From the NCBI GenBank assembly GCA_963703215.1, contig OY969800.1, forward strand, positions 3,151,297-3,215,296: DNA of 64,000 nucleotides, given 5' to 3'. The position numbers and the translations under genes are program-made. This DNA is from an uncultured Bacteroidota bacterium (lineage in GTDB: Bacteria > Bacteroidota > Ignavibacteria > Kryptoniales > JAKASW01). Under the pieces are notes generated by a model. The model saw only the letters and a list, made by a program, of their open reading frames with translations, was not told the origin of the DNA and made no database searches. Positions 1 to 64,000 of the stretch are shown here, one piece after another; positions within the stretch are counted from its first letter, which is position 1, and each line of letters opens with the position of its first letter.

Positions 1-931
1 TTTTGACTGTTTCCCCGCGCTTTATCGTTGTACCATTACGCCGAACCATTTTGTGGTTTGCCGTCATCAAAAGCCAATCCCAAACTTCTCGCACACAAGG
101 GGAAGCGTGCGCGGCTTCGCTTTCCTGTATCTTGCGGGCTTTCAGATAATATCCGCCGGGAATTGGTGTCTGTTTGTTCGTGATTATCTCGGCGTGTTCA
201 TACTCTTTTGCTTGCTGTACCAGCTTGTTTAGTTCATCGGCGGTGTGTCTATGGCTAAACCAGTCGGTTACGTCCTCACCCTCGCTTAGTCCCGGCAGTT
301 CCACTATCTTGACGCTTGCAGCTTTGCCGAGCAACGATTCAGCAATAGCCGTCATGTGGTCTTTGCCCGGCTTGTCGTTGTCGGGGATTAGAACGCAATC
401 TCTTTTTTTTAGAAAGTCGGAGAATTCGGATTGCCATTTTGCTTTTGCGCCGAAAGGGTTAGTTGTTGCAACAAATCCACGTTCTGCCATGGTCTGACAG
501 TCTTTTTCGCCTTCGACAATGAAGACAGTACCAGCCGAAGCAAGCAGTTCGGGTAGGTGATAAGGAACGCGCTTTATGCCTTTAAGCCCTTTAGTCCATC
601 CGCCGTTGCCGTCCGGTCTCCATGCAACAAACTTTTTGTTTTCATGTCGTGTTATTTTAAAAACTGGTACTCGACTTTCGTTTTCGTAAATATATTCAGT
701 AACGAATCTTTCTAACTTTGTGGCATGTGTGCCATGTTGATTGTCGGCAATTATTCCTTTGACATTACAACCGAAACAATGGTAACATCCTTTCGTTTCG
801 TTAATCCACAGACTTGGATGTTTGTCGGGGTGGAATGGACACTTGCAATTATACTCTTTGCCTCGCTTGCAAGCCTCGACACGGATTATTTCACCTGTGG
901 ATTTGTCAAGTAAATTGAAAGCTCTTTTCAT
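1..931 (-). CDS. DNA primase, CHC2 zinc finger + TOPRIM (phage/plasmid type); C-terminus runs off the left window edge
   Basis: Absent from the ORF track because it is open to the window edge. Manual translation from the ATG at 931 gives MKRAFNLLDKSTGEIIRVEACKRGKEYNCKCPFHPDKHPSLWINETKGCYHCFGCNVKG (CHC2 finger: CPFHxDKxPS...CFGC). It continues ...VFIVEGEKDCQTMAERGF...VLIPDNDKPGKDH (TOPRIM E-G-x-x-D and D-x-D). No stop codon occurs down to base 2. The ATG overlaps the stop of the upstream ORF (ATGA at 928-931). Confidence 0.85.
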   Translation of the reverse strand, partial: MKRAFNLLDKSTGEIIRVEACKRGKEYNCKCPFHPDKHPSLWINETKGCYHCFGCNVKGIIADNQHGTHATKLERFVTEYIYENESRVPVFKITRHENKKFVAWRPDGNGGWTKGLKGIKRVPYHLPELLASAGTVFIVEGEKDCQTMAERGFVATTNPFGAKAKWQSEFSDFLKKRDCVLIPDNDKPGKDHMTAIAESLLGKAASVKIVELPGLSEGEDVTDWFSHRHTADELNKLVQQAKEYEHAEIITNKQTPIPGGYYLKARKIQESEAAHASPCVREVWDWLLMTANHKMVRRNGTTIKRGETVK

Positions 932-1266
932 GGCTTACCTTCATCTGCCTGCTCCATGATGGAAATTAAATCTCCGTCATTGCTGCAAGCCATAGCGTCC
1001 GTAAGAAGCTGGTACGCATCAATGAGGGAATCGGAAGCTGTTTCAAGATTTTCACCGACTTCACGGCGAAGGATCACCTCCGCTTCTGTCTTTACGTCGA
1101 TCTTGGCAAGCTCGGAGATAGTGCTTTCGACAGAGAGGATTTGAAGGCGAATGCCTTCGATAAGAAAGGGAATTCGTTCTACCATGGTATAACTCGCTTC
1201 TGGTAGAACAAACGAAGTTTGAAAAATCGGGATACCGCAATATAGCTGCCCCTGTGCCTGAGCCAT
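928..1266 (-). CDS. hypothetical protein (mobile-element gene, translationally coupled to the primase)
   Basis: 112-aa ORF in the track. It has a 4-nt ATGA overlap with the primase start. No recognisable motif, and the start codon is uncertain. Confidence 0.4.
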   Translation of the reverse strand: MAQAQGQLYCGIPIFQTSFVLPEASYTMVERIPFLIEGIRLQILSVESTISELAKIDVKTEAEVILRREVGENLETASDSLIDAYQLLTDAMACSNDGDLISIMEQADEGKP

Positions 1267-1341
1267 CCCGCAGCAAGAAGCAACAAAACTTGATTCCTGT
1301 GTCCACGTGAAGTAAATTCTTTCAACTTAATCACCATTTAC

Positions 1342-1368
1342 GCGCGTGTACCACCACGCGCTTTTTTT
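1342..1368 (+). terminator. rho-independent terminator-like hairpin on the plus strand
   Basis: gcgcgtg-taccac-cacgcgc (7-bp GC-rich stem) followed by T7 at 1362-1368. It is oriented opposite to the surrounding minus-strand genes. Confidence 0.4.
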
Positions 1369-1580
1369 ATTTCTAAAATTTGGAAAAGAAAAGCCCGCTG
1401 CGATTGAGACCGTTCGCGGAGTGGAAGGATTCAAGCGGGCTAAAACACTTTCATGTGAAACCCGCGAATGGTTTTGACTCAATCGCGGGAATAAATTGGC
1501 TTGGTAGGAAGAAACTTGGAAGGAAGTTTACTTCGGAAAAATCCGAAATTTACTTCGGATAAAGTGGTACAGTGATAACT

Positions 1581-2405
1581 CTATTTCTTAGGGGAGACAT
1601 TCCTTTTGTTATATTGCTTTTGGTAGCTCTCCCATCGGTCGGGGTTCATTTTGAAATCGTTAAGTGTTTGCTCGCAAGCCCATTGTGAACCCTTAGACAT
1701 AGGGAGATATTCATCCGTTTTCCTAAACATCTCCTCAGTGTACTTCTTGTTTGGCAGATACTTTCTTTCTTTTTTCATATCTGCGATTTTCTTCTCGAAT
1801 CTTTTTTTGCTCTTTACTTCGCTCTCGACGGGAATCAACATCAATTCGATTTTTCTTTGTACCACCTTCTTGACCTCTTGCATATTCAACTCGAGTAGGC
1901 TTTTGGTTTCACTTTCTTCAAGCACTTGCTCAAGCGTCTTGCCTCTACGCGATAGATGTAACAAGTCTCCATACGAAGAAGCCGGACGTTTCACGAATCT
2001 GTTCGGGTTGTATTTTATGCTGTCAAGAACATCCAAAAAGAAAAGAAGTCTAATATAATCGTTCCGTCTTGGCTTGTGCATCTTTAAGAATGCTGAGAAT
2101 TTTTGGTCAACATACTTGAATAATTTCCCTCTCTCGTCAACACTGTCCTTATAGGCTTTTAAGATTAGAGGAATGTTTCCGTGTTGTTTTATTGCCTCAT
2201 ATTCCATTGTTTCAACTTGCTTAATCAGCATGGCGCGGGAAACTGCTATGTAGAGAGAACGGTGCTCCACGTCCTTTTCGTTTTCTTTCATAGCCAAGTG
2301 AGTGATTCTGTCTGCAATGGTTTCATTTGGTAGCAATTCTCCGAGCAATTGTGTCAATGAAGATAGTTCTTCTTCTTGTGTGAGTTTGGTTTTTGATTGT
2401 TTCAT
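1581..2405 (-). CDS. hypothetical protein (Lys/Glu-rich, mobile-element gene)
   Basis: 274-aa ORF that is the longest in this region, with a clean start. No motif recognised. Confidence 0.5.
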   Translation of the reverse strand: MKQSKTKLTQEEELSSLTQLLGELLPNETIADRITHLAMKENEKDVEHRSLYIAVSRAMLIKQVETMEYEAIKQHGNIPLILKAYKDSVDERGKLFKYVDQKFSAFLKMHKPRRNDYIRLLFFLDVLDSIKYNPNRFVKRPASSYGDLLHLSRRGKTLEQVLEESETKSLLELNMQEVKKVVQRKIELMLIPVESEVKSKKRFEKKIADMKKERKYLPNKKYTEEMFRKTDEYLPMSKGSQWACEQTLNDFKMNPDRWESYQKQYNKRNVSPKK

Positions 2406-2460
2406 CGTTCACCTAAATTGAAAATGTTCCATGGTGTGTGTCGGGGATTCAATCTAAAAC

Positions 2461-3306
2461 TTATTCACCAGCTACTGGCTTAAAATCAAAATCCATTTTG
2501 CCATTCTGAGTGAAAACTTCAAGATGTAAAACACAATTGTTAAGGTCTAAGTCCTCAGTGTAATATCGAAAGTTCCTATATTCTGCGACTTTGGGCGGCT
2601 TGAAGTATATGTACCCTGTTACACTTTGGTTAGGAAAAACTGTGTTGCGTTTGAGGATTCCAACTACAATACTGTGTTTGTAAAGGTTGTAAGCCACGGA
2701 TGTTGTCGCAACTTGGGCATTCGTCTCGTTGATAACTTCTTTCCTTTTTTCTTCCGTGTCGTTGACCTGCCATTTCTCGCCTGTCTCAGTGTTTGTGATG
2801 GTAGTCGGCTTTTGTCCCACCGCTTCCGCAACGCCGCCAATCGCTTGCAGTATCGTGGCTACCGTCTTTTGATTGTCTATTGAGGCAAATATCTCAAAGG
2901 GCGGAGTCGGTTCAAAATTAAGTGTGTCGGAAACTTTTACTATTTGTGTTTGTCGTTCTACATGTGCGATACCTCCCACTATTTCGAGAGTGTCAGCTAC
3001 CATTTCGACTGTATCATGGTTTACGGTTGTTGTTATTCGGGCGGCTTTCATCGGATCGAGAAAGAAAGGAGTTTTAGAGGAATTATTATAGAGCAACCAA
3101 AGACGCATGTAATCATCACCTGCTACTCGTGCATACTCGAGTTCAGCGACAACGCGGCAGCTATCTTTCCCGACCGTGCCGAGGGCATATCCGTTTTGAT
3201 AAAAGGAAAAAACCGAATTCGTCATGGTTGGTTCATACACGACTGGAGGAACACTTGCAGCACAACCAGCGAGTATTAAGCAAGATGAAATTAGAAACAG
3301 GAACAA
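2461..3306 (-). CDS. putative lipoprotein, unknown function
   Basis: 281-aa ORF. The N-terminus MFLFLISSCLILAGC is a signal peptide with a lipobox (LAGC). Confidence 0.6.
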   Translation of the reverse strand: MFLFLISSCLILAGCAASVPPVVYEPTMTNSVFSFYQNGYALGTVGKDSCRVVAELEYARVAGDDYMRLWLLYNNSSKTPFFLDPMKAARITTTVNHDTVEMVADTLEIVGGIAHVERQTQIVKVSDTLNFEPTPPFEIFASIDNQKTVATILQAIGGVAEAVGQKPTTITNTETGEKWQVNDTEEKRKEVINETNAQVATTSVAYNLYKHSIVVGILKRNTVFPNQSVTGYIYFKPPKVAEYRNFRYYTEDLDLNNCVLHLEVFTQNGKMDFDFKPVAGE

Positions 3307-3446
3307 TTTTTTCAGTTGAGTTTCTCCCTAAATAAAAAATCCCCTATCGTTTGCGATCCGTGCTGTCGGACTTCTCCGCCTACGACGGAGAAACGATAGG
3401 GGTTTGAAATTTTTCTCAGCATCATTGACAAGTTTTTCTTCTTTAT

Positions 3447-3719
3447 TTACATGAATAAGTCTGCATGTGTACCAGTACGTAAGAAATGGATTGAGTTTCC
3501 GACGACGCGGTATATTATCAACCAGTCCGGCTGAACGTGGCATTCTCTGCAATCTTCATATTTACCATGGAGCTTGTGGTCTCTATGGTTGGCTTCTAAC
3601 GGCTTTCCTTCTAAGAGAATAGCAATTACTTTTCTCATGGTCTCAATATCCTTGCCTCTCTTTTCGGTAAGCCGAACGTCTTTTTGAAACCGCGTTGTCC
3701 ATACCGGAACGAACGTCAA
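3447..3719 (-). CDS. yafQ: type II toxin-antitoxin system toxin, RelE/YafQ family
   Basis: 90 aa. The pattern ...FQKDVRLTEKRGKDI...HRDHKLHGKYEDCRECHVQPDWLIIYRV...LRTGTHADLF matches the YafQ mRNA-interferase signature. It has a 4-nt overlap with the upstream antitoxin gene. Confidence 0.85.
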   Translation of the reverse strand: MTFVPVWTTRFQKDVRLTEKRGKDIETMRKVIAILLEGKPLEANHRDHKLHGKYEDCRECHVQPDWLIIYRVVGNSIHFLRTGTHADLFM

Positions 3720-3976
3720 ATGCCGAGTTCCTTAAACATCTCGGCAGCATTTTTCGCTTTGCGAAGATTTCTTCCTTTCCGGCTGTCCTCAATTGCTTTG
3801 CGCGTCTCTTCATTCGGAATCCTCACGTCAAATGGAATCCCTTTTGTAAGTTTTATTTGTTTGAAGAAAACGCTTATTGCGTATGTCGTATTCATTCCAA
3901 GTGTACGGAGTATCTTCTCAACTTCATTTTTCAGTTCAGGCTCGATTCGTGCCTGTATCATTGCCGTCTTTGCCAT
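3716..3976 (-). CDS. dinJ: type II antitoxin, RelB/DinJ family
   Basis: The C-terminal 86 aa of the 140-aa track ORF read MAKTAMIQARIEPELKNEVEKILRTLGMNTTYAISVFFKQIKLTKGIPFDV..., which is DinJ-like. The internal ATG at 3976 is preceded by AAGGAAGGAA. The N-terminal extension in the track does not look like protein. Confidence 0.8.
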   Translation of the reverse strand: MAKTAMIQARIEPELKNEVEKILRTLGMNTTYAISVFFKQIKLTKGIPFDVRIPNEETRKAIEDSRKGRNLRKAKNAAEMFKELGI

Positions 3977-4366
3977 AACGTTCCTTCCTTTCTTGTAACG
4001 GAACAATGTAATGCAATCGTAAGACTGATTCAATTCCATTCCCGAAGGGACAGGGAGGGGGAAAATATATCCGTCTTGAGTTCGTTCATTGTCGCGCATT
4101 TTTGACGGCGCAGAAACGGTTTTAAACTTGTTCGTCATCGGTAATTTTCACCTCTCGCAACACCTCATTTTGCCGTCCCCAAAGAGACGAAAGCCGGCAA
4201 GAAAGTAACTCACTGTAAATCAAACACTTATAAAATATGCATATTTAGAAACGTAAGTCTTTGTAAATCAATAACTTAGGGTTTAAAAGTGGTGTTAAAA
4301 GGGGGTGTTTTTGACACTTAAATGGCATTAATAGGCACTTTTTGCTCACTTTTTACCCCAAATGGC

Positions 4367-5416
4367 TTAGTTTGTCGGCTCCATAAGTTTGCTCACGGAC
4401 TCTCTGAGATCGTCCGGCTGCAAGTGCGAATATATCGCCGTTACGTTTACGCTCGAATGTCCGAGCAGCTTGGACACTTGGTAAATCGAAACGCCTCTTT
4501 GCACGAGCCATGATGCGAAGGTATGCCGTAAGCTGTGAAAACTCAGCTTCGGATTCAGCTTTGCCCTAACAACGTATCTCTTGAAAATCTTTGTGATCGA
4601 ATCCTGCGTTATCGGCTTGTGGTTCAACGTGAAAACAAACTCCGTCTCAGCGATCTCTTTCCTTCTCGTTAAAATTTCTTGTGCCTTTTTATTAAGTGGT
4701 ACAGTACGGACGCGCTTCGATTTCGTTAGGTGTACCCTGTTATCAAGGATCACAATTCCATCGGCAAGGTTGACTTGATTCCATTCGAGTGTCAAAAGTT
4801 CCATTTGCCTTAGTCCTGTGTTGCCTGCGAATTCTACCAAGTCCCGTATGTCTGCCTTGTCAATCGTTGTCAAAAGGACGTGGAACTCTTCAGGAGTGAG
4901 GAAAAGAGGGAGCTTTTCAGGTATTCTGATTTTGCCGATGCCATGACACGGATTTTCTTTTAGCTGTTTGTCTCTCACAGCTTTGTTGAACGCCGAAGAA
5001 AGGTTGATATAGTCCCTTCTTGCGGCATAAACTGAAGCCTCTTTGATTCGCTTGGTGAAGAACCGCTCAAGTTCCTGTGTGGTTATCTCCGTTATCCTCA
5101 CATTGCCGAAATGCCGTTCCAGCATTCCGAACGTTACCATGAAGGCTTTTCTGGTTTTGACCGTGTGAATGCCTTCGGAATATTTCAGGAATTGGTCGGT
5201 AAATTCTTTAAGCGAGATCGGAACTGTTTCTTGTTCCTGTCGCTGTCTCAGTTCATCGTTGAAGTTGCGAAGGAATGCTAAGGCTTCTTGTTTGAATTTC
5301 TTTCCGGTTGAGATGCGTTTTTCTTTGCCTCCGTCATCGTAAACGAGATAATAGATTCCGTTACTTCGCTTGAATAAGAACATGATGCCTCCGGTGGTTT
5401 GAGTTGAGGCATTCAT
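4367..5416 (-). CDS. tyrosine recombinase / phage-type integrase
   Basis: 349 aa. The C-terminal catalytic region reads ...GLRQMELLTLEWNQV...HSLRHTFASWLVQRGVSIYQVSKLLGHSSVNVTAIYSHL (R, H-x-x-R, H/Y motifs). It lies 122 nt from the 3' end of tRNA-Ser. Confidence 0.9.
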   Translation of the reverse strand: MNASTQTTGGIMFLFKRSNGIYYLVYDDGGKEKRISTGKKFKQEALAFLRNFNDELRQRQEQETVPISLKEFTDQFLKYSEGIHTVKTRKAFMVTFGMLERHFGNVRITEITTQELERFFTKRIKEASVYAARRDYINLSSAFNKAVRDKQLKENPCHGIGKIRIPEKLPLFLTPEEFHVLLTTIDKADIRDLVEFAGNTGLRQMELLTLEWNQVNLADGIVILDNRVHLTKSKRVRTVPLNKKAQEILTRRKEIAETEFVFTLNHKPITQDSITKIFKRYVVRAKLNPKLSFHSLRHTFASWLVQRGVSIYQVSKLLGHSSVNVTAIYSHLQPDDLRESVSKLMEPTN

Positions 5417-5538
5417 TCGGGTGTTTACTTCGTGGTACAGTTAGGTGATAAGTCAAGTGATAAGTGAAATGCAGAATATTTTGAGGGGATGAAAATCTTG
5501 CGTATTCTGCGGGAAGGAAAACCTTTGAAATTCGCTTG

Positions 5539-5628
5539 CGGAGAGGGAGGGATTCGAACCCTCGATACCCCTTTACAGAGTATGACGGTTTAGCAAACCG
5601 TTGCCTTCAACCACTCGGCCACCTCTCC
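5539..5628 (-). tRNA. tRNA-Ser (anticodon GCT)
   Basis: The reverse complement reads GGAGAGGTGGCCGAGTGGTTGAAGGCAACGGTTTGCTAAACCGTCATACTCTGTAAAGGGGTATCGAGGGTTCGAATCCCTCCCTCTCCG. It has a 7-bp acceptor stem, anticodon stem ACGGT/ACCGT, loop TTGCTAA, a long variable arm and T-loop GGTTCGAATCC. CCA is not encoded. Confidence 0.92.
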
Positions 5629-6038
5629 AGTTGAATTCTTCTCACTTTCGCTCTTTTCTTTTTCGGTACGAACAGCGAAAGTACAACTCTTGGCTTTCAT
5701 GGTGCGAACTGATTGCCGCATTTGGTACTAACCATGATGCCAACTGATTTCATTCTCATTTCAAAAAGAACGATTGCTGGGATAAATTACAAAAGAAGTT
5801 TGCTTGATGCAATTGTAGATGAAGGTGATTATGCCTTTCACAAACCATTGGACCCGCGAATTACACTAATTATTCATTTCGCGAAAATTTGCACCAATTT
5901 AAATTTCAATTCTTAAAATTGATGGCGACATATCTCCTGCTTTGTCAAATGCTTAATCAACAAGATAAGTCAGACCCCCTTTTTCCTAAAAAGCTGAATA
6001 CACTCTCAAGCTTAGACAATGAAGATCAAACAGCTAAG

Positions 6039-8126
6039 CTATTTGAGCAGAACCATCTTTTTCGTTGAAACAAATCTTTCTCCATCTGACGCCATGGCAT
6101 TAATGCGATAGAGGTAAACTCCGCTTGAGTACCGTGACATATCCACAGTCTGGCTGTGGCTGCCCATGGTCACGTGTCCCAAATCGATCTCCTGAATTCT
6201 CTGTCCAAGAATATCGAGGACATCGAGCTTGACCGCAGAGTTTTCCTTCAAGTCATACCTGATTGTAGTGGTCGGGTTGAATGGATTAGGGTAATTTTGT
6301 TTCAGCGAAAAACTATTTGGTAATCCTGTCCCTGGCGGTTCGTGCACTATTGTCATGTCCGACAGCGGCCGTTGCCATACCCCGCCACCGTAGGTTCCTG
6401 CAAAAATAACTTTCCCGCTGATGGCAAGAGCATAAACACCTGCAGAGTAGGTCAAGCCGTCATTGACTGCTGTCCAGCTTGTGCCGCTATTGATCGAAAG
6501 AAAAACGCCGCCGCCTGTAACTACAAAAATATTGTTATTGCTGACGGCAAAGGCGCTGACATAATAGTCAGTCAAGCCGGAATTGACTGCTGTCCAGCTT
6601 GTGCCGCTGTTAGTCGAAAGAAAAACACCGGCGTTGGTTCCTGCAAGAACATTGTTACTGCTGACAGCAAAAACATAAACATAGCCATTGGTCAAGCCGG
6701 AGTTGACTGCTGCCCAGCTCGTGCCGCTGTTAGTCGAAAGAAAAATACCACCACCATCAGTTCCCGCAAAAATTTTACTGCCGCTGACGGCAAAAGCATT
6801 AATAAAGCCGGAGCCCAATCCGGAATCGACTTCTGTCCAGTTTGTGCCGCTGTTAGTCGAGAGAAAAATGCCGCCCCCATAAGTTCCTGCAAAAATATTG
6901 TTCCCGCTCACGGCAAGAGCAGTAACATCGCCGAAAGTCAAGCCCTTATTGACTACTGTCCAGCTTGTGCCGCTGTTAGTCGAAACAAAAACGCCGCCAT
7001 AAGTTCCTGCAAAAATATTACTGCCGCTGATTGCAAGAGCACTAACGCCGGTAGAGTAGGTCAAGCCTGAATCGATCTCTGTCCAGCCTGTACCGCTGTT
7101 GGTCGAAAGAAAAACGCCGCCGCTAGTTATAGCGAGAATATTACTGTTGCTGGCAGCAAAAGCGTAGACATAGCTGTTTGCCAAACCATAATTCATTGTT
7201 GTCCAGCTTATGCCGCTATCGATCGAAAGAAAAACACCACCATTAGTTCCTGCAAAAATATTACTGCCGCTAACGGCAAAAGCAACAACATCACTAAAGG
7301 TCAAGCCGGAATTAACTGCAGCCCAGCTTGTGCCGCTGTTAGTCGAAAGAAAAATACCGCCGCCATAAGTTCCTGCAAAAATATTACTGCCGCTGACGCC
7401 GAGAGAAAGAACGTAGCTGTAGCTCAAGCCGTTATTCACAGCTGTCCAGCTTGTGCCACTATTGGTCGAAAGGAAAACGCCACCGCCATAAGTCCCTGCA
7501 ATAACATTACTCCCGCTGACGGCAAAAGCAGTAACATCGCTATTGGTCAAGCCGGAATCCACTGCTGTCCAGCTTGTGCCACTATTGGTCGAAAGAAATA
7601 TGCCCCCGCCATAGGTTCCCGCAAAAATATTACTGCCACTTACGGAAAGAGCCTTAACATCGCTGTTGGTCAAGCCGGAACTGACTGATGTCCAGCTTGT
7701 GCCGTTATTGGTCGAAAGAAAAACGCCGTGTCCAGTTCCCGCAAAAATATTGCCGTTGCTGACGGCAAAAGCATTAACATAGCTGTTGGCCAATCCTGAA
7801 TTGACTGCTGTCCAGCCTGCGCCGCCGTTGGTCGAAATGAAAATACCGCCGCCATAAGTTCCTGCAAAAATACTGCTGCCGCTGACGGCAAGAGCATAAA
7901 CATAGCCGTTGGCCAAGCCGGAATCGACTGCTGTCCAGGTTGTGCCGCTGTTAGTCGAAAGAAAAACGCCGCCGCCTTCAGTTCCTGCAAAAACATTGCT
8001 GCCGTTGACGGCAAGGCAAATAACAAGACCGGGGGGCCCACTCGTTTGCACCCATTGTGCTTGGGATTCATTCCCTGAAGCAGCGATAACACAAAGCAAA
8101 ATCATTATGGAATGAAGATTTCTCAT
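6039..8126 (-). CDS. T9SS-sorted secreted protein with about 13 BNR/Asp-box-like beta-propeller repeats
   Basis: There are thirteen units of about 46 aa of the form GGG(V/I)FLSTNSGTSWTAVNSGLTNSDVxAFAVSGSNIFAGTY (S-x-N-S-G-T-S-W resembles the BNR S-x-D-x-G-x-T-W motif). The C-terminus ...NYPNPFNPTTTIRYDLKE...GVYLYRI...KKMVLLK is a type A T9SS sorting domain. I prefer the start at ATG 8126 (MRNLHSIMILLCVIAASGNESQAQ signal peptide, AGGAAG upstream). The track start at 8294 is probably an over-extension. Confidence 0.8.
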   Translation of the reverse strand: MRNLHSIMILLCVIAASGNESQAQWVQTSGPPGLVICLAVNGSNVFAGTEGGGVFLSTNSGTTWTAVDSGLANGYVYALAVSGSSIFAGTYGGGIFISTNGGAGWTAVNSGLANSYVNAFAVSNGNIFAGTGHGVFLSTNNGTSWTSVSSGLTNSDVKALSVSGSNIFAGTYGGGIFLSTNSGTSWTAVDSGLTNSDVTAFAVSGSNVIAGTYGGGVFLSTNSGTSWTAVNNGLSYSYVLSLGVSGSNIFAGTYGGGIFLSTNSGTSWAAVNSGLTFSDVVAFAVSGSNIFAGTNGGVFLSIDSGISWTTMNYGLANSYVYAFAASNSNILAITSGGVFLSTNSGTGWTEIDSGLTYSTGVSALAISGSNIFAGTYGGVFVSTNSGTSWTVVNKGLTFGDVTALAVSGNNIFAGTYGGGIFLSTNSGTNWTEVDSGLGSGFINAFAVSGSKIFAGTDGGGIFLSTNSGTSWAAVNSGLTNGYVYVFAVSSNNVLAGTNAGVFLSTNSGTSWTAVNSGLTDYYVSAFAVSNNNIFVVTGGGVFLSINSGTSWTAVNDGLTYSAGVYALAISGKVIFAGTYGGGVWQRPLSDMTIVHEPPGTGLPNSFSLKQNYPNPFNPTTTIRYDLKENSAVKLDVLDILGQRIQEIDLGHVTMGSHSQTVDMSRYSSGVYLYRINAMASDGERFVSTKKMVLLK
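6400..8000. repeat. intragenic tandem DNA repeats (about 135-141 nt period) within the BNR-like gene
   Basis: Strings such as gtccagcttgtgccgctgttagtcgaaagaaaaa recur along the gene with few substitutions. This also generates long spurious ORFs in other frames. Confidence 0.8.
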
Positions 8127-8551
8127 CGCATTGTTCTTCCTGATTTTAAATAATTTCATAGACAGAAGTCCTTTGGACAATACGATCAATAGAACACAAA
8201 ACCGTGAAACATCGTTCAATTGCAATCGGATCCCAAACGGACCGAACGCCCTTTTTGTCCTCAAATTCGCACCCTCCCAGTGCTCGTTTCGCACCCGCCC
8301 CTAATCGGCTGAGAAGAACCTAAACCTTTGCATCATGGAACGGGGTCACTTCAGTTCGTCCCCGTGTTCTCCTACGATCCCCGTCCATTTTCGTCTTTGA
8401 AAGACAAGTGGTAGATGCCACGACATTTAGACAGGAACATATTTCACCTCGCAACAAATGAGACGAGAATCAGAATCGGAGTGCCGCACTTGGTGCCACA
8501 TAGCTCGGAAGGATTGACTTTGCAGAGGTTTTTCACGGCATGTAGGGAATT

Positions 8552-8589
8552 ATCAAACCGTTGCCTTCGACAACTCGACCGCCTCTCCA
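8552..8589 (-). pseudogene. 5'-half fragment of a tRNA-Ser gene (acceptor 5' strand through anticodon loop)
   Basis: Hand alignment of 8552-8589 to 5591-5628 gives 33/38 identical positions in the same orientation. The similarity stops in the anticodon loop (GCT becomes GAT). No T-arm or 3' acceptor strand follows. Confidence 0.6.
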
Positions 8590-8620
8590 AATCGTCATCG
8601 TTTTCGAAAACTATACCTAA

Positions 8621-9787
8621 TTGATCTCTTCATTTCCAAAGCAATGTTTGCATTTGTCCATGCACTTAATTAGAATAGCGATTAGAAATTGGTCCATTCG
8701 TTCTAACAGGAGCAGAAATCAAACCGTGAGAGAAGCTGATATTAGAACTTTCATTAATGATCTCATTTTTTTGTTGCCCTTGCTTTCCCTGACTATCATC
8801 GGCGCGCCAGGTTGCAGCAAGAATAATCCGACCACATCAGTGCGGGTCAGCGTTCCTATCACGGGAATCGTCGTCGATTCCACAACTAATATTCCGGTTC
8901 CATTTGCGACCGTCGAATTAGGTTCCTCGGGGGTCACAACTTCGTCCATGGGAACATATTCATTCTCATATTCGCAAATTCAATCCGGCACTTATACGAT
9001 AAAAGTAGTGGCGAACGGCTACTACGCAGCTTCAAAACAGATCCAGGTTATTTCTGATACCACACAGATTGTTGACTTCGCCATTAAAGCGCTGCAAGAT
9101 ACGATCAACCTGAGCGCCATGGCCGATGCGCATTCTTATTCGTTCCATAAATTTAGTTTCGACAGTCTACCGGCTGTCCAATGTACGAATGGTATCATGA
9201 GCCATGATGTGAAAGTTACTGTTCAGTTAGATGAGGTCCCGCAGCCTGTTCGCGTTATTGTTGTTGATCCGAGAGGTTCTTACGAATTTGAACAGGACAC
9301 CGCCAAGATCGGCTTCTCGCAAGCGTTCTTAAGTTATCTGTGCGGGGATTTGGTGCTAGTGGTTTACAATTGGAGCGCAACGCAAGTAACTTATTCGGAA
9401 AAGGTCATCCTGGACTTTAGTAATTATCCTATCTCAAGCGATACAGTTCCGACAAATGTCATGGTGCCATTCGATTATCCATCCATAGCTTCGGATAGCA
9501 GTGCGTCATTCTCAAGATTTCTGGAAGCCAACATGGGTTATCAATTACGCATGGTCGTTCTCGGCGGTTCAAACAACGACATCCACTTAGTTATTTATGA
9601 TCCCTCGTCAGCGGCTTTGTTCGATCAATCTGTCAACAACGGTTACGTTTCGCAAACATTTACTGCGGCAAAAGACGGTTTCTATACATTCAAATTTTCC
9701 AACGGGTCATCGGTTGTTCCAGCAAGAATAGTATCGGGGGTCACTTCCAGCAGATCAGTTTCAGGAATTCTGGTAATAAGCCATTAA
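8621..9787 (+). CDS. secreted or lipoprotein with a carboxypeptidase-regulatory-like (CarboxypepD_reg) domain; rest unknown
   Basis: The sequence ...LLSLTIIGAPGCSKNN (lipobox-like) is followed by ITGIVVDSTTNIPVPFATVELGSSGVTTSSMGTYSFSYSQIQSGTYTIKVVANGYYA, which is the CarboxypepD_reg pattern. The true start is uncertain and may be GTG 8726. Confidence 0.55.
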   Translation: MISSFPKQCLHLSMHLIRIAIRNWSIRSNRSRNQTVREADIRTFINDLIFLLPLLSLTIIGAPGCSKNNPTTSVRVSVPITGIVVDSTTNIPVPFATVELGSSGVTTSSMGTYSFSYSQIQSGTYTIKVVANGYYAASKQIQVISDTTQIVDFAIKALQDTINLSAMADAHSYSFHKFSFDSLPAVQCTNGIMSHDVKVTVQLDEVPQPVRVIVVDPRGSYEFEQDTAKIGFSQAFLSYLCGDLVLVVYNWSATQVTYSEKVILDFSNYPISSDTVPTNVMVPFDYPSIASDSSASFSRFLEANMGYQLRMVVLGGSNNDIHLVIYDPSSAALFDQSVNNGYVSQTFTAAKDGFYTFKFSNGSSVVPARIVSGVTSSRSVSGILVISH

Positions 9788-9886
9788 TATTATGACAATT
9801 CCGGTCATCCTCCCTGCGTGCGCTCCAGATCACCCGGTTGCCGGCCCGCAAAAGAAGATGAGCCGCCGCACCAAATTAACTTTTCT

Positions 9887-10576
9887 CTAGAAATGTACCA
9901 CTGAGTTCCCCAACTCAAGTCTTCGCACAACCCACATTCCTGCCATGATCGCATTCACGGTTGAGAACATGACATCAGAGAACCAATGTGCGTCGTAGTA
10001 TATCCTGGATAACGAAGTGAGAATTGCGAGTATGATCCATGCCGACCTCCAAAGAGGGTTCTTGAAAAAGCCCACCATGACAATTGCTAATGAGAAAACT
10101 ACTGCCACATCTCCCGATGGAAAGGAAAGGTGTGCGTTTGGAGCCGTCACGAAAGGAGAAAAAGTAAGATGGCCGTGACCTGCAGCTGGCCTCCACCTTC
10201 CGACAAGAGACTTGAGAATAATCGTGATTGCTCCGGAGTAAAGATACGATTGCAGTATCATTACCCCTCTAATCCGTGTCCTTTCACTCTTGAATATGTA
10301 ACCAATGAAATAAAATCCAATTAGCAAATATAGATTTGCCCAGCCTGTCCCGAACCAACGAACAGACCTACAGACAGAATCTTCTACGAGTCCATGAATG
10401 TTGAAGAAGAGATACCTTATCGGCTCATCAAAGTAAGCTGATACGACCATCATCGAAAGAAATCCTACAAATAAAACCCACTCTCTCTTTTTCCAATGAA
10501 ATGGGAGGGCATAATACTCGCCCCATTGAATAAAGAGACGCTTTAGATCGGATATGACTCTATTATTGGAATGCAC
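9887..10576 (-). CDS. PAP2-family phosphatase (membrane)
   Basis: All three PAP2 motifs are present: KSLVGRWRP, PSGD, and SRIYYDAHWFSDV. There are multiple TM segments. Confidence 0.85.
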   Translation of the reverse strand: MHSNNRVISDLKRLFIQWGEYYALPFHWKKREWVLFVGFLSMMVVSAYFDEPIRYLFFNIHGLVEDSVCRSVRWFGTGWANLYLLIGFYFIGYIFKSERTRIRGVMILQSYLYSGAITIILKSLVGRWRPAAGHGHLTFSPFVTAPNAHLSFPSGDVAVVFSLAIVMVGFFKNPLWRSAWIILAILTSLSRIYYDAHWFSDVMFSTVNAIMAGMWVVRRLELGNSVVHF

Positions 10577-10662
10577 CGGTTTCTTTAATTTGATAAACAG
10601 TTTTCTGATTCTGTACCATTATTCTAGAAGAAGAAGATAATCTCCGAATAAAGAAAAAAAAA

Positions 10663-10693
10663 GATCGACCAAAGGGGTCGATCTTCAAAATTC
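10663..10693 (-). terminator. rho-independent terminator downstream of the toastrack gene
   Basis: On the minus strand, agatcgacc-ccttt-ggtcgatct forms a 9-bp stem and is followed by T8. Confidence 0.7.
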
Positions 10694-10731
10694 AAAAAAA
10701 GAATCGAACTAGTAGTGAAGGATAAGGGACT

Positions 10732-11673
10732 TCAATACCTCCTGACTTTAATTGAGGAAACGCCAGCCTCAAAATCGATGAAGATTTTCTTTGGGGATTT
10801 ATCAAAGTTCGAAGTCTCATACGTCCCGTCGCTTGTTTCAACGAAATCCGGGAAAGACTTGCTCGATAGTTTTGCATCATCCCTTATCTGGCAACCCGAG
10901 TTCTGAGGAACGTAGAGGGTTACAGACGATGCACCAGTATTCATGCTGATGTTCGTCGTGTCTGCCCTGTCGCCAAACCTAATCTTGATCGAAGATGCAC
11001 CACCCTTAATGTCCACTGAAGTTACAGCGAACGGACTCAAATCAAAGTCTGCTGAGCAAGCACCAACATCCATGTTTAAACTCCAGTCAACCTTCTGATT
11101 CAGCTTGATTTCAATCTTGTTCTTGTCGCCGCCGAAATCTCCAAACCGCCAATGGTTATCATTGTCGCCTTCGAAATTAAGATCGAGTTTTGCGGTGGAT
11201 CCCTCTTTCTCTGCATTGAGCGAGTAATTACCGATATTTGATTCTGTGGTCGCTTCAAACAACTTATCGGTGGTATCCTTCAGATAGAATGATCCTGCTC
11301 CATTGCTCATTGAAAGCTCGGCATTGCGAACGTCTTTACTGAATCCCTGACTGAATTCTTGAAGTCGAGTTGAACTTTCATGTCGATGAAATATTCCGCG
11401 GAAATTTCCCCAGCCGACTGAGGCAACCGAGAATATCCACGCCAATACTAATATCGCAGTAACTGCGTACAAAACTGCTTTAAGCTTTGTATTCGTGGCG
11501 AGTACAGATATCCCAGCGAACACTAACAATACAGGCCAGAGACGGAAGATAAAGTGCCAATCAAGCGACAGCACATCGAAGTTTGACAGGAAGAGCGCTA
11601 AGCCAAGAAGTACAATTAGTAATCCGGCAAAAATTCTACTTACTTTCATGGCTCCCTCCACGGTCTTCCGCAC
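10732..11673 (-). CDS. membrane protein with LiaF/toastrack-like C-terminal domain
   Basis: 313 aa. It has N-terminal TM segments followed by a beta-rich domain. It overlaps the end of the upstream PspC-domain gene, and this pairing is typical of envelope-stress modules. The family assignment comes from context and composition only. Confidence 0.5.
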   Translation of the reverse strand: MRKTVEGAMKVSRIFAGLLIVLLGLALFLSNFDVLSLDWHFIFRLWPVLLVFAGISVLATNTKLKAVLYAVTAILVLAWIFSVASVGWGNFRGIFHRHESSTRLQEFSQGFSKDVRNAELSMSNGAGSFYLKDTTDKLFEATTESNIGNYSLNAEKEGSTAKLDLNFEGDNDNHWRFGDFGGDKNKIEIKLNQKVDWSLNMDVGACSADFDLSPFAVTSVDIKGGASSIKIRFGDRADTTNISMNTGASSVTLYVPQNSGCQIRDDAKLSSKSFPDFVETSDGTYETSNFDKSPKKIFIDFEAGVSSIKVRRY

Positions 11674-12112
11674 GGTGAATCGAATTCATGATCAGTCCAA
11701 TTCCAATCGCAACCAAAATCAGAGGCCATGTATCCCCAAACCTGAAATGCGGTAAGTAATTATCAGCAAGAAAAAGGCCGCCGATGACTATTAAGATTAT
11801 CCCACCCATGACACTGCCATTATGCTTATGATGTCTGTATCCATATCCTGGATTTTGTTTTTCCCCACTGCTTCCTTCCGACATATTAGTCACTCCTTCA
11901 GTAGTTGTTGTGTTTGTTGCGTACAAGAGTCTTTCCTTTGGTACCACGATCCAAAGAATAATGTACGCGAGTAAGCCGGATGCACCGGCGAGAGTCGCCA
12001 CGACAAAGATTACTCTAATAAAAACAGGATCGATGTCAAAATATTCTCCTAACCCGCCAGCAACTCCGGCAAAGACCCGATTCTTACGCGATCGATAAAG
12101 TCTGCGTTCCAT
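11636..12112 (-). CDS. PspC domain-containing membrane protein
   Basis: The N-terminus LYRSRKNRVFAGVAGGLGEYFDIDPVFIRVIFVVATL...LAYIILWIVVP is the PspC-domain signature. Confidence 0.8.
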   Translation of the reverse strand: MERRLYRSRKNRVFAGVAGGLGEYFDIDPVFIRVIFVVATLAGASGLLAYIILWIVVPKERLLYATNTTTTEGVTNMSEGSSGEKQNPGYGYRHHKHNGSVMGGIILIVIGGLFLADNYLPHFRFGDTWPLILVAIGIGLIMNSIHRAEDRGGSHESK

Positions 12113-12195
12113 ATTCGAACTCCTTTTGAAGAATGCTACGGCATCGGATACAAAATGTTACTGCTGACATGCCTCCTCAACGTTCATCAGTTTGC

Positions 12196-12231
12196 AAAAA
12201 AAAATCCCGACTGACTTTGACGCCAGTCGGG
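12196..12231 (-). terminator. rho-independent terminator of the cold-shock gene
   Basis: On the minus strand, cccgactg-(10-nt loop)-cagtcggg forms a perfect 8-bp stem and is followed by A+T9. Confidence 0.8.
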
Positions 12232-12271
12232 ACCCGCCGAAGATTTCTCTTCGTACGAAGCTCAGACAGCC

Positions 12272-12472
12272 TTAGACTTTTCTAACTTTGGCTGCTTGCA
12301 ATCCCTTGGGGCCTTGCTCAACTTCGAATTCGACCTTGTCGCCTTCTTTCAAAGTCTTGTAACCTTCACCGATGATGGCTTTGAAATGAACGAACACGTC
12401 CTCTCCGCCTTCGCGAGAGATGAAGCCGTATCCCTTGGTTGCGTTGAACCACTTTACGGTTCCTTGCTCCAT
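12272..12472 (-). CDS. cold-shock protein, CspA family
   Basis: [33 protein letters not shown]... contains the RNP1 (KGYGFI) and RNP2 (VFVHF) motifs. 66 aa. A long upstream untranslated region is typical of csp genes. Confidence 0.93.
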
Positions 12473-12931
12473 TGCTGGATCCTTTCAATAATGTTTCTAA
12501 AAAATGTACCCGAGCCGTCGCGCCAGATGTTCTTGGCTTATACAGAATTGCTAGTGACCCAAAAGAATCTTTTGCAGTCACCTCTGCATATGATGCTACG
12601 CCTCGTGTAGAATCCGTGCAAGGAGCTTGCACACACACATCAACTTGTGCATTGCTCCGCTGTGTCGGAACACGGGGAATTACATCTGCAGCTACAACCT
12701 ATAAAAGCATGATTCGAGGGATCAGAGATCCGGAATCACCACTGCCGCTTAATGACTTTTTTTCTATTTGCGGGATGCCTCCTAAGGCGGCATTTTACAG
12801 TGTATGCGGCATGGCGCCATGGGCGCCATTGGCGCAAACAACGGTGTACTGTTATTTGCGGCTATATGATAGCCTTTCCGTAAGTCAAATGCAAATGGTG
12901 GAACAATAATTTCTTTGTACCCTGGTAGACA

Positions 12932-14839
12932 TCACCCGGACGCGGTACCTTCGTGCCTCGCTACAGCGGTAATGTCTCTTGCTACCCCAAGAATGCCTGT
13001 TATTTTCCCTTCATCGAATAGCGTCGCAGAATTAAACTCAGCAATCCTCACGTCGCCGGATTTTCTAACAAATCTAAATTCATAATGGGTTGGTACAGGT
13101 TCACCGTTTATCCGGCCAGTATAATATTCATCGATACGTGCACGGTCTCCAGGGTATATCAAGAAATCAAACTCCTTCCCCGCCAACTCTTCGAATTCAT
13201 AACCTGACAAATCCAGGAATTTGGGGTTGACATAAAGAATTTTCTTTTCTTTGCCAACGAGAATGACAGCATCATTGACTTTTTGAAGTACGAGTCGATA
13301 CAAACTCTCACTTTGCGATAACTTTTCATACAATATTGAGTTGTGAAGGGCAATTGCAAATTGAGATGAAAATATTTCTAAGGCTCCGAGATCAGATTCC
13401 TTGAATCGCTCACTCCGCCACCTGGTCAACGCAACTACTCCGAGGAGTTCAGATCCATGAACCACGGGCACTGCCAATAGATGTTCCAGTTTTGGTTTTT
13501 CCCCAGTATAATATGACAAGGGGTTAAGATGCGAATTATTTTCCAAAATGGATTTCCGCTCAAGAGCCGCTTTCCCAACTAGACCTTTGCCCAAAGGGAT
13601 CTCCAGCGGAACTGATGATGGCTTCCTTTCGCTTTTTACAACAACTCTCTCAACACGAAGAACTTCTGTATCTCTGTCAAAGAGGAACAATCGGACCAAG
13701 TCAGAAGGAATCAAACTGGCCAGCTTCACATAAATCACCTCGAATAAATTAGTGGGATCGAGATTCTCATGGAGCTGGATACTGATTTCGTGAATTGCCT
13801 TCAACTTCTCAGTTTGCATCAATTGAGAGTTAACACTTTCATTATACTCGAACAACAATGAGCTTATGTGAACAATCGCATCGAAGGCATCGAGCTCTTC
13901 ATTAGTATATTTCTTTCTTGCGTTTCCAACGACTATTCCGCCTAGCAACTCATTGTTGCTATAGAACGGCGCATTGTAAATCGACTCGACGCCGATGAAT
14001 TTCTGGATCATGCGTGCGGGAACCGATGGCATCGTGGTTCCGAACACATCAGCAAAATCATGGCCGACCCACGGCTTTCGCTCGGCAGTATAATGATCCA
14101 CGATGCAATTGTCAGGATCAAAAGGAAAGGTGAAATCCTCGGACGATATATCAAAAAACCTCCTGACAAATCTAAGGAGTTTTCCTTGAGGATAAATTCC
14201 ATAAACTGCAAAGCCATTCTTCTCTTTGAAAAACCTTTGAAGACTGGCGGCCTTCATGTCCAGCTTCTTGACAATCTGTTCGGCGAGTTCTTGCATGACC
14301 GATCTGAGATCCTGCGTTTCGATCATCTTGCGCACGAGTGAGGTCAGTATCTCAAGCTGAAAAGATTTGAATTTGGACTGGCGCCTTGAATCGGTAGCAT
14401 CTCTCAGCAATGTCTTAGCTTCTATCCGTCTGTGCAAAATCATCGGCAGAAGCTTGAGAGTGACTACGGTCAGAGGTGAATAAGAGTCAGCACCAATGCG
14501 CTCAGCTTCCATTGAAACGTTGTCGGAAAAATCTTTGGAAACCAAAACGACCGGGAGAAATGGATCAATCTCCTTTGCGATTTTTACCACCATTGACGCA
14601 TCGCCGACGGCAATGTCATAATCAACAACGAGAACATCAATTTCAGCCTCGAGCAGTTTGGAGGTAAGTCCCACGGAACTGGGAATTGCTTCGACCGAAA
14701 AACCATGGACAGAGGACCGAAGAATCTGCACGATTTTATCCCGCAATTCGGAGGAATCTTCTACAACGAGAACACGCGACTTTTCAAAAGTGCCCTTATG
14801 CATGGTAGTCTTAATCGGTATGGGAAAATAACACCCCAA
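12932..14839 (-). CDS. response-regulator receiver + GAF + GAF + PAS domain protein
   Basis: N-terminal REC domain (SRVLVVEDSSELRDKI...DVLVVDYDI), central GAF-like regions, and a C-terminal PAS domain (YRLVLQKVNDAVILVGKEKKILYVNPKFLDLSGYEFEELAGKEF...). The start may instead be the internal ATG at 14803. Confidence 0.7.
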   Translation of the reverse strand: MGCYFPIPIKTTMHKGTFEKSRVLVVEDSSELRDKIVQILRSSVHGFSVEAIPSSVGLTSKLLEAEIDVLVVDYDIAVGDASMVVKIAKEIDPFLPVVLVSKDFSDNVSMEAERIGADSYSPLTVVTLKLLPMILHRRIEAKTLLRDATDSRRQSKFKSFQLEILTSLVRKMIETQDLRSVMQELAEQIVKKLDMKAASLQRFFKEKNGFAVYGIYPQGKLLRFVRRFFDISSEDFTFPFDPDNCIVDHYTAERKPWVGHDFADVFGTTMPSVPARMIQKFIGVESIYNAPFYSNNELLGGIVVGNARKKYTNEELDAFDAIVHISSLLFEYNESVNSQLMQTEKLKAIHEISIQLHENLDPTNLFEVIYVKLASLIPSDLVRLFLFDRDTEVLRVERVVVKSERKPSSVPLEIPLGKGLVGKAALERKSILENNSHLNPLSYYTGEKPKLEHLLAVPVVHGSELLGVVALTRWRSERFKESDLGALEIFSSQFAIALHNSILYEKLSQSESLYRLVLQKVNDAVILVGKEKKILYVNPKFLDLSGYEFEELAGKEFDFLIYPGDRARIDEYYTGRINGEPVPTHYEFRFVRKSGDVRIAEFNSATLFDEGKITGILGVARDITAVARHEGTASG

Positions 14840-14918
14840 AGGAAACTTTCAAACAGGACCTGTCTGGAAATTTCCTCCCATCTATCTCAATCAAGACGGG
14901 AGGAAATCTACTATCGAC

Positions 14919-15776
14919 CTAACCTAAATACGCCCTCAAAGCCTTGCTCCGTGTGGCATGACGAAGACGGCGAATTGCCTTTTCCTTAATTTGTCTTACG
15001 CGCTCTCTAGTAAGGTTGAATTTTTCGCCGATCTCCTCAAGCGTCAACGGATGCTCCCGCTCGATCCCGAAGTACAGCCTAATAACTTCGGCTTCCCTGT
15101 CGGTCAAAGATTTCAATGCACGTTCTACCTCGGTTCTCAGCGACTCCTTCATCAGGATGTAATCAGGAGGAAGCTGGTTGTCGTCAGCCATGACGTCCAA
15201 CAACTTGTTATCTTCACCCTGAACGAATGGTTGGTCAACTGAAAGATGCCTGCCGGATATCTGGAGAGTCTTGTCGACTTCGTAGAGACTCATGTCGAGT
15301 TGCTCTGCAATCTCAGATGGACTTGGCTCACGCTCGAACTCCTGCTCCAGTTCGCTGAATTTCTTCCCAATCTTGTTCAAAGCTCCGACGCGGTTCAACG
15401 GCAAACGGACAATCCTCGATTGTTCTGCAAGAGCTTGAAGAATGGACTGACGAATCCACCATACCGCATAAGAAATAAACTTAAATCCGCGGGTGGGGTC
15501 GAAACGCTTTGCTGCTTTGATTAGTCCGAGATTCCCTTCATTAATCAAATCTCCAAGCGAAAGACCCTGATTCTGATATTGTTTGGCAACGCTAACCACA
15601 AACCTTAGGTTTGCCTTGATCAGCTTCTCTAACGCTCTCTGGTCGTTCTCACGGACTTTAATTGCCAGCTCAATTTCCTCCTCGGGAGTCAAAAGATCGA
15701 CTTTGCCAATCTCTTGGAGATATTTGTCGATTGTCTGATTTTCCCGAGATGGATATTGTTTACCGACCTTGATCAT
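14919..15776 (-). CDS. rpoD: RNA polymerase sigma-70 family factor, primary-type (short FCB-group sigma A)
   Basis: Region 2 reads [37 protein letters not shown]. Region 4.2 reads [29 protein letters not shown]. 285 aa. Confidence 0.85.
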
Positions 15777-15943
15777 TTAATTTCCTCATTTGTTTTTCGT
15801 GGCAAACCGGGCTTTGTTTTACAAGTGTCCAATTTCCATTCGCTTTAATGAACAAAAATCTACCGGGTTTTATTCCCGCAATGGTTCATGCGAGCTTCTC
15901 TTCGAAAGCACAATTCAATAAGAACCGCTAGCCACAAGGTGTC

Positions 15944-16141
15944 TTAGGCGTAAACTTCCTTTTCGTTACACTTGCACACTTTAACAAAGTGTTGGTTATA
16001 TTTGTAACTTGCCTTTTCACGTCTTTCAGCAGAAATCACAAGAACACTCTGCATGAGTTCACCACATTTCGGACACTCGGCACCTTTCTTCCCTGCCAAT
16101 GCTTTCGCCGCCTTTTCTGCAAAACTCGTTGTCTTTGCCAT
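15944..16141 (-). CDS. small zinc-ribbon-like protein, unknown function
   Basis: 65 aa with CPKCG...CKC cysteine pairs. The ORF is clean, and its antisense partner is less protein-like. Confidence 0.5.
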   Translation of the reverse strand: MAKTTSFAEKAAKALAGKKGAECPKCGELMQSVLVISAERREKASYKYNQHFVKVCKCNEKEVYA

Positions 16142-16173
16142 TTATTTTCTCCAGAATTTTTATGTGTGAATGT

Positions 16174-17859
16174 CTATAAGATCTTTACGACGTTGCCGCC
16201 GCTGGTGTGGGCGCGCTGTAAGACTTTCTGTGCTGTAATCAGGAATTCCGCAGGCTCATTTTTCCCGTCGATGTTCAGAACTGCAACACTGATGGTAGCC
16301 ATGTGGTTTCGACTGCCAATCTGGTACACCTTTGTCGCTAGATTTTTTCTAAATTTCTCTCCCCACGCAAGAGCCTCATGCTGAGAGAATCCTTCCAAAA
16401 TTACACCGAACGTGCTGGCTGAAACTTTGCCAATAGCATCATAAGGTTTTAACCATCCTTTGATAATGTCTGCAACATCAGAAAGTATGTAATCAATACC
16501 CTCGGTTGAGAAGCGATTGCGAATGTCATCAACTCTGTCCAGTCCTATCAAAACCAATATGCTTTTGATACCGAGATCAGCCACTCTTCCGACTTCTTCC
16601 TCGAGCCTTTCAAGGAAGAACTTCTTGTTCAATGTCTGCGTAATTCTATCAAATACGACGAACTTTTCGAGAAGCTGGTTTGCCGAATTAACCTCAGCGA
16701 CAAAAGCGCCAAGATTCACTAGCTGTTTCATCCCGTCGACTTCAAGTGAAGAAAATTTGCCTGGAGTAAAACTCTCAACAGTTATCGCCCCGAAGCATGT
16801 ATTCAGGCCGGTGATCGGTATCGCCACGAACGATCCTTTACCGGAAGGTTCACTTTGGACAAACCTGTGCTCTTCAACTCTTGAAAGGTCTTCCATGTAG
16901 AGCGACCTGTTTTCTCTGATTGCTTTCCCGGTGAGTGTTTCATTCAATCCGACCTTGCATCCTTCCTCTACGTATTCCGATCCCGAACGTTTCACCACTC
17001 GTGAAACGGTCCACGAATGAGAATCGGTTTGAGAAACGAGCGCCACGAATTCTGCATCCACGGTGTCTGACACGGCCGTCGCCACCGCGGTGAGTATTGA
17101 ATCGACGTCGGTCTTCGAACTCAATTCGTTCGTGAGCCATTTTAGGGACCCAAATGCTGTCTTCGTAACGGCCAAATCATATTTATCGGTAAGTGCCCGC
17201 AGCACAGCAGAAAACAATCTTGTGAAATTTCCGAGGAGCGGCACAGTCTCCCTCCCAAAACCTTCGTCGGTTAAGCTGTCAGCCACCAAGACAGCTATTA
17301 CGTCATCATGAAAAAAAATTGGGACCCCGATAAGGCTCTTCACACCACTCGGAGATTCATAATATGGTACAACGTCTACTTCCGCGGCTGGATTAATCTC
17401 AGATATGATCTCGGGTTTCCCGCTCAGGGCAATTCGACTGATCACATCATTGCCAATCGGAAGACGTAATTCCTTAGTGAAAGCCGAGGAGCCAGTCATT
17501 TTATCCGCGACTGCCAGAAACCTCCGATCTTTGTTAACCCAGAAAAGCGCCGCGGTGTTTGCAAACAAAACCTCTTGAACCAACTCAAGAAGTTTATGCA
17601 GAATCGAATGGAATTCCGCGCGCGGTTCGGCAGGAGACTGTTCTTCTGGTTTGAAGTAAAATGCATCGATAATGTTGAACCGTGGCCCTTCTTTCTTTGG
17701 AACGAACGCGCGCTGCGGCTCGGAATCCAACGACGGTTTTGGCCGATTCACTTCTTTTTCTGCTCTCGCTACCTGAGGCTCATCGTACACAGCGTAGTAC
17801 TCCGAACTGATGTCGTCAAACACGTATCGCTTTACTGGTTTATTTGGTTGTTCGTTCAT
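16174..17859 (-). CDS. GAF-domain protein with a degenerate GGDEF domain
   Basis: The C-terminal 170 aa align by eye to a GGDEF fold (LIGLDRVDDIRNRFSTEGIDYILSDVA...AIGKVSASTFGVILEG). SASTF replaces the GG(D/E)EF motif. Upstream regions are GAF-like. Confidence 0.65.
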   Translation of the reverse strand: MNEQPNKPVKRYVFDDISSEYYAVYDEPQVARAEKEVNRPKPSLDSEPQRAFVPKKEGPRFNIIDAFYFKPEEQSPAEPRAEFHSILHKLLELVQEVLFANTAALFWVNKDRRFLAVADKMTGSSAFTKELRLPIGNDVISRIALSGKPEIISEINPAAEVDVVPYYESPSGVKSLIGVPIFFHDDVIAVLVADSLTDEGFGRETVPLLGNFTRLFSAVLRALTDKYDLAVTKTAFGSLKWLTNELSSKTDVDSILTAVATAVSDTVDAEFVALVSQTDSHSWTVSRVVKRSGSEYVEEGCKVGLNETLTGKAIRENRSLYMEDLSRVEEHRFVQSEPSGKGSFVAIPITGLNTCFGAITVESFTPGKFSSLEVDGMKQLVNLGAFVAEVNSANQLLEKFVVFDRITQTLNKKFFLERLEEEVGRVADLGIKSILVLIGLDRVDDIRNRFSTEGIDYILSDVADIIKGWLKPYDAIGKVSASTFGVILEGFSQHEALAWGEKFRKNLATKVYQIGSRNHMATISVAVLNIDGKNEPAEFLITAQKVLQRAHTSGGNVVKIL

Positions 17860-18020
17860 GTGAGAAATTCAGGACAGGTGAAAATCTATTCATTTTGCGT
17901 AAAATATAATAGAATTCCGACAATATTACCAATTTGTTATTAGATAATTTTTTTAGAGGAAGTCAATGGAATTCTTTTTCAATTAATTGAACAATAAGGC
18001 GTTGGAGTTTAAATTTCTTC

Positions 18021-19568
18021 GTGCTGATTGAGTCCACAAACCCCGCGACCGGTGAGATAGTCGGAAAAGTTGATTCAACAAGAACCGATGATATCTCGCA
18101 AATAGTCTCACGAGCACGACAGGCGCAGAAAGAATGGGGACAACTTTCTAACTCACACAGAGTTAAGCTACTTAAAGAATGCGGCAGAATCCTATATGTT
18201 CGGAAACGGGAGATCGCCGATCTAATTTCGCGGGAGAACGGCAAGCCGGTGGTCGAGGCTTACACTTCCGAGATCATCCCGGTCCTCGACTTGATAAATT
18301 ACTTTTCGAAAAAATCCAGAAGAATGCTTCGCGCCCGGCGCGTGAGGATCGGCATCCCACTTCTCAAAACCAAAAAGGCATTTGTTGCTAACGAACCATT
18401 AGGGGTCGTTGGAATAATATCGCCATGGAATTATCCTCTCCTTCTCCCGCTTGGGCAGATAATCCCCGCACTCCTTGTTGGCAATTCGGTAGTCTTCAAG
18501 CCGTCGGAATACACTCCGGTCGTCGGCGAGACAATTTCGCAATTGCTTTGGGATGCGGGAATTCCGAGAAATGTTTTCAATATTGTTCAAGGCGCTGGAG
18601 AGATCGGAGCTGCTTTGACTTCGTCCGGAGTCGACAAAATCTTTTTCACCGGGAGTACTGCGACCGGCAGAAAAGTATCGGAACTCGCCGCACAAAAGCT
18701 GACACCTGTCTCGCTAGAACTCGGCAGCAAAGACGCGATGATAGTTCTGGATGACGCGTACATTGATTCGGCAGTAAGCTGCGCGATATGGGGCGCCTTC
18801 ATGAATGCCGGGCAAACGTGCGTTTCTATCGAACGATGCTTTGTTCACGAAAAGGTGCATGATCGTTTCGTGGAAATTCTAGAGAAGAGAATAAAAGAAT
18901 TGCATGTCGGTTCTGGAACCGATACTCGTACCGACATCGGAGCAATGATACACCGTGCGCAATTCGAGATCGTCAAGCTCCATGTGGATGACGCTGTCCA
19001 GCGAGGCGCAAAGATCATTGCCGGGGGAGTCTTCTCAAAGGGTGCTGCAGGATATTTCATTCCACCGACACTTTTGAAAGATGTTCCGATGGATTCGTTG
19101 CTGATGACTGAAGAAACTTTTGGGCCAGTATTACCAATCGTTAAGTTCAGCTCTGATAATGAAGCTGTTGAGTTCGTAAATTCTTCTCGCTTCGGATTAG
19201 CCGCCAGTGTTTGGACGCGGGACAAAAAGCGTGGAATGCAAATTGCCAGGATGCTGCAGGCTGGCGCGGCAATAGTGAATGACGTGATAAGCTATTATGG
19301 GATAAGCGATGGGGTCGTCGGCGGTGTAAAGGAAAGCGGCAGTGGAAGAGTTCATGGAAGAGAAGGACTGCTTGAGATGGTTTACCAAAAATATTATGAA
19401 GTTGAACGGATGCCTCGCATGAAAAAGCTGTGGTGGTACAGCTACGACCAAAACACACTTTCGTTTTTCGAAACAGCCACCGATTTTCTTTTCGCGCGAA
19501 GAGTCCTTGATAGAATAAAAACAACATTCAAACTTATACCAGAATTCTTGAGGATAAAAAAGATATGA
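18021..19568 (+). CDS. aldehyde dehydrogenase family protein
   Basis: Motifs present: NPATGE, SPWNYPL, FKPSE, FTGSTATGRKV, ELGSKDA (catalytic Glu region), and GQTCVSIER (catalytic Cys). GTG start at 18021. Confidence 0.88.
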   Translation: MLIESTNPATGEIVGKVDSTRTDDISQIVSRARQAQKEWGQLSNSHRVKLLKECGRILYVRKREIADLISRENGKPVVEAYTSEIIPVLDLINYFSKKSRRMLRARRVRIGIPLLKTKKAFVANEPLGVVGIISPWNYPLLLPLGQIIPALLVGNSVVFKPSEYTPVVGETISQLLWDAGIPRNVFNIVQGAGEIGAALTSSGVDKIFFTGSTATGRKVSELAAQKLTPVSLELGSKDAMIVLDDAYIDSAVSCAIWGAFMNAGQTCVSIERCFVHEKVHDRFVEILEKRIKELHVGSGTDTRTDIGAMIHRAQFEIVKLHVDDAVQRGAKIIAGGVFSKGAAGYFIPPTLLKDVPMDSLLMTEETFGPVLPIVKFSSDNEAVEFVNSSRFGLAASVWTRDKKRGMQIARMLQAGAAIVNDVISYYGISDGVVGGVKESGSGRVHGREGLLEMVYQKYYEVERMPRMKKLWWYSYDQNTLSFFETATDFLFARRVLDRIKTTFKLIPEFLRIKKI

Positions 19569-20269
19569 AGTTATTTGCACTTGCCTTCGGGGCTCACCCG
19601 GATGATGTCGAGATGAGCGCGGGAGGCACACTCTCAATGTTAAATAGAAACGGGAATCCATTTGGTATTGTCGATCTCACGCGCGGTGAGATGGGAACTC
19701 GCGGCAATGCTGCGATAAGAGCCAAAGAGGCGAATGACGCCGCAAAGATTCTCGGCGCCGACATAAGAATAAATCTCGGAATAGGTGATGCAGGAGTCGA
19801 AGTCACTCGAAAGAATCTTTTGAAAGTGATCGAGGTGATCAGAAAGTACAAGCCTGAGATCGTCTTCGCGCCGTATAGAGAGGAACGACATCCGGACCAC
19901 GCCCTCACCCATCAACTCGTCAGCCAGGCTGTATTCTACTCCGGTCTGCTGAAATTGAAAACCGGGAAGTTGGCTCCTCACAGACCGAAGCGAGCTTTCT
20001 ATTATATGCAGCACAGAACCTTTGTCCCCACAGTCTATGTTGACATATCTAACGATTACGAGACGAAGGTGGCAGCTATCAGGGCTCATAAGTCACAGTT
20101 CTTTAACCCCGAAAGCAAAGATCCTGAGACTGCGCTTTCCACTCCAGAGTTTCTCGAATATCTTTTTGGAAGGATGAGATACCATGGAAGACAGGCGGGC
20201 GTCAGGTACGCTGAGCCTTTTTGGACAACTGAACCTCTGACTATAACGAACTTCGAATCAGTTGTATAA
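19565..20269 (+). CDS. PIG-L family deacetylase, BshB1-like (bacillithiol biosynthesis)
   Basis: AFGAHPDDVEMSAGGTL...DLTRGEMGTRG...IVFAPYREERHPDH follows the BshB1/LmbE pattern. It has a 4-nt overlap with the upstream gene. Confidence 0.75.
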   Translation: MKLFALAFGAHPDDVEMSAGGTLSMLNRNGNPFGIVDLTRGEMGTRGNAAIRAKEANDAAKILGADIRINLGIGDAGVEVTRKNLLKVIEVIRKYKPEIVFAPYREERHPDHALTHQLVSQAVFYSGLLKLKTGKLAPHRPKRAFYYMQHRTFVPTVYVDISNDYETKVAAIRAHKSQFFNPESKDPETALSTPEFLEYLFGRMRYHGRQAGVRYAEPFWTTEPLTITNFESVV

Positions 20270-20359
20270 AAGAATCTGACTGCAAAGATACTAAGACAAA
20301 TTCCCGATAATGTCCTTGCCACTCTGCATCTTGTCCGTTAAAAATATTCGTGTGATGTA

Positions 20360-22681
20360 ATGAAACTTAAGAACCTTATTCTTCCCCAAATTCTCTTTTT
20401 TCTCTTTGCATTTGGATTCGTAAGCGTAGTAAGATCACAACCGTTGAACCACCAAATAGTAGTTAGTGGCACAGGCGGCTCGATCAGCGGCACTGTCGTC
20501 AGTGGAGGAACCCCGATCATCGGAGCCACAGTTCGATTACTTGGTCTTGATCGCGCAACCGAAACGGACAGTAAGGGAAATTTCTCTTTTCCCGATATAC
20601 CGAACGGCTCCTATAAGATCTTCGTCCGATGCATCGGCTATGCTTCAAGCACAAAATCGGCGGATGTTGAAAACAACTCGATAAAATTGGCTTTCTATCT
20701 CAACCAGACGGCTATTCAATCCGAGGGGGTAGTGGTTTCTGCCTCTCCATACGCCCGCCAGGCAAATGAAGAGTACCAGCCAGCGGAATCTATTTCGAGA
20801 GAACAAGCTCAGAACGCTCCAGGGCAAAGTTTTGCGGAAGAAATCTCCGACATGCCCGGCGTGAGCGTCCGCTACAACGGCTCTGCGCCAGCAAGACCGA
20901 TGATTCGGGGACTTTCCGACAACGAAGTCCTTGTCCTTGAGGATGGCCTTCGAGATGGAGATGTCTCGACGTATGATCCAGCTCATGCTGTGCCTATTCT
21001 CCCAATAAGCATCGACCAGGTTGATGTTGTGAGAGGGCCAGCCAGCATCATGTTTGGACCTAATGCCATCGGAGGATTAGTCAATGTAATAACTAAGACC
21101 ATCCCCTCGGTTTCGAACAGGCCATTTTCCGGCATCGTCTCGCTGGGCGGAAACACAGTAAGTGACTTGTACTCCGGGTACTTTGACGGGACATACAGCG
21201 ATGGTGGAAGCGCGCTAAGTCTCTCGGTTGGAGGTTCGCATTCACAGGACACGCGTATCCCACAAGGAAGTTATTTCGATGGTATCAACAGCTACAACTT
21301 GAATCGAATGCCGCAATCCTTCGCTCACGCGCAGGAGGAAGGCGCAGGCTACTCTTACACGGGAGACGTCGGAACCATCGGCGTCGGATATAAGCATTTT
21401 GAAATGACTTACGGTGTTCCGGGGACGCCTCCGAATGCCGATTGGATGAACGATCCGCCAACTACTTCGCTCATAGAGCAGAAGAGAAATTTAGTGGAGA
21501 TGCGCGGACTATGGGCGGTTGATGTCGCGGCGATCCATCAGGTGAGACTCAATGCAGACTTCGTGGATTACGATCATTCGGAATACCCGACGCAAGAGGA
21601 TTCGACGGGAGTCTCAAATCCTCAAGCCAACTTCTTCCACCAACAGACTTTCAACGCAGCGCTGCAGCTGATGCACCAGCAAATCGGTCAACTCCGTGGA
21701 ACGATCGGACTCTGGACGGAAGTCGAGAACCTCAAGATCGAAGGAGGCCAGCCGCTCGGACCTAACTCGATCACGTCGGGCTTTGCTGGATATGTTTATG
21801 AGGAGTACCTGTTGACCGCCGATACGCGTTTCGAAGGGGCGATAAGATATGATTTCAACAACATTCACACGCAACCATATCCACAATCTCAGGACACAGT
21901 TTTCCAGACAATCGACGTATCCCGGTTCCATAATGCTGTGACAGCATCGTTGGGCGCAGTTCAAAACCTCTCCGAAAATGCGATCGTATCGTTGAGCATC
22001 GGCAGGTCGTTTCGTGCTCCAACCGTTCAGGAGCTATTTGCCCAGGGTGCCGATGCAGCGAGCAACACGTATTCGATAGGCGACCCAAACCTAACGCCAG
22101 AAACTGCTCTCGGTATGAACGCATCATTGAAGATGAACTTCCCTGACTTTTCATTTGAAGTGACTCCATACATAAATTACATCAGCAATTACATCTACGC
22201 TTATCTAAGAGGCGACACGATAGACAATCTCCCCGTCCGGCAATTTTCGGCAACGAATGCAAGGCTTTACGGTTACGAAGCGTCGATCATGGCAGAGCCG
22301 ATCTCGAATATTGCGGTCGAGGCCGATGCAAATTACGTGAATGCTCAGGACACTAAGAACAACCTGCCTCTCCCATTTATTCCCCCGCTCCATGGCTTCT
22401 TGAGACTGACTTATCAGGATAACACTTATACCGGCTCGGTCGAGTGGCAACTCGCTTCGAGCCAGACGCGGCTCGGTCAGGGAGACACTTACACTGCCGG
22501 TTACGGAATTGTCAACGTCGGAGCCGGCGTGAGGCTCGTTTCGGGAGAGATGGTACACGATGTCAGCTTGCACTGCGACAATCTTTTCAACCAGGCATAC
22601 CGCGACGACCTGTCTGTCATAAAAGATTTCATACCGATGCCTGGACGCGGCCTCAGGTTGAATTACGACCTGATGTTTTGA
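20360..22681 (+). CDS. TonB-dependent receptor with N-terminal CarboxypepD_reg domain
   Basis: Signal peptide, then GTVVSGGTPIIGATVRLLGLDRATETDSKGNFSFPDIPNGSYKIFVRCIGY, then a plug domain (ARPMIRGLSDNEVLVLEDG), then a beta-barrel ending ...GRGLRLNYDLMF (terminal Phe). Confidence 0.88.
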   Translation: MKLKNLILPQILFFLFAFGFVSVVRSQPLNHQIVVSGTGGSISGTVVSGGTPIIGATVRLLGLDRATETDSKGNFSFPDIPNGSYKIFVRCIGYASSTKSADVENNSIKLAFYLNQTAIQSEGVVVSASPYARQANEEYQPAESISREQAQNAPGQSFAEEISDMPGVSVRYNGSAPARPMIRGLSDNEVLVLEDGLRDGDVSTYDPAHAVPILPISIDQVDVVRGPASIMFGPNAIGGLVNVITKTIPSVSNRPFSGIVSLGGNTVSDLYSGYFDGTYSDGGSALSLSVGGSHSQDTRIPQGSYFDGINSYNLNRMPQSFAHAQEEGAGYSYTGDVGTIGVGYKHFEMTYGVPGTPPNADWMNDPPTTSLIEQKRNLVEMRGLWAVDVAAIHQVRLNADFVDYDHSEYPTQEDSTGVSNPQANFFHQQTFNAALQLMHQQIGQLRGTIGLWTEVENLKIEGGQPLGPNSITSGFAGYVYEEYLLTADTRFEGAIRYDFNNIHTQPYPQSQDTVFQTIDVSRFHNAVTASLGAVQNLSENAIVSLSIGRSFRAPTVQELFAQGADAASNTYSIGDPNLTPETALGMNASLKMNFPDFSFEVTPYINYISNYIYAYLRGDTIDNLPVRQFSATNARLYGYEASIMAEPISNIAVEADANYVNAQDTKNNLPLPFIPPLHGFLRLTYQDNTYTGSVEWQLASSQTRLGQGDTYTAGYGIVNVGAGVRLVSGEMVHDVSLHCDNLFNQAYRDDLSVIKDFIPMPGRGLRLNYDLMF

Positions 22682-22777
22682 ATTACGGTGCCAGCATGCA
22701 ATCCCCAAATAGGATATTGTCCCCTTTCACTTCGTGGTGAGCTACTTTCATAGTGACCACCGTAGAACCCCTCTATC

Positions 22778-22930
22778 TGTCATTCCCGTCACCGCCTTGC
22801 GGGATCCCGACATATAGAATATTGCGGTCGGGACGCGCTTCCAGCGGGAATCTATCTCCTTTGTGAATTATGGATTCCCGATAGGAGCCCGCTCCGCCAC
22901 GCGGAGCGAGGCGAGCATTCGGGAATGACA
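22778..22930. repeat. REP/MITE-like structured element bounded by an 11-bp perfect inverted repeat
   Basis: tgtcattcccg (22778-22788) is the reverse complement of cgggaatgaca (22920-22930). Nested internal hairpins include tcccgac...gtcggga, gctccgc-cac-gcggagc, and attcccga...tcgggaat. Confidence 0.6.
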
Positions 22931-23466
22931 ATTGAAAAATTTGCTCAACTTATTCCCTTTCAACGCAGCCTACTTCCACATTTGGAATTTAAGTGCCAGG
23001 TTATTATACTGGTCATGGAGACGATGTCCATGGTTGGTATGCCAGGGTGCTGCTGAATTAAGAACCCATGTAGGTAAGTGTAACGATGTCCGTGAGTGAC
23101 GTTTAAAAGAGTCATGGTCATCGCGCCGTGAACCCAGCTGTTCAGGAGTTGAACTCCTGAACAACAGAAGAAATAAATCGAGGCTTGCAGCGTGCAGAGA
23201 GCGAAGTGGGATTCAAGTAGGAGTGCCTGCATTGATTAAATGGAGGCTGACCCGTCGAGGACGGGCTCTGACAGGAATCGGATGGAGGCATACACCCCCA
23301 AAATGGCGTATTATACTGTCAAATCGGCATGTTACGGCGTTTGGCTGCAATGTCGCACAAGCCAGGAGACACGTGACAGCATCCGGCCGCTATCTCGCAT
23401 CGTCCGGGAGCCATCTTAGGTAATTATATACTTGACAAAGGCAAATGGATTAGTTATATTAGATAC

Positions 23467-24384
23467 ATGATGAACGAGGATAAAATGAAGAAATTGAACA
23501 GTTTCGCAGACTTGGACAAGGTACTTCCAGATGAAAAGGCTTGCCAAACCTTCTTGATTGACCAACGCTGGAATGGAAAGCCTGTCTGCATCAAATGTGG
23601 AAGTGTCCGTAAACTTTATATCATTAATGGCGGCAAATTGCTTCAGTGTGCCGATTGCAGGAAAACCTTTTCTCCGAAGGTCGGGACTATCTTTGAAGAT
23701 TCGCCGGTTCCGTTGAAAAAGTGGTTCATGGCTATCTACGTACTCACCGCACATAAGAAAGGAATTTCTTCCGTTCAATTGTCCAAGGACATAGACGTAA
23801 CTCAAAAGACAGCATGGTTCATGCTTCATAGAATCCGTCATGCCGTGAAAGTGAAGTCCTTTGAAAAACCACTTGGCGGTATCGTTGAGGTTGATGAAAC
23901 ATACGTCGGAGGCAAGACACTCAAGAATAAGATGGTCCCAGGACAACGTAGAAAGGCTGTCGTTTTCGGAATGGTACAAAGACAAGGTGAAGTCCGAGCA
24001 ATGCCGATCAAACATGCTTGGGTTGAGATAATGGATCCGATTATCAAAGAGAACATTTCCCCGGATTCCACACTTATGACCGATGAGCTTCCCGCTTACA
24101 TCAACACAGGTAGGACGTTCAAAGAACATGGCACGGTCAACCATAGGAGCCATGAATATGTCCGCGGTCAAGTTCATACTAATACCATTGAAGGTTTCTG
24201 GTCTATCTTGAAACGTGGTATCAATGGAATTTATCACCATGTTAGTGAAGAACATTTGCACCGTTACACCGACGAATATGCTTATAGATATAATTCACGT
24301 TCACTTACTGACCCTCAGAGGTTTGAGAAGTTTTTTGAGAAGGTGGAAGGTCGGTTGACGTACAAGAAGCTTGTTGAAGGTTAA
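23467..24384 (+). CDS. IS1595-family (ISXO2-like) DDE transposase with N-terminal zinc ribbon
   Basis: CIKCGSVRKLYIINGGKLLQCADCRKTFSPKVGTIFEDSPVPLKKWFMAIY is the transposase zinc-ribbon. VEVDETYVGGK...LMTDELPAY...HTNTIEGFWSILKRGI is the IS1595 DDE-type pattern. Confidence 0.9.
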   Translation: MMNEDKMKKLNSFADLDKVLPDEKACQTFLIDQRWNGKPVCIKCGSVRKLYIINGGKLLQCADCRKTFSPKVGTIFEDSPVPLKKWFMAIYVLTAHKKGISSVQLSKDIDVTQKTAWFMLHRIRHAVKVKSFEKPLGGIVEVDETYVGGKTLKNKMVPGQRRKAVVFGMVQRQGEVRAMPIKHAWVEIMDPIIKENISPDSTLMTDELPAYINTGRTFKEHGTVNHRSHEYVRGQVHTNTIEGFWSILKRGINGIYHHVSEEHLHRYTDEYAYRYNSRSLTDPQRFEKFFEKVEGRLTYKKLVEG

Positions 24385-24533
24385 GAGTGATATACTTATC
24401 AACCAATTTAACGATTGCTATATCAAAGCCTTCAAGTTCACCGCCCATACAATCGGGAGAAAGAACGCCGGCAGTGAAATCCGCTATGATGTTAGAAACT
24501 TCTTCCTCTTTAGGTAAAATATGACTATGTGCC

Positions 24534-25139
24534 ATGGATGACTCCGTTCAATTAAAATATGCTCAATTAGTTGGACAAATAACCTTTGATTTTAACACAC
24601 TGGAAGAGGCTATGCACAGTGCAATTGCAGAATTAATAGGCATTCCAGATAAAGATGTCGCGGGTCGCATTACGGCCGGAGAAGCATTCCAAGACCTGCA
24701 ACGTCTTTTAAACGTCTTATTCAGATACAGGGTACAGAGCCTGACGCAATTGGAGAGACTTGACAATCTAAACAAGAGATTAGACGGGAACGGTGGAACC
24801 ATTATCGGTATCAACGCTGAACGTAACGAACTATTGCACGGTGCATGGAAGCTGGTAATATTCCTTGGAAAAACCAGGGCGATGAAATCCAAACGTTCCA
24901 AAATGAATCTCAGGAAATATAAAGCCGAATTTCGCTTTGTGGAGGTTGCCGAACTGGAGAACTTAATCGTTAAAATCAATGATACAACAAGAGAACTAAG
25001 ACAGCTCATGGAAGATAACCGGGAATTAATTAAAGACCACATAAAAGCCTACAACGCACTTTGGGAATCCAATAATTTCAACATGGTAAAAAAATTCAAT
25101 GAAAAGTATTATGAAGAAGAAGAAAACTGGCAAAGCTAA
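24534..25139 (+). CDS. hypothetical protein (IS passenger gene 1)
   Basis: 201-aa ORF inside the IS boundaries. It looks helical and charged, with no motif recognised. It is AT-rich like the rest of the IS. Confidence 0.5.
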   Translation: MDDSVQLKYAQLVGQITFDFNTLEEAMHSAIAELIGIPDKDVAGRITAGEAFQDLQRLLNVLFRYRVQSLTQLERLDNLNKRLDGNGGTIIGINAERNELLHGAWKLVIFLGKTRAMKSKRSKMNLRKYKAEFRFVEVAELENLIVKINDTTRELRQLMEDNRELIKDHIKAYNALWESNNFNMVKKFNEKYYEEEENWQS

Positions 25140-25235
25140 GTACGAAAAGCCTCTCAAACTCGACATGAGTTTCGAGGATGCTGTTAAGCTGATAGTCAAA
25201 GCGAAACCTCCGAAGAAAAAATAACTGAGTGTTCC

Positions 25236-25685
25236 ATGACGTTCGATGAATTCAAGGCAATCGCCACCAAACAATCAATAGCGTCCATAATAGGACTGAT
25301 AGCGGGAATACTAATATCAGCCATCTTATGGCTTTTCTCCGATATTCCCCCCGCAATCTTAAAACTACTTGAATTCCTGCCCAATACAGGACTGAAAAAA
25401 TTATTGCTTGGGTTACTTGTTGTCTGCCTATCGGAGGGAGTTTGGATATATAGTCGGCGCACCAAGTTAAAACCCGGATTTGGAGTGCTATGGGATAGAA
25501 AATTAAATCCATATTGCCCCTCCTGTAAAAATCTGCTGACGAATTATACCAATTGGAGTCATACCTCTCCCCAACATTACGCTTGGGGATTTTGGTGTGT
25601 CAAGTGCCAACAAAAAGTATTTCTCAATACCGATGATGGTGCTTCGATTAGCTTGGAAGACGCGAAAGAACAGCTTCGCAAGTAA
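25236..25685 (+). CDS. hypothetical membrane protein with C-terminal zinc-ribbon (IS passenger gene 2)
   Basis: 149 aa. It has two predicted TM helices (IASIIGLIAGILISAILWLF and LLLGLLVVCLSEGVWIY) followed by CPSC...CVKC. It ends 68 nt before the right inverted repeat. Confidence 0.5.
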   Translation: MTFDEFKAIATKQSIASIIGLIAGILISAILWLFSDIPPAILKLLEFLPNTGLKKLLLGLLVVCLSEGVWIYSRRTKLKPGFGVLWDRKLNPYCPSCKNLLTNYTNWSHTSPQHYAWGFWCVKCQQKVFLNTDDGASISLEDAKEQLRK

Positions 25686-25892
25686 TCCCCACCTCTCAAC
25701 AATCCATCTCTTTACAACCTTGCCAAGGTGTCTTAGTTTACTCATTTTGTCCTGCCTTTGTCAAGTATATAATTACCGCAGATTACATTACAAGTCTAAA
25801 CGGTCATTGCATCGAGGCTGAAGGATTACTCCGTTAAATCGAAAACGGCGACGCAGGGGACTACGGATGCCAAGTACGATGCGGAAGAGGAT

Positions 25893-26405
25893 TTGATCGC
25901 GCAGGCGATCCGCGTCGCGTCGGGGCTTTCACTCCTCGGAACCGATACGAAGAATGAAACTCTGAAGTCGATCGGGCACGCGGCCCCTTCCTATCTCCGC
26001 GGAATGAGCGAGACCAAGCTCATTACGACCACAAAGGGAATCCTCGAGGCGGCTCAGAATAATGCGACGGCATTGGCCGGGAAGTACCAGATCTCCGCCG
26101 CCGACATTACCCTCCTCGACACGCTGATCAAGGCATTCGAGAAGGCGATCGGCGCAAAAGGGAGCGGGATGGGAACCCAGAAAAGCTCGAACAAGTCGGC
26201 GAAGCAGGTGCTGAGAGAGATAACGGGTGACCTGGATCAGATCGATACGGCCATGGAGCTTCTTCCCAAAAATGACAAGGATGCCATGGACTTTTATCTC
26301 AAGTACTTTTCTGTACGCGGGATAAAGGATACCGGGATAAGACATAAGCCGCCCAAGCCGCCGAACGATACGAACAAACCGCCCGACGACACCAAGAAAC
26401 CATAG
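25893..26405 (+). CDS. hypothetical protein in a GC-rich foreign fragment, possibly 5'-truncated
   Basis: The frame is open from 25800, and the only candidate start is TTG 25893. The C-terminus is a Pro/Lys-rich tail (KPPKPPNDTNKPPDDTKKP). Codon usage is GC-rich, unlike neighbouring genes. Confidence 0.4.
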   Translation: MIAQAIRVASGLSLLGTDTKNETLKSIGHAAPSYLRGMSETKLITTTKGILEAAQNNATALAGKYQISAADITLLDTLIKAFEKAIGAKGSGMGTQKSSNKSAKQVLREITGDLDQIDTAMELLPKNDKDAMDFYLKYFSVRGIKDTGIRHKPPKPPNDTNKPPDDTKKP

Positions 26406-26605
26406 GGATGAACTCACTCCCGTGTAAGAGCATCACGGGACAGGCCCCGTGTGGGAGTATCACCCCGAAGGGATCACTTCGTGACGGGACAGGCCGCCCT
26501 CTCTTACAAAGGGAGGGCGGCAATAATGAAGCTAAGCTGGCAAGGGGTGTACTGGCAAGACGGCGCGGAGGGGTGGTGAGACGCCTACATTGGCTCCACC
26601 AAGGG

Positions 26606-26640
26606 TTGACTAATTTAGTAAACATTCATATATTTACTAT
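26606..26640 (+). promoter_or_regulatory. putative promoter plus palindromic operator upstream of the HTH-methyltransferase
   Basis: TTGACT at 26606-26611, a 17-nt spacer, then TATATT at 26629-26634. The inverted repeat tagtaaa-N10-tttacta (26616-26639) overlaps the -10 region. GGAG lies 5 nt before the ATG at 26662. Confidence 0.4.
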
Positions 26641-26661
26641 GAAGATGCGAGGAGACAGGAG

Positions 26662-27945
26662 ATGAAATCGATCGATCCAATGGATTTCGGCAAGGTAATC
26701 AGGGAACAGCGTCAGGGTATTAGTTTATCCCTATCAGACTTGAGCTCAAAACTGAAGGTCACAAAGGGATATTTATCTCGCCTTGAATCAGGGAAAGCTG
26801 TGCCATCGATGGAGATGGTGAAGAAACTATCGAGATTTCTGAAGATAGATTCAACTCAACTTGGCTTTCTTGCCGGCTACCTTCCTTCAGACGTTGAAAA
26901 AATACTCTATACAAATCCAATCAAAGCCCCAGCAATTCTTAGAGAAACATTTGGACCCTCAATCAAGCCGGAGGAAATCGTTCCCTGTAACAGGGAACAA
27001 GAAAAGGCACATATAGTCAAGTCAAGGCCTTCCTATGAGTTATTGAACGTGGATTGTTTTCGATGGATGGAAGATCGCAAAAGCAACAGCATTCACGCGA
27101 TTGTAACGGATCCACCATACGGATTGAAAGAATATACCGCGACGGAAAAAGCTAAACTCCGAAACGGCAATGGAGGCGTTTGGCGTATTCCTCCTAAGCT
27201 TGATGGATATGAGCGTCATCCCCTGCCGAGGTTCACAGTGTTAGATCAAGAAGAAAAGAACGAACTAAGAAGATTCTTCTTTGAGTGGGCACAGAAAGCG
27301 TTAAAAATCCTTGTCCCAGGCGGACACATATTCATTGCAACAAATCCACTCCTCTCGCATTTGGTATATGAAGCTATCGAGAGAACAGGTTTCGAGAAGC
27401 GAGGTGAAATTATTCGCTTAGTACAAACACTTCGAGGTGGAGATAGACCTAAGAACGCGCATCATGAGTTCAGCAACGTGACCGTTATGCCACGGTCCTG
27501 CTGGGAACCTTGGGGCCTTTTTAGAAAACCTTGCGAGGGAAGGGTCCAAGACAATTTGCGTAAATGGAAAACCGGTGGTCTTCGTCGGATTTCCAAAGAA
27601 CAACCGTTCTGCGATGTGATAAAGAGTTCCCCTACGAGAGCCAGCGAAAGAGAAATCGCTCCGCACCCTTCCCTCAAACCACAGGCATTCATGCGACAAG
27701 TGGTTCGAGCGGCGTTGCCCCTTGAGGAAGGAATTATTCTTGACCCTTTCATGGGCGCTGGCTCAACGATAGCTGCTGCATGCTCATTAGGATATCGAAG
27801 CATAGGTATTGAGTCTGACACAGAATATTATCGCATTGCACTCGCGGCAATCCCGAAACTTACGGCACTACCATCAAATGGCCAGGGCAGCCTTACCAAT
27901 TATCCTGACAATGTGTCGCAGGAAGAACTATTTATGGTTGGCTAA
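26662..27945 (+). CDS. DNA methyltransferase (beta-class N6A/N4C, DPPY) fused to an N-terminal XRE-type HTH domain
   Basis: HTH: ISLSLSDLSSKLKVTKGYLSRLESGKAVPSMEMVKKL. Motif IV: IHAIVTDPPYG. Motif I near the C-terminus: ILDPFMGAGSTIAAA. The order IV-then-I indicates the beta class. Confidence 0.85.
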   Translation: MKSIDPMDFGKVIREQRQGISLSLSDLSSKLKVTKGYLSRLESGKAVPSMEMVKKLSRFLKIDSTQLGFLAGYLPSDVEKILYTNPIKAPAILRETFGPSIKPEEIVPCNREQEKAHIVKSRPSYELLNVDCFRWMEDRKSNSIHAIVTDPPYGLKEYTATEKAKLRNGNGGVWRIPPKLDGYERHPLPRFTVLDQEEKNELRRFFFEWAQKALKILVPGGHIFIATNPLLSHLVYEAIERTGFEKRGEIIRLVQTLRGGDRPKNAHHEFSNVTVMPRSCWEPWGLFRKPCEGRVQDNLRKWKTGGLRRISKEQPFCDVIKSSPTRASEREIAPHPSLKPQAFMRQVVRAALPLEEGIILDPFMGAGSTIAAACSLGYRSIGIESDTEYYRIALAAIPKLTALPSNGQGSLTNYPDNVSQEELFMVG

Positions 27946-28573
27946 GACGCCTCGATGTTTCCCTACGCCGACGCCCGGAAGCCTGTAAAGAAAATTCGCC
28001 CGCAGTTTTTCCACACCTGAAGTGGTGATTGAAGCGGTTGGAGTCCTCCTTGAAGCGCCTTTCCTTCCCGAGAAGGACCAATCTTTCTTTGTGAGCTTGG
28101 CACAGAGGATCTCCACAAATGTTAAAGGAACAACCTGCTTGTCGTCTTGCATTCCTACCATGTAGCGAAATATGAGGAGCCAGCTGTCTTCAGGGTTGTG
28201 TCCCTGCCATCCGCCCTTTTGAATTGAGGTCTTCACTTCAATTCCCTCGTCTCCTTTTAGAACTAAGTTGGAGCTATAGTGTCCTTTTGGAAGCAAATCT
28301 GGGTGTCCTCCTACTTTCAGGTTTGCAATTAGAGTGCTGGAAACTCGCGCGATATTCTTGACGAGCAACTCTGAAAGGATACCAGAGAAGGAATTGCCAA
28401 GCAGCAGACTCTTCCATTGGGCGAAACCCGTTGTTGACCAGAAAATCATTAATACCATTGAATAAACGGTGCGTTTCCATAACGGCATTTGATACTTCGT
28501 CGACAGTAAGATGATATGGTAGGGCGACATTGCGATTAACATACTTGTGATCAAGTTGTTTAAGACGTTCCAT
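27928..28573 (-). pseudogene. putative type II restriction endonuclease (PD-ExK), apparently frameshifted
   Basis: The C-terminal frame (27928..) contains GGHPDLLPKGHY...KGDEGIEVKTS, which is a PD...E-x-K motif. The protein-like N-terminus MERLKQLDHKYVNRNVALPYHLTVDEVSNAVMETHRLFNGINDFLVNNGF is in a different frame (28274..28573). The two frames can be joined by a 1-nt shift near 28420-28430. It is convergent with the methyltransferase and overlaps it by 18 nt. Confidence 0.5.
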
Positions 28574-28820
28574 GGTTTCCTTGTTAGGTTATTGGGGCCG
28601 GACTGAACAATAAAGGTTTTAAGGTACTGCAAAGAAGCAACGGCACCAAGCTGCGTTCCGCTATTTTCACATTACGTGCGCGGCACGAAGCGAGTCTCCA
28701 TGAAACACAATAATCGAGCGTTGTGATTCGCGTTGTTATACGCCGCCCAGCAATTCCTGTTCATTGACGGGCACGCGCGGGAGGCAATTAGGAGGACTGT
28801 ATTCGATTTCATTCTTGCTG

Positions 28821-29108
28821 TCATTTTGGTTTCTCTGTGGCTGACTCTTCCCCTTTCTTAACCATATCATTCGTGATTTGAACAGACAACCACAACACAA
28901 AGAGTATCATCGCGAAAAGCAGAAGCCACGACGGATAAATCCCAAAGAAGGTAAGCAAGGTTAGGATCACTGTCAGTAACCCTGTATTGATCAACTGTTG
29001 GATGAGAACATGCCTCCGCTTGTGATATCGCGGAATCAACCTTATCCAGGTCGCAAATAAAGAAACCAAGATCGAGACACCTATTACCTCTAGTACAAAA
29101 TAGAACAC
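28821..29108 (-). CDS. small membrane protein (cassette-like ORF)
   Basis: 95 aa with three hydrophobic helices and a charged C-terminus. Confidence 0.55.
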   Translation of the reverse strand: MFYFVLEVIGVSILVSLFATWIRLIPRYHKRRHVLIQQLINTGLLTVILTLLTFFGIYPSWLLLFAMILFVLWLSVQITNDMVKKGEESATEKPK

Positions 29109-29143
29109 TGGAATCTCCTGAAAGAAAAATATTTGATGATGCG

Positions 29144-29198
29144 TCGTAACAAGGGATTCGGCCGCATGTTCTTCAACAACCCGAATTCTGCCGTATTG
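29144..29198. repeat. short imperfect palindrome with an AAC core (attC-like candidate)
   Basis: gtcGTAAC-aagGGATTCGG-(19 nt)-CCGAATTCtgcc-gtattg. It lies 36 nt upstream of the ORF start at 29108 and directly abuts repeat copy R1. Confidence 0.3.
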
Positions 29199-29306
29199 TA
29201 TTTGCTTGCTTCTTTACTGCAAGAGTAAAATTATGATTAGCGAAGGAGAAATAAAAATTCATTTCCACGCACCGGAAGAAACTATGGGGGTGAGGTAGGG
29301 GCGGTA
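29192..29306. repeat. R-repeat copy 1 (about 115-nt intergenic repeat family)
   Basis: It shares ...cttctttactgcaa.ag...aaattatg...aggagaaataaaaattcattt...caccggaagaaactat.gggg tgag.gtagggg.ggta with copy 3, and the core with copies 2 and 4. It ends at the stop codon of 29307..29615. Confidence 0.75.
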
Positions 29307-29615
29307 TCATTGCTTCTTTCTGCTGACGATAATGCCTATGACAATTCCACCTATTGCCCCAAAGCCAAGGATCGGTCCGAATGAGCCGGTTATGATTGCA
29401 TCTGGTATACTCATTAACAAGCTAATGAGGAGGCCATTGACCCACCCTGGAAACGGAAGCGTCGTATTGGGAATTAGAAAACCTATTGCAAAGCGGCTCG
29501 TAAAAGCTCCAGCCATCGCGATATTTCGATTTGGTAAAGCCATGAACAGCATTGGGATGATATCAATAATTCCGAAAGCCAACCCTGCTATGAGACCAAC
29601 TCTTAGTCGTGACAT
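29307..29615 (-). CDS. small membrane protein (cassette-like ORF)
   Basis: 102 aa, Gly/Ile-rich, with 3-4 TM helices. Confidence 0.55.
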   Translation of the reverse strand: MSRLRVGLIAGLAFGIIDIIPMLFMALPNRNIAMAGAFTSRFAIGFLIPNTTLPFPGWVNGLLISLLMSIPDAIITGSFGPILGFGAIGGIVIGIIVSRKKQ

Positions 29616-29627
29616 TTTAACTCTCCT

Positions 29628-29945
29628 TTACTTTTTCGGTTGAGCCAGATCAAATGCCTCTTTTAACAATCGAGCGAATGATCTATTCAACTCCCGCTTG
29701 TCAGTGATTTTGTAGAAGTGATGGAATCTGTTCGCAGAGATTTGTTCGACCTTGCTTGCCGATGGAGCAGCTTTAGAGCGGTCGAGGACGACATTCACGC
29801 CTAGATAACTTTTCTTGGGATGGATAGCTATGAATGCCCGTTCTCGAACAATGTGAATGGATTCCTTTTTGGGTTCCACTTTATACGTTCCGATGGAGTC
29901 CAATAACTGCATCAGAGTCGTTTGTAAATCATCGACGGTATTCAT
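29628..29945 (-). CDS. DUF5655-like small protein
   Basis: 105 aa. The pattern ...ESIHIVRERAFIAIHPKKSYLGVNVVLDR....FHHFYKITDKRELNRSFARLLKEAF resembles the DUF5655 family, from memory only. Confidence 0.45.
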   Translation of the reverse strand: MNTVDDLQTTLMQLLDSIGTYKVEPKKESIHIVRERAFIAIHPKKSYLGVNVVLDRSKAAPSASKVEQISANRFHHFYKITDKRELNRSFARLLKEAFDLAQPKK

Positions 29946-30013
29946 GAGTTTCTGTTCCTTGAATGTGATTGAGTATGATAAATGCTAAACCGTTTTTCGC
30001 AGCCGCCATTTTC

Positions 30014-30098
30014 GCCTAGCGTGATACGGGAAGAAGTCGCGAGACGGGCGACCACCTTGCATATATAATCTGGAGCGTCTTTCTTCCGCATGTTAGCC
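30014..30098. repeat. attC-like imperfect palindrome A (85 bp)
   Basis: The left arm is GCCTAGC-gtgata-CGGGAAGAAGTCGC and the right arm is GCGTCTTTCTTCCG-cat-GTTAGCC. The TAA stop of the isochorismatase-family gene (30093-30095) lies inside the core GGCTAAC on the coding strand. Confidence 0.45.
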
Positions 30099-30650
30099 GC
30101 CGTTGCCCGAAAGGGCGTCAAAATCAATCTCACTTACTTCCTTCGTCTTAACAAACCATTCCGCCAGGACTTTATTGTGGTGCGCGATAATCTGCGATGC
30201 CGATAGAATGTCAGTGTCCCATGTGCTATGAGCGTCCTTTGCCAGAATCACTTGGTAACCCAAACTAAACGCGCGACGGCAAGTCGTGTCCACGCAAAAC
30301 TCAGTTTGCATGCCACATATGACAAGCGTCTTGATATTACGAGACTCCAACTGTTTCTGAAGCTCGGTGCCGTGGAACGAATCTGGCGTATCTTTCTCAA
30401 TGACAGCATCATTGCGCGATGGGGCGATGTCTGGGTGAATGTTCCATCCTGGAGTGCCGCGCTCTAACGGGTGTCCTCGCCCACCATTGTGTTGAACATA
30501 AATAATGGGGACAGAAGCAGCGCGCGCACCACTAATCAACCGCATCACTTGTGACAGTAAGTCCTTATCTCCCGCAATGGGCGGGATAATGGGACTCTTG
30601 AACACCCCGAGTTGCATATCAATCACAATCAATGCTATATCGCGTGGCAT
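30093..30650 (-). CDS. isochorismatase-family cysteine hydrolase
   Basis: ALIVIDMQLGVF contains the catalytic Asp region. TLVICGMQTEFCVDTTCRRA contains the catalytic Cys. 185 aa. Confidence 0.85.
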   Translation of the reverse strand: MPRDIALIVIDMQLGVFKSPIIPPIAGDKDLLSQVMRLISGARAASVPIIYVQHNGGRGHPLERGTPGWNIHPDIAPSRNDAVIEKDTPDSFHGTELQKQLESRNIKTLVICGMQTEFCVDTTCRRAFSLGYQVILAKDAHSTWDTDILSASQIIAHHNKVLAEWFVKTKEVSEIDFDALSGNGG

Positions 30651-30692
30651 ACGGAATAACTTCCTCTACTGATAGAAATCGCTCGGGCAATG

Positions 30693-30830
30693 GCGCCTAA
30701 CGTCCTGCCGGAAGAAGTCGTTGCTTTCGCTCGCTATAAATATTGCGCAACATCGAGTCATCGAGCAAAAGCAATGAAGCGAGAATGAAATGTAAAAATG
30801 ACGAGCGTCTTCTTCCGGCTTGTTATGCGC
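30693..30830. repeat. attC-like imperfect palindrome B (138 bp)
   Basis: gcGCCTAAC-gtcct-GCCGGAAGAAGTCG ... CGTCTTCTTCCGGC-tt-GTTATGCgc. The cores fit RYYYAAC / GTTRRRY: GCCTAAC on plus, GTTAGGC on minus. The arms are homologous to site A. The next ORF starts 45 nt beyond the core. Confidence 0.5.
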
Positions 30831-30865
30831 AGCGCCCAAATACGATTCAAAATCAGCAGCCACCT

Positions 30866-31312
30866 TCACTGAACTTTCACAACCTTAGTCAAGAGTTTGA
30901 ACGTGGAGTCTAGCGCCATTAGCTTAAATTCATACCGCCGTTCGGGATAAACAGTTACGAGTTCATATAACACATTCTCGAAAATACTGTCGGCCATTGG
31001 ATTAGAAATGGCTCTCGGTGAAACGAACAGGTCAACGGAATAAACATTTTGATTGGTAATGGCAAAGATTGCTCGGGCATTCTGCACTCGTGGAGACCAT
31101 ATTCCTTCCTTTTCGAGCAAGGCGACGATCACGAAAGCATCTGACTTAGACACCTCTGTCGAATCGTATAACATAGTGCATTGGGTATCCTTCGTGACTA
31201 TTTTAGCGTATCTCTCCTCGCTGTCACCCTTGGCTTGTTGCCTGTATTGCGCGAAGAGCAAGGTAGGGGCAAACAAAGCTAAGATGGTATACAGTAATCT
31301 TCTTGAAGTCAT
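30866..31312 (-). CDS. hypothetical secreted protein (cassette-like ORF)
   Basis: 148 aa with signal peptide MTSRRLLYTILALFAPTLLFAQ. No motif recognised. Confidence 0.6.
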   Translation of the reverse strand: MTSRRLLYTILALFAPTLLFAQYRQQAKGDSEERYAKIVTKDTQCTMLYDSTEVSKSDAFVIVALLEKEGIWSPRVQNARAIFAITNQNVYSVDLFVSPRAISNPMADSIFENVLYELVTVYPERRYEFKLMALDSTFKLLTKVVKVQ

Positions 31313-31331
31313 TTTATCAGACCTTTCTTAT

Positions 31332-31533
31332 TTCGGGCGTTGCGCATAACGTGCCGCGCGAAAAACGTCCGTGGCGAATTCGATTTTTTAATAAACATCA
31401 ACATAGAAAGGATATGCTATGATACGATCAATCACAAAGCTTTTTAACAAAATTCGCCATGGCGTTTTTTGCGGTGTTCCACGACGTTCGCGAAGCGATA
31501 CAAATAATGGAACAGCGCGAGATCGCGCGGCAC
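31332..31533. repeat. long nested inverted repeat C with GCATAAC / GTTCCAG cores
   Basis: aacgtgccgcgcg (31338-31350) is the perfect reverse complement of cgcgcggcacgtt (31514-31526). The inner arms aaaaacgtccgtggcgaatt (31351-31370) and aattcgccatggcgttttt (31441-31459) pair with one bulged base and one mismatch. Confidence 0.45.
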
Positions 31534-31731
31534 GTTCCAGCGGACAGCTCATGAGCGAAGCTCGCTCGATTGATGCCTTTCGCGTTGAGACAGGAAGTCG
31601 AAACGCGAACGATAAACCTGAAGATTCCATGTTAATTATGATAGTTGAGCATCCGGATGGAAGCGGTGAACTAAGAGGTGTAGAGGAAGACGATGGAGTC
31701 ATCAGCTTCACGCCTGAAAAATGGAAATACA

Positions 31732-32106
31732 TCAAATCCCTGGTGTTGCGCCAAATATAGTCATCCATTTTATGATAATGTTTTTCTTCAACTTTTTCTT
31801 TTTTAATGAACGCACGTATCCATCTACGCAGGATTGAATTTCGAAATCATGCAGTTTTCTATACGCGTATATTTCCATTGTTACAACATGATCATGCAGA
31901 GGAAATTTAAACCTATGCTGAAGCACTGGCGCTTCCATTTTGAACCTCCTAATTTCCAATATACCACAAAGCGAATGTCGTTTCGACGTTCGCATGACTG
32001 TTTTAATGAGCGCGTTCCAACACATGAAAACTATCATAGGCGTTGGATTGCGCGAATACTCTTTTGTGAGCCGCCACGGACGGCGGCGAATAAATTCAGG
32101 CATCAA
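31732..32106 (-). CDS. hypothetical protein (weak call; coding strand ambiguous in 31.5-32.1 kb)
   Basis: 124-aa ORF co-oriented with the array. Competing plus-strand ORFs exist, for example a 69-aa ORF from ATG 31552 to 31760 ending ...MLIMIVEHPDGSGELRGVEEDDGVISFTPEKWKYIKSLVLRQI. Confidence 0.25.
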   Translation of the reverse strand: MMPEFIRRRPWRLTKEYSRNPTPMIVFMCWNALIKTVMRTSKRHSLCGILEIRRFKMEAPVLQHRFKFPLHDHVVTMEIYAYRKLHDFEIQSCVDGYVRSLKKKKLKKNIIIKWMTIFGATPGI

Positions 32107-32125
32107 TCAGCTTCGCGAATGTCCG

Positions 32126-32297
32126 CTGGAACTACCATAAAAACGAATTTCATTTTTCCGCCACCGGCAGCGTGTTATACGCGCCATCACGTTTATTTTC
32201 TTCATCTCTGCAAAGCTCAAATTATGATTGGTCGAGGAGAAATAAAAATTCATTTGCCCGACCTGGAACAAATCATGAAGGGGCGGTAGGGCGGCGC
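32126..32297. repeat. R-repeat copy 2 (extended form: short AAC...GTTATAC palindrome plus R core)
   Basis: ctGGAAC at 32126-32132, the aaaaacgaa/ttcattttt palindrome, GTTATAC at 32174-32180, then the R core (ctgcaaagctcaaattatgattggtcgaggagaaataaaaattcatttgcccg...ggggcggtagggcgg). The left part is homologous to copy 4. Confidence 0.7.
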
Positions 32298-32328
32298 CAA
32301 ATATTATTCCTCAACCAGGTTTGAGCAG

Positions 32329-32700
32329 TCATAAGGTTTTCCCGACCCATTGGCCGACCGTAATCCTGTGACCCTCAGGTGATGCTATTCCAAACTCACG
32401 CATTTCCCAAGGTTTGGTTTCGATCGGAAAGAGAATCTTGATTCCCTTCCGTTTCAGGTCTTCATAATAGCCGTCCGCATCGTCGACGACTAGATAGCCG
32501 AAGTATCTGTGATCACCGAGTTTGCCGGGAGATATTGCGTCCGGACATTCTCCCAGCATCACCATACAATTGTCTCTCTGAAGGAACTTCCAACCGCCTG
32601 GCTCTGACACGATCTTGAATCCCAGAACTTCAAAAAAACTCGATGAGGCTTGTAGATCGTGCACGGCCAACACATAGTGGTTCTGAAGAATCTTTGCCAT
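32329..32700 (-). CDS. VOC/glyoxalase-bleomycin-resistance family protein
   Basis: 123 aa. HYVLAVHDLQASSSFFEVLGFKIV...GYLVVDDADGYYEDLKRKGIKILFPIETKPWEMREFGIASPEGHRITVGQ is typical of VOC-fold proteins. Confidence 0.8.
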   Translation of the reverse strand: MAKILQNHYVLAVHDLQASSSFFEVLGFKIVSEPGGWKFLQRDNCMVMLGECPDAISPGKLGDHRYFGYLVVDDADGYYEDLKRKGIKILFPIETKPWEMREFGIASPEGHRITVGQWVGKTL

Positions 32701-32715
32701 TATTACTCTCCGTTC

Positions 32716-32874
32716 GGTGAACGATTAATGAATGTTAGTGTGCCACTATAGCGTAATGTTGTTTACTGCTTCTTTACTGCAAAGCTTAAATTATGTTTGG
32801 CGGAGGAGAAATAAAAATTCATTTGCCCGCACCGGAAGAAACTATAGGGGTGAGGGTAGGGGTGGTATGTTATG
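32716..32874. repeat. R-repeat copy 3 with flanking cores (GGTGAAC ... GTTATGC)
   Basis: The R core at 32751-32868 is nearly identical to copy 1. GTTATGC at 32868-32874 contains the TAA stop of the DUF4386 gene on the coding strand (GCATAAC). Confidence 0.7.
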
Positions 32875-33583
32875 CGTTGGTGCTACCGTCGTCACGAGGC
32901 CTCACACCAACGATAAGCAAGTACAGTACCATCGAGATTTCTGCGATTGCTGACGGAATGACGACGAAGGAGTGAATCTTTTGACCGAAGTGGGGGACAA
33001 TGAAAGCAGCGAGCACGTCAATGAGGTAGCAGATGCCACCCACGATAAGAATCTCGCCGAGCCACTTGGGAAACATCTCTGATTTGTAAGCGAGATACCC
33101 AAGCGGCACTAACCACAGGCCAAAGAATATCTGCGCAATGAGGATACCATAGTGCTGGGTCTCAAGCAGAAGATATATGAGAGCATGTGAACCCTCGATG
33201 CCAAAGGCGGCAGCATATCCACTGTTGGTTGCCACACGCAAGCCTTCAAACTCGAAGACCGCATTGAGGCATCCGATGCCGGCAGCGAGACAGACGAGGA
33301 TTAACATTACCCTCGCCATGTTCTTGTTCACATGCTTCAGCAGGATGTAAAGGGTCAGGGCCAGAAAGACAAAGAATGTCTGATCCAACAGATCAGCGAC
33401 GACGCCTATGCGAACAAGTAAAGGGTTCGCGATGACATTGGCAGCCGTGGCCGCCGCGTTGCCGACAACGTACATCTTGGGTTCAACAAATCCTTCCGCA
33501 AAGCCGCCGAAGATGCCGACGAGCAGGTAGAGGACGCCCGCGATTCTCGCCGTTTTTTTGTTCGAATTCATTTTGTCATCCAT
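32870..33583 (-). CDS. DUF4386-like membrane protein
   Basis: 237 aa. ARIAGVLYLLVGIFGGFAEGFV is followed by multiple TM helices, a pattern I recognise as the DUF4386 family. Confidence 0.65.
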   Translation of the reverse strand: MDDKMNSNKKTARIAGVLYLLVGIFGGFAEGFVEPKMYVVGNAAATAANVIANPLLVRIGVVADLLDQTFFVFLALTLYILLKHVNKNMARVMLILVCLAAGIGCLNAVFEFEGLRVATNSGYAAAFGIEGSHALIYLLLETQHYGILIAQIFFGLWLVPLGYLAYKSEMFPKWLGEILIVGGICYLIDVLAAFIVPHFGQKIHSFVVIPSAIAEISMVLYLLIVGVRPRDDGSTNA

Positions 33584-33658
33584 TTGATTTTCTATTTGCT
33601 ATACCTGCTTTATTCTGTTTGCTACCCCGTTAGTTATGCAATGTCGCCTAAGCATGAC

Positions 33659-33848
33659 GCATAACCACCATAAACACATGTTTCGTTTTTCCGCCATCGG
33701 CAGCGTCTTATGAGCCATAACTTGCGGCGCAGACGCACCATTATGTTTATCTGATTCTTTCCTGCAAAGCACGTTTAAAATTATGATTAGCGGAGGAGAA
33801 ATAAAAATTGTTTTGACGAGGCGAAACGAATTATGAAGCTGCGGTAAG
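33659..33848. repeat. R-repeat copy 4 (extended, most diverged)
   Basis: GCATAAC at 33659-33665, then ccaccataaacacatgtttcgtttttccgccatcggcagcgtcttatg (homologous to copy 2), then ...cctgcaaagc...aaattatgattagcggaggagaaataaaaattg.... Just upstream, GTTATGC (33633-33639) forms a perfect 7-bp inverted repeat with GCATAAC. Confidence 0.65.
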
Positions 33849-33908
33849 AGGATGTGACTGTATTCCTCTGCTTTGCTAAAAACTCGCCCACCGATTAACT
33901 TTATAATT

Positions 33909-35198
33909 ATGGTGGACAAAACGTTCTACAAGTTGTTTGCGATTCTGTTCCTGACGTGTGCTGCACTTGTGCCGATGGAATCACTCGTCGCTCAGCCTTT
34001 TCCTCAAAGAGAAATCTTTCATCTGGCATCGTGGATATTGGATTCGTCGAGGGACAGCATCACCATCTCCTTTGCCTGCGCTATTCCGTACAACAGAATT
34101 ATTTTTGCGAAGGCAGAAAACGTTCCTGGCTCATCGGTCGTACACGATGTGTTCGAGGCGGACCTTTCATTTTCAATAGACGCCAGCGACTCCGTTACGG
34201 GAATAGATCACCACAGGTTAAGTCAAAGTAAGATCATCGCAAACGAGTTCTCCATTACACAAGACGCATCGCACAGAGCCGAAAACATCGTAACCATGAC
34301 GCTTCCGAAATCAGTCTATAAGATTTCTGCCGAAGTCCGGGATGATGACCAGCAGATTTCTTACATGAATACGACCGAGACCAAGAGACTGAATGATTCT
34401 TTAAGCACATTCACGTCGGTCTTCGCAGATTCAATGAATGACAGCGCCATGGCACCCATAATCATAAATGATGCTGCCCGTTTTCCGGGACCCATAATTT
34501 TCGCTCTTCTCACAAATGACAGCACGACTCGCGGTCTTAGCTTGAAGCTGGAGACTCTTGATGGTTCCATTATAAAATCAGATTCTCTTCCACCGCGGAA
34601 AGCAACATTTCAGCCAGTTGACTCGAACGGGAACGTCTCGTTTCAGATCGTTCATAGCATGGACCATTCACTCTATTTGGGCGAATTCAAAGTCGATACG
34701 CTCGATGAGGGCGAGTACCAAATCGAAGCGGACCTCAATGGTAAAGTGGACAAAATCCGGTTCAACTACCTCTGGATAGATAAGCCTGTTTCTTTGAGAA
34801 ATTTCAAAACTGCTCTTTCACTTTTGAAATACGTTGCACCTGACTCTGTCTTCTCCTATTTAAATTCTGGAAACGACAAGGAGCAGAGGGAAAAGTTCGG
34901 CCGGTATTGGAAGTCACGCGATCCAACACCTGAGACTGCCTATAACGAACTCGAGGCTGAATACTACGAGAGAGCCGATTATGCGTTCGAGCATTTCAGG
35001 ACAATCTCGGTTGACGACGGCACCGCTACCGACCGTGGAAAAGCATACATCCTGTTTGGAAAACCAATGAGTGTCAAGCGAGAATTCCGAAGCGATGGAA
35101 CTTATGAAATCTGGTATTATCCAAATCACAAAAAGAACTTGATATTCAAAGAAAAAGGTGTCGGCAATTTTGTCCTTTTCCAGACGGAGAATTTATGA
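33909..35198 (+). CDS. GWxTD-family domain protein (secreted)
   Basis: Signal peptide MVDKTFYKLFAILFLTCAALVPMESLVAQ (I prefer ATG 33909 over the track start at 33873). The C-terminus ...YWKSRDPTPETAYNELEAEYYERADYAFEHF...GTATDRGKAYILFGKP...YEIWYY matches the GWxTD domain pattern, with GTATD in place of GWxTD. Confidence 0.7.
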   Translation: MVDKTFYKLFAILFLTCAALVPMESLVAQPFPQREIFHLASWILDSSRDSITISFACAIPYNRIIFAKAENVPGSSVVHDVFEADLSFSIDASDSVTGIDHHRLSQSKIIANEFSITQDASHRAENIVTMTLPKSVYKISAEVRDDDQQISYMNTTETKRLNDSLSTFTSVFADSMNDSAMAPIIINDAARFPGPIIFALLTNDSTTRGLSLKLETLDGSIIKSDSLPPRKATFQPVDSNGNVSFQIVHSMDHSLYLGEFKVDTLDEGEYQIEADLNGKVDKIRFNYLWIDKPVSLRNFKTALSLLKYVAPDSVFSYLNSGNDKEQREKFGRYWKSRDPTPETAYNELEAEYYERADYAFEHFRTISVDDGTATDRGKAYILFGKPMSVKREFRSDGTYEIWYYPNHKKNLIFKEKGVGNFVLFQTENL

Positions 35199-36196
35199 GC
35201 GTCATCGCAATAACAATTGGTGATTACAACGGGATTGGTCCTGAAGTCGCCTTGAAAGCTGCAGCAAGTCGAACGATCCGGGCGAATTGTACCCCACTAC
35301 TCATCGGCCCTTTCAAGGCATTCGAGTATTACGCGAACAAATTCTCCCTTCGACGGAAGATATTGAAAGTCGATTCTCTGACCGACGCTATCGGTAGAAC
35401 CGAGATCACTATCTTTGACATGTGCCCGGGTTTTCATGACAGGATAAAACCGGGAAAACTAACAAAGGAGAGCGGCCTCTGGGCTGGAAGGGCTATTGAA
35501 AATGCCGTCGAGCTTTGCGTTCAATATCAAGCGGATGCGATCGTCACCGCCCCTGTTTCCAAAGAAGCACTGCGACTTGCCGGTTACAGTTATCCCGGGC
35601 AGACTGAGATGGTGACGGTGCTGTCGAAATCAAGAAAGTCTATCATGGTGATGGCATCAGGGTTTGCGCGAATCGCCCTCGCCACGATTCACCTTCCGAT
35701 TTCCGAAGTTCCACGCGCCTTGACCAAGGAAGTCATTCGCGATCGATTGACTATTTTCAATGATTCCATCAGACAAGACTTCGGCGTCAAGTCGCCAAAG
35801 ATTGCTGTGCTTGGATTGAATCCACATGCAGGAGAAAACGGGTTGATAGGAAAAGAAGAGAATGAAATTATCAGGCCGGCAATTGAAGAAGCACGTTCAT
35901 CAAAGATAAATGCTATTGGCCCCTTTCCTGCAGATGCTTTCTTCGGAACTTATCGCGAGGGTAATTATGATGGCATATTGGCTATGTACCATGACCAGGG
36001 ATTGATTCCTTTGAAAATGCAGTCCTTCAGTACCGGGATAAACTTCACCGCCGGCATAAATATAATCAGGACTTCTCCGGATCATGGAACGGCATTCGAT
36101 ATCGCAGGCAAAGGGATCGCCAACCCATCCAGCACCATCGAGGCAATTAAACTTGCTCTTGAGATCTCGAAGAACAGAAAATTAGCGAGGGATTAA
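35195..36196 (+). CDS. pdxA: 4-hydroxythreonine-4-phosphate dehydrogenase
   Basis: ITIGDYNGIGPEV, LGLNPHAGENG, MYHDQGLIPLK, and IIRTSPDHGTAFDIAGKGIANP are PdxA signatures. Confidence 0.88.
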   Translation: MSVIAITIGDYNGIGPEVALKAAASRTIRANCTPLLIGPFKAFEYYANKFSLRRKILKVDSLTDAIGRTEITIFDMCPGFHDRIKPGKLTKESGLWAGRAIENAVELCVQYQADAIVTAPVSKEALRLAGYSYPGQTEMVTVLSKSRKSIMVMASGFARIALATIHLPISEVPRALTKEVIRDRLTIFNDSIRQDFGVKSPKIAVLGLNPHAGENGLIGKEENEIIRPAIEEARSSKINAIGPFPADAFFGTYREGNYDGILAMYHDQGLIPLKMQSFSTGINFTAGINIIRTSPDHGTAFDIAGKGIANPSSTIEAIKLALEISKNRKLARD

Positions 36197-36228
36197 TTTC
36201 AGAAATCAGCACAAGTCTGCGCCCCCAC

Positions 36229-37020
36229 ATGCGGCGGCCGGACCTCTTCAAGCTTGAGGCGGAGGCCGTTCCTCCTTACACAGAATCCGCGTCCATCTAC
36301 GACCACATGATGAAGGATGTCGACTACAAAAGATGGGCAAAGTACTTAATGCAGTTGATGCGGATTGCTTCCGTTGATACGAGGCGTTCGAACCTGAAAG
36401 GCAAGAAGCTTTGCGAACTCGGGAGCGGGACAGGTAATCTCGCATATTACCTGGCTAAATACGGTTTTGCAGTAACTGGTATCGATAGTTCCGCGCCAAT
36501 GCTCGACATCGCTCGATCAAAATCAGCCAGACAAAAGCATTGGAGACCGAATTTTATCAACCATGACATGGTAACGTACCGGTCGGAAATTCAATACGAA
36601 ATGATTGTCTGCGTTTACGACAGCATAAATTACATCCCGAATAGCCAAGACCTGGATTTGTTTTTCAGGAACGTTTTTCTTAATCTGAAATTCGCAGGAA
36701 TATTCATTTTCGACGCGAGTCTAGAACCTAATTCGATGAATGATCCAGAATTGTTTGTGCAACGTGGGAGGGTTAATAACACAATCTATCAGAGAAAATC
36801 GTGCTACGATCCGAAAACGAAGATCCACACGACGCAAATCAGAACCCGGAGAGACGGGAGAATCTTCGAGGAGATACACAAGGAATACGTTTATGGCCTC
36901 GATGCCCTGAGACGGACGGCGGCTAGCGCAGGCTTTGTTGAGAAATTTGCCGCGGGCGATTTCACACTCCTCGAAGCAAACAAAAATTCGGAAAGAGTCC
37001 ATTTCATTTTGAGCAAATAA
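36229..37020 (+). CDS. class I SAM-dependent methyltransferase
   Basis: Motif I reads LCELGSGTGNLAYYLAKYGFAVTGIDSSAPML. 263 aa. Confidence 0.75.
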   Translation: MRRPDLFKLEAEAVPPYTESASIYDHMMKDVDYKRWAKYLMQLMRIASVDTRRSNLKGKKLCELGSGTGNLAYYLAKYGFAVTGIDSSAPMLDIARSKSARQKHWRPNFINHDMVTYRSEIQYEMIVCVYDSINYIPNSQDLDLFFRNVFLNLKFAGIFIFDASLEPNSMNDPELFVQRGRVNNTIYQRKSCYDPKTKIHTTQIRTRRDGRIFEEIHKEYVYGLDALRRTAASAGFVEKFAAGDFTLLEANKNSERVHFILSK

Positions 37021-37023
37021 CAC

Positions 37024-37662
37024 ATGATAAAGTGTAACGACGTTTCTTTCGCCTACGACGACCATCTTATTTTCTCTGATGTTAACCTCTCAGTTGAAAA
37101 GGGAGAGTTTGTTTATGTCGTCGGCGAGACCGGATGTGGCAAGACCACTCTGATGCGGCTCCTATATATGGACCTTTTTCCGACATCGGGAGTCGTTACT
37201 GTCGATTCATTATCTTCTAAATCTATCAAACGAAGAAAGCTGTATCTTTTGAGACGTTGGATTGGAGCCATCTTCCAGGATTACAAACTTCTCGAGGACA
37301 GGTCAGTTTTCGATAATGTCACGTTTGTGCTGCACGCAGTCGGTTATCCCGCCCATGATATTAAAATGCAGGCAACAAAAGCGCTGACTCAAGTCGGGTT
37401 GATCCACAGGAAGAATTCGCAAATAAGCGAACTCTCTGGCGGCGAGCAGCAGAGACTTTCGATAGCACGCGCAATTGCAAAAGATCCCATTGCCGTTCTT
37501 GCAGACGAACCAACGGGGAATTTAGATCCAGCCACCACCGCCGACATTTTGACTCTCCTGAAAAAGATCAACCTGGGAGGAACCACGATTCTTCTTTCGA
37601 CGCACAACTATGAAGTGATAAGGAAATTTCCCGCAAGAACGATCTGTAATCAGGAATTATAA
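37024..37662 (+). CDS. ftsE: FtsE-like ABC ATPase (cell-division ATP-binding protein family)
   Basis: Walker A GETGCGKTT, signature LSGGEQQR, and Walker B VLADEPTGNLD. Size (212 aa) and N-terminal pattern match FtsE. No ftsX is adjacent. Confidence 0.6.
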   Translation: MIKCNDVSFAYDDHLIFSDVNLSVEKGEFVYVVGETGCGKTTLMRLLYMDLFPTSGVVTVDSLSSKSIKRRKLYLLRRWIGAIFQDYKLLEDRSVFDNVTFVLHAVGYPAHDIKMQATKALTQVGLIHRKNSQISELSGGEQQRLSIARAIAKDPIAVLADEPTGNLDPATTADILTLLKKINLGGTTILLSTHNYEVIRKFPARTICNQEL

Positions 37663-37786
37663 ATGCGAAGAGCTGGATCCACTTTCGCTCCAGACATTCC
37701 CCCTTCAAAGTCCGGGGACTTAGATTGAAATTCTAAACTCTAACTCGCAATAACGTGGCACATGAATGCCGTGACGTTTTAGACGA

Positions 37787-38032
37787 CTAATTAACCGCGA
37801 GTTCTACTCTCTTTACTTCGTTGATTTTCAGCAATACCGCCCTCTCGACGCCCGCCCGCAATGTCATAGGCCTGAGGGGACATATGGCACAAGATCCCAC
37901 GAATCTTACCCTTAGGATTCCGTCCTCCTCAAGTTGAACGAACTCGATGCCACCCTTGTCGAGCTCCAAGAACTTATTCGCTTCAGACAGAACGTCCTTT
38001 ATGCGACCCGCGACTTCTTGAACAGATCCCAA
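37787..38032 (-). CDS. NifU-like Fe-S cluster domain protein
   Basis: 81 aa. DKGGIEFVQLEEDGILRVRFVGSCAICPLRPMTLRAGVERAV is the NifU C-terminal domain pattern with CxxC. Confidence 0.75.
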   Translation of the reverse strand: MGSVQEVAGRIKDVLSEANKFLELDKGGIEFVQLEEDGILRVRFVGSCAICPLRPMTLRAGVERAVLLKINEVKRVELAVN

Positions 38033-38068
38033 AATCTCAAAGCTCCTTCATTTTATCTATCAATTTCA

Positions 38069-39157
38069 TCATAGAGCAATTTCAATTTTCTGCTTAGCTT
38101 GAATTGAAAGATCCGTGATACTCACCTGTGCGGCAAGTCGTCGCGCAATCGATTGGATTATTTGTGCTTGTTCTGATTCGGGTTCCATCAAGACAATTGG
38201 TCTGCCGGTATCTCCACCAATTCTAATCGGAGTATAAATGGGAATTTCACCCAAAAAGGGGACACCGAAATTAGCCGCGGTCTTCTTTCCGCCCCCGTTG
38301 CTGAAAATTTCTTCCCGATGGCCGCAATGTGAGCAGACGTAATAGCTCATGTTTTCGACCACCCCTAAGATTGGAACGTTGACTTTCTGGAACATCCTCA
38401 CACCACGCCTCACATCAGCCAGAGAAACATCTTGTGGAGTCGTGACAATCACAGCTCCCGTCAGCGGAATTGTCTGCACGAGAGTCAGCTGGACATCGCC
38501 GGTCCCGGGCGGCAAATCGAAGATCATATAATCCAGATCGTCCCAAATCACATCGGTAAGAAATTGCTTCACCGCACCACTTGCCATCGGACCTCGCCAG
38601 ATCATAGGAGTTTCTGTATCGACCAGAAAACCGATCGACATCATCTTTATTCCGAATTTCTCGACGGGATGAATCTTAAACCGCTTATCATCTATCCTTT
38701 CAGTCTCCGGCTTCTCTGTCACGCCGAGCATCAGAGGCAGCGAAGGGCCATAGACATCTGCATCAACGATACCAACTTTCGCTCCATCCTTGGCAAGTGC
38801 CGCCGCCAGATTTACCGCTACCGTAGATTTACCAACTCCTCCCTTTCCGCTCGCCACCGCAATCGTGTTTTTAACTCCGGGGAGTATTTGCTCCCTGACC
38901 TGATTTGCATGGCTCACGACTTGGCTTGTCATCGAGACATTGATGGCCCCCTTGAAACCAAGTTTTCTAATTTCTTCTGTCGCTTGAATCTTCATTTCAT
39001 CGCGAACAGGACATGCGGGAGTCGTCAGTTGAATCTCAACGTCAACCTTTTTGTCGTCGACATCAACTTTCTTGATAAACCCCAAAGAAACTATGTCTCT
39101 ATGAAGATCAGGATCTTCTATATTCTTAAGTCCAGACAATATTTCGTCGCGCGTCAT
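38069..39157 (-). CDS. Mrp/NBP35 (ApbC) family iron-sulfur cluster carrier ATPase
   Basis: N-terminal DUF59-like region, deviant Walker A VASGKGGVGKST, and the CSHCGH motif. Confidence 0.88.
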   Translation of the reverse strand: MTRDEILSGLKNIEDPDLHRDIVSLGFIKKVDVDDKKVDVEIQLTTPACPVRDEMKIQATEEIRKLGFKGAINVSMTSQVVSHANQVREQILPGVKNTIAVASGKGGVGKSTVAVNLAAALAKDGAKVGIVDADVYGPSLPLMLGVTEKPETERIDDKRFKIHPVEKFGIKMMSIGFLVDTETPMIWRGPMASGAVKQFLTDVIWDDLDYMIFDLPPGTGDVQLTLVQTIPLTGAVIVTTPQDVSLADVRRGVRMFQKVNVPILGVVENMSYYVCSHCGHREEIFSNGGGKKTAANFGVPFLGEIPIYTPIRIGGDTGRPIVLMEPESEQAQIIQSIARRLAAQVSITDLSIQAKQKIEIAL

Positions 39158-39230
39158 TAATTTCTCCGTTAAGCGAACATAAATTTAGTTGTTATTACCT
39201 ATTATTTCAATCTGGCTAGTCCGTGTACCA

Positions 39231-40374
39231 CTATACTTTGATAATATTCCTTGCGATCACCATTTTTTGGACCTCGCTGGTTCCCTCTCCTATTGTCAGC
39301 AACTTAACGTCGCGGTAAAGTTTTTCCACCGGGAAATCTTTCAGGAACCCGTACCCTCCGTGGATCTGAACTGCCTCCTCGGCAGCCTTGACCGCAACTT
39401 CACTTGCGTAATATTTTGCCGTCGCCGAAGCCAATTGAATACCTTTATCCCGATCTTTTAGAAAGGCAGCCTTCTGTGTAAGCAGCCTTGCCGCTTCGAT
39501 CTTCACCGCCATCTCGGAAATCTTCCATTGGATCGCCTGAAACTCTCCCAGCGGTTTGCCAAACTGAATACGTTCTCTCGCATATTTCACGCTCGCATCG
39601 AGCGCTCCTTGCGCGACACCAACGGCGAGCGCCGCCATTCCAATACGACCGGCATCCAATATTTTAAGGGCTTGTTTTAACCCTTCGCCTTCAGCTCCTA
39701 TGAGATTCTCTTTAGGAATTGACGCGTTTTCAAAAATTAATGTCGAGGTGTCGCTTGCCCGCATTCCTAACTTATTTTCTTTCTTCCCCGCGTAGAATCC
39801 TTTTGTTCCTTTCTCCACAATAAAGGCACTGATGCCCTTCTTCCCTTTCTCCGGATCGGTCAGAGCCATGATGACGGCAATTTCTCCAACCGTACCATGG
39901 GTCGTAAACTGCTTTGTTCCATTTAGGACAAAACATTCTCCGTCCTTGCGAGGCTGTGGTACGTAATGAACCAGAGTCACTGCCACTTGTCGGCTCCGTC
40001 AAGCCCCACGCTCCAATTTTTCGGCCAGAGGTTAATTCAGGCAAATATTTTTGCCTAAGCTCCTCGCTTGCAAAATTGTAGATGTGGCTGGTGCAGAGCC
40101 CATTGTGCGCTGCGACCGACAACGCGACCGAAGGATCAACTCTCGCAATCTCTTCGACCATGATGCAATAATCGACGTAGGTCAGACCTGCTCCGCCGTA
40201 TTTTTCGGGAAATGTGACTCCCATGAAACCGAGCTCGCCCAACTTCTGCATGATTTCAAATGGAAACTCTTGCGATTCGTCGTATCTCATCACGACCGGC
40301 TTTATTTCCATCTCGGCAAATTCCCTCGCAAGCTGGCGCACCTGTTCATTTTCTGGTGTGAACCGGTTGTCCAT
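39231..40374 (-). pseudogene. acyl-CoA dehydrogenase split by a frameshift near 39952 (pseudogene or sequencing error)
   Basis: The N-terminal ORF (39772..40374) is ACAD-like up to ...AWGLTEPTSGSDSGSLRTTA and then degenerates. The C-terminal ORF (39231..39986) resumes RKDGECFVLNGTKQFTTHG... to the end. Removing one base at about 39952 gives LRTTARKDGECFVLNG in a single frame. Confidence 0.8.
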
Positions 40375-40425
40375 TGCTCCCTTCTCCGTACGTTTAGTGC
40401 CTCAACCTTTTGGGCCGAAGCAATT

Positions 40426-41424
40426 TCATCTTTGGAAAGATTTTCCCAACAGATCTTTTGCGAGCTGATACGCCGACAGCTTGTGCAACATGACAAGCTC
40501 CAGCTTACCATTCAGTTCTGAAAGACGATCATCGGTCCAGAGGAGATCGTAAAGACTTTGATTGACTATTTCAACAATCAACTTTCGAATTCTCTCCTTT
40601 CGCATTGCAAGGAGACGATCCGCCAGCTTGAGATAATCATGGTGTCTCTCGATTCCTTTCGCAATTTCATCGATTCCTCTGTTTTCGCTCGCCACTGTCT
40701 TAACAATAAATGGCTGCCATCCGTTCTCAGATTTGCTCTGACTCGAAGAAATCCAATTTGAATCCGCCGTATTATACTTTGGCTCTCGCATGGAAAGCAT
40801 AGTCGTAATGGCACTAATTGATTGATCCGCCCCTGCTCGGTCCGCTTTATTTAAGACAAAAAAATCTGCTATCTCCATCAATCCGGCCTTCATTGCCTGG
40901 ATTGAGTCACCCGATTCCGGAGTTACGACAACAATCGTTGTGTCGGCTGCCTCTGCAATATCAAGTTCCGATTGACCGACACCGACCGTCTCAAGCAATA
41001 CAAAGTCATAGCCCGCCGCGTCGAGAATATCTGCGGCTTGCTGGGTCGTCCTGCTCAATCCGCCCAAGCTGCCGCGAGTTGCCATGCTTCTTATGAAGAT
41101 TCCATCACGCAAGCTAAGCTCCATCATTCTGACTCGGTCGCCAAGCAAAGCGCCACCGGTGTAAGGGCTTGTCGGATCAACCGCAATAATTCCGACCTTC
41201 TTGTTCTCATCGTTGAGCAATTTGGCAAGTTTGCTGACGATAGTGCTCTTTCCTGCGCCAGGCGGACCAGTTATTCCGACTCGATAAGCATGTCCGAGCC
41301 GATCATGGATCTTTTCAAGCAACTCTAAAGATGAATCGTCCTGGTTTTCCACGATGGAAATTGCATGCGCGACCGTCCCCTTTTGAGCAGAGAACAGATT
41401 TTGAAGAAAGGCAGCGTCAACCAT
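40426..41424 (-). CDS. meaB: methylmalonyl-CoA mutase-associated GTPase MeaB (ArgK family)
   Basis: GITGPPGAGKST, AVDPTSPYTGGALLGDRVRM, FIRSMATRGSLGG, ETVGVGQSE, and NKAD. Confidence 0.88.
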   Translation of the reverse strand: MVDAAFLQNLFSAQKGTVAHAISIVENQDDSSLELLEKIHDRLGHAYRVGITGPPGAGKSTIVSKLAKLLNDENKKVGIIAVDPTSPYTGGALLGDRVRMMELSLRDGIFIRSMATRGSLGGLSRTTQQAADILDAAGYDFVLLETVGVGQSELDIAEAADTTIVVVTPESGDSIQAMKAGLMEIADFFVLNKADRAGADQSISAITTMLSMREPKYNTADSNWISSSQSKSENGWQPFIVKTVASENRGIDEIAKGIERHHDYLKLADRLLAMRKERIRKLIVEIVNQSLYDLLWTDDRLSELNGKLELVMLHKLSAYQLAKDLLGKSFQR

Positions 41425-42395
41425 TAATCAGAGTAGCCGTCCGGAAATTTTTTGTGCCATGCCCAAGCTGTGGCCACGATGTCGTCAAGCTTTGCATATT
41501 TTGGTTTCCAACTCAATTCACGGATTGCCTTTTCTGCCGATGCAACCAACCGCGGCGGGTCACCTTCTCTTCGTGGTTTTTCTATGGTAGGAATTTTTTT
41601 GCCGGTAATCTTCTCACACGCCTGAACGACTTGAAAAACGGAATATCCGTCGCCGGTTCCGAGATTATAAAAGCCCTTCTTGCCTCCCTCAAGACCAAGC
41701 ATGTGAGCCTTAGCGAGGTCAACGATATGAATATAATCGCGAATGCAAGTTCCATCAGGTGTCGGATAATCTGTACCGAAAACTTCAAGATGCGATTTCT
41801 GCCCGAGAATTACCTTTAACACGTTCGGGATCAGATGTGTTTCAACACGATGATGCTCACCATAATTCTCAGTGGCTCCGGCAGCATTGAAATATCTAAA
41901 TGCGATGAATTCAAGTCCGTAAACCCGGCTGTACCACTGAAGGATCTTTTCGAACATCAGCTTCGATTCACCGTAGGGGTTGATTGGACGCTGTGGCAGA
42001 TCTTCGGTGATCGGCATGCGGTCAGGCGGCCCGTAGGTTGCACAAGTCGAGCTGAAGACAAATTTCTTCACACCACATTCCACTGCCGCGTCCAGGAGCT
42101 TGATGCCGTCCACTACATTATTGTGGAAATACTTCTTAGGATTTGTCATCGACTCACTGACCAATGCACTTGCAGCAAAGTGCATAATGGCATCTGGCTG
42201 AAAAGATTTGACAGCATCCAGAATGTTGCCGTCCTCTTCAGGTTTCCCAAAAATAAAACGGGCCCGCGGATCAACCGCGGAACGATGTCCTTCTGATAGA
42301 TTATCGTATACAACAACCTGATGTCCGGCGTTCAATATTTCCTCCGTGCAAATTGAACCGATGTATCCAGCGCCGCCGGTGACCAGTATTTTCAT
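41424..42395 (-). CDS. galE: UDP-glucose 4-epimerase
   Basis: MKILVTGGAGYIGS, the YGESK catalytic motif, and a typical GalE length of 323 aa. Confidence 0.85.
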   Translation of the reverse strand: MKILVTGGAGYIGSICTEEILNAGHQVVVYDNLSEGHRSAVDPRARFIFGKPEEDGNILDAVKSFQPDAIMHFAASALVSESMTNPKKYFHNNVVDGIKLLDAAVECGVKKFVFSSTCATYGPPDRMPITEDLPQRPINPYGESKLMFEKILQWYSRVYGLEFIAFRYFNAAGATENYGEHHRVETHLIPNVLKVILGQKSHLEVFGTDYPTPDGTCIRDYIHIVDLAKAHMLGLEGGKKGFYNLGTGDGYSVFQVVQACEKITGKKIPTIEKPRREGDPPRLVASAEKAIRELSWKPKYAKLDDIVATAWAWHKKFPDGYSD

Positions 42396-43690
42396 TTTGC
42401 GATCTTTTCCTTTTTCTCAAACTCAATGGCACTCTTTCCTATATCATGTCTGTAATAAATTCCCTCGAACTGGATCCCTTTCAATCGCGTGTAAGCTAAA
42501 TCTGCGGCTATAGAAACTCTACCTCCTCTGTCTGTCGCCGCAATGCCGAGGACTCTTCCGCCATTCGTCGCGTACTTTCCATTCGACAGCATTGAACCCG
42601 AGTGAAATATCTTTGTCCCGCTCACCTTCTTCTCCAAGCCTGTTATGATTTTCCCTTTCTCATATTCGTCCGGATATCCCTTCGATGCGGCAATTACGCA
42701 CACCGACGCGGAGTTATTAATCTTGAGCTGGTAAGACCGGATTCGTTTGGTCGCCGCAAAATATAACAGGTCAAGAAAAGACGAATCGATGAGCTGAAGA
42801 ACAGCCTGGGTCTCTGGATCGCCAAACCTCGCGTTGAATTCGACTACCTTCGGACCTTCTTTCGTCAGCATCAGACCACAATACAAGCATCCAGTATATG
42901 GAAATCCTTCTTCAGAAGTTCCCTGAATAACTTTTTCAATTATTTCTTTCCTCACAAATCGCATCGTGGCATCATCGACAAAGGGCGTTGGTGCAAATGA
43001 TCCCATGCCGCCGGTATTTTTGCCCGTATCACCGTCGCCAATCCGTTTATGATCCTGTGCAGCAGGAAGAACCACGTAATCCGTCCCGTCAGTCACCGCG
43101 AAGATGGATGCTTCAATCCCTGTCATAAATTCCTCGACGACAATCCTATCACCTGCCTCGCCGAAAATCCTTTTTACGAAGAATTTTTCAACTTCTTCTT
43201 CTGCTTCTTTGACAGAGCCCACTATTGAAACGCCTTTTCCTGCAGCAAGACCATCCGCTTTCAACACCAAGGGGTATTTTCGCTTGGAGAGATAGCTCGA
43301 TAACTCTTTTCGGTCTCGGCTTGAAAACGCTTTGGACTCCGCGGCAGGGATTTTCCACCTCCTCATAAATTCTTTTGAAAAAACTTTGCTTGTCTCAAGT
43401 CTTGCCGCGAGCCGGCGCGGCCCGAAGATTACTCTCTTGTGCTCCTGAAAGGCGTCCACCATTCCTGCGGCAAGCGGTTGTTCCGGACCAACAACCGTAA
43501 GGTCAATCTTATTATCGCGAACAAACTTAAACAAACTTGCGATATTGTCAGCCTTTAGCTCGACTATTTCCGCCTGCTCCCCTATACCTGCATTCCCGGG
43601 GGCACAATAGATTTGCGCATCTTTGTCACGAGCGATTGAATCAACAATGGCGTGCTCGCGTCCTCCACTTCCCACGACGAGTACTTTCAC
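42392..43690 (-). CDS. purD: phosphoribosylamine--glycine ligase
   Basis: MKVLVVGSGGREHA..., an ATP-grasp core, and ...NARFGDPETQ. 432 aa. Confidence 0.92.
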   Translation of the reverse strand: MKVLVVGSGGREHAIVDSIARDKDAQIYCAPGNAGIGEQAEIVELKADNIASLFKFVRDNKIDLTVVGPEQPLAAGMVDAFQEHKRVIFGPRRLAARLETSKVFSKEFMRRWKIPAAESKAFSSRDRKELSSYLSKRKYPLVLKADGLAAGKGVSIVGSVKEAEEEVEKFFVKRIFGEAGDRIVVEEFMTGIEASIFAVTDGTDYVVLPAAQDHKRIGDGDTGKNTGGMGSFAPTPFVDDATMRFVRKEIIEKVIQGTSEEGFPYTGCLYCGLMLTKEGPKVVEFNARFGDPETQAVLQLIDSSFLDLLYFAATKRIRSYQLKINNSASVCVIAASKGYPDEYEKGKIITGLEKKVSGTKIFHSGSMLSNGKYATNGGRVLGIAATDRGGRVSIAADLAYTRLKGIQFEGIYYRHDIGKSAIEFEKKEKIAK

Positions 43691-45003
43691 CTTTCCACTC
43701 CTACTTTGACGTATGAACCTCTATAATCGAGTTGAAACGCCAACTCCCGCGCGAGCTCTCCTGCCAATCTCACGCGATCGAATGCCTGTGCAAACTCGAG
43801 TGGAATTTCAGAAAGCTGCTTCTTCTCCCAAAGGCCGTAGTATTCGAGAATTGCATTCTTTATTCCGGCGACGTCGTCTGGGTTCAAAACTTTACCAGCA
43901 CCAGATTCAATTATCGTCGACTTCGCGATTCCGTCAGGCACAAGACCGAGAATTGGTTTCCTGCTTCCGATATATTCAAAAAGTTTTCCCGTAGAGATTT
44001 GGTCTTCGCCCTTACCATTTCCAATTGTCAACCATAAAACATCGCTTGTCATTAAATATCTGACTGTGGATCTATGATCAAGATAGCCAAAAACCTTAAC
44101 GACATCAGTCAATCCAAGCGACTCGATCATCGCAAGATTTTCTTTTCTAAAAGTGCCAATAAAAATGCTCTCGATCTTCTTCTTGAGGTTCGGGTGCTCC
44201 TTTAGAACCTCAGATAATGCTCGCAGGAAATATTTTGGTGTCCTATTTCGATAAAATGTTCCAGCGTAGGTAAATCTCATTTTCTTGGAGTATGGCAGCT
44301 TGAATGTGTCATCGATTCGATAGTCGTCAGGATCATAGCCTTGCGGGATTATTGCAATGTCGTTGTAAGTGAGAAACCTATATCGACGGAGCATCAGCTC
44401 TTTTATTCTTCGATTGATCGTTATGATCCGGTTAGAAGTTTTTAAGACTTTTTTTTCGAGTCTCTGATGCATCATTCTATGGAAAGGCGTGATATACAAA
44501 TGCAGCGGGTTATCCACCCACGCATCGCGATAGTCAATCACCAGAGGAATCTTGAACTCTTTCGACAACGCTGTTCCAATAAGATGGCACGTGTAAGGCG
44601 GCGCCGTTGAGAAGATCACGTTAAACTCTTCTTCTTGCAAAAGCTTCCTCCCGGCCCTGATCGCGTCATGTTTCCAGCCGACTTTATTGTCTGGAACAAA
44701 AATCGCCTGACTTATTCCACTCAGAAAAGTCCGCAATTTCTCATGCGGCATCTTTACCGGCTTTCCACTTTCGAAGAGTCGCGTAGGGTCGAGAGAATTT
44801 GTCCTAATAGTGCGAATGTTGCTCTCAATGAGTTCACGAAGCATTCCATAATCAAGCGCGTAGTATGCTGTCGGAGTCACTGTCAAAACCGTCGGTTCCC
44901 ATCCGTGATCCGGAAGATACTTAACAAATTTGAGCGCTCTCTGAACTCCGCTTAATCCCATCGGCGGGAAGTAATAAGCGATAACCAGAACCTTATTTAT
45001 CAT
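43687..45003 (-). CDS. glycosyltransferase (GT-B fold, group 1-like)
   Basis: The N-terminus VLVIAYYFPPMGLSGVQRALKFVKYL and the C-terminal region LFEYIGSRKPILGL resemble GT4-like enzymes. The assignment is from pattern only. Confidence 0.55.
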   Translation of the reverse strand: MINKVLVIAYYFPPMGLSGVQRALKFVKYLPDHGWEPTVLTVTPTAYYALDYGMLRELIESNIRTIRTNSLDPTRLFESGKPVKMPHEKLRTFLSGISQAIFVPDNKVGWKHDAIRAGRKLLQEEEFNVIFSTAPPYTCHLIGTALSKEFKIPLVIDYRDAWVDNPLHLYITPFHRMMHQRLEKKVLKTSNRIITINRRIKELMLRRYRFLTYNDIAIIPQGYDPDDYRIDDTFKLPYSKKMRFTYAGTFYRNRTPKYFLRALSEVLKEHPNLKKKIESIFIGTFRKENLAMIESLGLTDVVKVFGYLDHRSTVRYLMTSDVLWLTIGNGKGEDQISTGKLFEYIGSRKPILGLVPDGIAKSTIIESGAGKVLNPDDVAGIKNAILEYYGLWEKKQLSEIPLEFAQAFDRVRLAGELARELAFQLDYRGSYVKVGVER

Positions 45004-45052
45004 TCATTCAAAATCCTTCTGCTGCAATCAAACTATTCGCTGCTCTCTGGAA

Positions 45053-46198
45053 CTAATGACTGTTGAAGGGTGAAACATAATAATCACTATCTTTTGAAAA
45101 ATGAGAGAGCTGTTCTACTCCATCCTTTGTCACAAGAAAATCGTCTTCAATTCTGACTCCACCAACCTTCGGAATATAAATTCCGGGCTCGATCGTAATA
45201 ACGTTACCTTCTTCGAGCACGTCTTCACTAAGTTTTGATATACGCGGCAGTTCGTGGATTCTAAGTCCAAGCCCGTGGCCCAAGCCATGTCCAAAATATT
45301 TACCGTAACCTTTCTTGTCAATATAGGACCTCGCAGCTCGATCAACCTTCTTTGCATCGACGCCGGGACGTGCGGCTTCAATTCCTTTTCTCTGTGCATC
45401 AAAGACTATTTGATAAATTCTTTCGACCGTTTTCTTAACCCTGGGTCCAGTCTGGAAAGTCCTTGTAATGTCCGAGGCATATCCATCATAGAAGCAGCCG
45501 AAATCAATTGTGACAAATTCGTTTTCATCGACCACTCTCTCGGATGCTACACCATGCGGCAGGGAGCCTCGCACACCACCTGCAACAATCGTATCAAAAG
45601 ATTCCTTCGATGCACCCAGAATCTTCTGATTAAATTCAAGCGTGGCAGACAGATCCTTTTCTCTTTTCCCGATCCAACTCTCCCGGACAAGCAGGTCAAG
45701 AGCAGTTCCACTTATCGAACATGCACTCTTGATTCTCTCCACCTCCGGTTTCGATTTGACCGCCGCAAGTTTTTCGATCACCTGGTCGGTCTTCACGAGT
45801 TTGATGTGCGTCAATATCTCGCCAAGTTTTGTGTACGCATCAATAGAAAGGCTATTCTCAACTCCAATAGAAAATCCTTTACCATTCCTTCTTTTGAAGA
45901 ATGTTTTGGCGATGTAATCGAACAGTTTCCCGGAAAAAATACCGATCTCGCAACTTCTCACTTCCTCTCTTGCTTGAGTCTTGTAGCGGAAATCAGTCAA
46001 AAAATACGCACAGTCTGAAAATATTAGGCACACTCCAGATGTGCCGCTGAATGTGGTAAGATATTTAACGTTGGAAAGATCGGCAACAAAAAACGCGTCA
46101 AGATTATTCTTTCGGATGTATCTCTGCAGTTCCTTGACAGACTCCAACGAGCTTTTCTGCAGGCTTGCACCAATCAATGAGTTGTCAGAATTCGTCAT
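45053..46198 (-). CDS. M24-family Xaa-Pro aminopeptidase
   Basis: The metal-ligand regions [30 protein letters not shown], and [19 protein letters not shown] are present. Confidence 0.85.
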
Positions 46199-47679
46199 AC
46201 GTGATAGTTGGGCGCCTCTTCAACGATGTCCACATCATGCGGATGGCTCTCACTAAGTCCGGCAGAAGTAATTCTGACAAACCTCCCGTTCTTTCTTAGC
46301 TCTCCAATATTCTTGCAGCCTAAATAACCCATAGCGGCCCTAAGTCCGCCAACCATCTGATATACCGTGTCGCTTAGCGGCCCGCGATATGGAACACGTC
46401 CCTCAATACCCTCAGGTACAAGTTTTTTTATATCGTCCTCTACATCCTGGAAATACCGGTCGGCGCTTCCACCTTTCATTGCTTCGAGTGAGCCCATCCC
46501 CCGGTAAGTCTTGTATGCTCTCCCTTCGTAGAGCACTTTTTGACCCGGACTTTCTTCGACTCCGGCGAATAAGTTACCGATCATGACACAGTCAGCTCCC
46601 GCAGCGATTGCCTTAGCGATGTCGCCCGTCTGTTTGATCCCACCATCCGCGATAATCGGGATGTCATATTTGGCTGCCACCGCCGCGCATTCCATTACCG
46701 CAGTGATTTGCGGTATCCCGATCCCCGCAACAACGCGGGTCGTGCAAATACTCCCGGGACCGATGCCGACCTTTATAGCATCGGCACCAGCCTTAACTAA
46801 TTCAACAGTTCCTTCTTTCGTCCCGACATTTCCCGCAACTAATTCAAGATGAGGAAATTTCTTCTTCAACGTCTTGACCATGTTTATCACGCCGCGGGAA
46901 TGTCCATGTGCAGTGTCAACGATAACTACATCCACTCCAGCTTTTGCCAGAGCTTCCACCCGTTCCATCGTCTCCGACTTCACGCCAACAGCTGCACCGA
47001 CGCGTAATCTTCCGCGCTCATCCTTGCACGCATTTGGAAAACTCTTCTTCTTCTGGATGTCCTTATAGGTTATCATTCCGCGTAATTTTCCGGTTGAATC
47101 GACGACTGGTAGTTTTTCTATTTTATGTTTTTGCAGGATTTTCTCAGCGTCCTCAAGAGTCGTGCCGACCTTTGCAGTCACGAGATGCTCCTTAGTCATG
47201 AACTCACTTACCGTTCGGTCATGATCATCCACAAAACGTAAATCCCTATTCGTGAGAATGCCGACAAGCTTTTCCCCGCTTACTATTGGGATACCGGAAA
47301 TATGATACTTGCTCATCAGCGCAACCGCTTCGTGAATGGATCGATCTGGCTCCAGCTTAATCGGATCATCGATCATTCCGCTCTCCGAGCGTTTGACTAA
47401 CGAGACTTCGTTTGCCTGCTGTTCGACGGAAAAATTCTTGTGGATAATCCCAATCCCACCTTCGCGCGCCAACGCAATTGCTAGCTCCCCTTCCGTTACT
47501 GTATCCATCGCTGCACTGACAAGAGGGATTCGGAGCTTAATTGTTTTTGTGAGCCTTGTCTGTACGTCTGTCTCACGCGGAAGGACAGTTGAATAATTTG
47601 GCACCAGTAGTACATCATCAAATGTCAGAGCGTCGCCGATAATTTTCTTACCAATTCCCATCTGATTCTTCTCCATCAA
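46195..47679 (-). CDS. guaB: IMP dehydrogenase
   Basis: [11 protein letters not shown], tandem CBS domains, [11 protein letters not shown] (catalytic Cys loop), and GSLEAM. Confidence 0.95.
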
Positions 47680-48839
47680 CTGAATGCTTGAATTCCTGTA
47701 ATATCACTTCCAATTATTAAAGTGTGTATATCGTGTGTACCTTCGTACGTGTAAACGCTTTCGAGATTTGCCATATGACGCATCACCGGATATTCATCCA
47801 AGATTCCATTCGCTCCGAGAATTGTTCTTGCCGCTCGCGCAATTTCAAGTGCAAAGTGGACATTGTTTCTTTTGGCAAGCGAGACCTGTGTGAATTTTAT
47901 TTTCCCCTGATCCTTAAGTCTTCCAAGCTGGAGATTTAGAAGCTGTGCTTTCGTTATCTCAGTCAACATGAAGACTAATTTTTCCTGGGTCATTTGAAAG
48001 GAAGCAATTGGCCTGCCGAACTGAATTCGAGACTTCGCATAGTTTATGGCAGCTTCATAACATGCCATCGCGGCTCCCACTGCTCCCCAGGCAATTCCAA
48101 ATCGAGCTTGATCGAGACACATCAGCGGCGATTTCAGCCCGCCGGACTTTGGCAGAATGTTTTCATCCGGAATCTCGCAGTCTTGAAAAATCAGTTCACT
48201 TGTTACCGATGCGCGAAGCGAATGCTTGCCCTTCATTTCGGGTGCGGAGAAACCCGAAGTTCCTTTTTCGACAAGAAACCCCTTTACCTCGCCATCCAGT
48301 TTCGCCCACACAACAGCAACGTCTGCGATGGTCCCGTTTGTGATCCACATCTTCGCGCCGTTGAGCAAATATTTATTTCCTTTCTTCTCGGCGCGCGTTA
48401 TCATCCCGCCGGGATCCGACCCATGGTCAGGTTCAGTCAAGCCGAAACATCCAATCGCATCACCTTTCGAAAGCAGCGGAAGCCAGCGACCCTTTTGGTT
48501 CTCCGAACCGAATGTGAAAATCGGGTACATCACAAGGCTGCTTTGCACCGATGCGAAACTTCTGACGCTTGAATCACCTCGCTCAAGCTCCTGCATGATC
48601 AGCCCGTGTGCCACGTTGTTAAGCTCTGCACATCCATATTGTCCCGAAAAAGTTGATCCGAGAATTCCTAGTTCACCCATTTTCTTGACAAGGTGAATTG
48701 GAAAATTACCTTCACGATAATTTCTTTCAATAATGGGGATCACTTCTTGAGATACGAAGCCGCGCACGGTGTCCCTGATAAGTTTTTCTTCTAAGGATAG
48801 AAGACTTTCAGTGTTGTAATAATCGACGCCGCCAAACAT
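47676..48839 (-). CDS. acyl-CoA dehydrogenase, glutaryl-CoA dehydrogenase-like
   Basis: [17 protein letters not shown]..., KMWITNG, and YEGTHDIH near the C-terminus fit the GcdH-type pattern. Confidence 0.8.
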
Positions 48840-48876
48840 TACGATCTCAACTTGTGGGGAGGAACATTTCTAATCT

Positions 48877-48899
48877 AAAAAATCCGCTTCTAAGCGGAT
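48877..48899 (-). terminator. terminator-like hairpin in the 5' leader of the gcdH-like/guaB operon
   Basis: On the minus strand, atccgct-taga-agcggat forms a 7-bp stem followed by T6, 37 nt upstream of the ATG at 48839. There is no minus-strand gene upstream of it. Confidence 0.35.
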
Positions 48900-49099
48900 C
48901 GGCTTGAATAGGATTTTAACCAAGAAACTGAAGAAAATCAAGGATAGCAGCCACTTTCGGAAACATCAGTAACAGATGCCAATCGCCTCGATTAATATTT
49001 GAAATTCGATTTGGATTTCTTTAGCTTTCTCGACGGAATTCCTGTTGCACTTTTTCAATTCATAGAAGCGTAAGAGAGCAAAATATATTGGGAAATAAA

Positions 49100-49870
49100 A
49101 TGGATTCCTTCGCAGGAAAAACTGTTATTGTAACTGGAGCTTCAAGCGGAATCGGAAGGGAAACCGCGAAAGCATTTTCGGAAAATGGCGCCCGCGTCGT
49201 GGCCTTCGCGCGGAATGAGACTCGTCTCCGCTCATTAAGAGATGAATGCGATGATCATGGAGGAAGAATCTTGACGATATCCGGTGATGTGACAAATGGA
49301 CAAGACCGGAGGAGACTAGTTGACGCGGCGCTTAACGACTTCGGAGGAATCGATGTTCTCATCAACGCCGCAGGTATAATAGCCAACGGTACAATTGAAA
49401 ATACGACTGAGGCGCAGTGGGATGAAATGTTTGACATAAATCTGCGTTCGGTTTTTAGATTGATGCAGCTTGCAATGCCTCATCTCATAAAGTCCAGAGG
49501 AAACGTCGTGAACGTCTCAAGCGTCACCGGCATCCGTTCATTTCCAAATGTCCTTGCGTATTGCGTAAGCAAAGCAGGAGTTGACCAGTTAACTCGCTGC
49601 GCCGCTCTTGAAGTGGCGCCAAAGGGAGTGAGAATCAATGCGGTTAATCCCGGAGTAGTTGTTACCAATCTTCACAAGGCTAGCGGGATGGACGATACGC
49701 AATATGAAAATTTTCTTGAGCATTCTAAATCAACTCACCCCATTGGAAGAGCCGGTTTCGCCAAAGAAGTTGCCGAACTAATTTTATTTCTCGCATCAGA
49801 AAATGCAGGGTGGATAACCGGAGTAAGTTACAGTATCGATGGAGGAAGAGCACAGACTTGCTTAAGATAG
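49100..49870 (+). CDS. SDR-family oxidoreductase (FabG-like)
   Basis: TGASSGIG, NAAG, and S...YxxxK (YCVSKAG). I prefer ATG 49100 over the TTG at 49088 used by the track. Confidence 0.85.
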   Translation: MDSFAGKTVIVTGASSGIGRETAKAFSENGARVVAFARNETRLRSLRDECDDHGGRILTISGDVTNGQDRRRLVDAALNDFGGIDVLINAAGIIANGTIENTTEAQWDEMFDINLRSVFRLMQLAMPHLIKSRGNVVNVSSVTGIRSFPNVLAYCVSKAGVDQLTRCAALEVAPKGVRINAVNPGVVVTNLHKASGMDDTQYENFLEHSKSTHPIGRAGFAKEVAELILFLASENAGWITGVSYSIDGGRAQTCLR

Positions 49871-49987
49871 ATCAAGAGCAAGATTCAAAATAAAGCCACG
49901 ATTCAAATATTAGAATTGACCAGCAGAAGCTTTATATTTGACACATAGTTTTGATTTTTTAATATCGAACTAATAAGGAGATTTCCG

Positions 49988-50518
49988 ATGCCTGAAGAAT
50001 TAGATGATGAATTACAGGAAATGTTTGTGGATCCAAAGAGGCGAGAGAAGACTTTGTCAAATGAAGTCCTTCGACTCCCTATAAAAGTGCTAAAGCTCCA
50101 AGAAGCAGTTACAGTTTCCCCTTCGACTACAATTCAGAAAGCTGTTGAAGAAATGCAAAAGCACAGAGAAGGATGCGTTCTAATTGTGGAATCTGAGAAG
50201 CTTACCGGCATTCTTACAGAGAGAGATCTCTTGTATAAAGTGATAGGAAAAATAAAAGATTTATCTTCAGTCGCCGTATCAGGTTACTCAACGAATAATC
50301 CCGAAAGCATGAAGCTAAGTGATAGCATCGGTCACGCTCTGAACCTCATGCACGTTGGCGGTTATCGACATATTCCCGTAGTCGATGATGAACACAGGCC
50401 AACTGGAGTTATCTCGATAAAAGATGCAGTGGCCTTTCTCTCAGAGTTTTTCCCTGAGGATGTTTTAAACATTCCGTCAAAGCCTCTCAGAGTCACAACC
50501 GAGCGAGAGGGTGCTTAA
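49988..50518 (+). CDS. CBS domain-pair protein
   Basis: There are two CBS-like units (...GCVLIVESEKLTGILTERDLLYKV and ...GGYRHIPVVDDEHRPTGVISIKD). AAGGAG precedes the ATG. Confidence 0.75.
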   Translation: MPEELDDELQEMFVDPKRREKTLSNEVLRLPIKVLKLQEAVTVSPSTTIQKAVEEMQKHREGCVLIVESEKLTGILTERDLLYKVIGKIKDLSSVAVSGYSTNNPESMKLSDSIGHALNLMHVGGYRHIPVVDDEHRPTGVISIKDAVAFLSEFFPEDVLNIPSKPLRVTTEREGA

Positions 50519-50561
50519 AAAATCGAGATTGAAGATCATAGGGCATGAATGGTCACCTGAG

Positions 50562-51698
50562 TCATCTCAGCGACCTTCTGAATCTGTTCACGCTTAATGA
50601 CAGAACGGCTGTTCCGATAACTAAGAGCGCAAGCGTCTGGGGTATCAAATCGCCAAAGCTGTCTCCTTTCAAGAAGATTCCACGCACGATTTCGAGAGCA
50701 TACCTCATTGGAATCACGTATGTCAGGTACTGGAAAAACTTTGGCATATTCTCTATAGGAAAAATAAAACCAGAGAGTATAAGCATTGGAAATAACAGCA
50801 GGAATTGAGCTGTCATGGTCGCCTGCTGCTGAGTTTTTGAGACTGACGAAACAAATATTCCGAGGCCAAGCCCGACAATAACGAACAAAATACTCAGCGT
50901 GAGCAGAGCGGGTAGGCTTCCCGTCAACGGGATCTTAAAGAAGAAAACAGCTATAATCAGGACAAGAGACACCTGAATGAATCCAGTGATCGTGAAGGGG
51001 ATCATCTTGCCGAGAATGAACTCTGAATCCCGCAGAGGCGTAACGACTATCTGTTCGATTGTGCCGGCTTCTTTTTCTTTCACGATCGCCATTGCACTGA
51101 TAACCGTCATGACCAGCATCAGAACCATCACGAGAACGCCGGGCACCATGAAATTCAAGCTTTTCAAATCCTGATTGTACCATGCTCTCGTTTGTGCGGT
51201 CACCTGCGGCAGGTCGTCGGGATTCTTGATGAGGTTGAACTTCTCGGCACGCTGTACCAGTATATTCCGCGCATAGCTGAGGGCGATGTTGCTTGCGTAG
51301 CTCAATCCTATTCCACCGGTGTTGGAGTCCGATCCGTCTGCGGCCACTGCAAGCTGTGGATTTCTTCCCGCCAATAAGTCACGACCGAAATTGACAGGAA
51401 CAATAATAGCGATCGCCGCCTTGCTGCTCTGAAAATAGTCGTCTACATTGCCAATATTCTCCGTGCGGCCGACAAGATTGAAATAACCAGATCCGGAATA
51501 ATGCTCAACCAGCTCCCTGCTTTGTTTACTATTATCAAGGTCGCAGACGACCACCGGAATGTTCTTTATGTCCAATGAAGCCGCATAGCCAAGAAGAAAC
51601 AACTGAAGAACCGGCGCCAAGAATAACATCCCAACCATCCTCTTATCTCTGCGCATCTGGAGAAACTCTTTTCTAACGACGTAGAACACTCTTTTCAT
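50562..51698 (-). CDS. ABC-2 type transporter permease
   Basis: The N-terminus MKRVFYVVRKEFLQMRRDKR, a large periplasmic loop, and six TM helices are typical of YbhS/YbhR-like permeases. I chose the start at 51698, just after the upstream stop. Confidence 0.8.
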   Translation of the reverse strand: MKRVFYVVRKEFLQMRRDKRMVGMLFLAPVLQLFLLGYAASLDIKNIPVVVCDLDNSKQSRELVEHYSGSGYFNLVGRTENIGNVDDYFQSSKAAIAIIVPVNFGRDLLAGRNPQLAVAADGSDSNTGGIGLSYASNIALSYARNILVQRAEKFNLIKNPDDLPQVTAQTRAWYNQDLKSLNFMVPGVLVMVLMLVMTVISAMAIVKEKEAGTIEQIVVTPLRDSEFILGKMIPFTITGFIQVSLVLIIAVFFFKIPLTGSLPALLTLSILFVIVGLGLGIFVSSVSKTQQQATMTAQFLLLFPMLILSGFIFPIENMPKFFQYLTYVIPMRYALEIVRGIFLKGDSFGDLIPQTLALLVIGTAVLSLSVNRFRRSLR

Positions 51699-51699
51699 A

Positions 51700-52842
51700 T
51701 CATATCCCTTTAGTAGCCATGCGTCTTGACGCCACTGCAAGCACAGCCACGAGAATCAGCAACAAAGGTGCCACCTGGTCCCAAATGTTGAGAATTCCTG
51801 CCCCCTTTAGAAGAATTCCTCGCAATGACGAGATGAAATATCTCCCAGGGAAAATATACGTTATGGCCCGCAGCCAGAACGGCATACTGCTTATCGGAAA
51901 AATAAATCCAGACAGGATCATGTTTGGCAAAAATCCCAGCGCCCCCGCTGCTAAATACGCCTGAGCCTGATTGGTCGTAACAGTTGATATAAGAATTCCT
52001 ATCCCAAGACTTGCAATCAGGAATAAAATCGTCACAAATCCCAGCAACAGGATGCTGCCCCTGACCGGTATGCCAAATAACACCACCCCGACCGCGATAA
52101 CCGCAGTCGCGGCTATCAAAGACAAAACAAAATACAATAGGATTTTCCCGGTTATTACCTCCAAAGGTCTGACGGGTGCAAGAAGGATATGCTCCATGGT
52201 ACCGCGTTCTTTCTCACGCACAATGGAAATCGCGGGGACCAACATGGTTAGGACCATCAAAATGAAAGCCACCAACCCTGGAACAAGATATTTCATGCTT
52301 TGCAATTCTGGATTGTAATAAACTCTCGGACGAAAATCTATTGCTCCAGTTGAAATTGTGAAACCTTTCTTACTCATATAATCCACAGTCAGAACTTGCG
52401 AGTAGTTCTGAATTATTCCTTCAATGTATCCCAAGATGATGGTGGCATTATTTGAATTCGTACCATCGACCACGACCTGAACATTGGTACTCTTGCCACG
52501 AAGGATATCTTTCGCATAATCCCGTGGAATGACCATCACCGCCGTTGCCTTTCCATCTTGTATGAACTTGTCAACTGCGGGTTCTTCAGAGACGTTCCCA
52601 GCAAAATCGAAATATTCCGTGCTGAAGAATTTTCGCATCAACTCCCGGCTCTCCTTGGTATGCGATTCGTCGAGAATTCCCAATCTCACGTGTTTCACAT
52701 CAAAATTGAGCGCGTATCCGTAAAGCAGAAGCATCATCACAGGAGTGAAGATGATCGCAGCCAAAGTCAACCTGTCGCGCTTAAGTTGACGAAATTCTTT
52801 TGTGTATATCGTTATGATATTTTCAAACAATCTACGTCCCAT
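51700..52842 (-). CDS. ABC-2 type transporter permease
   Basis: A paralogue of the downstream permease (IYTKEFRQLKRDRLT...). I prefer the internal ATG at 52842. The track start is 52914. Confidence 0.75.
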   Translation of the reverse strand: MGRRLFENIITIYTKEFRQLKRDRLTLAAIIFTPVMMLLLYGYALNFDVKHVRLGILDESHTKESRELMRKFFSTEYFDFAGNVSEEPAVDKFIQDGKATAVMVIPRDYAKDILRGKSTNVQVVVDGTNSNNATIILGYIEGIIQNYSQVLTVDYMSKKGFTISTGAIDFRPRVYYNPELQSMKYLVPGLVAFILMVLTMLVPAISIVREKERGTMEHILLAPVRPLEVITGKILLYFVLSLIAATAVIAVGVVLFGIPVRGSILLLGFVTILFLIASLGIGILISTVTTNQAQAYLAAGALGFLPNMILSGFIFPISSMPFWLRAITYIFPGRYFISSLRGILLKGAGILNIWDQVAPLLLILVAVLAVASRRMATKGI

Positions 52843-53758
52843 TTCCCCTGTTTGCGTTGACAAAAATGTCCTCAAGAGTAGGGGCAGCCTTCTTAATGGA
52901 GAACGTTTCGACACTATTCTTTCTCAGAAACTCTTTAAGAGTCGAAACTGGATCGTCCGTCATGGCAAAAACATGGACGTTTCCACCCAAGATCGCGGCT
53001 TCCGTTATCCATGATTCTGGTTCCAACAAATTGAAGACATGAATCGGATCCTTTGTTTCAATTTCAAATAACGGCAGGTCGGCAAATTCCCGCCTGATAC
53101 CTTCGGGAGAACCATGCACCACTATGTTTCCTGCGTGCATCATGAGAATACTTTCGCAGAATTCCGCCTCTTCGAGGTGATGTGTCGTGACAATGATTGT
53201 CGCTCCTTCCTGAGCGAGCTTTCCGATCAATCTCCAAAACTTATCGCGAATAACCGGATCGACTCCGCTTGTGGGTTCATCCAAGAAGACGACCTTCGGC
53301 TGATGCAGAACGGCGCATCCGAGAGCCAGTCTTTGACGCCACCCAAGCGGCAAATCAGAAGTCAGAAGGTCCTCCTTCCCGGCCAAATCAGCAACTGCGA
53401 CGACCCATTCCATCCTCTCCTTCAACCTGCTGTTGCTAAGTCCGTAAACTCCGCCGTAAAATTCAATATTCTCTTGGACCGTTAGGTCACCGTATAGCGA
53501 AAACCTCTGAGACATGTACCCGATGCTTTGTCTGACTTTTTCAGGATGGTGTGCCACGTCGAAACCTGCGACGAAAGCTTCGCCGGATGTCGGCCGCGTC
53601 AACCCGCAAAGCATTTTCATCGTAGTGGTCTTACCTGCTCCATTTGCGCCTATGAATCCCACGATCTTTCCTTCTTCCACCTCAAAGGAAATCGAATTAA
53701 CGGCGACAAAACTTCCGAATTTCTTCGTGAGATCGACGGCTTTGATCGCTGGTGACAT
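52832..53758 (-). CDS. ABC transporter ATP-binding protein
   Basis: Walker A GANGAGKTT, the Walker B stretch VVFLDEPTSGVD, and the H-loop TTHHLEE. The signature-motif region is diverged. Confidence 0.88.
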   Translation of the reverse strand: MSPAIKAVDLTKKFGSFVAVNSISFEVEEGKIVGFIGANGAGKTTTMKMLCGLTRPTSGEAFVAGFDVAHHPEKVRQSIGYMSQRFSLYGDLTVQENIEFYGGVYGLSNSRLKERMEWVVAVADLAGKEDLLTSDLPLGWRQRLALGCAVLHQPKVVFLDEPTSGVDPVIRDKFWRLIGKLAQEGATIIVTTHHLEEAEFCESILMMHAGNIVVHGSPEGIRREFADLPLFEIETKDPIHVFNLLEPESWITEAAILGGNVHVFAMTDDPVSTLKEFLRKNSVETFSIKKAAPTLEDIFVNANRGNGT

Positions 53759-53872
53759 CTTTATTGAGAAATTTAAATTCTAAATTGTGAATTGTGAATT
53801 TTGCACAAACGGCTTCTTCCAAGAATTATCGAACACGAATTTAAAATTGAGAATCTAAAATTCATAATTCTC

Positions 53873-55195
53873 TTAGAGTTGTCCTGTTGCTTTTTCCAGA
53901 CTAATGCGTGCCACCTCAAGACCGGTCAGAGCCTGAGTGTAATTCAGCTTTGCCTGCAGCAAAGCAATCTCAGCATCCATCAAATCGGTGTTTGTAACCA
54001 GGCCGACTTTGAATTTCTGGTCGGAAATTCTATAGCTCTCTTCAGCGTCGTTCACCGCTGTCTGAGCGACGGCAATTTTATCTTTTGCCTGTTTGAAATT
54101 CAGGTAGCTTTGGGTCACATCGAGATAGACAGCGTCAGCAGCCTGCTTCTCTGCCCACTGCGTCTGTTCCCGTTGAGCGCGAGCTTCGTTCACTTTAGAT
54201 TCCGTTTGTCCCCAATTCCAGAGAGGAAGACTAAACTGGATCCCAGCATCCCACGTACCTTTGAACGCGTTAGTAGGAGGCTGAATTCTCTGGTTAGGAT
54301 TCTGGTAATAATAATCGCCGACCAGTATAATCTGTGGAAGGTAAGCTCCCCAGGCAGCGGCGACGGCGGCGTCAGCGGCTTGTTCTTTCATTTTTAAAGA
54401 CTGCAATTCGCTGCGATTCTCAAGTGCCGACTGAAGAAGCGAGCCGATAACTGGCATGGTCGTGTCACCTGTCTGCGGGGCCGACGTAATTTTATATTCT
54501 GTGTTTAATGGTACACCGAGAACATTGTCCAACGCCACGGCTGATAACCTGAGAACATTCTGTGCATCAAGAAGCATCAACTGGGCATTCGACACTTCCA
54601 CTTTTGCGCTGAGAACATCGCTTTGTGTAAGCATCCCTTGATTCAGCATGTCCTGTGCTTGTTTGTAGTGCGAATTTGTCCGGTCAAGATTTTCCTGCAT
54701 GAACTGCTCGGCTTGAAACGCCTGATAGAGATTCCAATATGAAGTAGCAATCTGAACTTTCAAATTTGATTTGTCTGCTTTTGAATCGTATGATGTTGCT
54801 TCAGCGGTTTTTTCCGCAGCCTTCGCCGAATTCTCGAGCTGTAATCCCGTGAAGACCGGTTGTTGAAGCTGTAATTGAAGATTGTAATTGTCAAAATAAA
54901 ACTGTGCTGCCTGGAATGAGTTCCCATATCCTGGGATTGAAAACGGTAGAGTTATGATGTAGGGGGGAACAGTCGACAATCTCGTATACCCGCCTTTAAA
55001 AGATAAGCTCGCCCAACGGTTTGCGTTGATCTCGCTCGACCTTTCCTGCGCTATATCCACGTTGAGGTCGGAAATTTTAAGCGACTTCGAATTGTCCAAA
55101 CCAATTTGAATTGCATCCTGCAAACTGAGCGGCGTCTGACTAAATGCCGATGCAGCAAAAGAGATTACTAAGATTGCCGAGAATATTCTATTCAC
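53873..55195 (-). CDS. TolC-family outer-membrane efflux protein
   Basis: 440 aa with a signal peptide and two repeated coiled-coil/beta halves, with a typical TolC sequence pattern (LSLQDAIQIGLDNS...). Confidence 0.8.
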   Translation of the reverse strand: MNRIFSAILVISFAASAFSQTPLSLQDAIQIGLDNSKSLKISDLNVDIAQERSSEINANRWASLSFKGGYTRLSTVPPYIITLPFSIPGYGNSFQAAQFYFDNYNLQLQLQQPVFTGLQLENSAKAAEKTAEATSYDSKADKSNLKVQIATSYWNLYQAFQAEQFMQENLDRTNSHYKQAQDMLNQGMLTQSDVLSAKVEVSNAQLMLLDAQNVLRLSAVALDNVLGVPLNTEYKITSAPQTGDTTMPVIGSLLQSALENRSELQSLKMKEQAADAAVAAAWGAYLPQIILVGDYYYQNPNQRIQPPTNAFKGTWDAGIQFSLPLWNWGQTESKVNEARAQREQTQWAEKQAADAVYLDVTQSYLNFKQAKDKIAVAQTAVNDAEESYRISDQKFKVGLVTNTDLMDAEIALLQAKLNYTQALTGLEVARISLEKATGQL

Positions 55196-55231
55196 TTTTG
55201 TTCCTCCATTATTTTAGCGTCCGGGTTTCAG

Positions 55232-56140
55232 CTAATTTTTAATCAAACTTGTAAAGATATTATCAAGCGATGCGCTGATTTCTTTCATTTCGGCTTTATC
55301 ATCAACTTGATTCTTTATTTCATCAATGACAGACTCAAGATCTTTTTCGGAAAAATGACTCGCGACGAAATTGATTCTATCGCCAAGTATTATGACGTTT
55401 CCTACGAAACTAAATTTTGAAATCGCGTCGTATGCCTTACTCAAGTTTTGCGAATGTATCTCAAAGACATGGAGAGATGTTTCCGAAGTCAATGCAGATA
55501 CCGCATCATATCGCAAAAGCTTGCCTTGATTGAATAGAGCAACCCTGTGGCAGCGTTCTGCTTCATTGAGATAGGGAGTTGACACCAATATTGTCATGTC
55601 ATCTTTCAGAAACGTCGCAAGTATCAGCCAGAGTTCTCTTCTCGAAACAGGATCAACTCCGGTCGTTGGCTCATCCAGAATCAAAATTTTCGGTTGATGG
55701 ATCACCGCACAGCATACTCCAAGCTTCTGTCTCATTCCGCCCGAGAGCTGGTCGCCAAGACGATTTTTGAATCCATTCAACCGGGCAAATTCGAGAAGCC
55801 GCTCACCTCTTTCGTGCCAGTCTTTAACCTGATGGATTCGTGCAAAAAATTCTATGTTTTCCCAGACAGTCAAATCGCCATAAGCCTGGCTGACCTGCGA
55901 TAGGTATCCGATCTCAGCTTTTAATTCCTGACGGTTTTCCTGAAATGTTTTATCGTTGACCACAATGGTTCCTTGACTTGGTTCCAGCGATCCGGCAAGC
56001 ATCCGCATGAATGTGGTCTTCCCTGCACCATCGGGTCCAATTATTCCCACAAGCTCGCCTCGCTCAATCGTCATGGACACGTTGTCGACGGCGAGAATCT
56101 CACCATACTTCTTCGTAAGGCTTTCGACTTGTATGATCAT
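55232..56140 (-). CDS. ABC transporter ATP-binding protein
   Basis: Walker A GPDGAGKTT, signature LSGGMRQK, and Walker B ILILDEPTTGVD. Confidence 0.88.
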   Translation of the reverse strand: MIIQVESLTKKYGEILAVDNVSMTIERGELVGIIGPDGAGKTTFMRMLAGSLEPSQGTIVVNDKTFQENRQELKAEIGYLSQVSQAYGDLTVWENIEFFARIHQVKDWHERGERLLEFARLNGFKNRLGDQLSGGMRQKLGVCCAVIHQPKILILDEPTTGVDPVSRRELWLILATFLKDDMTILVSTPYLNEAERCHRVALFNQGKLLRYDAVSALTSETSLHVFEIHSQNLSKAYDAISKFSFVGNVIILGDRINFVASHFSEKDLESVIDEIKNQVDDKAEMKEISASLDNIFTSLIKN

Positions 56141-57156
56141 TTCGTATGAATTGAAGCGTCTGCAGGTAAACCAGCCTTTAAATAATTTTCTTGATTTGCT
56201 ATTCCGATCTTCACAGCGAAAACTAATTTGATTCGGTCTTCTTTTGTCTCGACATTCTTAGGGGTAAATTCAGCTGTCGGGGAAATATAGATGACCTTTC
56301 CGTCGAACGGATGATCCTGCATTCCATCCAAGACGACTTTCGCATCATTGCCAAGTCTTATCTTACCGAGATCAACTTCGCTGACATAAACCGTCATCTT
56401 CATCGTCCTAAGATCCGAAACCGTATAAACTGGAGTGCCGATGTTCGCATAATCACCGATCTCAACCAGTTTTTCTAAGATGGTGCCGTCTATTGGTGAA
56501 ATCACGCAAGAATGTTCGAGTGAAATTGTGGCATAGTCGAGGGCAGCCTGAGCCTGTTCGACTTGGGCTGCGGCAGAACGAATTTCCTCCGGTCTCGCAA
56601 AATGCTGCATCTTCTCAAGATTTTGCTTCGAAGATTGCATCTGAGCCGATGCTACGTCATATTGTGCTTGAGCGGCATCCATTTGAGATTGAGAAACACT
56701 GTGGTCGTTGTAAAGCTTCTGAGTCCTATCAAGCGCAAGCTTGGCAAGATTGGAATTTGCTTCTGCCTCTTTCACTCCCTCTTCTGCCACTCTCAAGTCT
56801 TCGCTTCGCGCACCTTTGACAAGCAAATCATACTGTTGTCTGGCCATCGTGAGAGCAGCTTGGGCCTGATTCACCTGTTGTTGAAGCGTCCGATGATCGA
56901 TCTCTGCAAGCGTGTCTCCTTTCTTAACCAGCGCCCCCTCCTCAAAATTCATCTTGATGATTCTACCCGGGACTTGTGCCGCAATGGAGCTTTCCGTCGC
57001 TTCAATTGTTCCAGTCGCGCTTACGTCGTTCTTGCCCACATTGGAACCGCATCCAGCAAGAAGCAAGAAACAAGATGCAACGAGCAAGACCATGATGTTC
57101 TGTTTCTGGAACGCACGATGACTGGTTGCTGATAAATCAAATCCTCTATTGTTCAC
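56137..57156 (-). CDS. HlyD-family membrane-fusion protein
   Basis: TM/lipoprotein-like N-terminus, a lipoyl-like motif (GDTLAEID), a long coiled coil, and a beta-barrel C-terminus. Confidence 0.8.
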   Translation of the reverse strand: MNNRGFDLSATSHRAFQKQNIMVLLVASCFLLLAGCGSNVGKNDVSATGTIEATESSIAAQVPGRIIKMNFEEGALVKKGDTLAEIDHRTLQQQVNQAQAALTMARQQYDLLVKGARSEDLRVAEEGVKEAEANSNLAKLALDRTQKLYNDHSVSQSQMDAAQAQYDVASAQMQSSKQNLEKMQHFARPEEIRSAAAQVEQAQAALDYATISLEHSCVISPIDGTILEKLVEIGDYANIGTPVYTVSDLRTMKMTVYVSEVDLGKIRLGNDAKVVLDGMQDHPFDGKVIYISPTAEFTPKNVETKEDRIKLVFAVKIGIANQENYLKAGLPADASIHTK

Positions 57157-57737
57157 CTTCTTATTAACACTCCTTCCATAAAAATCTTCAGCAATTGCTT
57201 TGGAATTAATTCTTCCGTCACCCGATGCTTTTGAAGAAAATCAGAATTAAAAAGCTCTTTGGTGGCTCCCAAATATGCTACCGTAAATAGATCCACGTTT
57301 AAATCCTTTCTTACAGTGCCTTGCTTCTGGCCCTCTCTTAAAACCTTAGGAGCAACGTCCGCAATGAAATAATTCAGGATCGACTGAATTTTCTTTGCAA
57401 CCCACGGAACAGAGTGGACGACATCAGCGATGAGTCTCTGCCAATCTGGATCGAGAAATCTCGGGAACACGTCAGCAAGCTTCCTGATTCTCTCATCTAC
57501 CGGTCCATGATCCGATAGGAGAGAATTCAGAACTTCTCTCCCCCGGGAAAGCCGCTGCTCTACAAGCTCCTCCAGAATAGCTTCCTTGCTTTCGAAGTGT
57601 TTGTAAACCGTTTTCTTGCTTATAGAGAGTTCTGAAGCAATCTCATCCATCGTGACTCTTTTAAAACCGTGCTGGCTGAACTTCTTGTATGACAAATCAA
57701 CAATTGCCTGCTTTAAATCATTTTCATTAGGCACCAT
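57153..57737 (-). CDS. TetR/AcrR-family transcriptional regulator
   Basis: HTH: FKRVTMDEIASELSISKKTVYKHFESKEAIL. I prefer the start at ATG 57737 (MVPNENDLKQAIVD...) because a promoter/operator sits immediately upstream. The track start is 57791. Confidence 0.8.
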   Translation of the reverse strand: MVPNENDLKQAIVDLSYKKFSQHGFKRVTMDEIASELSISKKTVYKHFESKEAILEELVEQRLSRGREVLNSLLSDHGPVDERIRKLADVFPRFLDPDWQRLIADVVHSVPWVAKKIQSILNYFIADVAPKVLREGQKQGTVRKDLNVDLFTVAYLGATKELFNSDFLQKHRVTEELIPKQLLKIFMEGVLIRR

Positions 57738-57773
57738 GGAAACCAATTTAGTGTATTCGGTTTCCATTGTCAA
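57738..57773 (-). promoter_or_regulatory. sigma-70-type promoter with overlapping 7-bp inverted-repeat operator for the tetR-efflux operon
   Basis: The minus strand reads TTGACA (57773-57768), N17, TAAATT (57750-57745), ggtttcc, then ATG. The inverted repeat GGAAACC-N14-GGTTTCC (57738-57765) spans the -10 region and abuts the ATG, which implies a very short or absent leader. Confidence 0.5.
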
Positions 57774-57820
57774 GAGGGGACATTGGTCCAAATGATTAAT
57801 AATTAACGAGACGGAGAGAT

Positions 57821-59785
57821 CTAGCTAAATAACTGGAGGAAGCTTTTGGCGATAATCTCTAGATCGAGCCAAATAGTCTGGTTCTTCGCATAGTAAACGT
57901 AAAGCTTCTCAACTTCTTCGTCCGACAGAGACTGGCCGCGATTTAATTGTACCACCCCTGTTATCCCAATCTTCCCAAAGATCTCTTCATTTCCTTGCGG
58001 GTAATATTCAGAGCGCCCCACCACGGACAGCTTACCTTTACCGACTTGCGGTAACTTTTGAAGTACTCTTCTTACTGGACCTGTTCTTCTTGTCAAAAGC
58101 ACAGGTAACAATAGGATCGTCCCGACCGTGGCAAACATGATGTCAAATATTCTTTTCATTATCTTGTTTCGGGTACGATTGATATTGTAGTCGATGTTAA
58201 CAAGCGGTACATCGGCCAAACCATCCACGTACGTTTTCCCTACAATTACATCTATCGTATCTGGCACAAGCTTCAGACTCACACCGGATTTGTTGACATT
58301 GGATATCGCTTGCAACATCTGCGAGTAAGAGATCTGCCCGGACGCAAAGATGACTTCGTCGATCTTCCCTTCTCTAATTATCCGCGGAAGATCGATAAGG
58401 GTGCCAACGATCTTAATCCCAAGAAGCCTGTTTCCGAGCTGCTGCATTTCAGAAATGATTCCAACCACTTCATATCCCATAGATATCTTCCCGCGGATCT
58501 TCTTTATCAGTTCCATGGCACGGTCGTCGGTTCCAACCACGAGAGTCCGCCGTCCAAAAACGGGATGCCTTGAAGTCCCGACGGAAGTCCTCAATTGATA
58601 AATCAATCGCCAGCCTGGAATGACAACAGCCATGATCAGGCAAGCCACCAGAACAATCAATCTTGAGAAAGCGAACTCTTTGAAGAAGTATGTCAAAGAT
58701 GAAAACAGCAAGAACGTTAGGAGCGTACTCAGGAACGAAAGTCGAATGGAAAACTTATTCTCCCCGTAGATTCCGAACCCTGAACCAAAAAGGATAAAAG
58801 CAAGACCCGGTCCTAGATATACAAATGGCCGCCCGTAAGCCGGGATCACAAACAGCCGATGCGTCCTAAAAAGCTCCCCGGCAAGCACGGCAAGTAAGCT
58901 GATGCAAAAATCAAGAGCCATCGGCGACGCTTTTCTTAGAAATTTGATGAACGATAATGCCCAACGGTTGACAATTATCGCGGCGTTCAGTAGAATCGAC
59001 AGAAGAGTCCCTGAGCCATATCTTTTTTCCACAAAGACATTCATGGCACGATAAAATTCGTATGTTTGATTTATCCCGCTGCGTCTCGTGCTTTCACCTT
59101 TGAAATGAATTGCGGTTGTCTGCGGCGTGTAGTAGACTTTGTAGCCTGCCATCTTAATCTTGTAGCAAAGGTCGATATCCTCGCCATACATGAAATAGGC
59201 TTCATCGAAGCCGCCGACTTCAGTAAAAACCCTTCTCGGAACAAACATAAAGCTCCCACCGATAGCGTCCACTTCATGAGTCTGGCCAGGATCTAAGTAA
59301 GTCAGATTGTATTGCCCAAACGTTTTAGACTTTGGAAATACCGAGCTCAAACCGGAGATCCTTGTGAATGCAACCCACGGTGTTGGAAACCCTCTTCGAC
59401 ATGTCTTCTGCAAAGTACCGTCGGCGTTCAACACTTTACAACTTGCTGCCCCCGCATCAGGATGTTTTGACATGAAGTCGATCATCTCTTTGACGGTGTC
59501 TTCTTGAACAATCGCATCAGGGTTTATTATCAGGAGATATTCTCCGGACGCGATTTTCACTCCCTGATTATTGGCTTTACCAAATCCAACATTTGTCCGA
59601 TTCTCAATTAGCTTCACTTCAGGAAAACCCCTCCTCACGAACTCGACTGTGTCATCATCTGAAAAGTTATCAACCACGATAATTTCAGAATCTATTCCGA
59701 CGAGTGAACGACGCAGGGAAGCGAGTAAGTTTTCTAGGAATCCTCTGACATTATAACTGACGATTATTACCGTTACCTTCAACAT
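57821..59785 (-). CDS. fusion protein: family-2 glycosyltransferase + membrane region + Rossmann-like linker + degenerate polyprenyl-phosphate sugar-transferase domain
   Basis: N-terminal GT2 domain (VTVIIVSYNVRGFLENLL...VVDNFSDDDT...YGEDIDL). The C-terminus resembles bacterial sugar transferases (KRIFDIMFATVGTILLLP..., LSVVGRS, GITGVVQL, YVYYAKNQTIWLDLEI) but lacks the central catalytic segment. Confidence 0.7.
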   Translation of the reverse strand: MLKVTVIIVSYNVRGFLENLLASLRRSLVGIDSEIIVVDNFSDDDTVEFVRRGFPEVKLIENRTNVGFGKANNQGVKIASGEYLLIINPDAIVQEDTVKEMIDFMSKHPDAGAASCKVLNADGTLQKTCRRGFPTPWVAFTRISGLSSVFPKSKTFGQYNLTYLDPGQTHEVDAIGGSFMFVPRRVFTEVGGFDEAYFMYGEDIDLCYKIKMAGYKVYYTPQTTAIHFKGESTRRSGINQTYEFYRAMNVFVEKRYGSGTLLSILLNAAIIVNRWALSFIKFLRKASPMALDFCISLLAVLAGELFRTHRLFVIPAYGRPFVYLGPGLAFILFGSGFGIYGENKFSIRLSFLSTLLTFLLFSSLTYFFKEFAFSRLIVLVACLIMAVVIPGWRLIYQLRTSVGTSRHPVFGRRTLVVGTDDRAMELIKKIRGKISMGYEVVGIISEMQQLGNRLLGIKIVGTLIDLPRIIREGKIDEVIFASGQISYSQMLQAISNVNKSGVSLKLVPDTIDVIVGKTYVDGLADVPLVNIDYNINRTRNKIMKRIFDIMFATVGTILLLPVLLTRRTGPVRRVLQKLPQVGKGKLSVVGRSEYYPQGNEEIFGKIGITGVVQLNRGQSLSDEEVEKLYVYYAKNQTIWLDLEIIAKSFLQLFS

Positions 59786-60546
59786 CAGCTCTTCTGCAGT
59801 TTCAAAAGCTGGAGAATCCTTCCAATTCCGAGTATCAACACAATCTTAATCGCCTCAAAAACAATTCCTTTGGACATCTTGCTGACACCGACGCGTCGTT
59901 CGGTGAATATGATTGGGATTTCAACGATCTTAAATCCTCTCCTGTAGGCTCGAACGTTCATCTCTACCTGAAAAGCGTATCCGTTTGCCCGGATAGTACT
60001 GAGGTCGATTGATTTCAACACATCTATTTTGAAAGCCTTGAAGCCGGCTGTCATATCATTAACTGGAACGCCAGTCACAACACGCGCAAAGATATTCGCT
60101 CCGTAACTCAGCAGCAGTCGCTTCATCGGCCAGTTAATAACCGAAACGCCCGAGGCATAACGAGAACCGACGACAACATCGGCGTGGTTCGACAAAGCCT
60201 GCTGAAACTTTGGTATAGCAGACGGTTCATGAGACAGGTCAGCATCCATCTCCATGACGTAGCCAAATCCATTGTGTATTGCGAAACGAAACCCCTCTAC
60301 GTACGCCGTCCCTAATCCCGATTTCTTTTCGCGAACCAGTAAGTGAACCCTCTCATCGGCTTTTGAGATTCCATTTACGATCTCTGATGTCCCATCGGGA
60401 GAGCTATCATCGACCACGAGTACTTCCGCGTTTTTCCCAGCCTCCAAGACTTGCTTAATGACCTTTCCGATATTCTCCGCCTCATTAAAGGTTGGGATAA
60501 TCACGAGTATTTTGTAATAGGAACTTTCTGGCATATTGATATGCAA
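59785..60546 (-). CDS. polyprenol-phosphate mannosyl/glycosyl transferase (GT2, DPM1-like)
   Basis: ILVIIPTFNEAENIGKVI...VVDDSSPDGTSEIV...MDADLSHEP follows the typical Dpm1/PpmS pattern. Confidence 0.8.
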   Translation of the reverse strand: MHINMPESSYYKILVIIPTFNEAENIGKVIKQVLEAGKNAEVLVVDDSSPDGTSEIVNGISKADERVHLLVREKKSGLGTAYVEGFRFAIHNGFGYVMEMDADLSHEPSAIPKFQQALSNHADVVVGSRYASGVSVINWPMKRLLLSYGANIFARVVTGVPVNDMTAGFKAFKIDVLKSIDLSTIRANGYAFQVEMNVRAYRRGFKIVEIPIIFTERRVGVSKMSKGIVFEAIKIVLILGIGRILQLLKLQKS

Positions 60547-60596
60547 TCCGACTTAATATTGGGATAAAGATTTACTTTTCATAATCTCAATTCGCA

Positions 60597-62009
60597 TCAT
60601 GCATGTCCTTTCCCTAACAGGACGTGCGAGATCGTCCAAAATAGTATCTGAAAGTCTAAACGGAGAGACATGTTCTCGATGTAAAAAAGATCGTACTGCA
60701 AATCTATCTTTACATCCTCCAGGCTTTCGTCATACTTGTATTTAACTCTTGCCAAGCCGGTAAGTCCCGGCTTGATTTTGTATCTTCTCTTATAAAGTGG
60801 GATCTCTTTAGAAAGCTTCTCGACAAAAAACGGTCTCTCCGGTCTTGGGCCGACCAAACTCATTTCACCTTTCAAGACGTTGAAAAATTGAGGCGTTTCA
60901 TCAAGATGAGTTTTCCTCAGAACCCGTCCCACACCGGTAACGCGCGGGTCATTCTTCGCCGCCCAAACCGGACCAGTAGTTTTTTCAGCGTCGACATACA
61001 TTGACCTGAACTTAAACAAGGTAAAGGGCCGCGTATCTTTTCCCACTCGCTCCTGCCTATAGACTATCTGGCCACGAGAGCTAATTTTTATAGCTGCTGC
61101 AATAAGCACCCATAATGGTACTCCAATTATGAGAGCTACACCAGAGACCATGATATCCATCAACCTTTTTGTCGCCGTCTGCCATGCCGGCATAAGCTGT
61201 GGTACAACGTCAATTAGTGGGAAGCCGTAGAGCTGAGATGCGTGAGCTTGCCCAGCAATCGAGTCGTACAAATCCGGGACAATTTTGATAGAAGCGTCAG
61301 ATCCATTCACGCTTGATATTATGTTATAAATGTTTTCCTTCTCTTTTTCTTCAAGAGCAATAATGACTTCTGTCGCTTTAAACTCCTCTATCGTATCGCT
61401 CAACTTGGAAACATCCGACAGGAGAGGCGCCGGAAGGCCATTGTACCTACTTCCTTTATCAAGACTTATGAATCCGATAGGCTCGTATCCGAGAGTCTTG
61501 TACTTCTTAGCCAGATTAAATACCGAACATGCTCTTTCGCCGCAGCCGACTATCACCGCATTCCTCAGTCCGATGCCGTTAATGAGCAACCTCTTTTGGA
61601 CGGTCCTGAAAATAATTCTCGTTGCTCCGACGGAGAGAACGATCGCAAACCAATAAAGAATCACAAAAGCCCGAACATGCGGAGTCCTGCCCGATGTTGC
61701 GTCGTCGAAAAAAACCGCGAAGAAAATTATCAGAACACCAAATGTCGAAATTTTCAAAACCGCGATGAATTCGTCCAACCTTGAACTCAGGTAAGAAAAT
61801 TTGTAAAGCCCCCAGAACCAAAAAAGAAAGATCATGAAAAGAATCAACAAGAGAACCGGCCCCCAAAAATCAGGGATTGTGATTACGTGAAAGAAGCCAC
61901 TTCGGATGCGGAAGTAATAAAAGAGAGTGTTGGCAACCGAAAGGGATAAAATATCCAGCAGCAATAGTGCGCGACGCTCTTCCATCTTCTTACCAATAGT
62001 CCTAATCAA
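60597..62009 (-). CDS. exopolysaccharide-initiating polyprenyl glycosylphosphotransferase (WbaP/WcaJ-like)
   Basis: Multiple N-terminal TM helices, then a Rossmann-like domain, then a complete sugar-transferase domain (KRLMDIMVSG...KISSRGQIVYRQERVGKDTRPFTLFKFRSMYVDAE...LKGEMSLVGPRPERP...KPGLTGLA). Confidence 0.88.
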   Translation of the reverse strand: MIRTIGKKMEERRALLLLDILSLSVANTLFYYFRIRSGFFHVITIPDFWGPVLLLILFMIFLFWFWGLYKFSYLSSRLDEFIAVLKISTFGVLIIFFAVFFDDATSGRTPHVRAFVILYWFAIVLSVGATRIIFRTVQKRLLINGIGLRNAVIVGCGERACSVFNLAKKYKTLGYEPIGFISLDKGSRYNGLPAPLLSDVSKLSDTIEEFKATEVIIALEEKEKENIYNIISSVNGSDASIKIVPDLYDSIAGQAHASQLYGFPLIDVVPQLMPAWQTATKRLMDIMVSGVALIIGVPLWVLIAAAIKISSRGQIVYRQERVGKDTRPFTLFKFRSMYVDAEKTTGPVWAAKNDPRVTGVGRVLRKTHLDETPQFFNVLKGEMSLVGPRPERPFFVEKLSKEIPLYKRRYKIKPGLTGLARVKYKYDESLEDVKIDLQYDLFYIENMSLRLDFQILFWTISHVLLGKGHA

Positions 62010-62156
62010 TTTATTGAATTCCCTTCGACTCTCACTTTTATTCCGGGTTCTCCGCTTTCGATTTCGGCACGATTCCTGCGCCTCATTACCGGCTACTGAC
62101 TACAAAAAATAAGTAAAATCAATTTAATAAACGACCAAAAATAGCAGTTGAATTAT

Positions 62157-63371
62157 TCAGCCGCCCCCTTTAACATCCGGTTCGGAACGATCAAACCCTA
62201 TTCTGGTTCGCAAGTACCTTTCAAAATCCTCGACGATCTTCTCCCAGCTTAGTGCTTCTCTGATTTCGTCCAATTCATTGCAGGGCATCCTACCATTCTT
62301 ACCTCGCAGAATATCCACTACAGCATCGGCAAATTCTTCTGGAGTATCGGCAACACGGACAGCTTTTTGTGCAGCGCTCGGTAAACCGCGGACGGCAATT
62401 GATGTCGCAACGACCGGGATCCCGAGGGCAATCGGCTCAATTACCTTGTTCAGAGTTCCAGCTCCGAACCGCATCGGAGCAATTGCAACAGCGCTCCTCA
62501 AGTATTCACCGGCAATATTTTCGACGAATCCAGTAACGATAACATTCTCTGATGCGAGACTGTTTATTTTACGCGTCGGACTCCCTCCAACAACAAATAA
62601 TTTTGCGTCTGGAGACTTCTTCAATATCTTTGGCATGATATCCCTTGCAAAGTGTACCACCGCATCTTCATTTGGGAAATATGGCATGTTGCCCGTGAAA
62701 ATAATTCTGTTCGTTTCAAGAGTTTCATTAGATCTCTTAAAGGCTTCGATGTCGACTCCGTTAGGCAGTATCTGGAAATCTGCTTTTATTCCTTTATTGA
62801 TGAGATAATCCCGGTCCAGAGGGGAGCAGATAAAACAGGTGTCGAAGTTCTCGGCGATGCGCTCGTATGCCGCGATTCTGTCCCTCTCGTTTTTGACCAT
62901 CCACCGTATGACCGGGTTCTTTTCGGATTCAACAAACCGAGAAAGATAAAGAGACACTGCATCTGTAAAGTCCAGAACTTTGAGCGCCGAATTTTGAGGA
63001 ACATATTTCACATATTGTGCACTCCGTATAAAATGGAAATAGATCACATCGAAGTGTTCTTCTCGCGAGATTTGCGAAAGCCTTTTACCCAGACGGTTAT
63101 TCTTGAACAGCAACACTTGAATGGGTCGCCTCGTAAGAGCGCCTGTTCCAACATTGAAGAAAGAGTGCAATGAAGAGTGAGGAATGGCTTCAATTTCCGC
63201 TCCTAGTGATCGAATGCCGTCAATATTTTTCAGATCAGAACGACCATCCGCGAGACACAAAACCTTGACGGAATTACTTTTCGCAAGGTGCTTGACAACA
63301 TTGTAAATCTTGAGTTTGTCGCCTTTATATGGTGGATATGGTACACGTGTGGTAACAATAAGGATCTTCAA
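62157..63371 (-). CDS. glycosyltransferase family 4
   Basis: GT-B fold with a C-terminal E-x7-E-like region (GAGTLNKVIEPIALGIPVVAT). 404 aa. Confidence 0.75.
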   Translation of the reverse strand: MKILIVTTRVPYPPYKGDKLKIYNVVKHLAKSNSVKVLCLADGRSDLKNIDGIRSLGAEIEAIPHSSLHSFFNVGTGALTRRPIQVLLFKNNRLGKRLSQISREEHFDVIYFHFIRSAQYVKYVPQNSALKVLDFTDAVSLYLSRFVESEKNPVIRWMVKNERDRIAAYERIAENFDTCFICSPLDRDYLINKGIKADFQILPNGVDIEAFKRSNETLETNRIIFTGNMPYFPNEDAVVHFARDIMPKILKKSPDAKLFVVGGSPTRKINSLASENVIVTGFVENIAGEYLRSAVAIAPMRFGAGTLNKVIEPIALGIPVVATSIAVRGLPSAAQKAVRVADTPEEFADAVVDILRGKNGRMPCNELDEIREALSWEKIVEDFERYLRTRIGFDRSEPDVKGGG

Positions 63372-64000
63372 TAGCCCCCCCCTCCAGTCCTGTCCTTGCT
63401 GATCATTTCACTATAAACTTTCCAGAACATGTCCCCGATCTTATTCCATGAATATTCTTTGCCTACAAAAGATGCCGCCTCAATTCCAATCAACTTGCAT
63501 AGGTTAGCATCGTCCAGCAAATGCAGTACATTGTCTGCAAATGCCTGAGGAGTATCTGCGACCATGATGTTCTTTCCTGGAGCAACCTTAATTCCTTCGC
63601 AACCGATGGAGGTTGTAACAACAGCTTTCCCTGCCGCCATGGCTTCCAAAATCTTTATCCTTATTCCGCTCCCGGCAAGCAAAGGCACAATCATGACTCT
63701 TGCCTGCTTATAAACTTCGCGGACATCTTTAACGAATCCCTTCACAAAAACGTTCTTTCCATCATTTAGTCTTTCCACATCACGCGAAGGACTCTTTCCA
63801 AACACATATAATTTAACGTTCGGCTTCGACTTTACTATAATCGGCATCACTTCATTCACAAACCATCTCAGGCCGTCAATATTTGGCAACCAATCAAGGC
63901 TGCCAATATAAGCAATTGTATTCTCTTCGCCTTCGATATCAGTCGGCTTGAAAAAGTCTGTGTCGACACCGGCAGGAATTACAATTGTGTCAACATCTTT
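63368..64000 (-). CDS. glycosyltransferase family 4, N-terminus beyond the right window edge
   Basis: The frame is open from base 64000: KDVDTIVIPAGVDTDFFKP...IAYIGSLDWLPNIDGLRWF.... The M at 63889 in the track is really an internal TTG (Leu). The C-terminal region reads GSGIRIKILEAMAAGKAVVTT. Confidence 0.8.
   Translation of the reverse strand, partial: KDVDTIVIPAGVDTDFFKPTDIEGEENTIAYIGSLDWLPNIDGLRWFVNEVMPIIVKSKPNVKLYVFGKSPSRDVERLNDGKNVFVKGFVKDVREVYKQARVMIVPLLAGSGIRIKILEAMAAGKAVVTTSIGCEGIKVAPGKNIMVADTPQAFADNVLHLLDDANLCKLIGIEAASFVGKEYSWNKIGDMFWKVYSEMISKDRTGGGGY

Follow-up and report, generated by a model that had tools for sequence, protein, structure and literature searches.

A probable integron-type gene-cassette array with non-canonical junction sites and no integrase nearby

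Positions 28640-33870 of the 64-kb stretch of DNA analyzed here (the window) are probably an integron-type gene-cassette array with non-canonical sites, whose integrase is not nearby. We infer that a tyrosine recombinase of the IntI kind inserted and excised the cassettes. Such an enzyme may be encoded elsewhere in the genome or have since been lost, and its substrate would be the folded single strand of the palindromic sites that we call type B, with crossover at G|TT. Integrons are already known from the Bacteroidetes/Chlorobi group (PMC9024848).

Cassette array and accessory island

An earlier note on this DNA had described eight ORFs on the minus strand, of 95, 102, 105, 185, 148, 124, 123, and 237 aa, and all eight were found at the lengths and places claimed. 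The features of the island and its cargo are as follows.

23090-33840, no strand: accessory island of 10.75 kb, with the array as its right-hand (distal) part
28640-33870: cassette array, eight co-oriented, unrelated, small minus-strand ORFs with junction elements
28821-29108, minus: cassette ORF, 95 aa, hydrophobic, with only a sub-threshold Pfam match
29307-29945, minus: two-gene unit, 102-aa membrane ORF (29307-29615) and DUF5655 ORF (29628-29945)
30093-30650, minus: isochorismatase-family cassette ORF, 185 aa (Pfam PF00857, E = 1.3e-39)
30866-31312, minus: cassette ORF, 148 aa, with a signal-peptide-like N-terminus
31541-32125, minus: 585-nt cassette with a doubtful 124-aa ORF at 31732-32106
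32329-32700, minus: glyoxalase/VOC cassette ORF, 123 aa (Pfam PF00903, E = 6.6e-15)
32870-33583, minus: DUF4386 cassette ORF, 237 aa (Pfam PF14329, E = 6.2e-50)

Pfam assigned four of the eight ORFs to the DUF5655, isochorismatase, glyoxalase/VOC, and DUF4386 families, in agreement with the earlier calls; no Pfam match reached the cut-off for the other four. The 102-aa and DUF5655 ORFs are separated by 12 nt with no junction element between them. The 585-nt cassette is bounded by a perfect 13-nt inverted repeat, GTTCCAGCGGACA / TGTCCGCTGGAAC, and matched nothing in Pfam and NCBIfam searches.

The description of the locus as an array of co-oriented, unrelated small genes is upheld, and we located this array in an accessory island between a TonB-dependent receptor gene and the GWxTD-pdxA operon. 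The island also contains an IS1595-family element, an unknown ORF, a conserved structured-looking element, and a restriction-modification (R-M) pair. An invariant locus across relatives had been named as evidence against a cassette array; we found the island to be missing from four syntenic relatives (L087-L090), which counts for the integron-type reading. In L087, 85 nt lie between the homologues of window positions 22973-23089 and 33841 onward, and in L088-L090 a PIG-L or TonB-dependent receptor gene is followed directly by GWxTD. Homology to L087 and L089 starts at 33841 and 33868, respectively.

As had been stated, no IntI-like gene is adjacent to the array. Neither the 64-kb window nor the related loci examined, those with type A or type B arrays, yielded one, which counts against the integron-type reading, and the only tyrosine recombinase in the window (4367-5416) scored 75 bits against the TIGR02249 cut-off of 265.

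Two classes of junction element

A repeat element is present at seven of the eight array junctions, which counts for the integron-type reading. These elements fall into palindromic type B sites and non-palindromic type A repeats, and both are limited to 28.6-33.9 kb; the rest of the window (59 kb) has no copies.

28640-28750, minus: B0, truncated type B site after the last cassette (fold z = +0.6)
29144-29306, plus: A1, type A short form; left end TCGTAAC, right end abutting the stop of the 102-aa ORF (z = -0.17)
30014-30098, minus: B1, degenerate type B site with arms resembling those of B2 (repeat families D5 and D9)
30695-30828, minus: B2, type B attC-like site (fold -28.4 kcal/mol, z = -2.8, 30688-30835)
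31344-31540, minus: B3, long type B site of 197 nt (fold -52.3 kcal/mol, z = -5.35, 31337-31547)
32126-32325, plus: A2, type A long form with a left module ending in GTTATAC
32716-32875, plus: A3, type A short form; right end GTTATGC overlapping the DUF4386 stop codon (z = +0.21)
33659-33840, plus: A4, type A long form at the upstream end of the array, aligning with the other type A copies

The core motifs quoted in the earlier note are present in the sequence, some of them offset by up to 10 nt: GCCTAGC..GTTAGCC lies at 30014-30098, GCCTAAC..GTTATGC at 30695-30828, and GCATAAC..GTTCCAG at 31344-31540, with CTGGAAC at 32126, GCATAAC at 33659, and TCGTAAC at 29144. The two reported cases of a stop codon within a core are real (GGCTAAC, 30092-30098; GCATAAC, 32869-32875).

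We compared the folding of each spacer as single-stranded DNA with that of shuffled sequences. An imperfect palindrome had been claimed for almost every spacer; only 30688-30835 and 31337-31547 were significant. These two hold B2 and B3; the other six spacers do not fold better than shuffles (z = -1.2 to +1.9), and this count of two junctions in eight stands against the integron-type reading. The stability of B3 was matched by none of 200 shuffles. B2 consists of GCATAAC, the spacer AAG, a perfect 10-bp stem (CCGGAAGAAG ... CTTCTTCCGG), the spacer CAGGAC, and GTTAGGC. B3 has no spacers: CTGGAAC directly adjoins GTGCCGCGCGA, whose partner arm TCGCGCGGCAC directly adjoins GTTATGC, and the arms pair perfectly over 14 nt (inverted repeat I17). 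In B1 the inverse core GGCTAAC includes the isochorismatase stop codon and the core is mutated to GCTAGGC; it forms no significant hairpin (30001-30110, z = +1.9). B0 retains the inverse core GTATAAC, an AA spacer, and the left stem arm CGCGAATCAC, lacks the partner arm, and is 77% similar to a complete site on a metagenome contig (L091:46-159).

Six sites with wholly different stems share one geometry (CCGGAAGAAG, CGGCAATCATG, GGCAACACG, CAACAAAAATG, CGCCGCACCACG, and GTGCCGCGCGA). These covarying stems, with fold z-scores of -2.8 to -5.6, count for the integron-type reading. On the cargo strand, a type B site has an R box of 6-9 bp, a spacer of 0-3 nt after the inverse core, an unbroken stem of 10-12 bp with no bulged base and a sequence that differs at every site, and a spacer of 4-6 nt before the core that usually ends in AC.

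The sites had been proposed, as a hypothesis, to have the architecture of attC (RYYYAAC...GTTRRRY); our models do not bear out canonical attC. Two canonical-attC covariance models, one built from 13 and the other from 20 bona fide sites as surrogates for the model of IntegronFinder, gave the array sites 9.5-10.6 bits (E about 0.4-1), which is noise level. As an out-of-sample control, the broader model found canonical attC in another array, L095, at 29.3, 24.8, and 19.9 bits. The sites also lack the bulged L box (extrahelical base) and the 5/5-6 nt spacer of canonical attC; this and the noise-level scores count against the integron-type reading. Type B sites are likely, as part of the integron-type reading, to be a divergent attC-like class.

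The four remaining spacers (29144-29306, 32126-32325, 32716-32875, and 33659-33840) are copies of one direct repeat that the earlier note had not reported, and half of the junctions belong to this separate conserved repeat family rather than to palindromes. Standard detection tools would probably miss it. Type A elements are 100-200 nt long and have outer AAC and GTT-type cores, as in type B, around a nearly invariant, non-palindromic inner core (...CTGCAAAGC..TAAAATTATGATTAGCGGAGGAGAAATAAAAATT...). Their invariant 16-mer AGGAGAAATAAAAATT occurs four times in the window (0.14 expected). A4 is truncated at GCTGCG|GTAAG, its border with ancestral intergenic DNA. Type A is always antisense to the cargo genes and was found only in similar arrays of a few uncultured Bacteroidetes-related (FCB-group) genomes. 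No stem beside the cores and no consensus structure were found in type A (z between -1.2 and +0.2), which counts against the integron-type reading. No junction in the window carries both types; each has one or the other, which suggests that the two are equivalent. Type A elements are putatively either a second class of junction site or derivatives that arose by rearrangement, and would probably be bound by a protein as duplex DNA.

Cassette boundaries and homologous cassettes

At least three units have exactly the boundaries of integron cassettes. The isochorismatase gene, the 148-aa ORF, and the 585-nt cassette each start at the TT of a GTT core and end with an inverse core (xxxxAAC) and then an imperfect palindrome. 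We scored the complementarity of cassette ends over 17 positions, leaving out the GTT triplet. It was cassette-specific in these three: the isochorismatase cassette and the 148-aa ORF each matched at 14/17 positions and the 585-nt cassette at 10/17, against at most 9 for non-partner pairs; with GTT included, the first 13 nt of the 585-nt cassette form a perfect inverted repeat. Two of the six cassettes showed no end complementarity, and in two more it was not cassette-specific (DUF4386 ties with a non-partner), which counts against the integron-type reading. The inner arms of B3 pair with each other over their full 14 nt and each outer heptamer matches the far end of the neighboring cassette, which places the exchange point at AAC/GTT.

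Homologous cassettes agree with such boundaries. An isochorismatase paralogue with 89% amino acid identity lies beside ccmF on the short contig L091, apparently in a second array of the same genome as the window (3.6 Mb). In nucleotide sequence, its homology to the window starts at GTTAG (30703) and stops 4 nt past GGCTAAC (30088). Detectable similarity ends right after the inverse core, and this counts against the integron model because the downstream site should belong to the cassette. Between homologous isochorismatase cassettes in other metagenomes, the shared sequence is limited to the stretch from GTT to AAC, and their neighbors differ. In favor of the integron-type reading, a homologue of the isochorismatase gene sits in L095, alongside the canonical attC sites. 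Another cassette, P0050, occurs in two contexts (L093 and L094) that diverge just upstream of GAC|GTTAGCTGCC, with the downstream palindrome kept in both. A RibD_C gene common to two type A arrays has no recognizable border site, which counts against the integron-type reading. Families enriched in integron cassettes include leucine carboxyl methyltransferase, SnoaL, DNA methylase, and restriction endonuclease (PMC9668308); all four occur as cargo of the related arrays, in favor of the integron-type reading.

Alternative explanations and known systems

A separate cassette system of this FCB-group lineage, run by a non-integron recombinase (Xer-like, another tyrosine recombinase, or IS110-type), is unlikely, though several observations fit it. 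Its enzyme would recognize not a folded strand but duplex sequence, namely the conserved type A core and the extended core AATGRCGCMTAAC. Across at least four genomes or metagenomes with differing cargo, the type A core hardly varies, its lack of palindrome or consensus fold and its fixed antisense orientation suit such an enzyme, as does the failure of the attC models, and in L093 a type B site has an IS110-family transposase as its neighbor. The extended core also resembles what we take to be the XerC arm of dif (GGTGCGCATAA). Among known systems, the pdif modules of Acinetobacter plasmids resemble the array in that discrete modules of genes lie between inverted, Xer-site-like recombinase-binding cores. 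Those sites are plasmid-borne 28-bp duplexes with a 6-bp spacer, whereas the array cores are 85-200 nt apart and some enclose hairpins. Against a separate system, about 60 kb of related loci contain no recombinase of any sort that is linked to the arrays. The type B sites that share the array with type A have hairpins that covary, with exchange at GTT/AAC as in integrons, and the cargo is typical of integrons rather than immunity genes. A precedent is rAID-1 of Bacteroidales (bioRxiv 10.1101/471110), whose integron-like, co-oriented arrays with repetitive intergenic sequences come from the same broad bacterial group; its 5' XerD-family recombinase, low GC content, and immunity-gene cargo are all missing here.

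Still less probable are lineage-specific REP-like or MITE-like intergenic repeats in a variable island whose genes are shuffled by homologous recombination. Type A is a mosaic of modules present or absent per copy, related arrays have some repeat-less junctions and some large genes (GH43 and GH127, 500-650 aa), and a strain variant (L003) has a breakpoint 55 nt from the B2 core, within the 148-aa ORF. The earlier note had raised generic, scattered REP elements as the alternative; within the window the repeats are confined to the array rather than dispersed. They are also strictly oriented relative to the genes, the unusual core pair GTTCCAGCGGACA/TGTCCGCTGGAAC encloses a single cassette, homology between cassette copies ends at the cores, and the stems covary.

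It is very improbable that type A represents an ORF-less cassette present in several copies, or a regulatory insert (promoter, small RNA, or short peptide gene), within an otherwise ordinary array rather than a recombination site: its core reads as ATG and nine conserved codons (MISGGEIKI) and contains GGAGGAG, and on the cargo strand the long forms finish with a unit of about 55 nt (GTATAAC to GTT) with a small hairpin of variable sequence, but the frame is lost after about 12 codons, conservation is at the nucleotide level including third positions, no consistent sigma-70-type promoter or terminator, Rfam match, or consensus fold was found, and no junction in the window has both type A and type B.

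Under the integron-type reading, the array resembles a CALIN (Cury et al. 2016, PMC4889954) in its co-oriented, unrelated cassettes with no integrase nearby, its xxxxAAC / GTTxxxx boundaries with a stop codon in the inverse core, the pairing of a cassette 5' end with its own inverse core, its imperfect-palindrome sites of variable sequence and conserved structure, and its accessory cargo (e.g., isochorismatase, glyoxalase, and DUF proteins). It differs in sites that fail the canonical models, unpaired spacers of 0-3 / 4-6 nt rather than 5 / 5-6, an L stem without a bulged base, conserved arms extending about 12 nt past the heptamers, one site of 197 nt, and non-palindromic elements at half of its junctions. 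In sedentary chromosomal integrons, the Vibrio cholerae repeats are palindromic and canonical and arrays begin at intI/attI, whereas the conserved repeat here (type A) does not fold and the loci examined have no integrase. The two are alike in that many junctions carry a highly conserved repeat, 100-200 nt long and specific to the lineage, that arrays can exceed 10 kb (here in related genomes), and that one genome can hold paralogous cassettes.

A gene-cassette array within a variable island

All eight minus-strand ORFs described in the earlier note are present. Its calls of a DUF5655 protein, an isochorismatase, a glyoxalase/VOC protein and a DUF4386 protein were borne out by Pfam; the other four ORFs had no Pfam match. 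The array comprises seven minus-strand units (mostly single-ORF), each with one junction element after it, and every junction in the window is a single element, either an attC-like site (type B) or a non-palindromic direct repeat (type A). The upstream end of the array adjoins the GWxTD promoter region.

Junction elements of the minus-strand array, in window coordinates
28640-28750: B0, type B, truncated half-site
29144-29306: A1, type A
30014-30098: B1, type B, 85 nt; inverse core GGCTAAC, core mutated to GCTAGGC
30695-30828: B2, type B, 134 nt; GCATAAC/GTTAGGC
31344-31540: B3, type B, 197 nt; CTGGAAC/GTTATGC
32126-32325: A2, type A
32716-32875: A3, type A
33659-33840: A4, type A

The locus is not syntenic and invariant across relatives, the pattern that would speak against an array. 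Four relatives whose GWxTD proteins are 58-70% identical lack the island in which the array lies and share the gene order GGDEF - aldehyde dehydrogenase - PIG-L - (TonB-dependent receptor) - GWxTD - PdxA. The names these relatives bear (Candidatus Kryptoniota, Bacteroidetes bacterium), together with T9SS sorting domains, assign the organism to the FCB group. In the comparison locus L087, 85 nt lie between the sequences matching window positions 23089 and 33841, and about 10.75 kb of the window is therefore island. Besides the array, the island contains an IS1595-family element, an unknown ORF, a conserved structured-looking element and a restriction-modification (R-M) pair.

Other features of the island, in window coordinates
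23413-25783: IS1595-family element with 31-nt terminal inverted repeats, 94% complementary (23413-23443, 25753-25783)
23467-24384: transposase gene of this element
24534-25139 and 25236-25685: its passenger ORFs
26412-26560: GC-rich segment of ~150 nt
26662-28632: DNA methylase and overlapping ORF, probably an R-M pair

The GC-rich segment contains hairpins (e.g., GCCGCCCTC...GAGGGCGGC) and a repeated CACGGGACAGGCC motif, has an RNA fold z of -2.6 and had no Rfam match. Another metagenome-assembled genome (MAG; L004, 4683-4783) has it at 82-94% conservation, and the distance to a type A array, on the array's 3' side, is 1.6-2 kb in each of the two genomes. A CGGGACAGGCC motif also occurs after a paralogous cassette on the metagenome contig L091. 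The methylase (N6_N4_Mtase, with an N-terminal helix-turn-helix) is convergent and overlapping with a 234-aa ORF that had no family match, and the two are probably an R-M pair. This pair directly abuts the truncated last site of the array; type A elements in three metagenome loci (L035, L019, L055) also adjoin R-M genes.

Two kinds of junction element

Type B sites end in RYYYAAC...GTTRRRY and have a palindromic interior, with cores of this consensus at B2 and B3. The earlier note had seen a palindrome in almost every spacer. The spacers are not all alike: as single-stranded DNA, B2 (z = -2.8) and B3 (z = -5.35) are the only ones in the window that fold more stably than shuffles, and B1 and B0 fold no better than shuffles. 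A related site (L091:38-160) gave z = -3.8 and -5.6 on its two strands. Canonical attC sites measure ~57-141 nt, a range that includes B1 and B2 and excludes B3 and the type A elements (160-210 nt).

The layout of type B is an inverse core, 0-3 nt and an unbroken 10-12 bp stem, then the returning stem, 4-6 nt and the core, with AC usually the final bases of the 4-6 nt spacer. Canonical geometry (spacers of 5 nt and 5-6 nt, and a bulge in the L box with 7 or more of its 8 pairs formed) was found in 20 of 22 reference attC sites; neither canonical spacers nor an extrahelical L-box base was found in type B. Stem sequence differs at all six type B sites examined. Because the stems covary at these six sites, their sequences argue that the fold is what selection keeps. 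A 3-nt excess of unpaired bases always falls on the core side of the cargo strand and, by inference, could replace the extrahelical bases in strand choice.

As surrogates for IntegronFinder's own attC model, we built two covariance models. R1 comprised 13 attC sites from class 1 integrons on plasmids, and R2 comprised 20 sites, namely those 13 and seven archaeal attC from a set selected for recombination assays (Data S9, PMC9668308). R1 scored its own training sites at 34-80 bits, with a strongly strand-specific signal, and R2 scored three out-of-sample canonical sites in an unrelated array (L095) at 29.3, 24.8 and 19.9 bits. With filters off, the best match in the window was B2, at 9.5-10.6 bits (E = 0.4-1), and a decoy scored equally. 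Across the array loci with type A or type B elements, neither model gave a match better than E = 0.4, and neither detected a canonical attC in the window. A rule-based scan of the window for canonical attC geometry did not discriminate either (36 matches versus ~31 in shuffles). The proposal that the sites are canonical attC is thus not upheld, as B2, the best of them, scores level with a decoy and the spacer geometry differs too.

IntegronFinder defines a CALIN by two or more attC that its model detects within 4 kb, with intI lacking over the same distance; intI is absent here, and the models built here detected no attC in the window. The description of a cassette array with no local integrase holds in kind, with the amendment that the sites belong to a divergent class and that half of the junctions carry another element. 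Isochorismatase homologues also occur in L095 (2858-4372), L096 and L097, within long arrays where 9 to ~25 small genes, unrelated to one another, share one orientation. L095 has three canonical attC by R2; in L096 and L097 there is no more than one borderline match, and no integrase within 10 kb.

Type A elements share a nearly invariant core, CTGCAAAGC..TAAAATTATGATTAGCGGAGGAGAAATAAAAATT, and the 16-mer AGGAGAAATAAAAATT occurs in 4 copies against 0.14 expected. Type A is modular: at its left end stands an extended inverse-core-like motif, AATGRCGCMTAAC, and after 6-13 nt comes a small hairpin of variable sequence (13 of 15 copies); optional modules come next, and after them the core, then a G-rich segment. 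AAC or GTT-type cores stand at the outer ends of most elements, and some copies finish with a type B-like right arm ending in GTTRRRY. A4 is truncated at its junction with ancestral DNA (GCTGCG|GTAAG). In a scan of one genome per species, the core was found in a single MAG, from an uncultured Bacteroidetes bacterium (CAWEES010000002.1; L004, L005), and a metagenome scan yielded five true loci on four contigs (L019, L035, L039 + L051, L055). In all of these, type A lies between co-oriented unrelated genes and always antisense to them. The cargo includes leucine carboxyl methyltransferase, RibD_C, SnoaL, glyoxalase, beta-lactamase-family and TfoX_N genes, as well as GDSL lipase, GH43, GH127 and R-M genes. 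No site is recognisable on either side of a RibD_C gene that two type A arrays have in common. Type A had no match in L087-L097 or in the plasmid and phage collections.

In another array, L093 (83-1444 and 4094-4237), an IS110-family transposase adjoins a type B site, and a further type B site has a terminal GGTACGA in place of GTTRRRY, resembling the GGTAGG/GGTAAG motif that type A carries close to its right end. Type A is not an IS110-end remnant, showing no similarity to the IS110 flanks in L093 or to any of L087-L097.

Cassette boundaries and mobility

We took the 20 nt from each GTT core and matched them to the 20 nt ending at each AAC core after reverse-complementing the latter. With the GTT triplet excluded, the two ends of the same ORF's cassette matched at 14 of 17 positions for both the isochorismatase and the 148-aa ORF. 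The ends of the unknown cassette matched at 10 of 17, and with GTT included its first 13 nt form a perfect inverted repeat (GTTCCAGCGGACA / TGTCCGCTGGAAC). Non-partner ends matched at no more than 9 positions. Own-end complementarity exceeded that of every non-partner pair in three of six cassettes and tied in one more. At B3, pairing between the inner arms is perfect for 14 nt, and each outer heptamer (CTGGAAC, GTTATGC) finds its match instead at the far end of the cassette next to it. Crossover at G|TT within an array of cassettes produces this pattern.

Homology between cassette copies ends at the cores, as seen for an isochorismatase paralogue and for cassette P0050. The P0050 cassette occurs in two contexts in other metagenomes, which split just upstream of GAC|GTTAGCTGCC, and in both its downstream palindrome is unchanged. 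The isochorismatase paralogue (89% amino acid identity) was read on L091, a short metagenome contig apparently from the same genome as the window, where it adjoins ccmF and ends another array, convergent with ccmF-ccmE-ccmD. Nucleotide homology with the window spans 30703 to 30088, starting at GTTAG and stopping 4 nt past GGCTAAC, and a different, clean hairpin site lies upstream of the paralogue. The source genome therefore seems to hold at least two arrays. Together with the absence of the island from relatives, the paralogue by ccmF and the two contexts of P0050 show variable content and shared cassettes.

A contig from a near-identical strain (L003, 1-90) diverges from the window at 30885 (AGG|TTGTGA). 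The break falls within the final codons of the 148-aa ORF, with the B2 inverse core 55 nt further downstream, and in this variant a different ORF terminates at the TGA of TTGTGA. Such a break matches none of the cassette boundaries described above.

Candidate recombinases and alternative readings

The window contains a single tyrosine recombinase, a tRNA-linked integrase (4367-5416). It scored 75 bits against the 265-bit cut-off of the integron-integrase model and is therefore not IntI, in agreement with the earlier statement that no IntI-like gene is adjacent. A tblastn search of the 64-kb window with IntI1 found nothing beyond it. With no IntI in this window, the array does not form a complete integron (intI with its extra domain, attI and a Pc promoter by the array). 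No recombinase was found in ~60 kb of type A loci in other genomes. A tyrosine recombinase with 31% identity to IntI1 (L054) was discarded as a candidate: it is an Xer-size protein from an unrelated AT-rich genome with no type A. The array also differs from rAID-1: neither end carries an XerD-family or any other recombinase, and its cargo is enzymes and DUF proteins, whereas that of rAID-1 is immunity genes.

Cassette boundaries, mobility and stem covariation are shown here; for the enzyme and its activity, which we infer, the reading we favor is that an IntI-type recombinase probably acts in trans on the type B sites. It is unlikely that a different recombinase reads duplex cores. Plain lineage-specific repeats within a variable island are a distinctly improbable explanation; no type A or type B copy lies in the window outside 28.6-33.9 kb. 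The window thus shows no dispersal of the REP, BIME or MITE kind, and the copies in other genomes are clustered in arrays too. That type A is a regulatory or ORF-less insert is very improbable: single copies fold no better than shuffles and RNAalifold predicts no pairs on 14 copies, which rejects a structured RNA or DNA; a short peptide gene is rejected because indels disrupt the frame from the core's ATG after ~12 codons, so that copies do not share it, and because invariance extends to third positions; no sigma-70-type or terminator-like signal recurred consistently; Bacteroidetes -33/-7 motifs, sought by reading, were unconvincing; and Rfam gave no relevant match in the window (gathering and E-value thresholds) or in five related loci (gathering threshold).

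Integrons have already been recorded in Chlorobi, Ignavibacteriae and Salinibacter (PMC9024848), and therefore the class itself is not new. Under a more tentative reading, doubtful but possible, type A, and perhaps compressed-spacer type B too, would mark a cassette-capture system invisible to current integron finders. The sites would either be of a new class, recombined by a divergent integrase from a Kryptoniota/Bacteroidota-related lineage, or be targets of a different recombinase that reads a conserved ~50-nt duplex core and not a folded strand. Integron surveys rely on the canonical attC covariance model. If IntegronFinder's model behaves as R1 and R2 do, arrays with integron-like boundaries but noise-level sites would be counted as ordinary chromosome, and integron-type gene capture in the FCB group would be under-counted. 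The type B geometry offers a natural test of the unpaired spacer and extrahelical bases in recognition and strand choice, and the sharply conserved, orientation-locked type A sequence is a defined target for finding a binding protein or recombinase.

The tyrosine recombinase at 4367-5416 adjoins a tRNA-Ser gene (5538-5628), and a 40-nt copy of the 3' part of this tRNA, 88% identical, lies at 8550-8589. The recombinase and the copy appear to delimit a small integrated element (4367-8589), which would carry a 751-aa protein (6039-8294) with a T9SS sorting domain and tandem repeats of ~120-123 nt.

Follow-up and report, generated by a model that had tools for sequence, protein, structure and literature searches.

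What is the short repeat that stands four times among small, unrelated genes in this window, meaning the whole stretch of 64,000 nucleotides that was analyzed, and does it act as RNA or as DNA? An earlier note, made from the letters alone, had described a portable 3' module and had considered an unusually long attC site, a terminator or RNA stability element, a small RNA gene, and a G-quadruplex. The analysis presented here indicates that the repeat, designated R, behaves like a DNA signal, which may be a protein-binding, recombination, or promoter site, and not like an RNA gene, a terminator, or a G-quadruplex.

Copies and anatomy of the repeat

Four plus-strand copies were located at positions 29191-29306, 32183-32297, 32747-32868, and 33737-33848 by three methods in agreement, a repeat finder, a pattern search, and nhmmer, so that the four-copy repeat of the earlier note is real. 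The pattern AAATTATGNTTNGNNNAGGAGAAATAAAAATT matched exactly four times in the window but never in 100 shuffles, a number far above chance (0 expected). The shared motifs ctgcaa(a/g)ag and aaattatg and the 16-mer were present as described. Copies 1 and 3, which had been called near-identical, agree in only 85% over 104 nt. The left extension assigned to copies 2 and 4 exists (49 nt, 84%), but it is a separate junction element and not part of R. It also occurs without R in a second genome.

R proper extends from CTGCAAAG through TTATGAAGC and is a non-coding repeat of roughly 80 to 115 bp with a 34-bp core. This core is bipartite, composed of TTAAAATTATGaTT, about 6 free bases, and aGGAGAAATAAAAAT, and it is accompanied by the CTGCAAAG block upstream. 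In 10 copies from two genomes, the blocks B1 and B2 are unchanged, or nearly so, while the about 6 nt between them vary freely and the flanks are variable, with about 45 to 60% identity. Constant blocks beside a freely varying spacer and varying flanks indicate purifying selection at the nucleotide level.

Copies 1 to 3 of the window (w1 to w3) belong to type A1, the short form. On the plus strand, w1 occupies 29217-29306, with B0 (CTGCAAGAG) at 29217-29225, an ATG at 29233, B2 (AGGAGAAATAAAAATT) at 29244-29259, and a G-tract at 29285-29303; its right end abuts the stop codon (29307) of a minus-strand ORF of 102 amino acids. The second copy, w2 (32208-32297, plus strand; B0 at 32208-32215, ATG at 32224, B2 at 32235-32250), is about 30 nt away from the stop codon (32329) of a glyoxalase-family ORF. 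The third, w3 (32777-32869, plus strand; B0 at 32777-32784, ATG at 32793, B2 at 32804-32819), abuts a GTTATGC box, which overlaps the stop codon (32870) of a DUF4386 ORF. Copy 4, w4 (33762-33840, plus strand; B0 at 33762-33769, ATG at 33783, B2 at 33794-33809), is of type A2, the long form, with a 5-nt insert after B0. On its two sides are the first cassette and a housekeeping gene in divergent orientation. R is indeed attached to unrelated genes at cassette ends. The earlier note had placed all four copies after ORFs, but w4 follows no ORF.

Six further copies, among them L012a to L012d and L007b, were found in a single array of one unrelated, distant metagenome-assembled genome (MAG). The evidence base for the family is these 10 copies in two genomes, and the copies of each genome are confined to one cassette array. 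The conserved-core pattern occurred nowhere else in the second genome or among the scanned GTDB species representatives, true copies were absent from the JGI metagenomes, and R had no match in viral contigs, plasmids, or phages. Relative to the cassette ORFs, all 10 copies point the same way, and they are located at module joints. The association with cassettes, which was to be checked on copies elsewhere, holds.

The host array and its junction elements

The window copies lie in an island at 23133-33840 (10.7 kb), which is missing at the syntenic site in relatives. The island contains an IS1595-family transposase, an HTH-N6/N4 methylase, other ORFs, and, as its right part, a cassette array of small, unrelated minus-strand genes from about 28.6 to 33.84 kb. 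The right border of the island coincides with the right end of w4. At 23166-23182 on the plus strand, 33 nt inside the left border, there is a weakly supported candidate for a degenerate right half of an R core (AGAAGAAATAAATCGAG), with a score reached by 5 of 1,000 shuffles (about 0.5%). The score of another weak R-like match, in the empty site of relative L016, was reached by about 1% of shuffles. Neither match reached significance when the whole locus was searched, and nhmmer did not detect the one at the left border.

Three ordinary attC-like palindromes are present in the array. The first (30013-30100, GCCTAGC ... GTTAGCC) contains the stop codon of an isochorismatase-family ORF within its right box, the second (30694-30830, GCCTAAC ... 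GTTATGC) has 14-nt arms with 93% complementarity and an end-to-end fold with a z of about -2.6, and the third (31340-31492, GCATAAC ... GTTCGCG) has 20-nt arms with 80% complementarity. By definition, a CALIN contains two or more attC sites within 4 kb on the same strand and has no integron integrase nearby (PMC4889954). The island has no integron integrase, and the three palindromes have inverse core boxes. Judged by the boxes and folds of the attC-like sites, the host array looks like an integron-type, integrase-less (CALIN-like) array. No recombinase gene was found in or beside either of the two R-containing arrays; the sole tyrosine recombinase of the window is 24 kb off, beside a tRNA gene, and generic.

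R is placed between the stop codon of a cassette, or the edge of the array, and a terminal junction element with a GTTAYGC-type core box. The same position and orientation in the second genome support the "portable module" of the earlier note. The junction segment of copy 1 (29143-29216, plus strand) contains the box GTCGTAAC (29143-29150), an 8-bp hairpin (GGATTCGG..CCGAATTC), and a T-rich tract; the neighboring minus-strand ORF starts at 29108. That of copy 3 (32716-32776, plus strand) has a GGTGAAC box (32716-32722) at a distance of 15 nt from the glyoxalase-family start codon. The junction element of copy 2 (32125-32207, plus strand) opens with the box GCTGGAAC (32125-32132), and that of copy 4 (33656-33761, plus strand) opens with the core box GACGCATAAC (33656-33665) and closes with a T-rich tract. 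The element of copy 4 shows homology both with its counterpart on the left side of copy 2 and with a junction of the second genome that lacks R. The same junction element is seen with R (w2 and w4) and without R (L012, positions 5795-5900), and the homology stops exactly at CTGCAAAG.

The flanks of the copies are mosaic. The left element is common to w2 and w4, but their right sides are different. The left flank of L012c matches those of L012a and L012b (65 to 73%), but its right flank does not, and the right flank of L007b matches those of L012a and L012b (69 to 71%), but its left flank does not (46%). This places the breakpoints at the edges of the core.

R tested as RNA, terminator, G-quadruplex, or peptide gene

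If R acted as RNA, it might stabilize or terminate the cassette mRNA from the 3' untranslated region or, through a C-rich tract, load Rho; on the plus strand, it might instead encode an antisense small RNA or a short peptide. Agreeing with this, the cassette-strand RNA is unstructured and contains more C than G in most copies (ratio, 1.0 to 2.1), an A/T-rich 7-bp hairpin directly ahead of a T-run can be read from the sequence of the type B copies, and every copy has an ATG and an open frame. The structure predictions argue against it. Using RNAalifold with all 10 copies, 7 pairs appeared on the plus strand and none on the minus strand, and the covariation check suggested earlier gave no compensatory change in support of a consensus structure. 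The type A copies alone yielded a weak consensus (-4.2 kcal/mol), in which the main 10-pair stem was without compensatory changes and only a separate 3-pair helix had any. Rfam contained no match to R at the gathering threshold or even at an E value of ≤5, and the Rfam search revealed no RNA features of the group II or IS110 type at R. A structured noncoding or cis-regulatory RNA, including the small RNA considered before, was rejected because there is no consensus fold supported by covariation on either strand and no Rfam family.

A terminator scan gave no match on the cassette mRNA strand within any R, the type A copies have no hairpin ahead of a T-run, and where the junction elements matched as hairpin plus T-run, they did so on the opposite strand. 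An intrinsic terminator was rejected on the basis of this lack of a terminator-like site on the cassette strand. Under the refuting conditions that the earlier note had named, the RNA and terminator readings both fail. The G-tracts reported for copies 1 to 3 are present, but four runs of at least three G are found in no copy, and a two-tetrad pattern occurs in w1 to w3 only. Since the G-rich (or C-rich) tract is limited to 3 of the 10 copies and absent from the other seven family members, a G-quadruplex was rejected as a family feature, and this limited occurrence also speaks against a function as RNA.

The short open frame from the ATG (M-I-S-G-G-E-I-K-I..) would encode peptides of 17 to 60 codons, with a variable stop position and unrelated tails. 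Codons 3 and 4 change non-synonymously, but the synonymous sites of GGA GAA ATA AAA are constant, and a profile of the peptide found nothing at an E value of ≤10 among 5.8 billion proteins. The unstable stop, the non-protein-like substitutions, and the lack of homologues led to rejection of a small protein gene. Overall, a function of R as RNA or as a template for a peptide is quite improbable.

R tested as an attachment site or a mobile element

R takes the position of an attC site, and it may be a decayed or atypically long attC, with R as the variable terminal region or as an insertion into it, without function and spread by duplication of cassette ends. Known attC sites, which are 57 to 141 bp long, are imperfect palindromes; as single strands they fold back on themselves, with their R and L boxes paired and some bases extrahelical (PMC5027507). 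A left xxxAAC box exists in all 10 copies. On the right side, three copies (w3, L012a, and L007b) have an inverted GTTAxxC and are bracketed by inverse boxes (xxxAAC ... GTTAxxC), three have a second direct xxAAC box, and four have none. Moreover, the type A copies hold CCGGAAGAA, which serves as the arm motif in the ordinary attC-like sites, one attC arm survives beside R in L007b and L012a, and there is some pairing between the left and right flanks in w4 (z, -3.3) and L007b (z, -2.2).

Nevertheless, the DNA of the R junctions folds with a z between -1.2 and +1.4, no better than shuffles, whereas two of the array's three ordinary attC-like sites reach about -2.2 to -2.7 on their better-folding strand. 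In 7 of the 10 copies, the flanks are not complementary and their duplexes no better than those of shuffles. The R-containing spans, measured between two boxes or between a stop codon and a box, are about 145 to 240 nt and exceed the known range. By folding as well as by length, R does not qualify as an attC site, and the "unusually long attC" of the earlier note could not be upheld. Two copies follow no ORF, and neutral decay cannot explain two invariant blocks next to free bases in two distant genomes, so that a decayed attC is unlikely. An attI site was rejected because no intI is located beside any copy and the two arrays contain 4 and 6 copies.

A miniature non-autonomous mobile element, either MITE-like or derived from an attC-targeting IS or group IIC intron, might insert beside cassette core sites. 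R is a discrete unit with sharp ends, as judged from filled versus empty junctions and from the island border, and direct (CT)AAC repeats flank three of the units (L012b, L012c, and w2). A MITE or an IS-derived element was rejected since the ends of R have no terminal inverted repeats and the 4 to 6 copies per genome are all in one array instead of being dispersed. There is also no consistent target duplication, and neither the group II or IS110-type RNA features nor matches in plasmid, phage, or viral collections were obtained. This origin of R has very little probability.

R as a possible recognition site on double-stranded DNA

The reading preferred here, albeit tentatively, is that R is a discrete, non-coding, unstructured junction module of putatively double-stranded DNA, which is presumably recognized by a protein and would most likely be related to recombination. 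The failure of the RNA, ORF, and hairpin readings points to it, as do the restriction of the 10 copies to one array in each of two genomes with none elsewhere in the searched collections, their constant orientation at module joints, the conservation of the two blocks, the mosaic flanks with the same junction element with and without R, and the end of w4 at the island border, together with the two weak matches to R, one at the left border and one in the empty site of L016. In the cassette sense, on the minus strand, the unit reads from the ORF stop codon or array edge through R, the junction element, the GTTAYGC-type core box, and a ribosome-binding site into the next ORF. The core may be bound by a sequence-specific protein that acts on double-stranded DNA, and R may be a recombination or attachment-type site where cassette modules were put together and rearranged, similar to attI or attP and different from the folded single-stranded attC.

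Some observations count against a recombination role, among them the lack of a recombinase gene in or beside either array, the failure of the R-like matches at the left border and in the empty site to reach significance over the whole locus, and the limitation of the family to two genomes. Crossover sites of tyrosine and serine recombinases usually possess dyad symmetry, but the R core has none. The bases between the blocks differ among the copies, and this would block strand exchange at this position. Cassette movement without R could be explained by the integron-type core boxes 45 to 95 nt from the core, and homologous recombination across 34 identical bases could have generated the mosaic flanks.

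Alternatively, R may be an outward-reading promoter or operator module, comparable to Pc, that is carried by a cassette at its 3' end or stands at the array head and that would transcribe over the junction element into the next cassette or cassettes, with the invariant blocks as contacts for polymerase and a regulator. Some cassettes carry their own promoters (PMC4889954). A co-oriented ORF starts about 77 to 270 nt downstream, in the cassette sense, of all 10 copies, and the array-head copies w4 and L012d are in divergent intergenic regions, where a Pc-like promoter would be expected. Read on the cassette strand, B1 includes a CATAAT that never varies, and the A/T-rich B2 is 16 to 17 nt upstream of it; the 5-nt indel falls after this -10-like hexamer. 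In addition, CTTTGCAG is similar to the -35 region (GCTTTGCTA) of the native GWxTD promoter, and a good -10 hexamer follows TTGCAG at a distance of 15 to 17 nt in three copies.

However, these latter hexamers fall within the variable region, most copies lack them, and the -35 partner of CATAAT would be a poor TTTTTA compared to the TTGAxx of native promoters in the window. Scans with the sigma-70 consensus gave matches of 9 out of 12 positions for w4 on the cassette strand and for L007b, L012a, and L012b on the opposite strand, at differing positions, so that no promoter was conserved in position. The 14 plus 16 invariant bases, which include the putative spacer TTTCTCCT, are also more than a promoter needs. 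A promoter or operator role is nevertheless nearly as likely as the recombination role.

The recombination-related reading may be extended: R could be the recombination site of a second way of capturing cassettes, sequence specific and double stranded, that coexists with folded attC sites in arrays of the FCB group. Modules down to the size of a single ORF would be joined head to tail at the 34-bp site by a recombinase encoded elsewhere and exchanged between distant genomes. This extension is rather doubtful.

Relation to known systems and biological meaning

Among known systems, the VCR-type attC sites of sedentary chromosomal integrons share with R the position at the 3' end of unrelated, promoterless cassettes, beside core boxes of the RYYYAAC/GTTRRRY type, and both are conserved within an array and portable with the cassette. 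R differs in being no imperfect palindrome, without a fold or L''/L' pairing, in the conservation of its primary sequence across distant genomes, and in being additional to the palindromic element or replacing it. The Pc-attI region is likewise double-stranded, non-palindromic, and sequence specific and, as with w4 and L012d, is located in a divergent intergenic region, where a GTT core box and the first cassette follow directly downstream in the cassette sense. An attI site exists once per integron, whereas R is present in multiple internal copies with no intI beside it.

In CIME-type arrays, tandem accretion of integrative and cis-mobilizable elements leaves direct repeats of att sites, which separate modules at one chromosomal locus. 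R is also a direct repeat between modules with one copy at an island border, but its modules can comprise as little as 569 bp and one gene, there is no integrase, and the copy at the left border is at best a weak fragment. BOX, ERIC, and Correia elements and "mobile promoters" are dispersed in genomes and often palindromic or equipped with terminal inverted repeats. R is similarly short, modular, non-coding, and next to unrelated genes, with a possible promoter or protein-binding content, but it occurs in one array only and has no inverted repeats.

In the current view, folded attC sites are the only means by which cassette arrays are held together and reshuffled, and most cassettes are taken to be promoterless. 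An element that is conserved in sequence, non-palindromic, and located at cassette joints in two distant genomes and at an island border would mean either a new type of joint or a portable expression signal. If the recombination reading is true, R would be a new kind of joint for the assembly of accessory genes; if the promoter reading is true, R would be a portable expression signal and would explain how integrase-less arrays stay expressed.

Copies of the repeat R in the window and in a second genome

The repeat R, proposed by the earlier note as a four-copy element, is real. A repeat finder run on the window returned, at the places named in that note, two families, one of 104 nt with three members and one of 46 nt with four, and the pattern AAATTATGNTTNGNNNAGGAGAAATAAAAATT matched four times, always on the plus strand, and not once in 100 shuffles. 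The four copies were also recovered by an nhmmer profile, at 29191-29299, 32183-32290, 32747-32860, and 33737-33848. Copies 1 and 3 had been regarded as near-identical; the repeat finder placed them at 85% identity. In a short-read assembly of the same strain, the sequence breaks off within copy 4, 123 nt upstream of the gene for a GWxTD protein, as is expected for a repeat.

When one genome per species was scanned for the exact pattern, true copies appeared in one other genome only, on contig CAWEES010000002.1. The two loci from this contig were contiguous, and the other 12 loci of the scan were chance matches inside genes. After extension of the search region by 10 kb from an ENA copy, a profile search revealed exactly six copies within 9.6 kb of this second genome and none outside that stretch. 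The JGI metagenomes contained one match, which was by chance, and no true copy; a scan of viral contigs, plasmids, and phages returned nothing. The R core is identical in both genomes. Since the second genome was missing from the best 43 GWxTD relatives, a close relationship between their hosts is unlikely. No empty site could be defined for the second genome because its GH127 gene stands in a different context in each relative.

Structure of R and of the junctions

The orientation relative to the cassette genes is constant among the ten copies. Read in the cassette sense, which is the minus strand of the window, the order is ORF stop (or divergent gene), R, junction element, core box, ribosome-binding site, and next ORF. 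The distance from the ORF stop to R is 0 to 30 nt in the five copies of type A, a type being defined by the right-hand continuation of the core, that follow an ORF, and greater in the other three. The claim that every copy follows an unrelated ORF does not extend to copy 4 of the window, which has no preceding ORF; there and in copy L012d of the second genome (2 of 10 copies), a divergent neighbouring gene takes the place of the ORF stop. The junction element between R and the core box comprises 45 to 95 nt, and the consensus of the core box, GTTAYGCGTCAT, is shared with the ends of the ordinary attC-like sites.

The left extension described for copies 2 and 4 is indeed common to both but represents the junction element, which is present elsewhere without R. 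Downstream of the GH127 gene in the second genome, an element of this type (“ext”) occurs without R, and the homology stops exactly at CTGCAAAG. This indicates that R proper begins with CTGCAAAG and ends with ..TTATGAAGC; in copy 4, R proper is located at 33762-33840, and its right end is the island border as determined by BLAST of the intergenic DNA of a relative. The ext element is itself a second conserved, non-palindromic junction element of about 100 nt (..TAAC(C/T)ACCATAAA.AC...TTTCGTT.TTCCGCC..C.GCAGC.T.TTAT..), found with and without adjoining R at 32125-32207 and 33656-33761 of the window and at 5795-5900 of locus L012 in the second genome.

Two blocks within R, TTAAAATTATGaTT and aGGAGAAATAAAAAT, are invariant or nearly so across the ten copies, and at least six versions exist of the approximately 6 bases between them. 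In half of the copies (5 of 10), CTGCAAAGC is followed by 5 inserted nucleotides. The core is continued on its right side by one of three unrelated sequences (types A, B, and C) and on its left side by one of several, the two sides being freely combined: L012c has the left flank of L012a and L012b with a different right flank, and L007b has the right flank of these two copies with a different left flank.

The island and its cassette array

A 10.7-kb island at 23133-33840, located between the genes for a TonB-dependent receptor and the GWxTD protein, is absent in all syntenic relatives examined; its bounds were obtained by BLAST of the intergenic DNA of one relative against the window. In the relatives with a GWxTD protein 59-70% identical (three groups), the GWxTD gene directly adjoins its upstream neighbour, which is the TonB-dependent receptor gene in the closest relatives and a PIG-L gene in others. 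The R model gave no detection in the empty-site intergenic DNA of these three groups. Weak R-like pairwise matches, AGAAGAAATAAATCGAG at 23166-23182 just inside the left border and another in the empty site of one relative, were not significant when the whole locus was searched. At 23139-23163, 6 nt inside the left border and immediately ahead of the weak R-like fragment, lies an inverted repeat with perfect 11-bp arms, TGTTCAGGAGT tga ACTCCTGAACA.

The left part of the island contains genes for an IS1595-family transposase (23467-24384) and an HTH-N6/N4 DNA methylase (26662-27945). The methylase gene overlaps a 234-aa minus-strand ORF, which is possibly the cognate restriction enzyme, and the island also holds several ORFs without Pfam hits. 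The 10-mer TACTGCAAAG, which is the upstream block B0 of R including two preceding bases, has one extra plus-strand match at 28624-28633, where the cassette array has its left edge and beside the start of the 234-aa ORF; chance alone would give about 0.1 such matches in the window. Outside the island, the TonB-dependent receptor gene is followed by an intergenic block of 160 nt (22973-23132) that shows 72% identity to the same position in the relative L016 (9788-9947), is absent from the relative L018, and has no Rfam match at the gathering threshold; a conserved non-coding element and a gene remnant are both conceivable. At 39231-40374, the acyl-CoA dehydrogenase gene consists of two overlapping minus-strand ORFs of 251 and 200 aa, where relatives have one gene of 380 aa; this is a frameshift, representing either a pseudogene or an assembly error.

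The cassette array forms the right-hand part of the island. From about 28.6 to 33.84 kb, small unrelated genes, every one of them on the minus strand, encode, among others, two small membrane proteins and DUF5655, isochorismatase-family, 148-aa, glyoxalase-family, and DUF4386 proteins. Three joints are imperfect palindromes with inverse integron-type core boxes (GCCTAGC...GTTAGCC, GCCTAAC...GTTATGC, and GCATAAC...GTTCGCG), end-to-end folding was better than that of shuffles in two of these three, and one cassette ORF has its stop codon within a core box. The sole tyrosine recombinase of the window (4367-5416, 349 aa) is generic and scores far below the cut-offs for XerC/D and integron integrases. 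It adjoins a tRNA gene (5539-5628), an arrangement typical of an integrated element, at a distance of 24 kb from the array. With its boxed palindromes and no integron-type integrase, the array resembles an attC cluster lacking an integrase as defined previously (PMC4889954), the sites being judged from their boxes and folds. The six cassette proteins present in the collection, which does not contain the DUF4386 protein, were each a singleton when clustered at 90% identity, giving no evidence for occurrence of these modules elsewhere.

In the attC-like sites at 30013-30100 and 30694-30830, the arm with the plus-strand AAC triplet exceeds its partner by 3 to 4 nt. As the extra bases sit on the AAC arm of the attC top strand (PMC5027507), the plus strand would be the top strand; all cassette ORFs would then lie on the bottom strand, the reverse of canonical cassettes. 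In the third site (31340-31492), the arm asymmetry is the opposite. The stretch between this site and R copy 2, which has no other assignment, contains a 69-codon minus-strand ORF (31732-31941) with a strong ribosome-binding site, AGGAGG, 7 nt upstream of its ATG; this ORF, and not the longer overlapping ORFs of either strand, is probably the true cassette gene.

R as attC site, RNA, or coding sequence

An unusually long attC site had been considered for R, and a foldable attC is unsupported. Folded as DNA, the R junctions were no better than shuffles (z of -1.2 to +1.4), a flank-to-flank duplex was significant only in copy 4 of the window and marginal in L007b, and the junction spans lie above the size range reported for attC sites (PMC5027507).

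The proposed structured RNA found no support either, with no covariation on either strand and no Rfam match. Rfam at gathering thresholds detected in the window only a tRNA, elsewhere, and a lenient search (E≤5) of 28.5-34 kb gave three chance-level matches, none on R. RNAalifold, applied to all copies or to type A only, predicted no consensus structure for the cassette strand and for the plus strand only a weak stem without compensatory changes. Nor did the scans place a hairpin with a T-run on the cassette strand within R, as a terminator would require. The G-tracts in copies 1 to 3 are present as described; no copy has four runs of at least 3 G. The suggested G-quadruplex is not a feature of the family, the G-tract being absent from 7 of 10 copies.

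Six-frame translation revealed no conserved frame in R save a short ATG frame with variable ends. This sole start-codon frame open through the core encodes M-I-S-G-G-E-I-K-I, followed by unrelated tails of 8 to 50 residues; codons 3 and 4 change the amino acid, and the synonymous positions in GGA GAA ATA AAA never vary. A profile of the R peptides had no match at E≤10 among 5.8 billion proteins. The variable tails, the substitution pattern, and the missing peptide match speak against a small protein gene, and the last rejects R as the 5' stub of a known gene. Membership tests for a MITE, an Rfam family, a terminator, and a G4 motif were negative, and a dif/Xer-like site, sigma-54 promoter, LexA box, and IHF site, judged by eye, were dropped as poor matches.

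Putative function of R

The combination of two invariant blocks with freely varying bases beside them, an identical core in distant hosts, an unchanging orientation, restriction to the arrays, sharp ends, and mosaic flanks points to a signal on double-stranded DNA that is read by a sequence-specific protein. R may be a recombination or attachment-type site, a putative role that we propose tentatively. The mosaic flanks, the filled versus empty junction, and the island border are consistent with it, as are the weak R-like matches at the left border and in the empty site of a relative; against it, there is no recombinase at hand, and the core has no dyad symmetry.

Alternatively, R may be a promoter or operator feeding the next cassette. 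Every copy has a co-oriented gene 77 to 270 nt downstream, the head copies are situated in divergent intergenic regions, and the cassette strand contains an invariant CATAAT. The -35 hexamer matching this CATAAT is poor compared to native promoters, however, neither the Bacteroidetes-type (TTTG-N19-21-TAnnTTTG) nor the sigma-70-type model had a position-conserved match in R, and the invariance of R goes far beyond what a promoter needs. The recombination site is ranked slightly above the promoter or operator. By analogy to the Pc-attI region of integrons, R could also combine both roles.

R shares its position with attC and attI sites but fails the defining tests of both. A novel form of cassette-array junction element, so far from two genomes only, is the most fitting description. 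The R family is small and its role putative. For integron specialists, such a sequence-conserved, non-palindromic joint would be unexpected.

Follow-up and report, generated by a model that had tools for sequence, protein, structure and literature searches.

Integrons are recognised by two hallmarks: an integrase with an IntI-specific domain, and attC hairpins carrying extrahelical bases that this domain reads. The paper on the 2a3v structure is said to place both the I2 helix and the residues touching the extrahelical bases in this region. The region is held to be necessary for integron recombination (PMC4889954; PMC9668308). The attC sites of chromosomal integrons and CALINs (Vibrio VCR-type; PMC4889954) are imperfect palindromes located 3′ of promoter-less ORFs, with nnnTAAC and GTTAnnn cores, a G/TT crossover and a variable terminal structure. 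Within a lineage these sites closely resemble one another, and they form co-oriented arrays of cassettes 0.5-1 kb in length. The sites discussed here share all of these features.

The 64-kb window (the whole stretch of DNA that was analysed) carries four homologous sites, A to D, identified with a covariance model of the family (R1). They are co-oriented on the minus strand, fit within 2.9 kb and all belong to one array [Table 1]. We put at about 85% the probability that A to D are attC-type sites of a chromosomal cassette array that is part of a Bacteroidota integron-like system. Public genomes and metagenomes were scanned with a DNA pattern to collect homologues; the observed family comprises 189 sites at 94 loci, drawn from Bacteroidetes-labelled MAGs and 93 metagenome stretches. 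No family site was found in viral contigs, and a match in Binatia (L005) was discarded as a chance match in GC-rich sequence with no partner arm. In 51 of the 52 multi-site loci, all sites lie on a single strand, and the median cassette length (site spacing) is 841 nt. This Bacteroidota site family has apparently not been described so far.

Table 1. Features of the cassette array; positions are those of the window.
Feature	Position	Strand	Evidence or remark
Site A	30008..30103, core 30014-30098	minus	short attC-like site, looks partly degenerate
Site B	30689..30833, core 30695-30828	minus	intact attC-like site
Site C	31342..31542	minus	divergent attC-like palindrome; R1 25.0 bits, E=4e-4 over 31338-31487
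Site D	28663..28746	minus	decayed attC-like site; R1 21.8 bits, E=0.0025
Isochorismatase-family cassette, 681 nt	30020..30700	minus	ORF 30093-30650; Pfam PF00857, E=1e-39
Cassette, 649 nt	30701..31349	minus	148-aa ORF (30866-31312); between R′ of C and R′ of B
DUF5655 ORF, downstream of site A	29628-29945	minus	Pfam PF18899, E=9e-12
102-aa membrane-like ORF, downstream of site A	29307-29615	minus	ORF list
95-aa ORF, downstream of site A	28821-29108	minus	ORF list
DUF4386 cassette gene, upstream (region 32329..33665)	32870-33583	minus	Pfam PF14329, E=6e-50
Glyoxalase-family gene, upstream cassette (region 32329..33665)	32329-32700	minus	PF00903, E=7e-15
Repeat of ~100 nt, four copies	29195..29303, 32186-32294, 32756-32864, 33739-33850	minus (29195..29303 copy)	alignment
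attI-like motif GGCGGAAAAACGAAACATGTGTTTATGGTG	33666..33695	minus	directly 5′ of cassette start GTTATGCGTCATG

According to the original prediction, made from the window alone, sites A and B are attC-type, homologous to each other, and mark the two ends of a cassette that carries the isochorismatase gene; the family arrays, covariation and G/TTA boundaries described below support this. The strings quoted with the prediction are present in the sequence: GCCTAGC (30014-30020)-gtgata-CGGGAAGAAGTCGC ... GCGTCTTTCTTCCG-cat-GTTAGCC (30092-30098) in A, and GCCTAAC (30695-30701)-gtcct-GCCGGAAGAAGTCG (30707-30720) ... CGTCTTCTTCCGGC (30806-30819)-tt-GTTATGC (30822-30828) in B. The central regions had been given as 85 versus 138 bp. 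These values are instead near the total lengths of the sites, 85 and 134 nt; between the arms lie 34 and 85 nt. On the minus strand, site B reads GCGCATAAC-AA-GCCGGAAGAAG-A-CG ... CG-A-CTTCTTCCGGC-AGGAC-GTTAGGCGC. Its cores GCATAAC and GTTAGGC match RYYYAAC and GTTRRRY, the latter being the coding-strand end that had been predicted. The R1 score of site B is 140.5 bits for the minus strand (E=9e-33) compared with 16.8 bits for the plus strand, and a site with 85% identity to B occurs in a Bacteroidetes MAG (L008). A 12-mer arm, CGGAAGAAGTCG, occurs with at most one mismatch only at 30028, 30709 and 30806 in the whole 64 kb.

Site A departs from this pattern. Its R″ (GCGGCTAAC) contains the TAA stop codon of the isochorismatase ORF, which falls in the core GGCTAAC. 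Its R′ is GCTAGGC, with GCT replacing GTT, and its L stem has two defects; judged by these changes, the site looks partly decayed. R1 still gives 58.7 bits (E=2e-12) and flags non-standard pairs in both the R and the L helix, and nhmmer matches the site across the full family model (E=1e-5). Folding, which had been proposed as a check on both sites, separates them: B is far more stable than its shuffles, whichever strand is folded (z=-3.1 and -3.2), whereas A is not on either (z=+0.9 and +1.4). Site A is thus significant through its homology to the family, as scored by R1, and not through its own fold. The cores had been called canonical, which applies to B but not to A, where the coding strand ends in GCTAGGC and not in GTTRRRY. 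A generic R/L-box script returned only site B and one chance-level pair, no better than in shuffles. The isochorismatase cassette, with limits set by the boundary rule derived from two other loci (L014 and L086, see below), would span from TTAGGCGC..., after the G of the R′ of B, to the G of the R′ of A. Given the mutated triplet and L-stem defects of A together with the decay of D, this cassette is probably poorly mobile or fixed.

Sites C and D, also homologous, had been overlooked in the original prediction. In site C, R″ (CGCTGGAAC, 31542→31534), L″ (GTGCCGCGCGA), L′ (TCGCGCGGCAC) and R′ (GTTATGCGC, 31350→31342, with the GTT core GTTATGC) can be assigned; the site has no unpaired spacer. 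It includes a 14-nt perfect inverted repeat (31348-31361 / 31523-31536), folds strongly (-48 to -54 kcal/mol) and matches the family HMM in its 3′ half (E=8e-4). Site D retains an intact 5′ half (GCGTATAAC-AA-CGCG...AACGCTCGATTATTGTG...CTCGCTT), which nhmmer aligns to model positions 2-73 (E=0.002), while its 3′ half is truncated and its R′ is GTAATGT.

Complementarity between the start of a cassette and the R″ of the site at its end recurs along the array (9/9, 8/9, 9/9 and 9/9 positions). The start of the isochorismatase cassette, GTTAGGCGC, matches the reverse complement of the R″ of A, GCGGCTAAC, at 8/9. The start of the 148-aa cassette, which is the R′ of C, is the exact reverse complement of the R″ of B (9/9); its ORF has no Pfam or NCBIfam match. 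The R″ of C is the reverse complement of GTTCCAGCG (32132→32124; 9/9), which on sequence grounds is the putative start of the cassette upstream of C. Finally, the start of the DUF4386 cassette, GTTATGCGT (33665→33657), is the reverse complement of ACGCATAAC (32877→32869), which overlaps the stop codon of the DUF4386 gene, and the ~100-nt repeat then stands where an L box is expected. This repeat occupies inter-cassette positions, including the interval between the 102-aa and 95-aa ORFs, where there is no attC. It is unrelated to the attC-like sites, has no match in Rfam or with R1, and was found by nhmmer only in the array of the window and in contigs identical to it. Neither a second type of attC (the repeat is non-palindromic and its folds are weak) nor a small ORF or integrase remnant (no protein similarity, and reading frames inconsistent among copies) could be upheld.

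The attI-like motif has a second copy at 32133-32162, before GTTCCAGCG. It resembles the conserved junction downstream of family integrases (...AAAACG-hairpin-...TA/GTTA) and is 76% identical over 38 nt to the tail of one of these loci (L102; blastn). Rfam at gathering thresholds gave a tRNA as the sole match in the window, and at E≤1 nothing within 28.4-34.0 kb. The array is identical (100%, same order) in contigs from three other samples (L002-L004), and recent movement of cassettes is therefore not directly evident here. In a further contig (L001), the 5′-terminal 90 nt diverge from position 30886, which is not a cassette boundary, and have no match in the other sequences compared; this contig may be chimeric or carry a variant cassette.

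How far does the system depart from integrons as they are known? The array could be the remnant of an ordinary integron, with canonical attC sites and a classical, I2-bearing IntI encoded elsewhere, the I2-less neighbours of family arrays being housekeeping Xer-like enzymes adjacent by chance. The TAAC and GTTA cores, the cassette layout and the crossover position are all classical. Moreover, classical IntI integrons are known in Chlorobi, Ignavibacteriae and Salinibacter, and JGI labels the homologues of the neighbouring recombinase, of which more than 7400 exist, as XerD. We still regard this explanation as unlikely, on the evidence of both the sites and the recombinase.

The sites would offer an I2 helix no bulged bases. 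In 99 aligned sites both L arms are 11 nt long without a bulge, and where canonical attC sites have extrahelical bases, 94 of the 99 carry a conserved A·A mismatch (T·T in the complementary strand). The unequal spacers noted in A and B (5-6 versus 2-3 nt) proved to be a conserved family trait, with 2 unpaired nt (A + N) versus 5 nt (NRRAC). The corresponding values are 5 versus 5-8 nt in seven validated attC sites, or about 5/6 nt (PMC9668308 Data S9/S10). The family also differs from chromosomal-integron attC sites in its 9-bp R box and in a highly conserved 5′ block of ~35 nt (AAGACGCTC...TCGCTTCAT). A surrogate canonical covariance model (R2), built from the seven validated attC sites and not identical to IntegronFinder's own, recovered two of the three attC sites of a class 1 integron but matched neither A to D nor any of 17 family sites. 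With this blank, the absence of extrahelical bases, the GCT of site A and an integrase without the IntI-specific domain, the word "canonical" was an overstatement.

The recombinase evidence points the same way. A tyrosine recombinase gene lies directly upstream of, and co-oriented with, the sites at 15 loci of the scan (646-1472 nt from the first site) and at two loci fetched separately (L105 and L107). The proteins are ~300 aa long and combine an N-terminal PF13495 domain with PF00589. NCBIfam TIGR02249 is their best or second-best match, at 211-247 bits against a cut-off of 265, and both the closest PDB sequence and the closest Foldseek match (E=4e-18) are VchIntIA (2a3v). The IntI-specific insertion is absent from the integrases of L081, L086, L018, L026 and L080; that of L081 has 16 residues in place of VchIntIA 186-243, and relative to IntI1 the family lacks 31+9 residues. 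At 60-90 nt past the integrase stop codon, an attI-like junction (...AAACG-hairpin...TA/GTTA) is followed by co-oriented cassettes (L081, L086, L018, L104, L006, L026, L102 and L107). That an I2-less gene recurs at no fewer than 15 independent loci, placed and oriented alike and with a conserved ...TA/GTTA junction, speaks against chance adjacency. Moreover, when about 425 kb of family loci were searched with IntI1 (tblastn), no recombinase match extended over IntI1 residues ~188-227.

Family integrases thus share with IntI1 and VchIntIA a sequence and fold match, an adjacent attI-like site and a cassette array. Their genes, in contrast, point in the same direction as the cassettes, with attI placed after the integrase stop codon. 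A co-oriented integrase with attI immediately downstream of intI is also found in the reverse-orientation integrons of Spirochaetota and in archaeal integrons (PMC9668308), which, however, keep the IntI-specific domain and have attC sites that IntegronFinder recognises. The family loci meet one criterion for an integron platform, attI beside the integrase followed by a cassette array, and fail the other, the IntI-specific additional domain of the IntegronFinder definition.

Within the window, tblastn with IntI1 and five family integrases did not find the integrase of the array. The one tyrosine recombinase of the window, at 4367-5416, was rejected for this role: it is tRNA-adjacent and of an unrelated type, its similarity is confined to the catalytic domain (31% identity), and its integron-integrase score of 75 bits falls below the cut-off of 265. 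With no integrase in the array, the locus corresponds to a CALIN-type satellite, a cluster without a nearby integrase, and it meets the criterion of at least two attC sites within 4 kb and no related integrase nearby. The 3.6-Mb contig that contains the window appears also to encode P0094, a member of the ~300-aa group without the IntI-specific insertion; for P0094 and for the window proteins alike, the longest contig measures 3,603,319 nt. In the structure model of P0094, the segment between H184-197 and H215-228 is free of helices.

Alternatively, the sites might be used as Xer uses dif or pdif sites, with R boxes recombined in duplex form and palindromes that are incidental or act as terminators. 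The recombinase does have the architecture of Xer, matching XerA (4a8e) in a single piece without an insertion, and the commonest R″ (GCGCATAAC) seems to resemble the XerC arm of E. coli dif. Yet pdif modules have short, 28-bp sites without long palindromes, and duplex recombination does not require the strong covariation observed here in two stems up to ~120 nt apart. In the 11-bp L stem, 92.4% of positions are paired and both-sided changes occur in 8 of 11 pairs. Over the stems, 89.8% of cells are paired, versus 38-44% with partners slid, and double changes number 439 versus 53-110. RNAalifold finds compensatory changes in 16 of 21 pairs, and a second stem in the variable terminal part (32-143 nt between anchors) has double changes in 8 of 8 pairs. 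TAAC and GTTA are each at least 97% conserved across the family, the R′ of A and D being exceptions.

The ends of cassettes are informative as well. A 1167-nt cassette is common to L014 and L086 (96% identity; the first after the integrase in L086), and the shared homology begins and ends at the GTTA of R′. Going by this alignment, cassette boundaries are exactly at G/TTA. The R″ of a site is the exact reverse complement of the R′ of the previous site in 25 of 77 cases, compared with 6/148 for its own R′ and 5/177 for random pairs. The 5′ core is thus complementary to the start of its own cassette, a circular-cassette signature as read from sequence; it is in line with pairing of the two ends once excised as a single strand and weighs against duplex recombination. 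We consider a duplex, Xer/dif-like system still less probable than an ordinary integron. Generic REP/MITE-like palindromes or rho-independent terminators, without site-specific recombination, would fit sites just 3′ of ORFs and a hairpin in B that is stable on both strands, but are hardly credible given only four copies in 64 kb, all in one array with none dispersed outside it, hairpins without a following T-run, cassette-precise homology breaks between loci, the end-complementarity rule and the linkage of arrays to an integrase.

The integron-like reading may be stated as a mechanism. Each site follows closely on a promoter-less ORF and is an imperfect palindrome (85-200 nt) that would fold as a single strand; such folding in vivo is inferred. 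In the predicted structure, a 9-bp R box (nnnnnTAAC and GTTAnnnnn) is separated from an L stem of 11 bp by an unpaired, asymmetric spacer, with 2 nt at the 5′ and 5 nt at the 3′ side in the coding strand. The A·A mismatch (T·T in the complementary strand) closes the L stem and is followed by CG/CG, and a variable terminal part holds the second stem. Which strand reacts is likewise an inference, as is recombination itself: the only hint that it is the bottom strand is that, in 75 of 99 sites, this strand has the more stable fold. R′ would be cut at G/TTA, the exact bond being inferred, by a tyrosine recombinase of the IntI/Xer lineage, and units [TTA...ORF...site...G] would be excised as circles and inserted at the attI-like site ~60-90 nt downstream of the integrase gene. 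In the window, P0094 could act on the satellite array in trans, although activity at the present day can only be inferred. A precedent exists in CTX-phi attP(+), a folded single-stranded hairpin recombined by XerCD, which has no I2 domain. Hairpin recombination by an I2-less, Xer-type enzyme is therefore possible, although attP(+) is one dif-mimicking phage attachment site without cassette arrays.

Collectively, the system is probably a new, non-canonical variant of the integron. On balance, we lean toward a widespread and so far unrecognised Bacteroidota integron lineage in which bulge-less hairpin cassettes are handled by an IntI-related recombinase without the I2/IntI-specific domain. For the organism, a 5-kb accessory island (DUF4386, glyoxalase-family, isochorismatase-family and DUF5655 genes) is explained as a satellite cassette array. 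For the family, every population-genetic signature of cassette mobility is present in a large environmental group that lacks both hallmarks of integrons. If the proposed lineage is real, cassettes can be captured as folded DNA without the feature held to define integron integrases. In evolutionary terms, the lineage could then stand midway between Xer/dif and integrons, or it could have lost the domain secondarily. With current tools, these arrays would be listed only as CALINs or missed entirely. Should the I2-less recombinase move these cassettes, the diversity of Bacteroidota integrons is underestimated, many annotations as "XerD" or "tyrosine recombinase/integron integrase" hide integron platforms, and the evolution of single-strand hairpin recognition from Xer-type recombination would become directly testable in a natural intermediate.

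Both palindromic strings that the original prediction had read as attC sites flanking an isochorismatase-family gene (sites A and B) are confirmed in the window sequence, and the arm that they have in common matches, with at most one mismatch, at only three arm positions in the 64 kb scanned. Scanning the whole window without filters with R1, a covariance model of the site family, detected exactly four sites, A and B included, all on the minus strand and within one array [see the table]; the reverse strand of site B gave only 16.8 bits. The predicted "85 versus 138 bp" is close to the lengths of the sites (85 and 134 nt) and does not describe the stretches between the arms (34 and 85 nt). When folded as single-stranded DNA, site B is far more stable than shuffled sequences on both strands (z about -3.1), whereas site A shows no excess stability over shuffles (z=+0.9 and +1.4). 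Site B is intact. On the coding (minus) strand site A terminates in GCTAGGC, not GTTRRRY; it has a short terminal region, two L-stem defects and GCT replacing the GTT cleavage triplet, and its core GGCTAAC contains the TAA stop of the isochorismatase-family gene. The palindrome of site C is long and divergent; its 14-bp stem is perfect, and it lacks an unpaired spacer. Most of the 3′ half of site D is gone. By inference, the mobility of the isochorismatase cassette is now poor.

Features of the cassette array and its surroundings in the window; for cassette starts, the remarks give the partner R'' (5′ core box) and the number of complementary positions
Feature	Positions	Strand	Remarks
Site A	30014-30098	minus	R1 58.7 bits, E=2e-12
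Site B	30695-30828	minus	R1 140.5 bits, E=9e-33
Site C	31342-31542	minus	R1 25.0 bits, E=4e-4
Site D	28663-28746	minus	R1 21.8 bits, E=2.5e-3
Isochorismatase-family hydrolase	30093-30650	minus	PF00857, E=1e-39; between sites A and B
Start of 148-aa ORF cassette, GTTATGCGC	31350 to 31342		site B, GCGCATAAC; 9/9
Start of isochorismatase-family cassette, GTTAGGCGC			site A, GCGGCTAAC; 8/9
Start of upstream cassette, GTTCCAGCG	32132 to 32124		CGCTGGAAC (31542 to 31534); 9/9
Start of DUF4386 cassette, GTTATGCGT	33665 to 33657		ACGCATAAC, at DUF4386 stop; 9/9
Non-palindromic repeat (~100 nt)	29195-29303, 32186-32294, 32756-32864, 33739-33850	minus	four copies
attI-like motif	33666-33695, 32133-32162	minus	directly precede cassette starts GTTATGCGTCATG and GTTCCAGCG, respectively
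HTH-fused N6/N4 DNA methylase (plus) and 234-aa ORF	26662-28632	convergent	ORF at distal end of array
Tyrosine recombinase	4367-5416		349 aa, phage/Xer-like
tRNA gene	5539-5628		adjoins the recombinase

From 33.6 kb down to 27.9 kb every plausible gene is on the minus strand, short and functionally unrelated to the others [DUF4386, a glyoxalase-family protein, a 148-aa unknown, the isochorismatase-family protein, DUF5655 with a 102-aa membrane-like protein, a 95-aa ORF and a 234-aa ORF]. Housekeeping genes (GWxTD, PdxA) flank this island on the right, and the HTH-DNA methylase and an IS1595 transposase on the left. Contigs from three other samples repeat the array at 100% identity. A 2-kb contig of GCA_052915765.1 (L001) is 100% identical to window positions 28919-30885 following 90 unrelated bases (L001:1-90); this divergence upstream of 30886 lies 57 nt before the site B R'', is not at a cassette boundary and is unexplained. 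In two Logan contigs the sequence stops at 30801, within site B.

The ~100-nt repeat [a C-rich tract, then a core of AATTTTTATTTCTCCT...CATAATTT...TTGCAG] lies between cassettes, in places expected to hold attC sites; no copies were found in the rest of the window or in any related locus, nor was there an Rfam match. The attI-like motif (GGCGGAAAAAYGAAA...TTTATGGTR) suggests, on sequence grounds, attI-type junctions inside this integrase-less array, and the cassette start GTTATGCGTCATG shares 13 nt with the first-cassette start beside the integrase in the related locus L102. The methylase and the domain-less 234-aa ORF may form a restriction-modification pair; in L007:1735-3730 a methylase and a 229-aa ORF lie between two attC sites, apparently as one cassette.

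Related sites are found elsewhere. A pattern derived from the 3′ arms matched three MAGs labelled Bacteroidetes, each with a full homologous site (several in L007), and a second pattern matched 93 metagenome stretches and no viral contigs. With a nucleotide HMM, 189 sites were counted in the pattern-matched loci, 94 of which carry sites. Of the 52 loci with two or more sites, 51 have all of them on one strand; the distance from R' (3′ core box) to R' has a median of 841 nt (IQR 738-1139), and for about half of the family sites an ORF of 60 codons or more on the same strand ends no more than 90 nt upstream.

The structure of these sites is supported by covariation. In A4, an alignment of 99 distinct family sites, RNAalifold gives two stems with compensatory changes in 16 of 21 pairs. 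For the R, L and inner-stem structure, 89.8% of cells are paired (38-44% with the 3′ partners slid) and 439 cells are changed on both sides (53-110 with slid partners), values that none of 500 shuffles reached. The coding-strand consensus reads nCRnn-TAAC-A-N-[11-bp covarying stem]-A-CG-CTC...TCGCTTCAT...[second stem], continuing ...CG-A-[stem]-NRRAC-GTTA-KNY-G. No bulge was found in the L stem of the 99 sites; an A·A mismatch is present in 94 of them, with CG/CG flanks in 88. The unequal spacers noticed in the original prediction proved to be a conserved family asymmetry, with 2 unpaired nt on the 5′ side and 5 on the 3′ side. The bottom-strand fold is predicted to be more stable in 75/99 sites, only a weak hint that this strand would be the reacting one. 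The most conserved part (A4 columns 29-70) is a block of ~35 nt, AAGACGCTC-N-CATTTGTATAT-N-TCG-NN-CTCGCTTCAT, confined to the 5′ side, where conservation exceeds what stem pairing requires; judged from sequence, an accessory protein may bind there, or the block may act as an outward promoter.

Canonical geometry was represented by R2, a surrogate model of seven attCs experimentally recombined by IntI1 (PMC9668308 Data S9/S10). On a class 1 integron (L106), R2 detected the catB3 (56.8 bits) and aadA5 (21 bits) attCs and missed that of dfrA1; it found none of 17 family sites in three loci (L086, L007, L006) and had no match to window sites A-D. Covariance scoring bears out A and B with R1 and not with R2, and "canonical" is too strong a word for sites that lack extrahelical bases. 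The sites are therefore attC-like in logic and not in canonical geometry, as far as a small surrogate allows; the outcome of IntegronFinder itself is not settled.

Evidence for mobility comes from the arrays. Two loci (L014 and L086) have in common one 1167-nt unit at 96% identity with different neighbors around it; the homology extends from the GTTA of the upstream R' to the GTTA of its own R', and in L086 the unit occupies the first cassette position behind the integrase gene, with non-attC sequence before it. Moreover, in 25 of 77 array cases the five variable bases of a site's R'' exactly match, in reverse complement, those of the R' before it, where the site's own cassette begins (controls: 6/148 with the site's own R', 5/177 with randomly paired sites). 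Excision of cassettes as circles through crossover at G/TTA would be expected to leave this pattern. The window cassettes obey this rule.

A tblastn search with IntI1 (query 100% identical to annotated IntI1) identified a tyrosine recombinase at one array end in 15 loci; in every case it lies upstream of the sites and shares their strand, with 646-1472 nt between it and the first of them. L105 and L107 have the same arrangement. A conserved junction 60-90 nt past the recombinase stop codon (...AAACG-short hairpin-...TA/GTTA) is an apparent attI. In L105:10952-17560 the array is interrupted, shortly after the integrase, by three transposase genes of the IS110 family (DEDD_Tnp_IS110). IS1111-attC elements target attC sites in classical integrons, and these insertions recall them.

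The family recombinases have about 300 aa. TIGR02249 (integron integrase) is their best or second-best NCBIfam match, in two pieces and at 211-247 bits (cut-off 265), and some pass NF040815 ("tyrosine recombinase/integron integrase"). The best PDB sequence match, VchIntIA (2a3v), is likewise in two pieces (172 bits), sixteen residues replacing VchIntIA 186-243; XerA (4a8e) aligns in one piece. Relative to IntI1, 31 + 9 residues are absent in five independent sequences. The AlphaFold model of one member, P0094 (mean pLDDT 80), has no helix at this place, and Foldseek ranks 2a3v first (E=4e-18), ahead of XerA. What these proteins lack is the IntI-specific domain, by which integron integrases are defined and which has been reported as a requirement for activity (PMC4889954; PMC9668308, citing Messier & Roy 2001). 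Smyshlyaev et al. described the insertion as "not fully conserved" in their integron-like subgroup, and our literature searches found no description of cassette arrays served by enzymes without it.

No integron integrase was found within the 64-kb window. Its only tyrosine recombinase scores 75 bits, where the integron-integrase cut-off is 265, and is of another type; together with the tRNA gene, it may delimit an integrated element that is unrelated to the array. The longest contig of P0094 (300 aa; 58% identity to the L081 enzyme) measures 3,603,319 nt, as does that of the window's isochorismatase and PdxA proteins, and P0094 co-occurs with window-identical contigs in GCA_052915765.1 and ERR11594402; a shared contig is inferred from these data, not shown directly. 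In L107, which carries a relative at least 90% identical to P0094, the order is integrase, attI, cassette and family attC (80 bits); the R'' of this attC, GCGCTTAAC, matches the start of the cassette in reverse complement. The reading that fits the window array best is therefore a satellite (CALIN-type) cluster, with its cognate integrase encoded elsewhere in the genome. A solitary family site (29 bits; L102:3874-3971 and L103:295-392) precedes the P0094 integrase gene by ~180 nt on the same strand, on the side opposite to attI and array.

Collectively, the family arrays, the complementarity between R'' and cassette start and the adjacent recombinases support the attC interpretation of A and B; in vivo folding, the reactive strand, cleavage chemistry and enzyme activity on these sites are inferred. 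The sites belong to a coherent non-canonical variant, without extrahelical bases and with an integrase without the IntI-specific domain, which appears to be common in Bacteroidota metagenomes.
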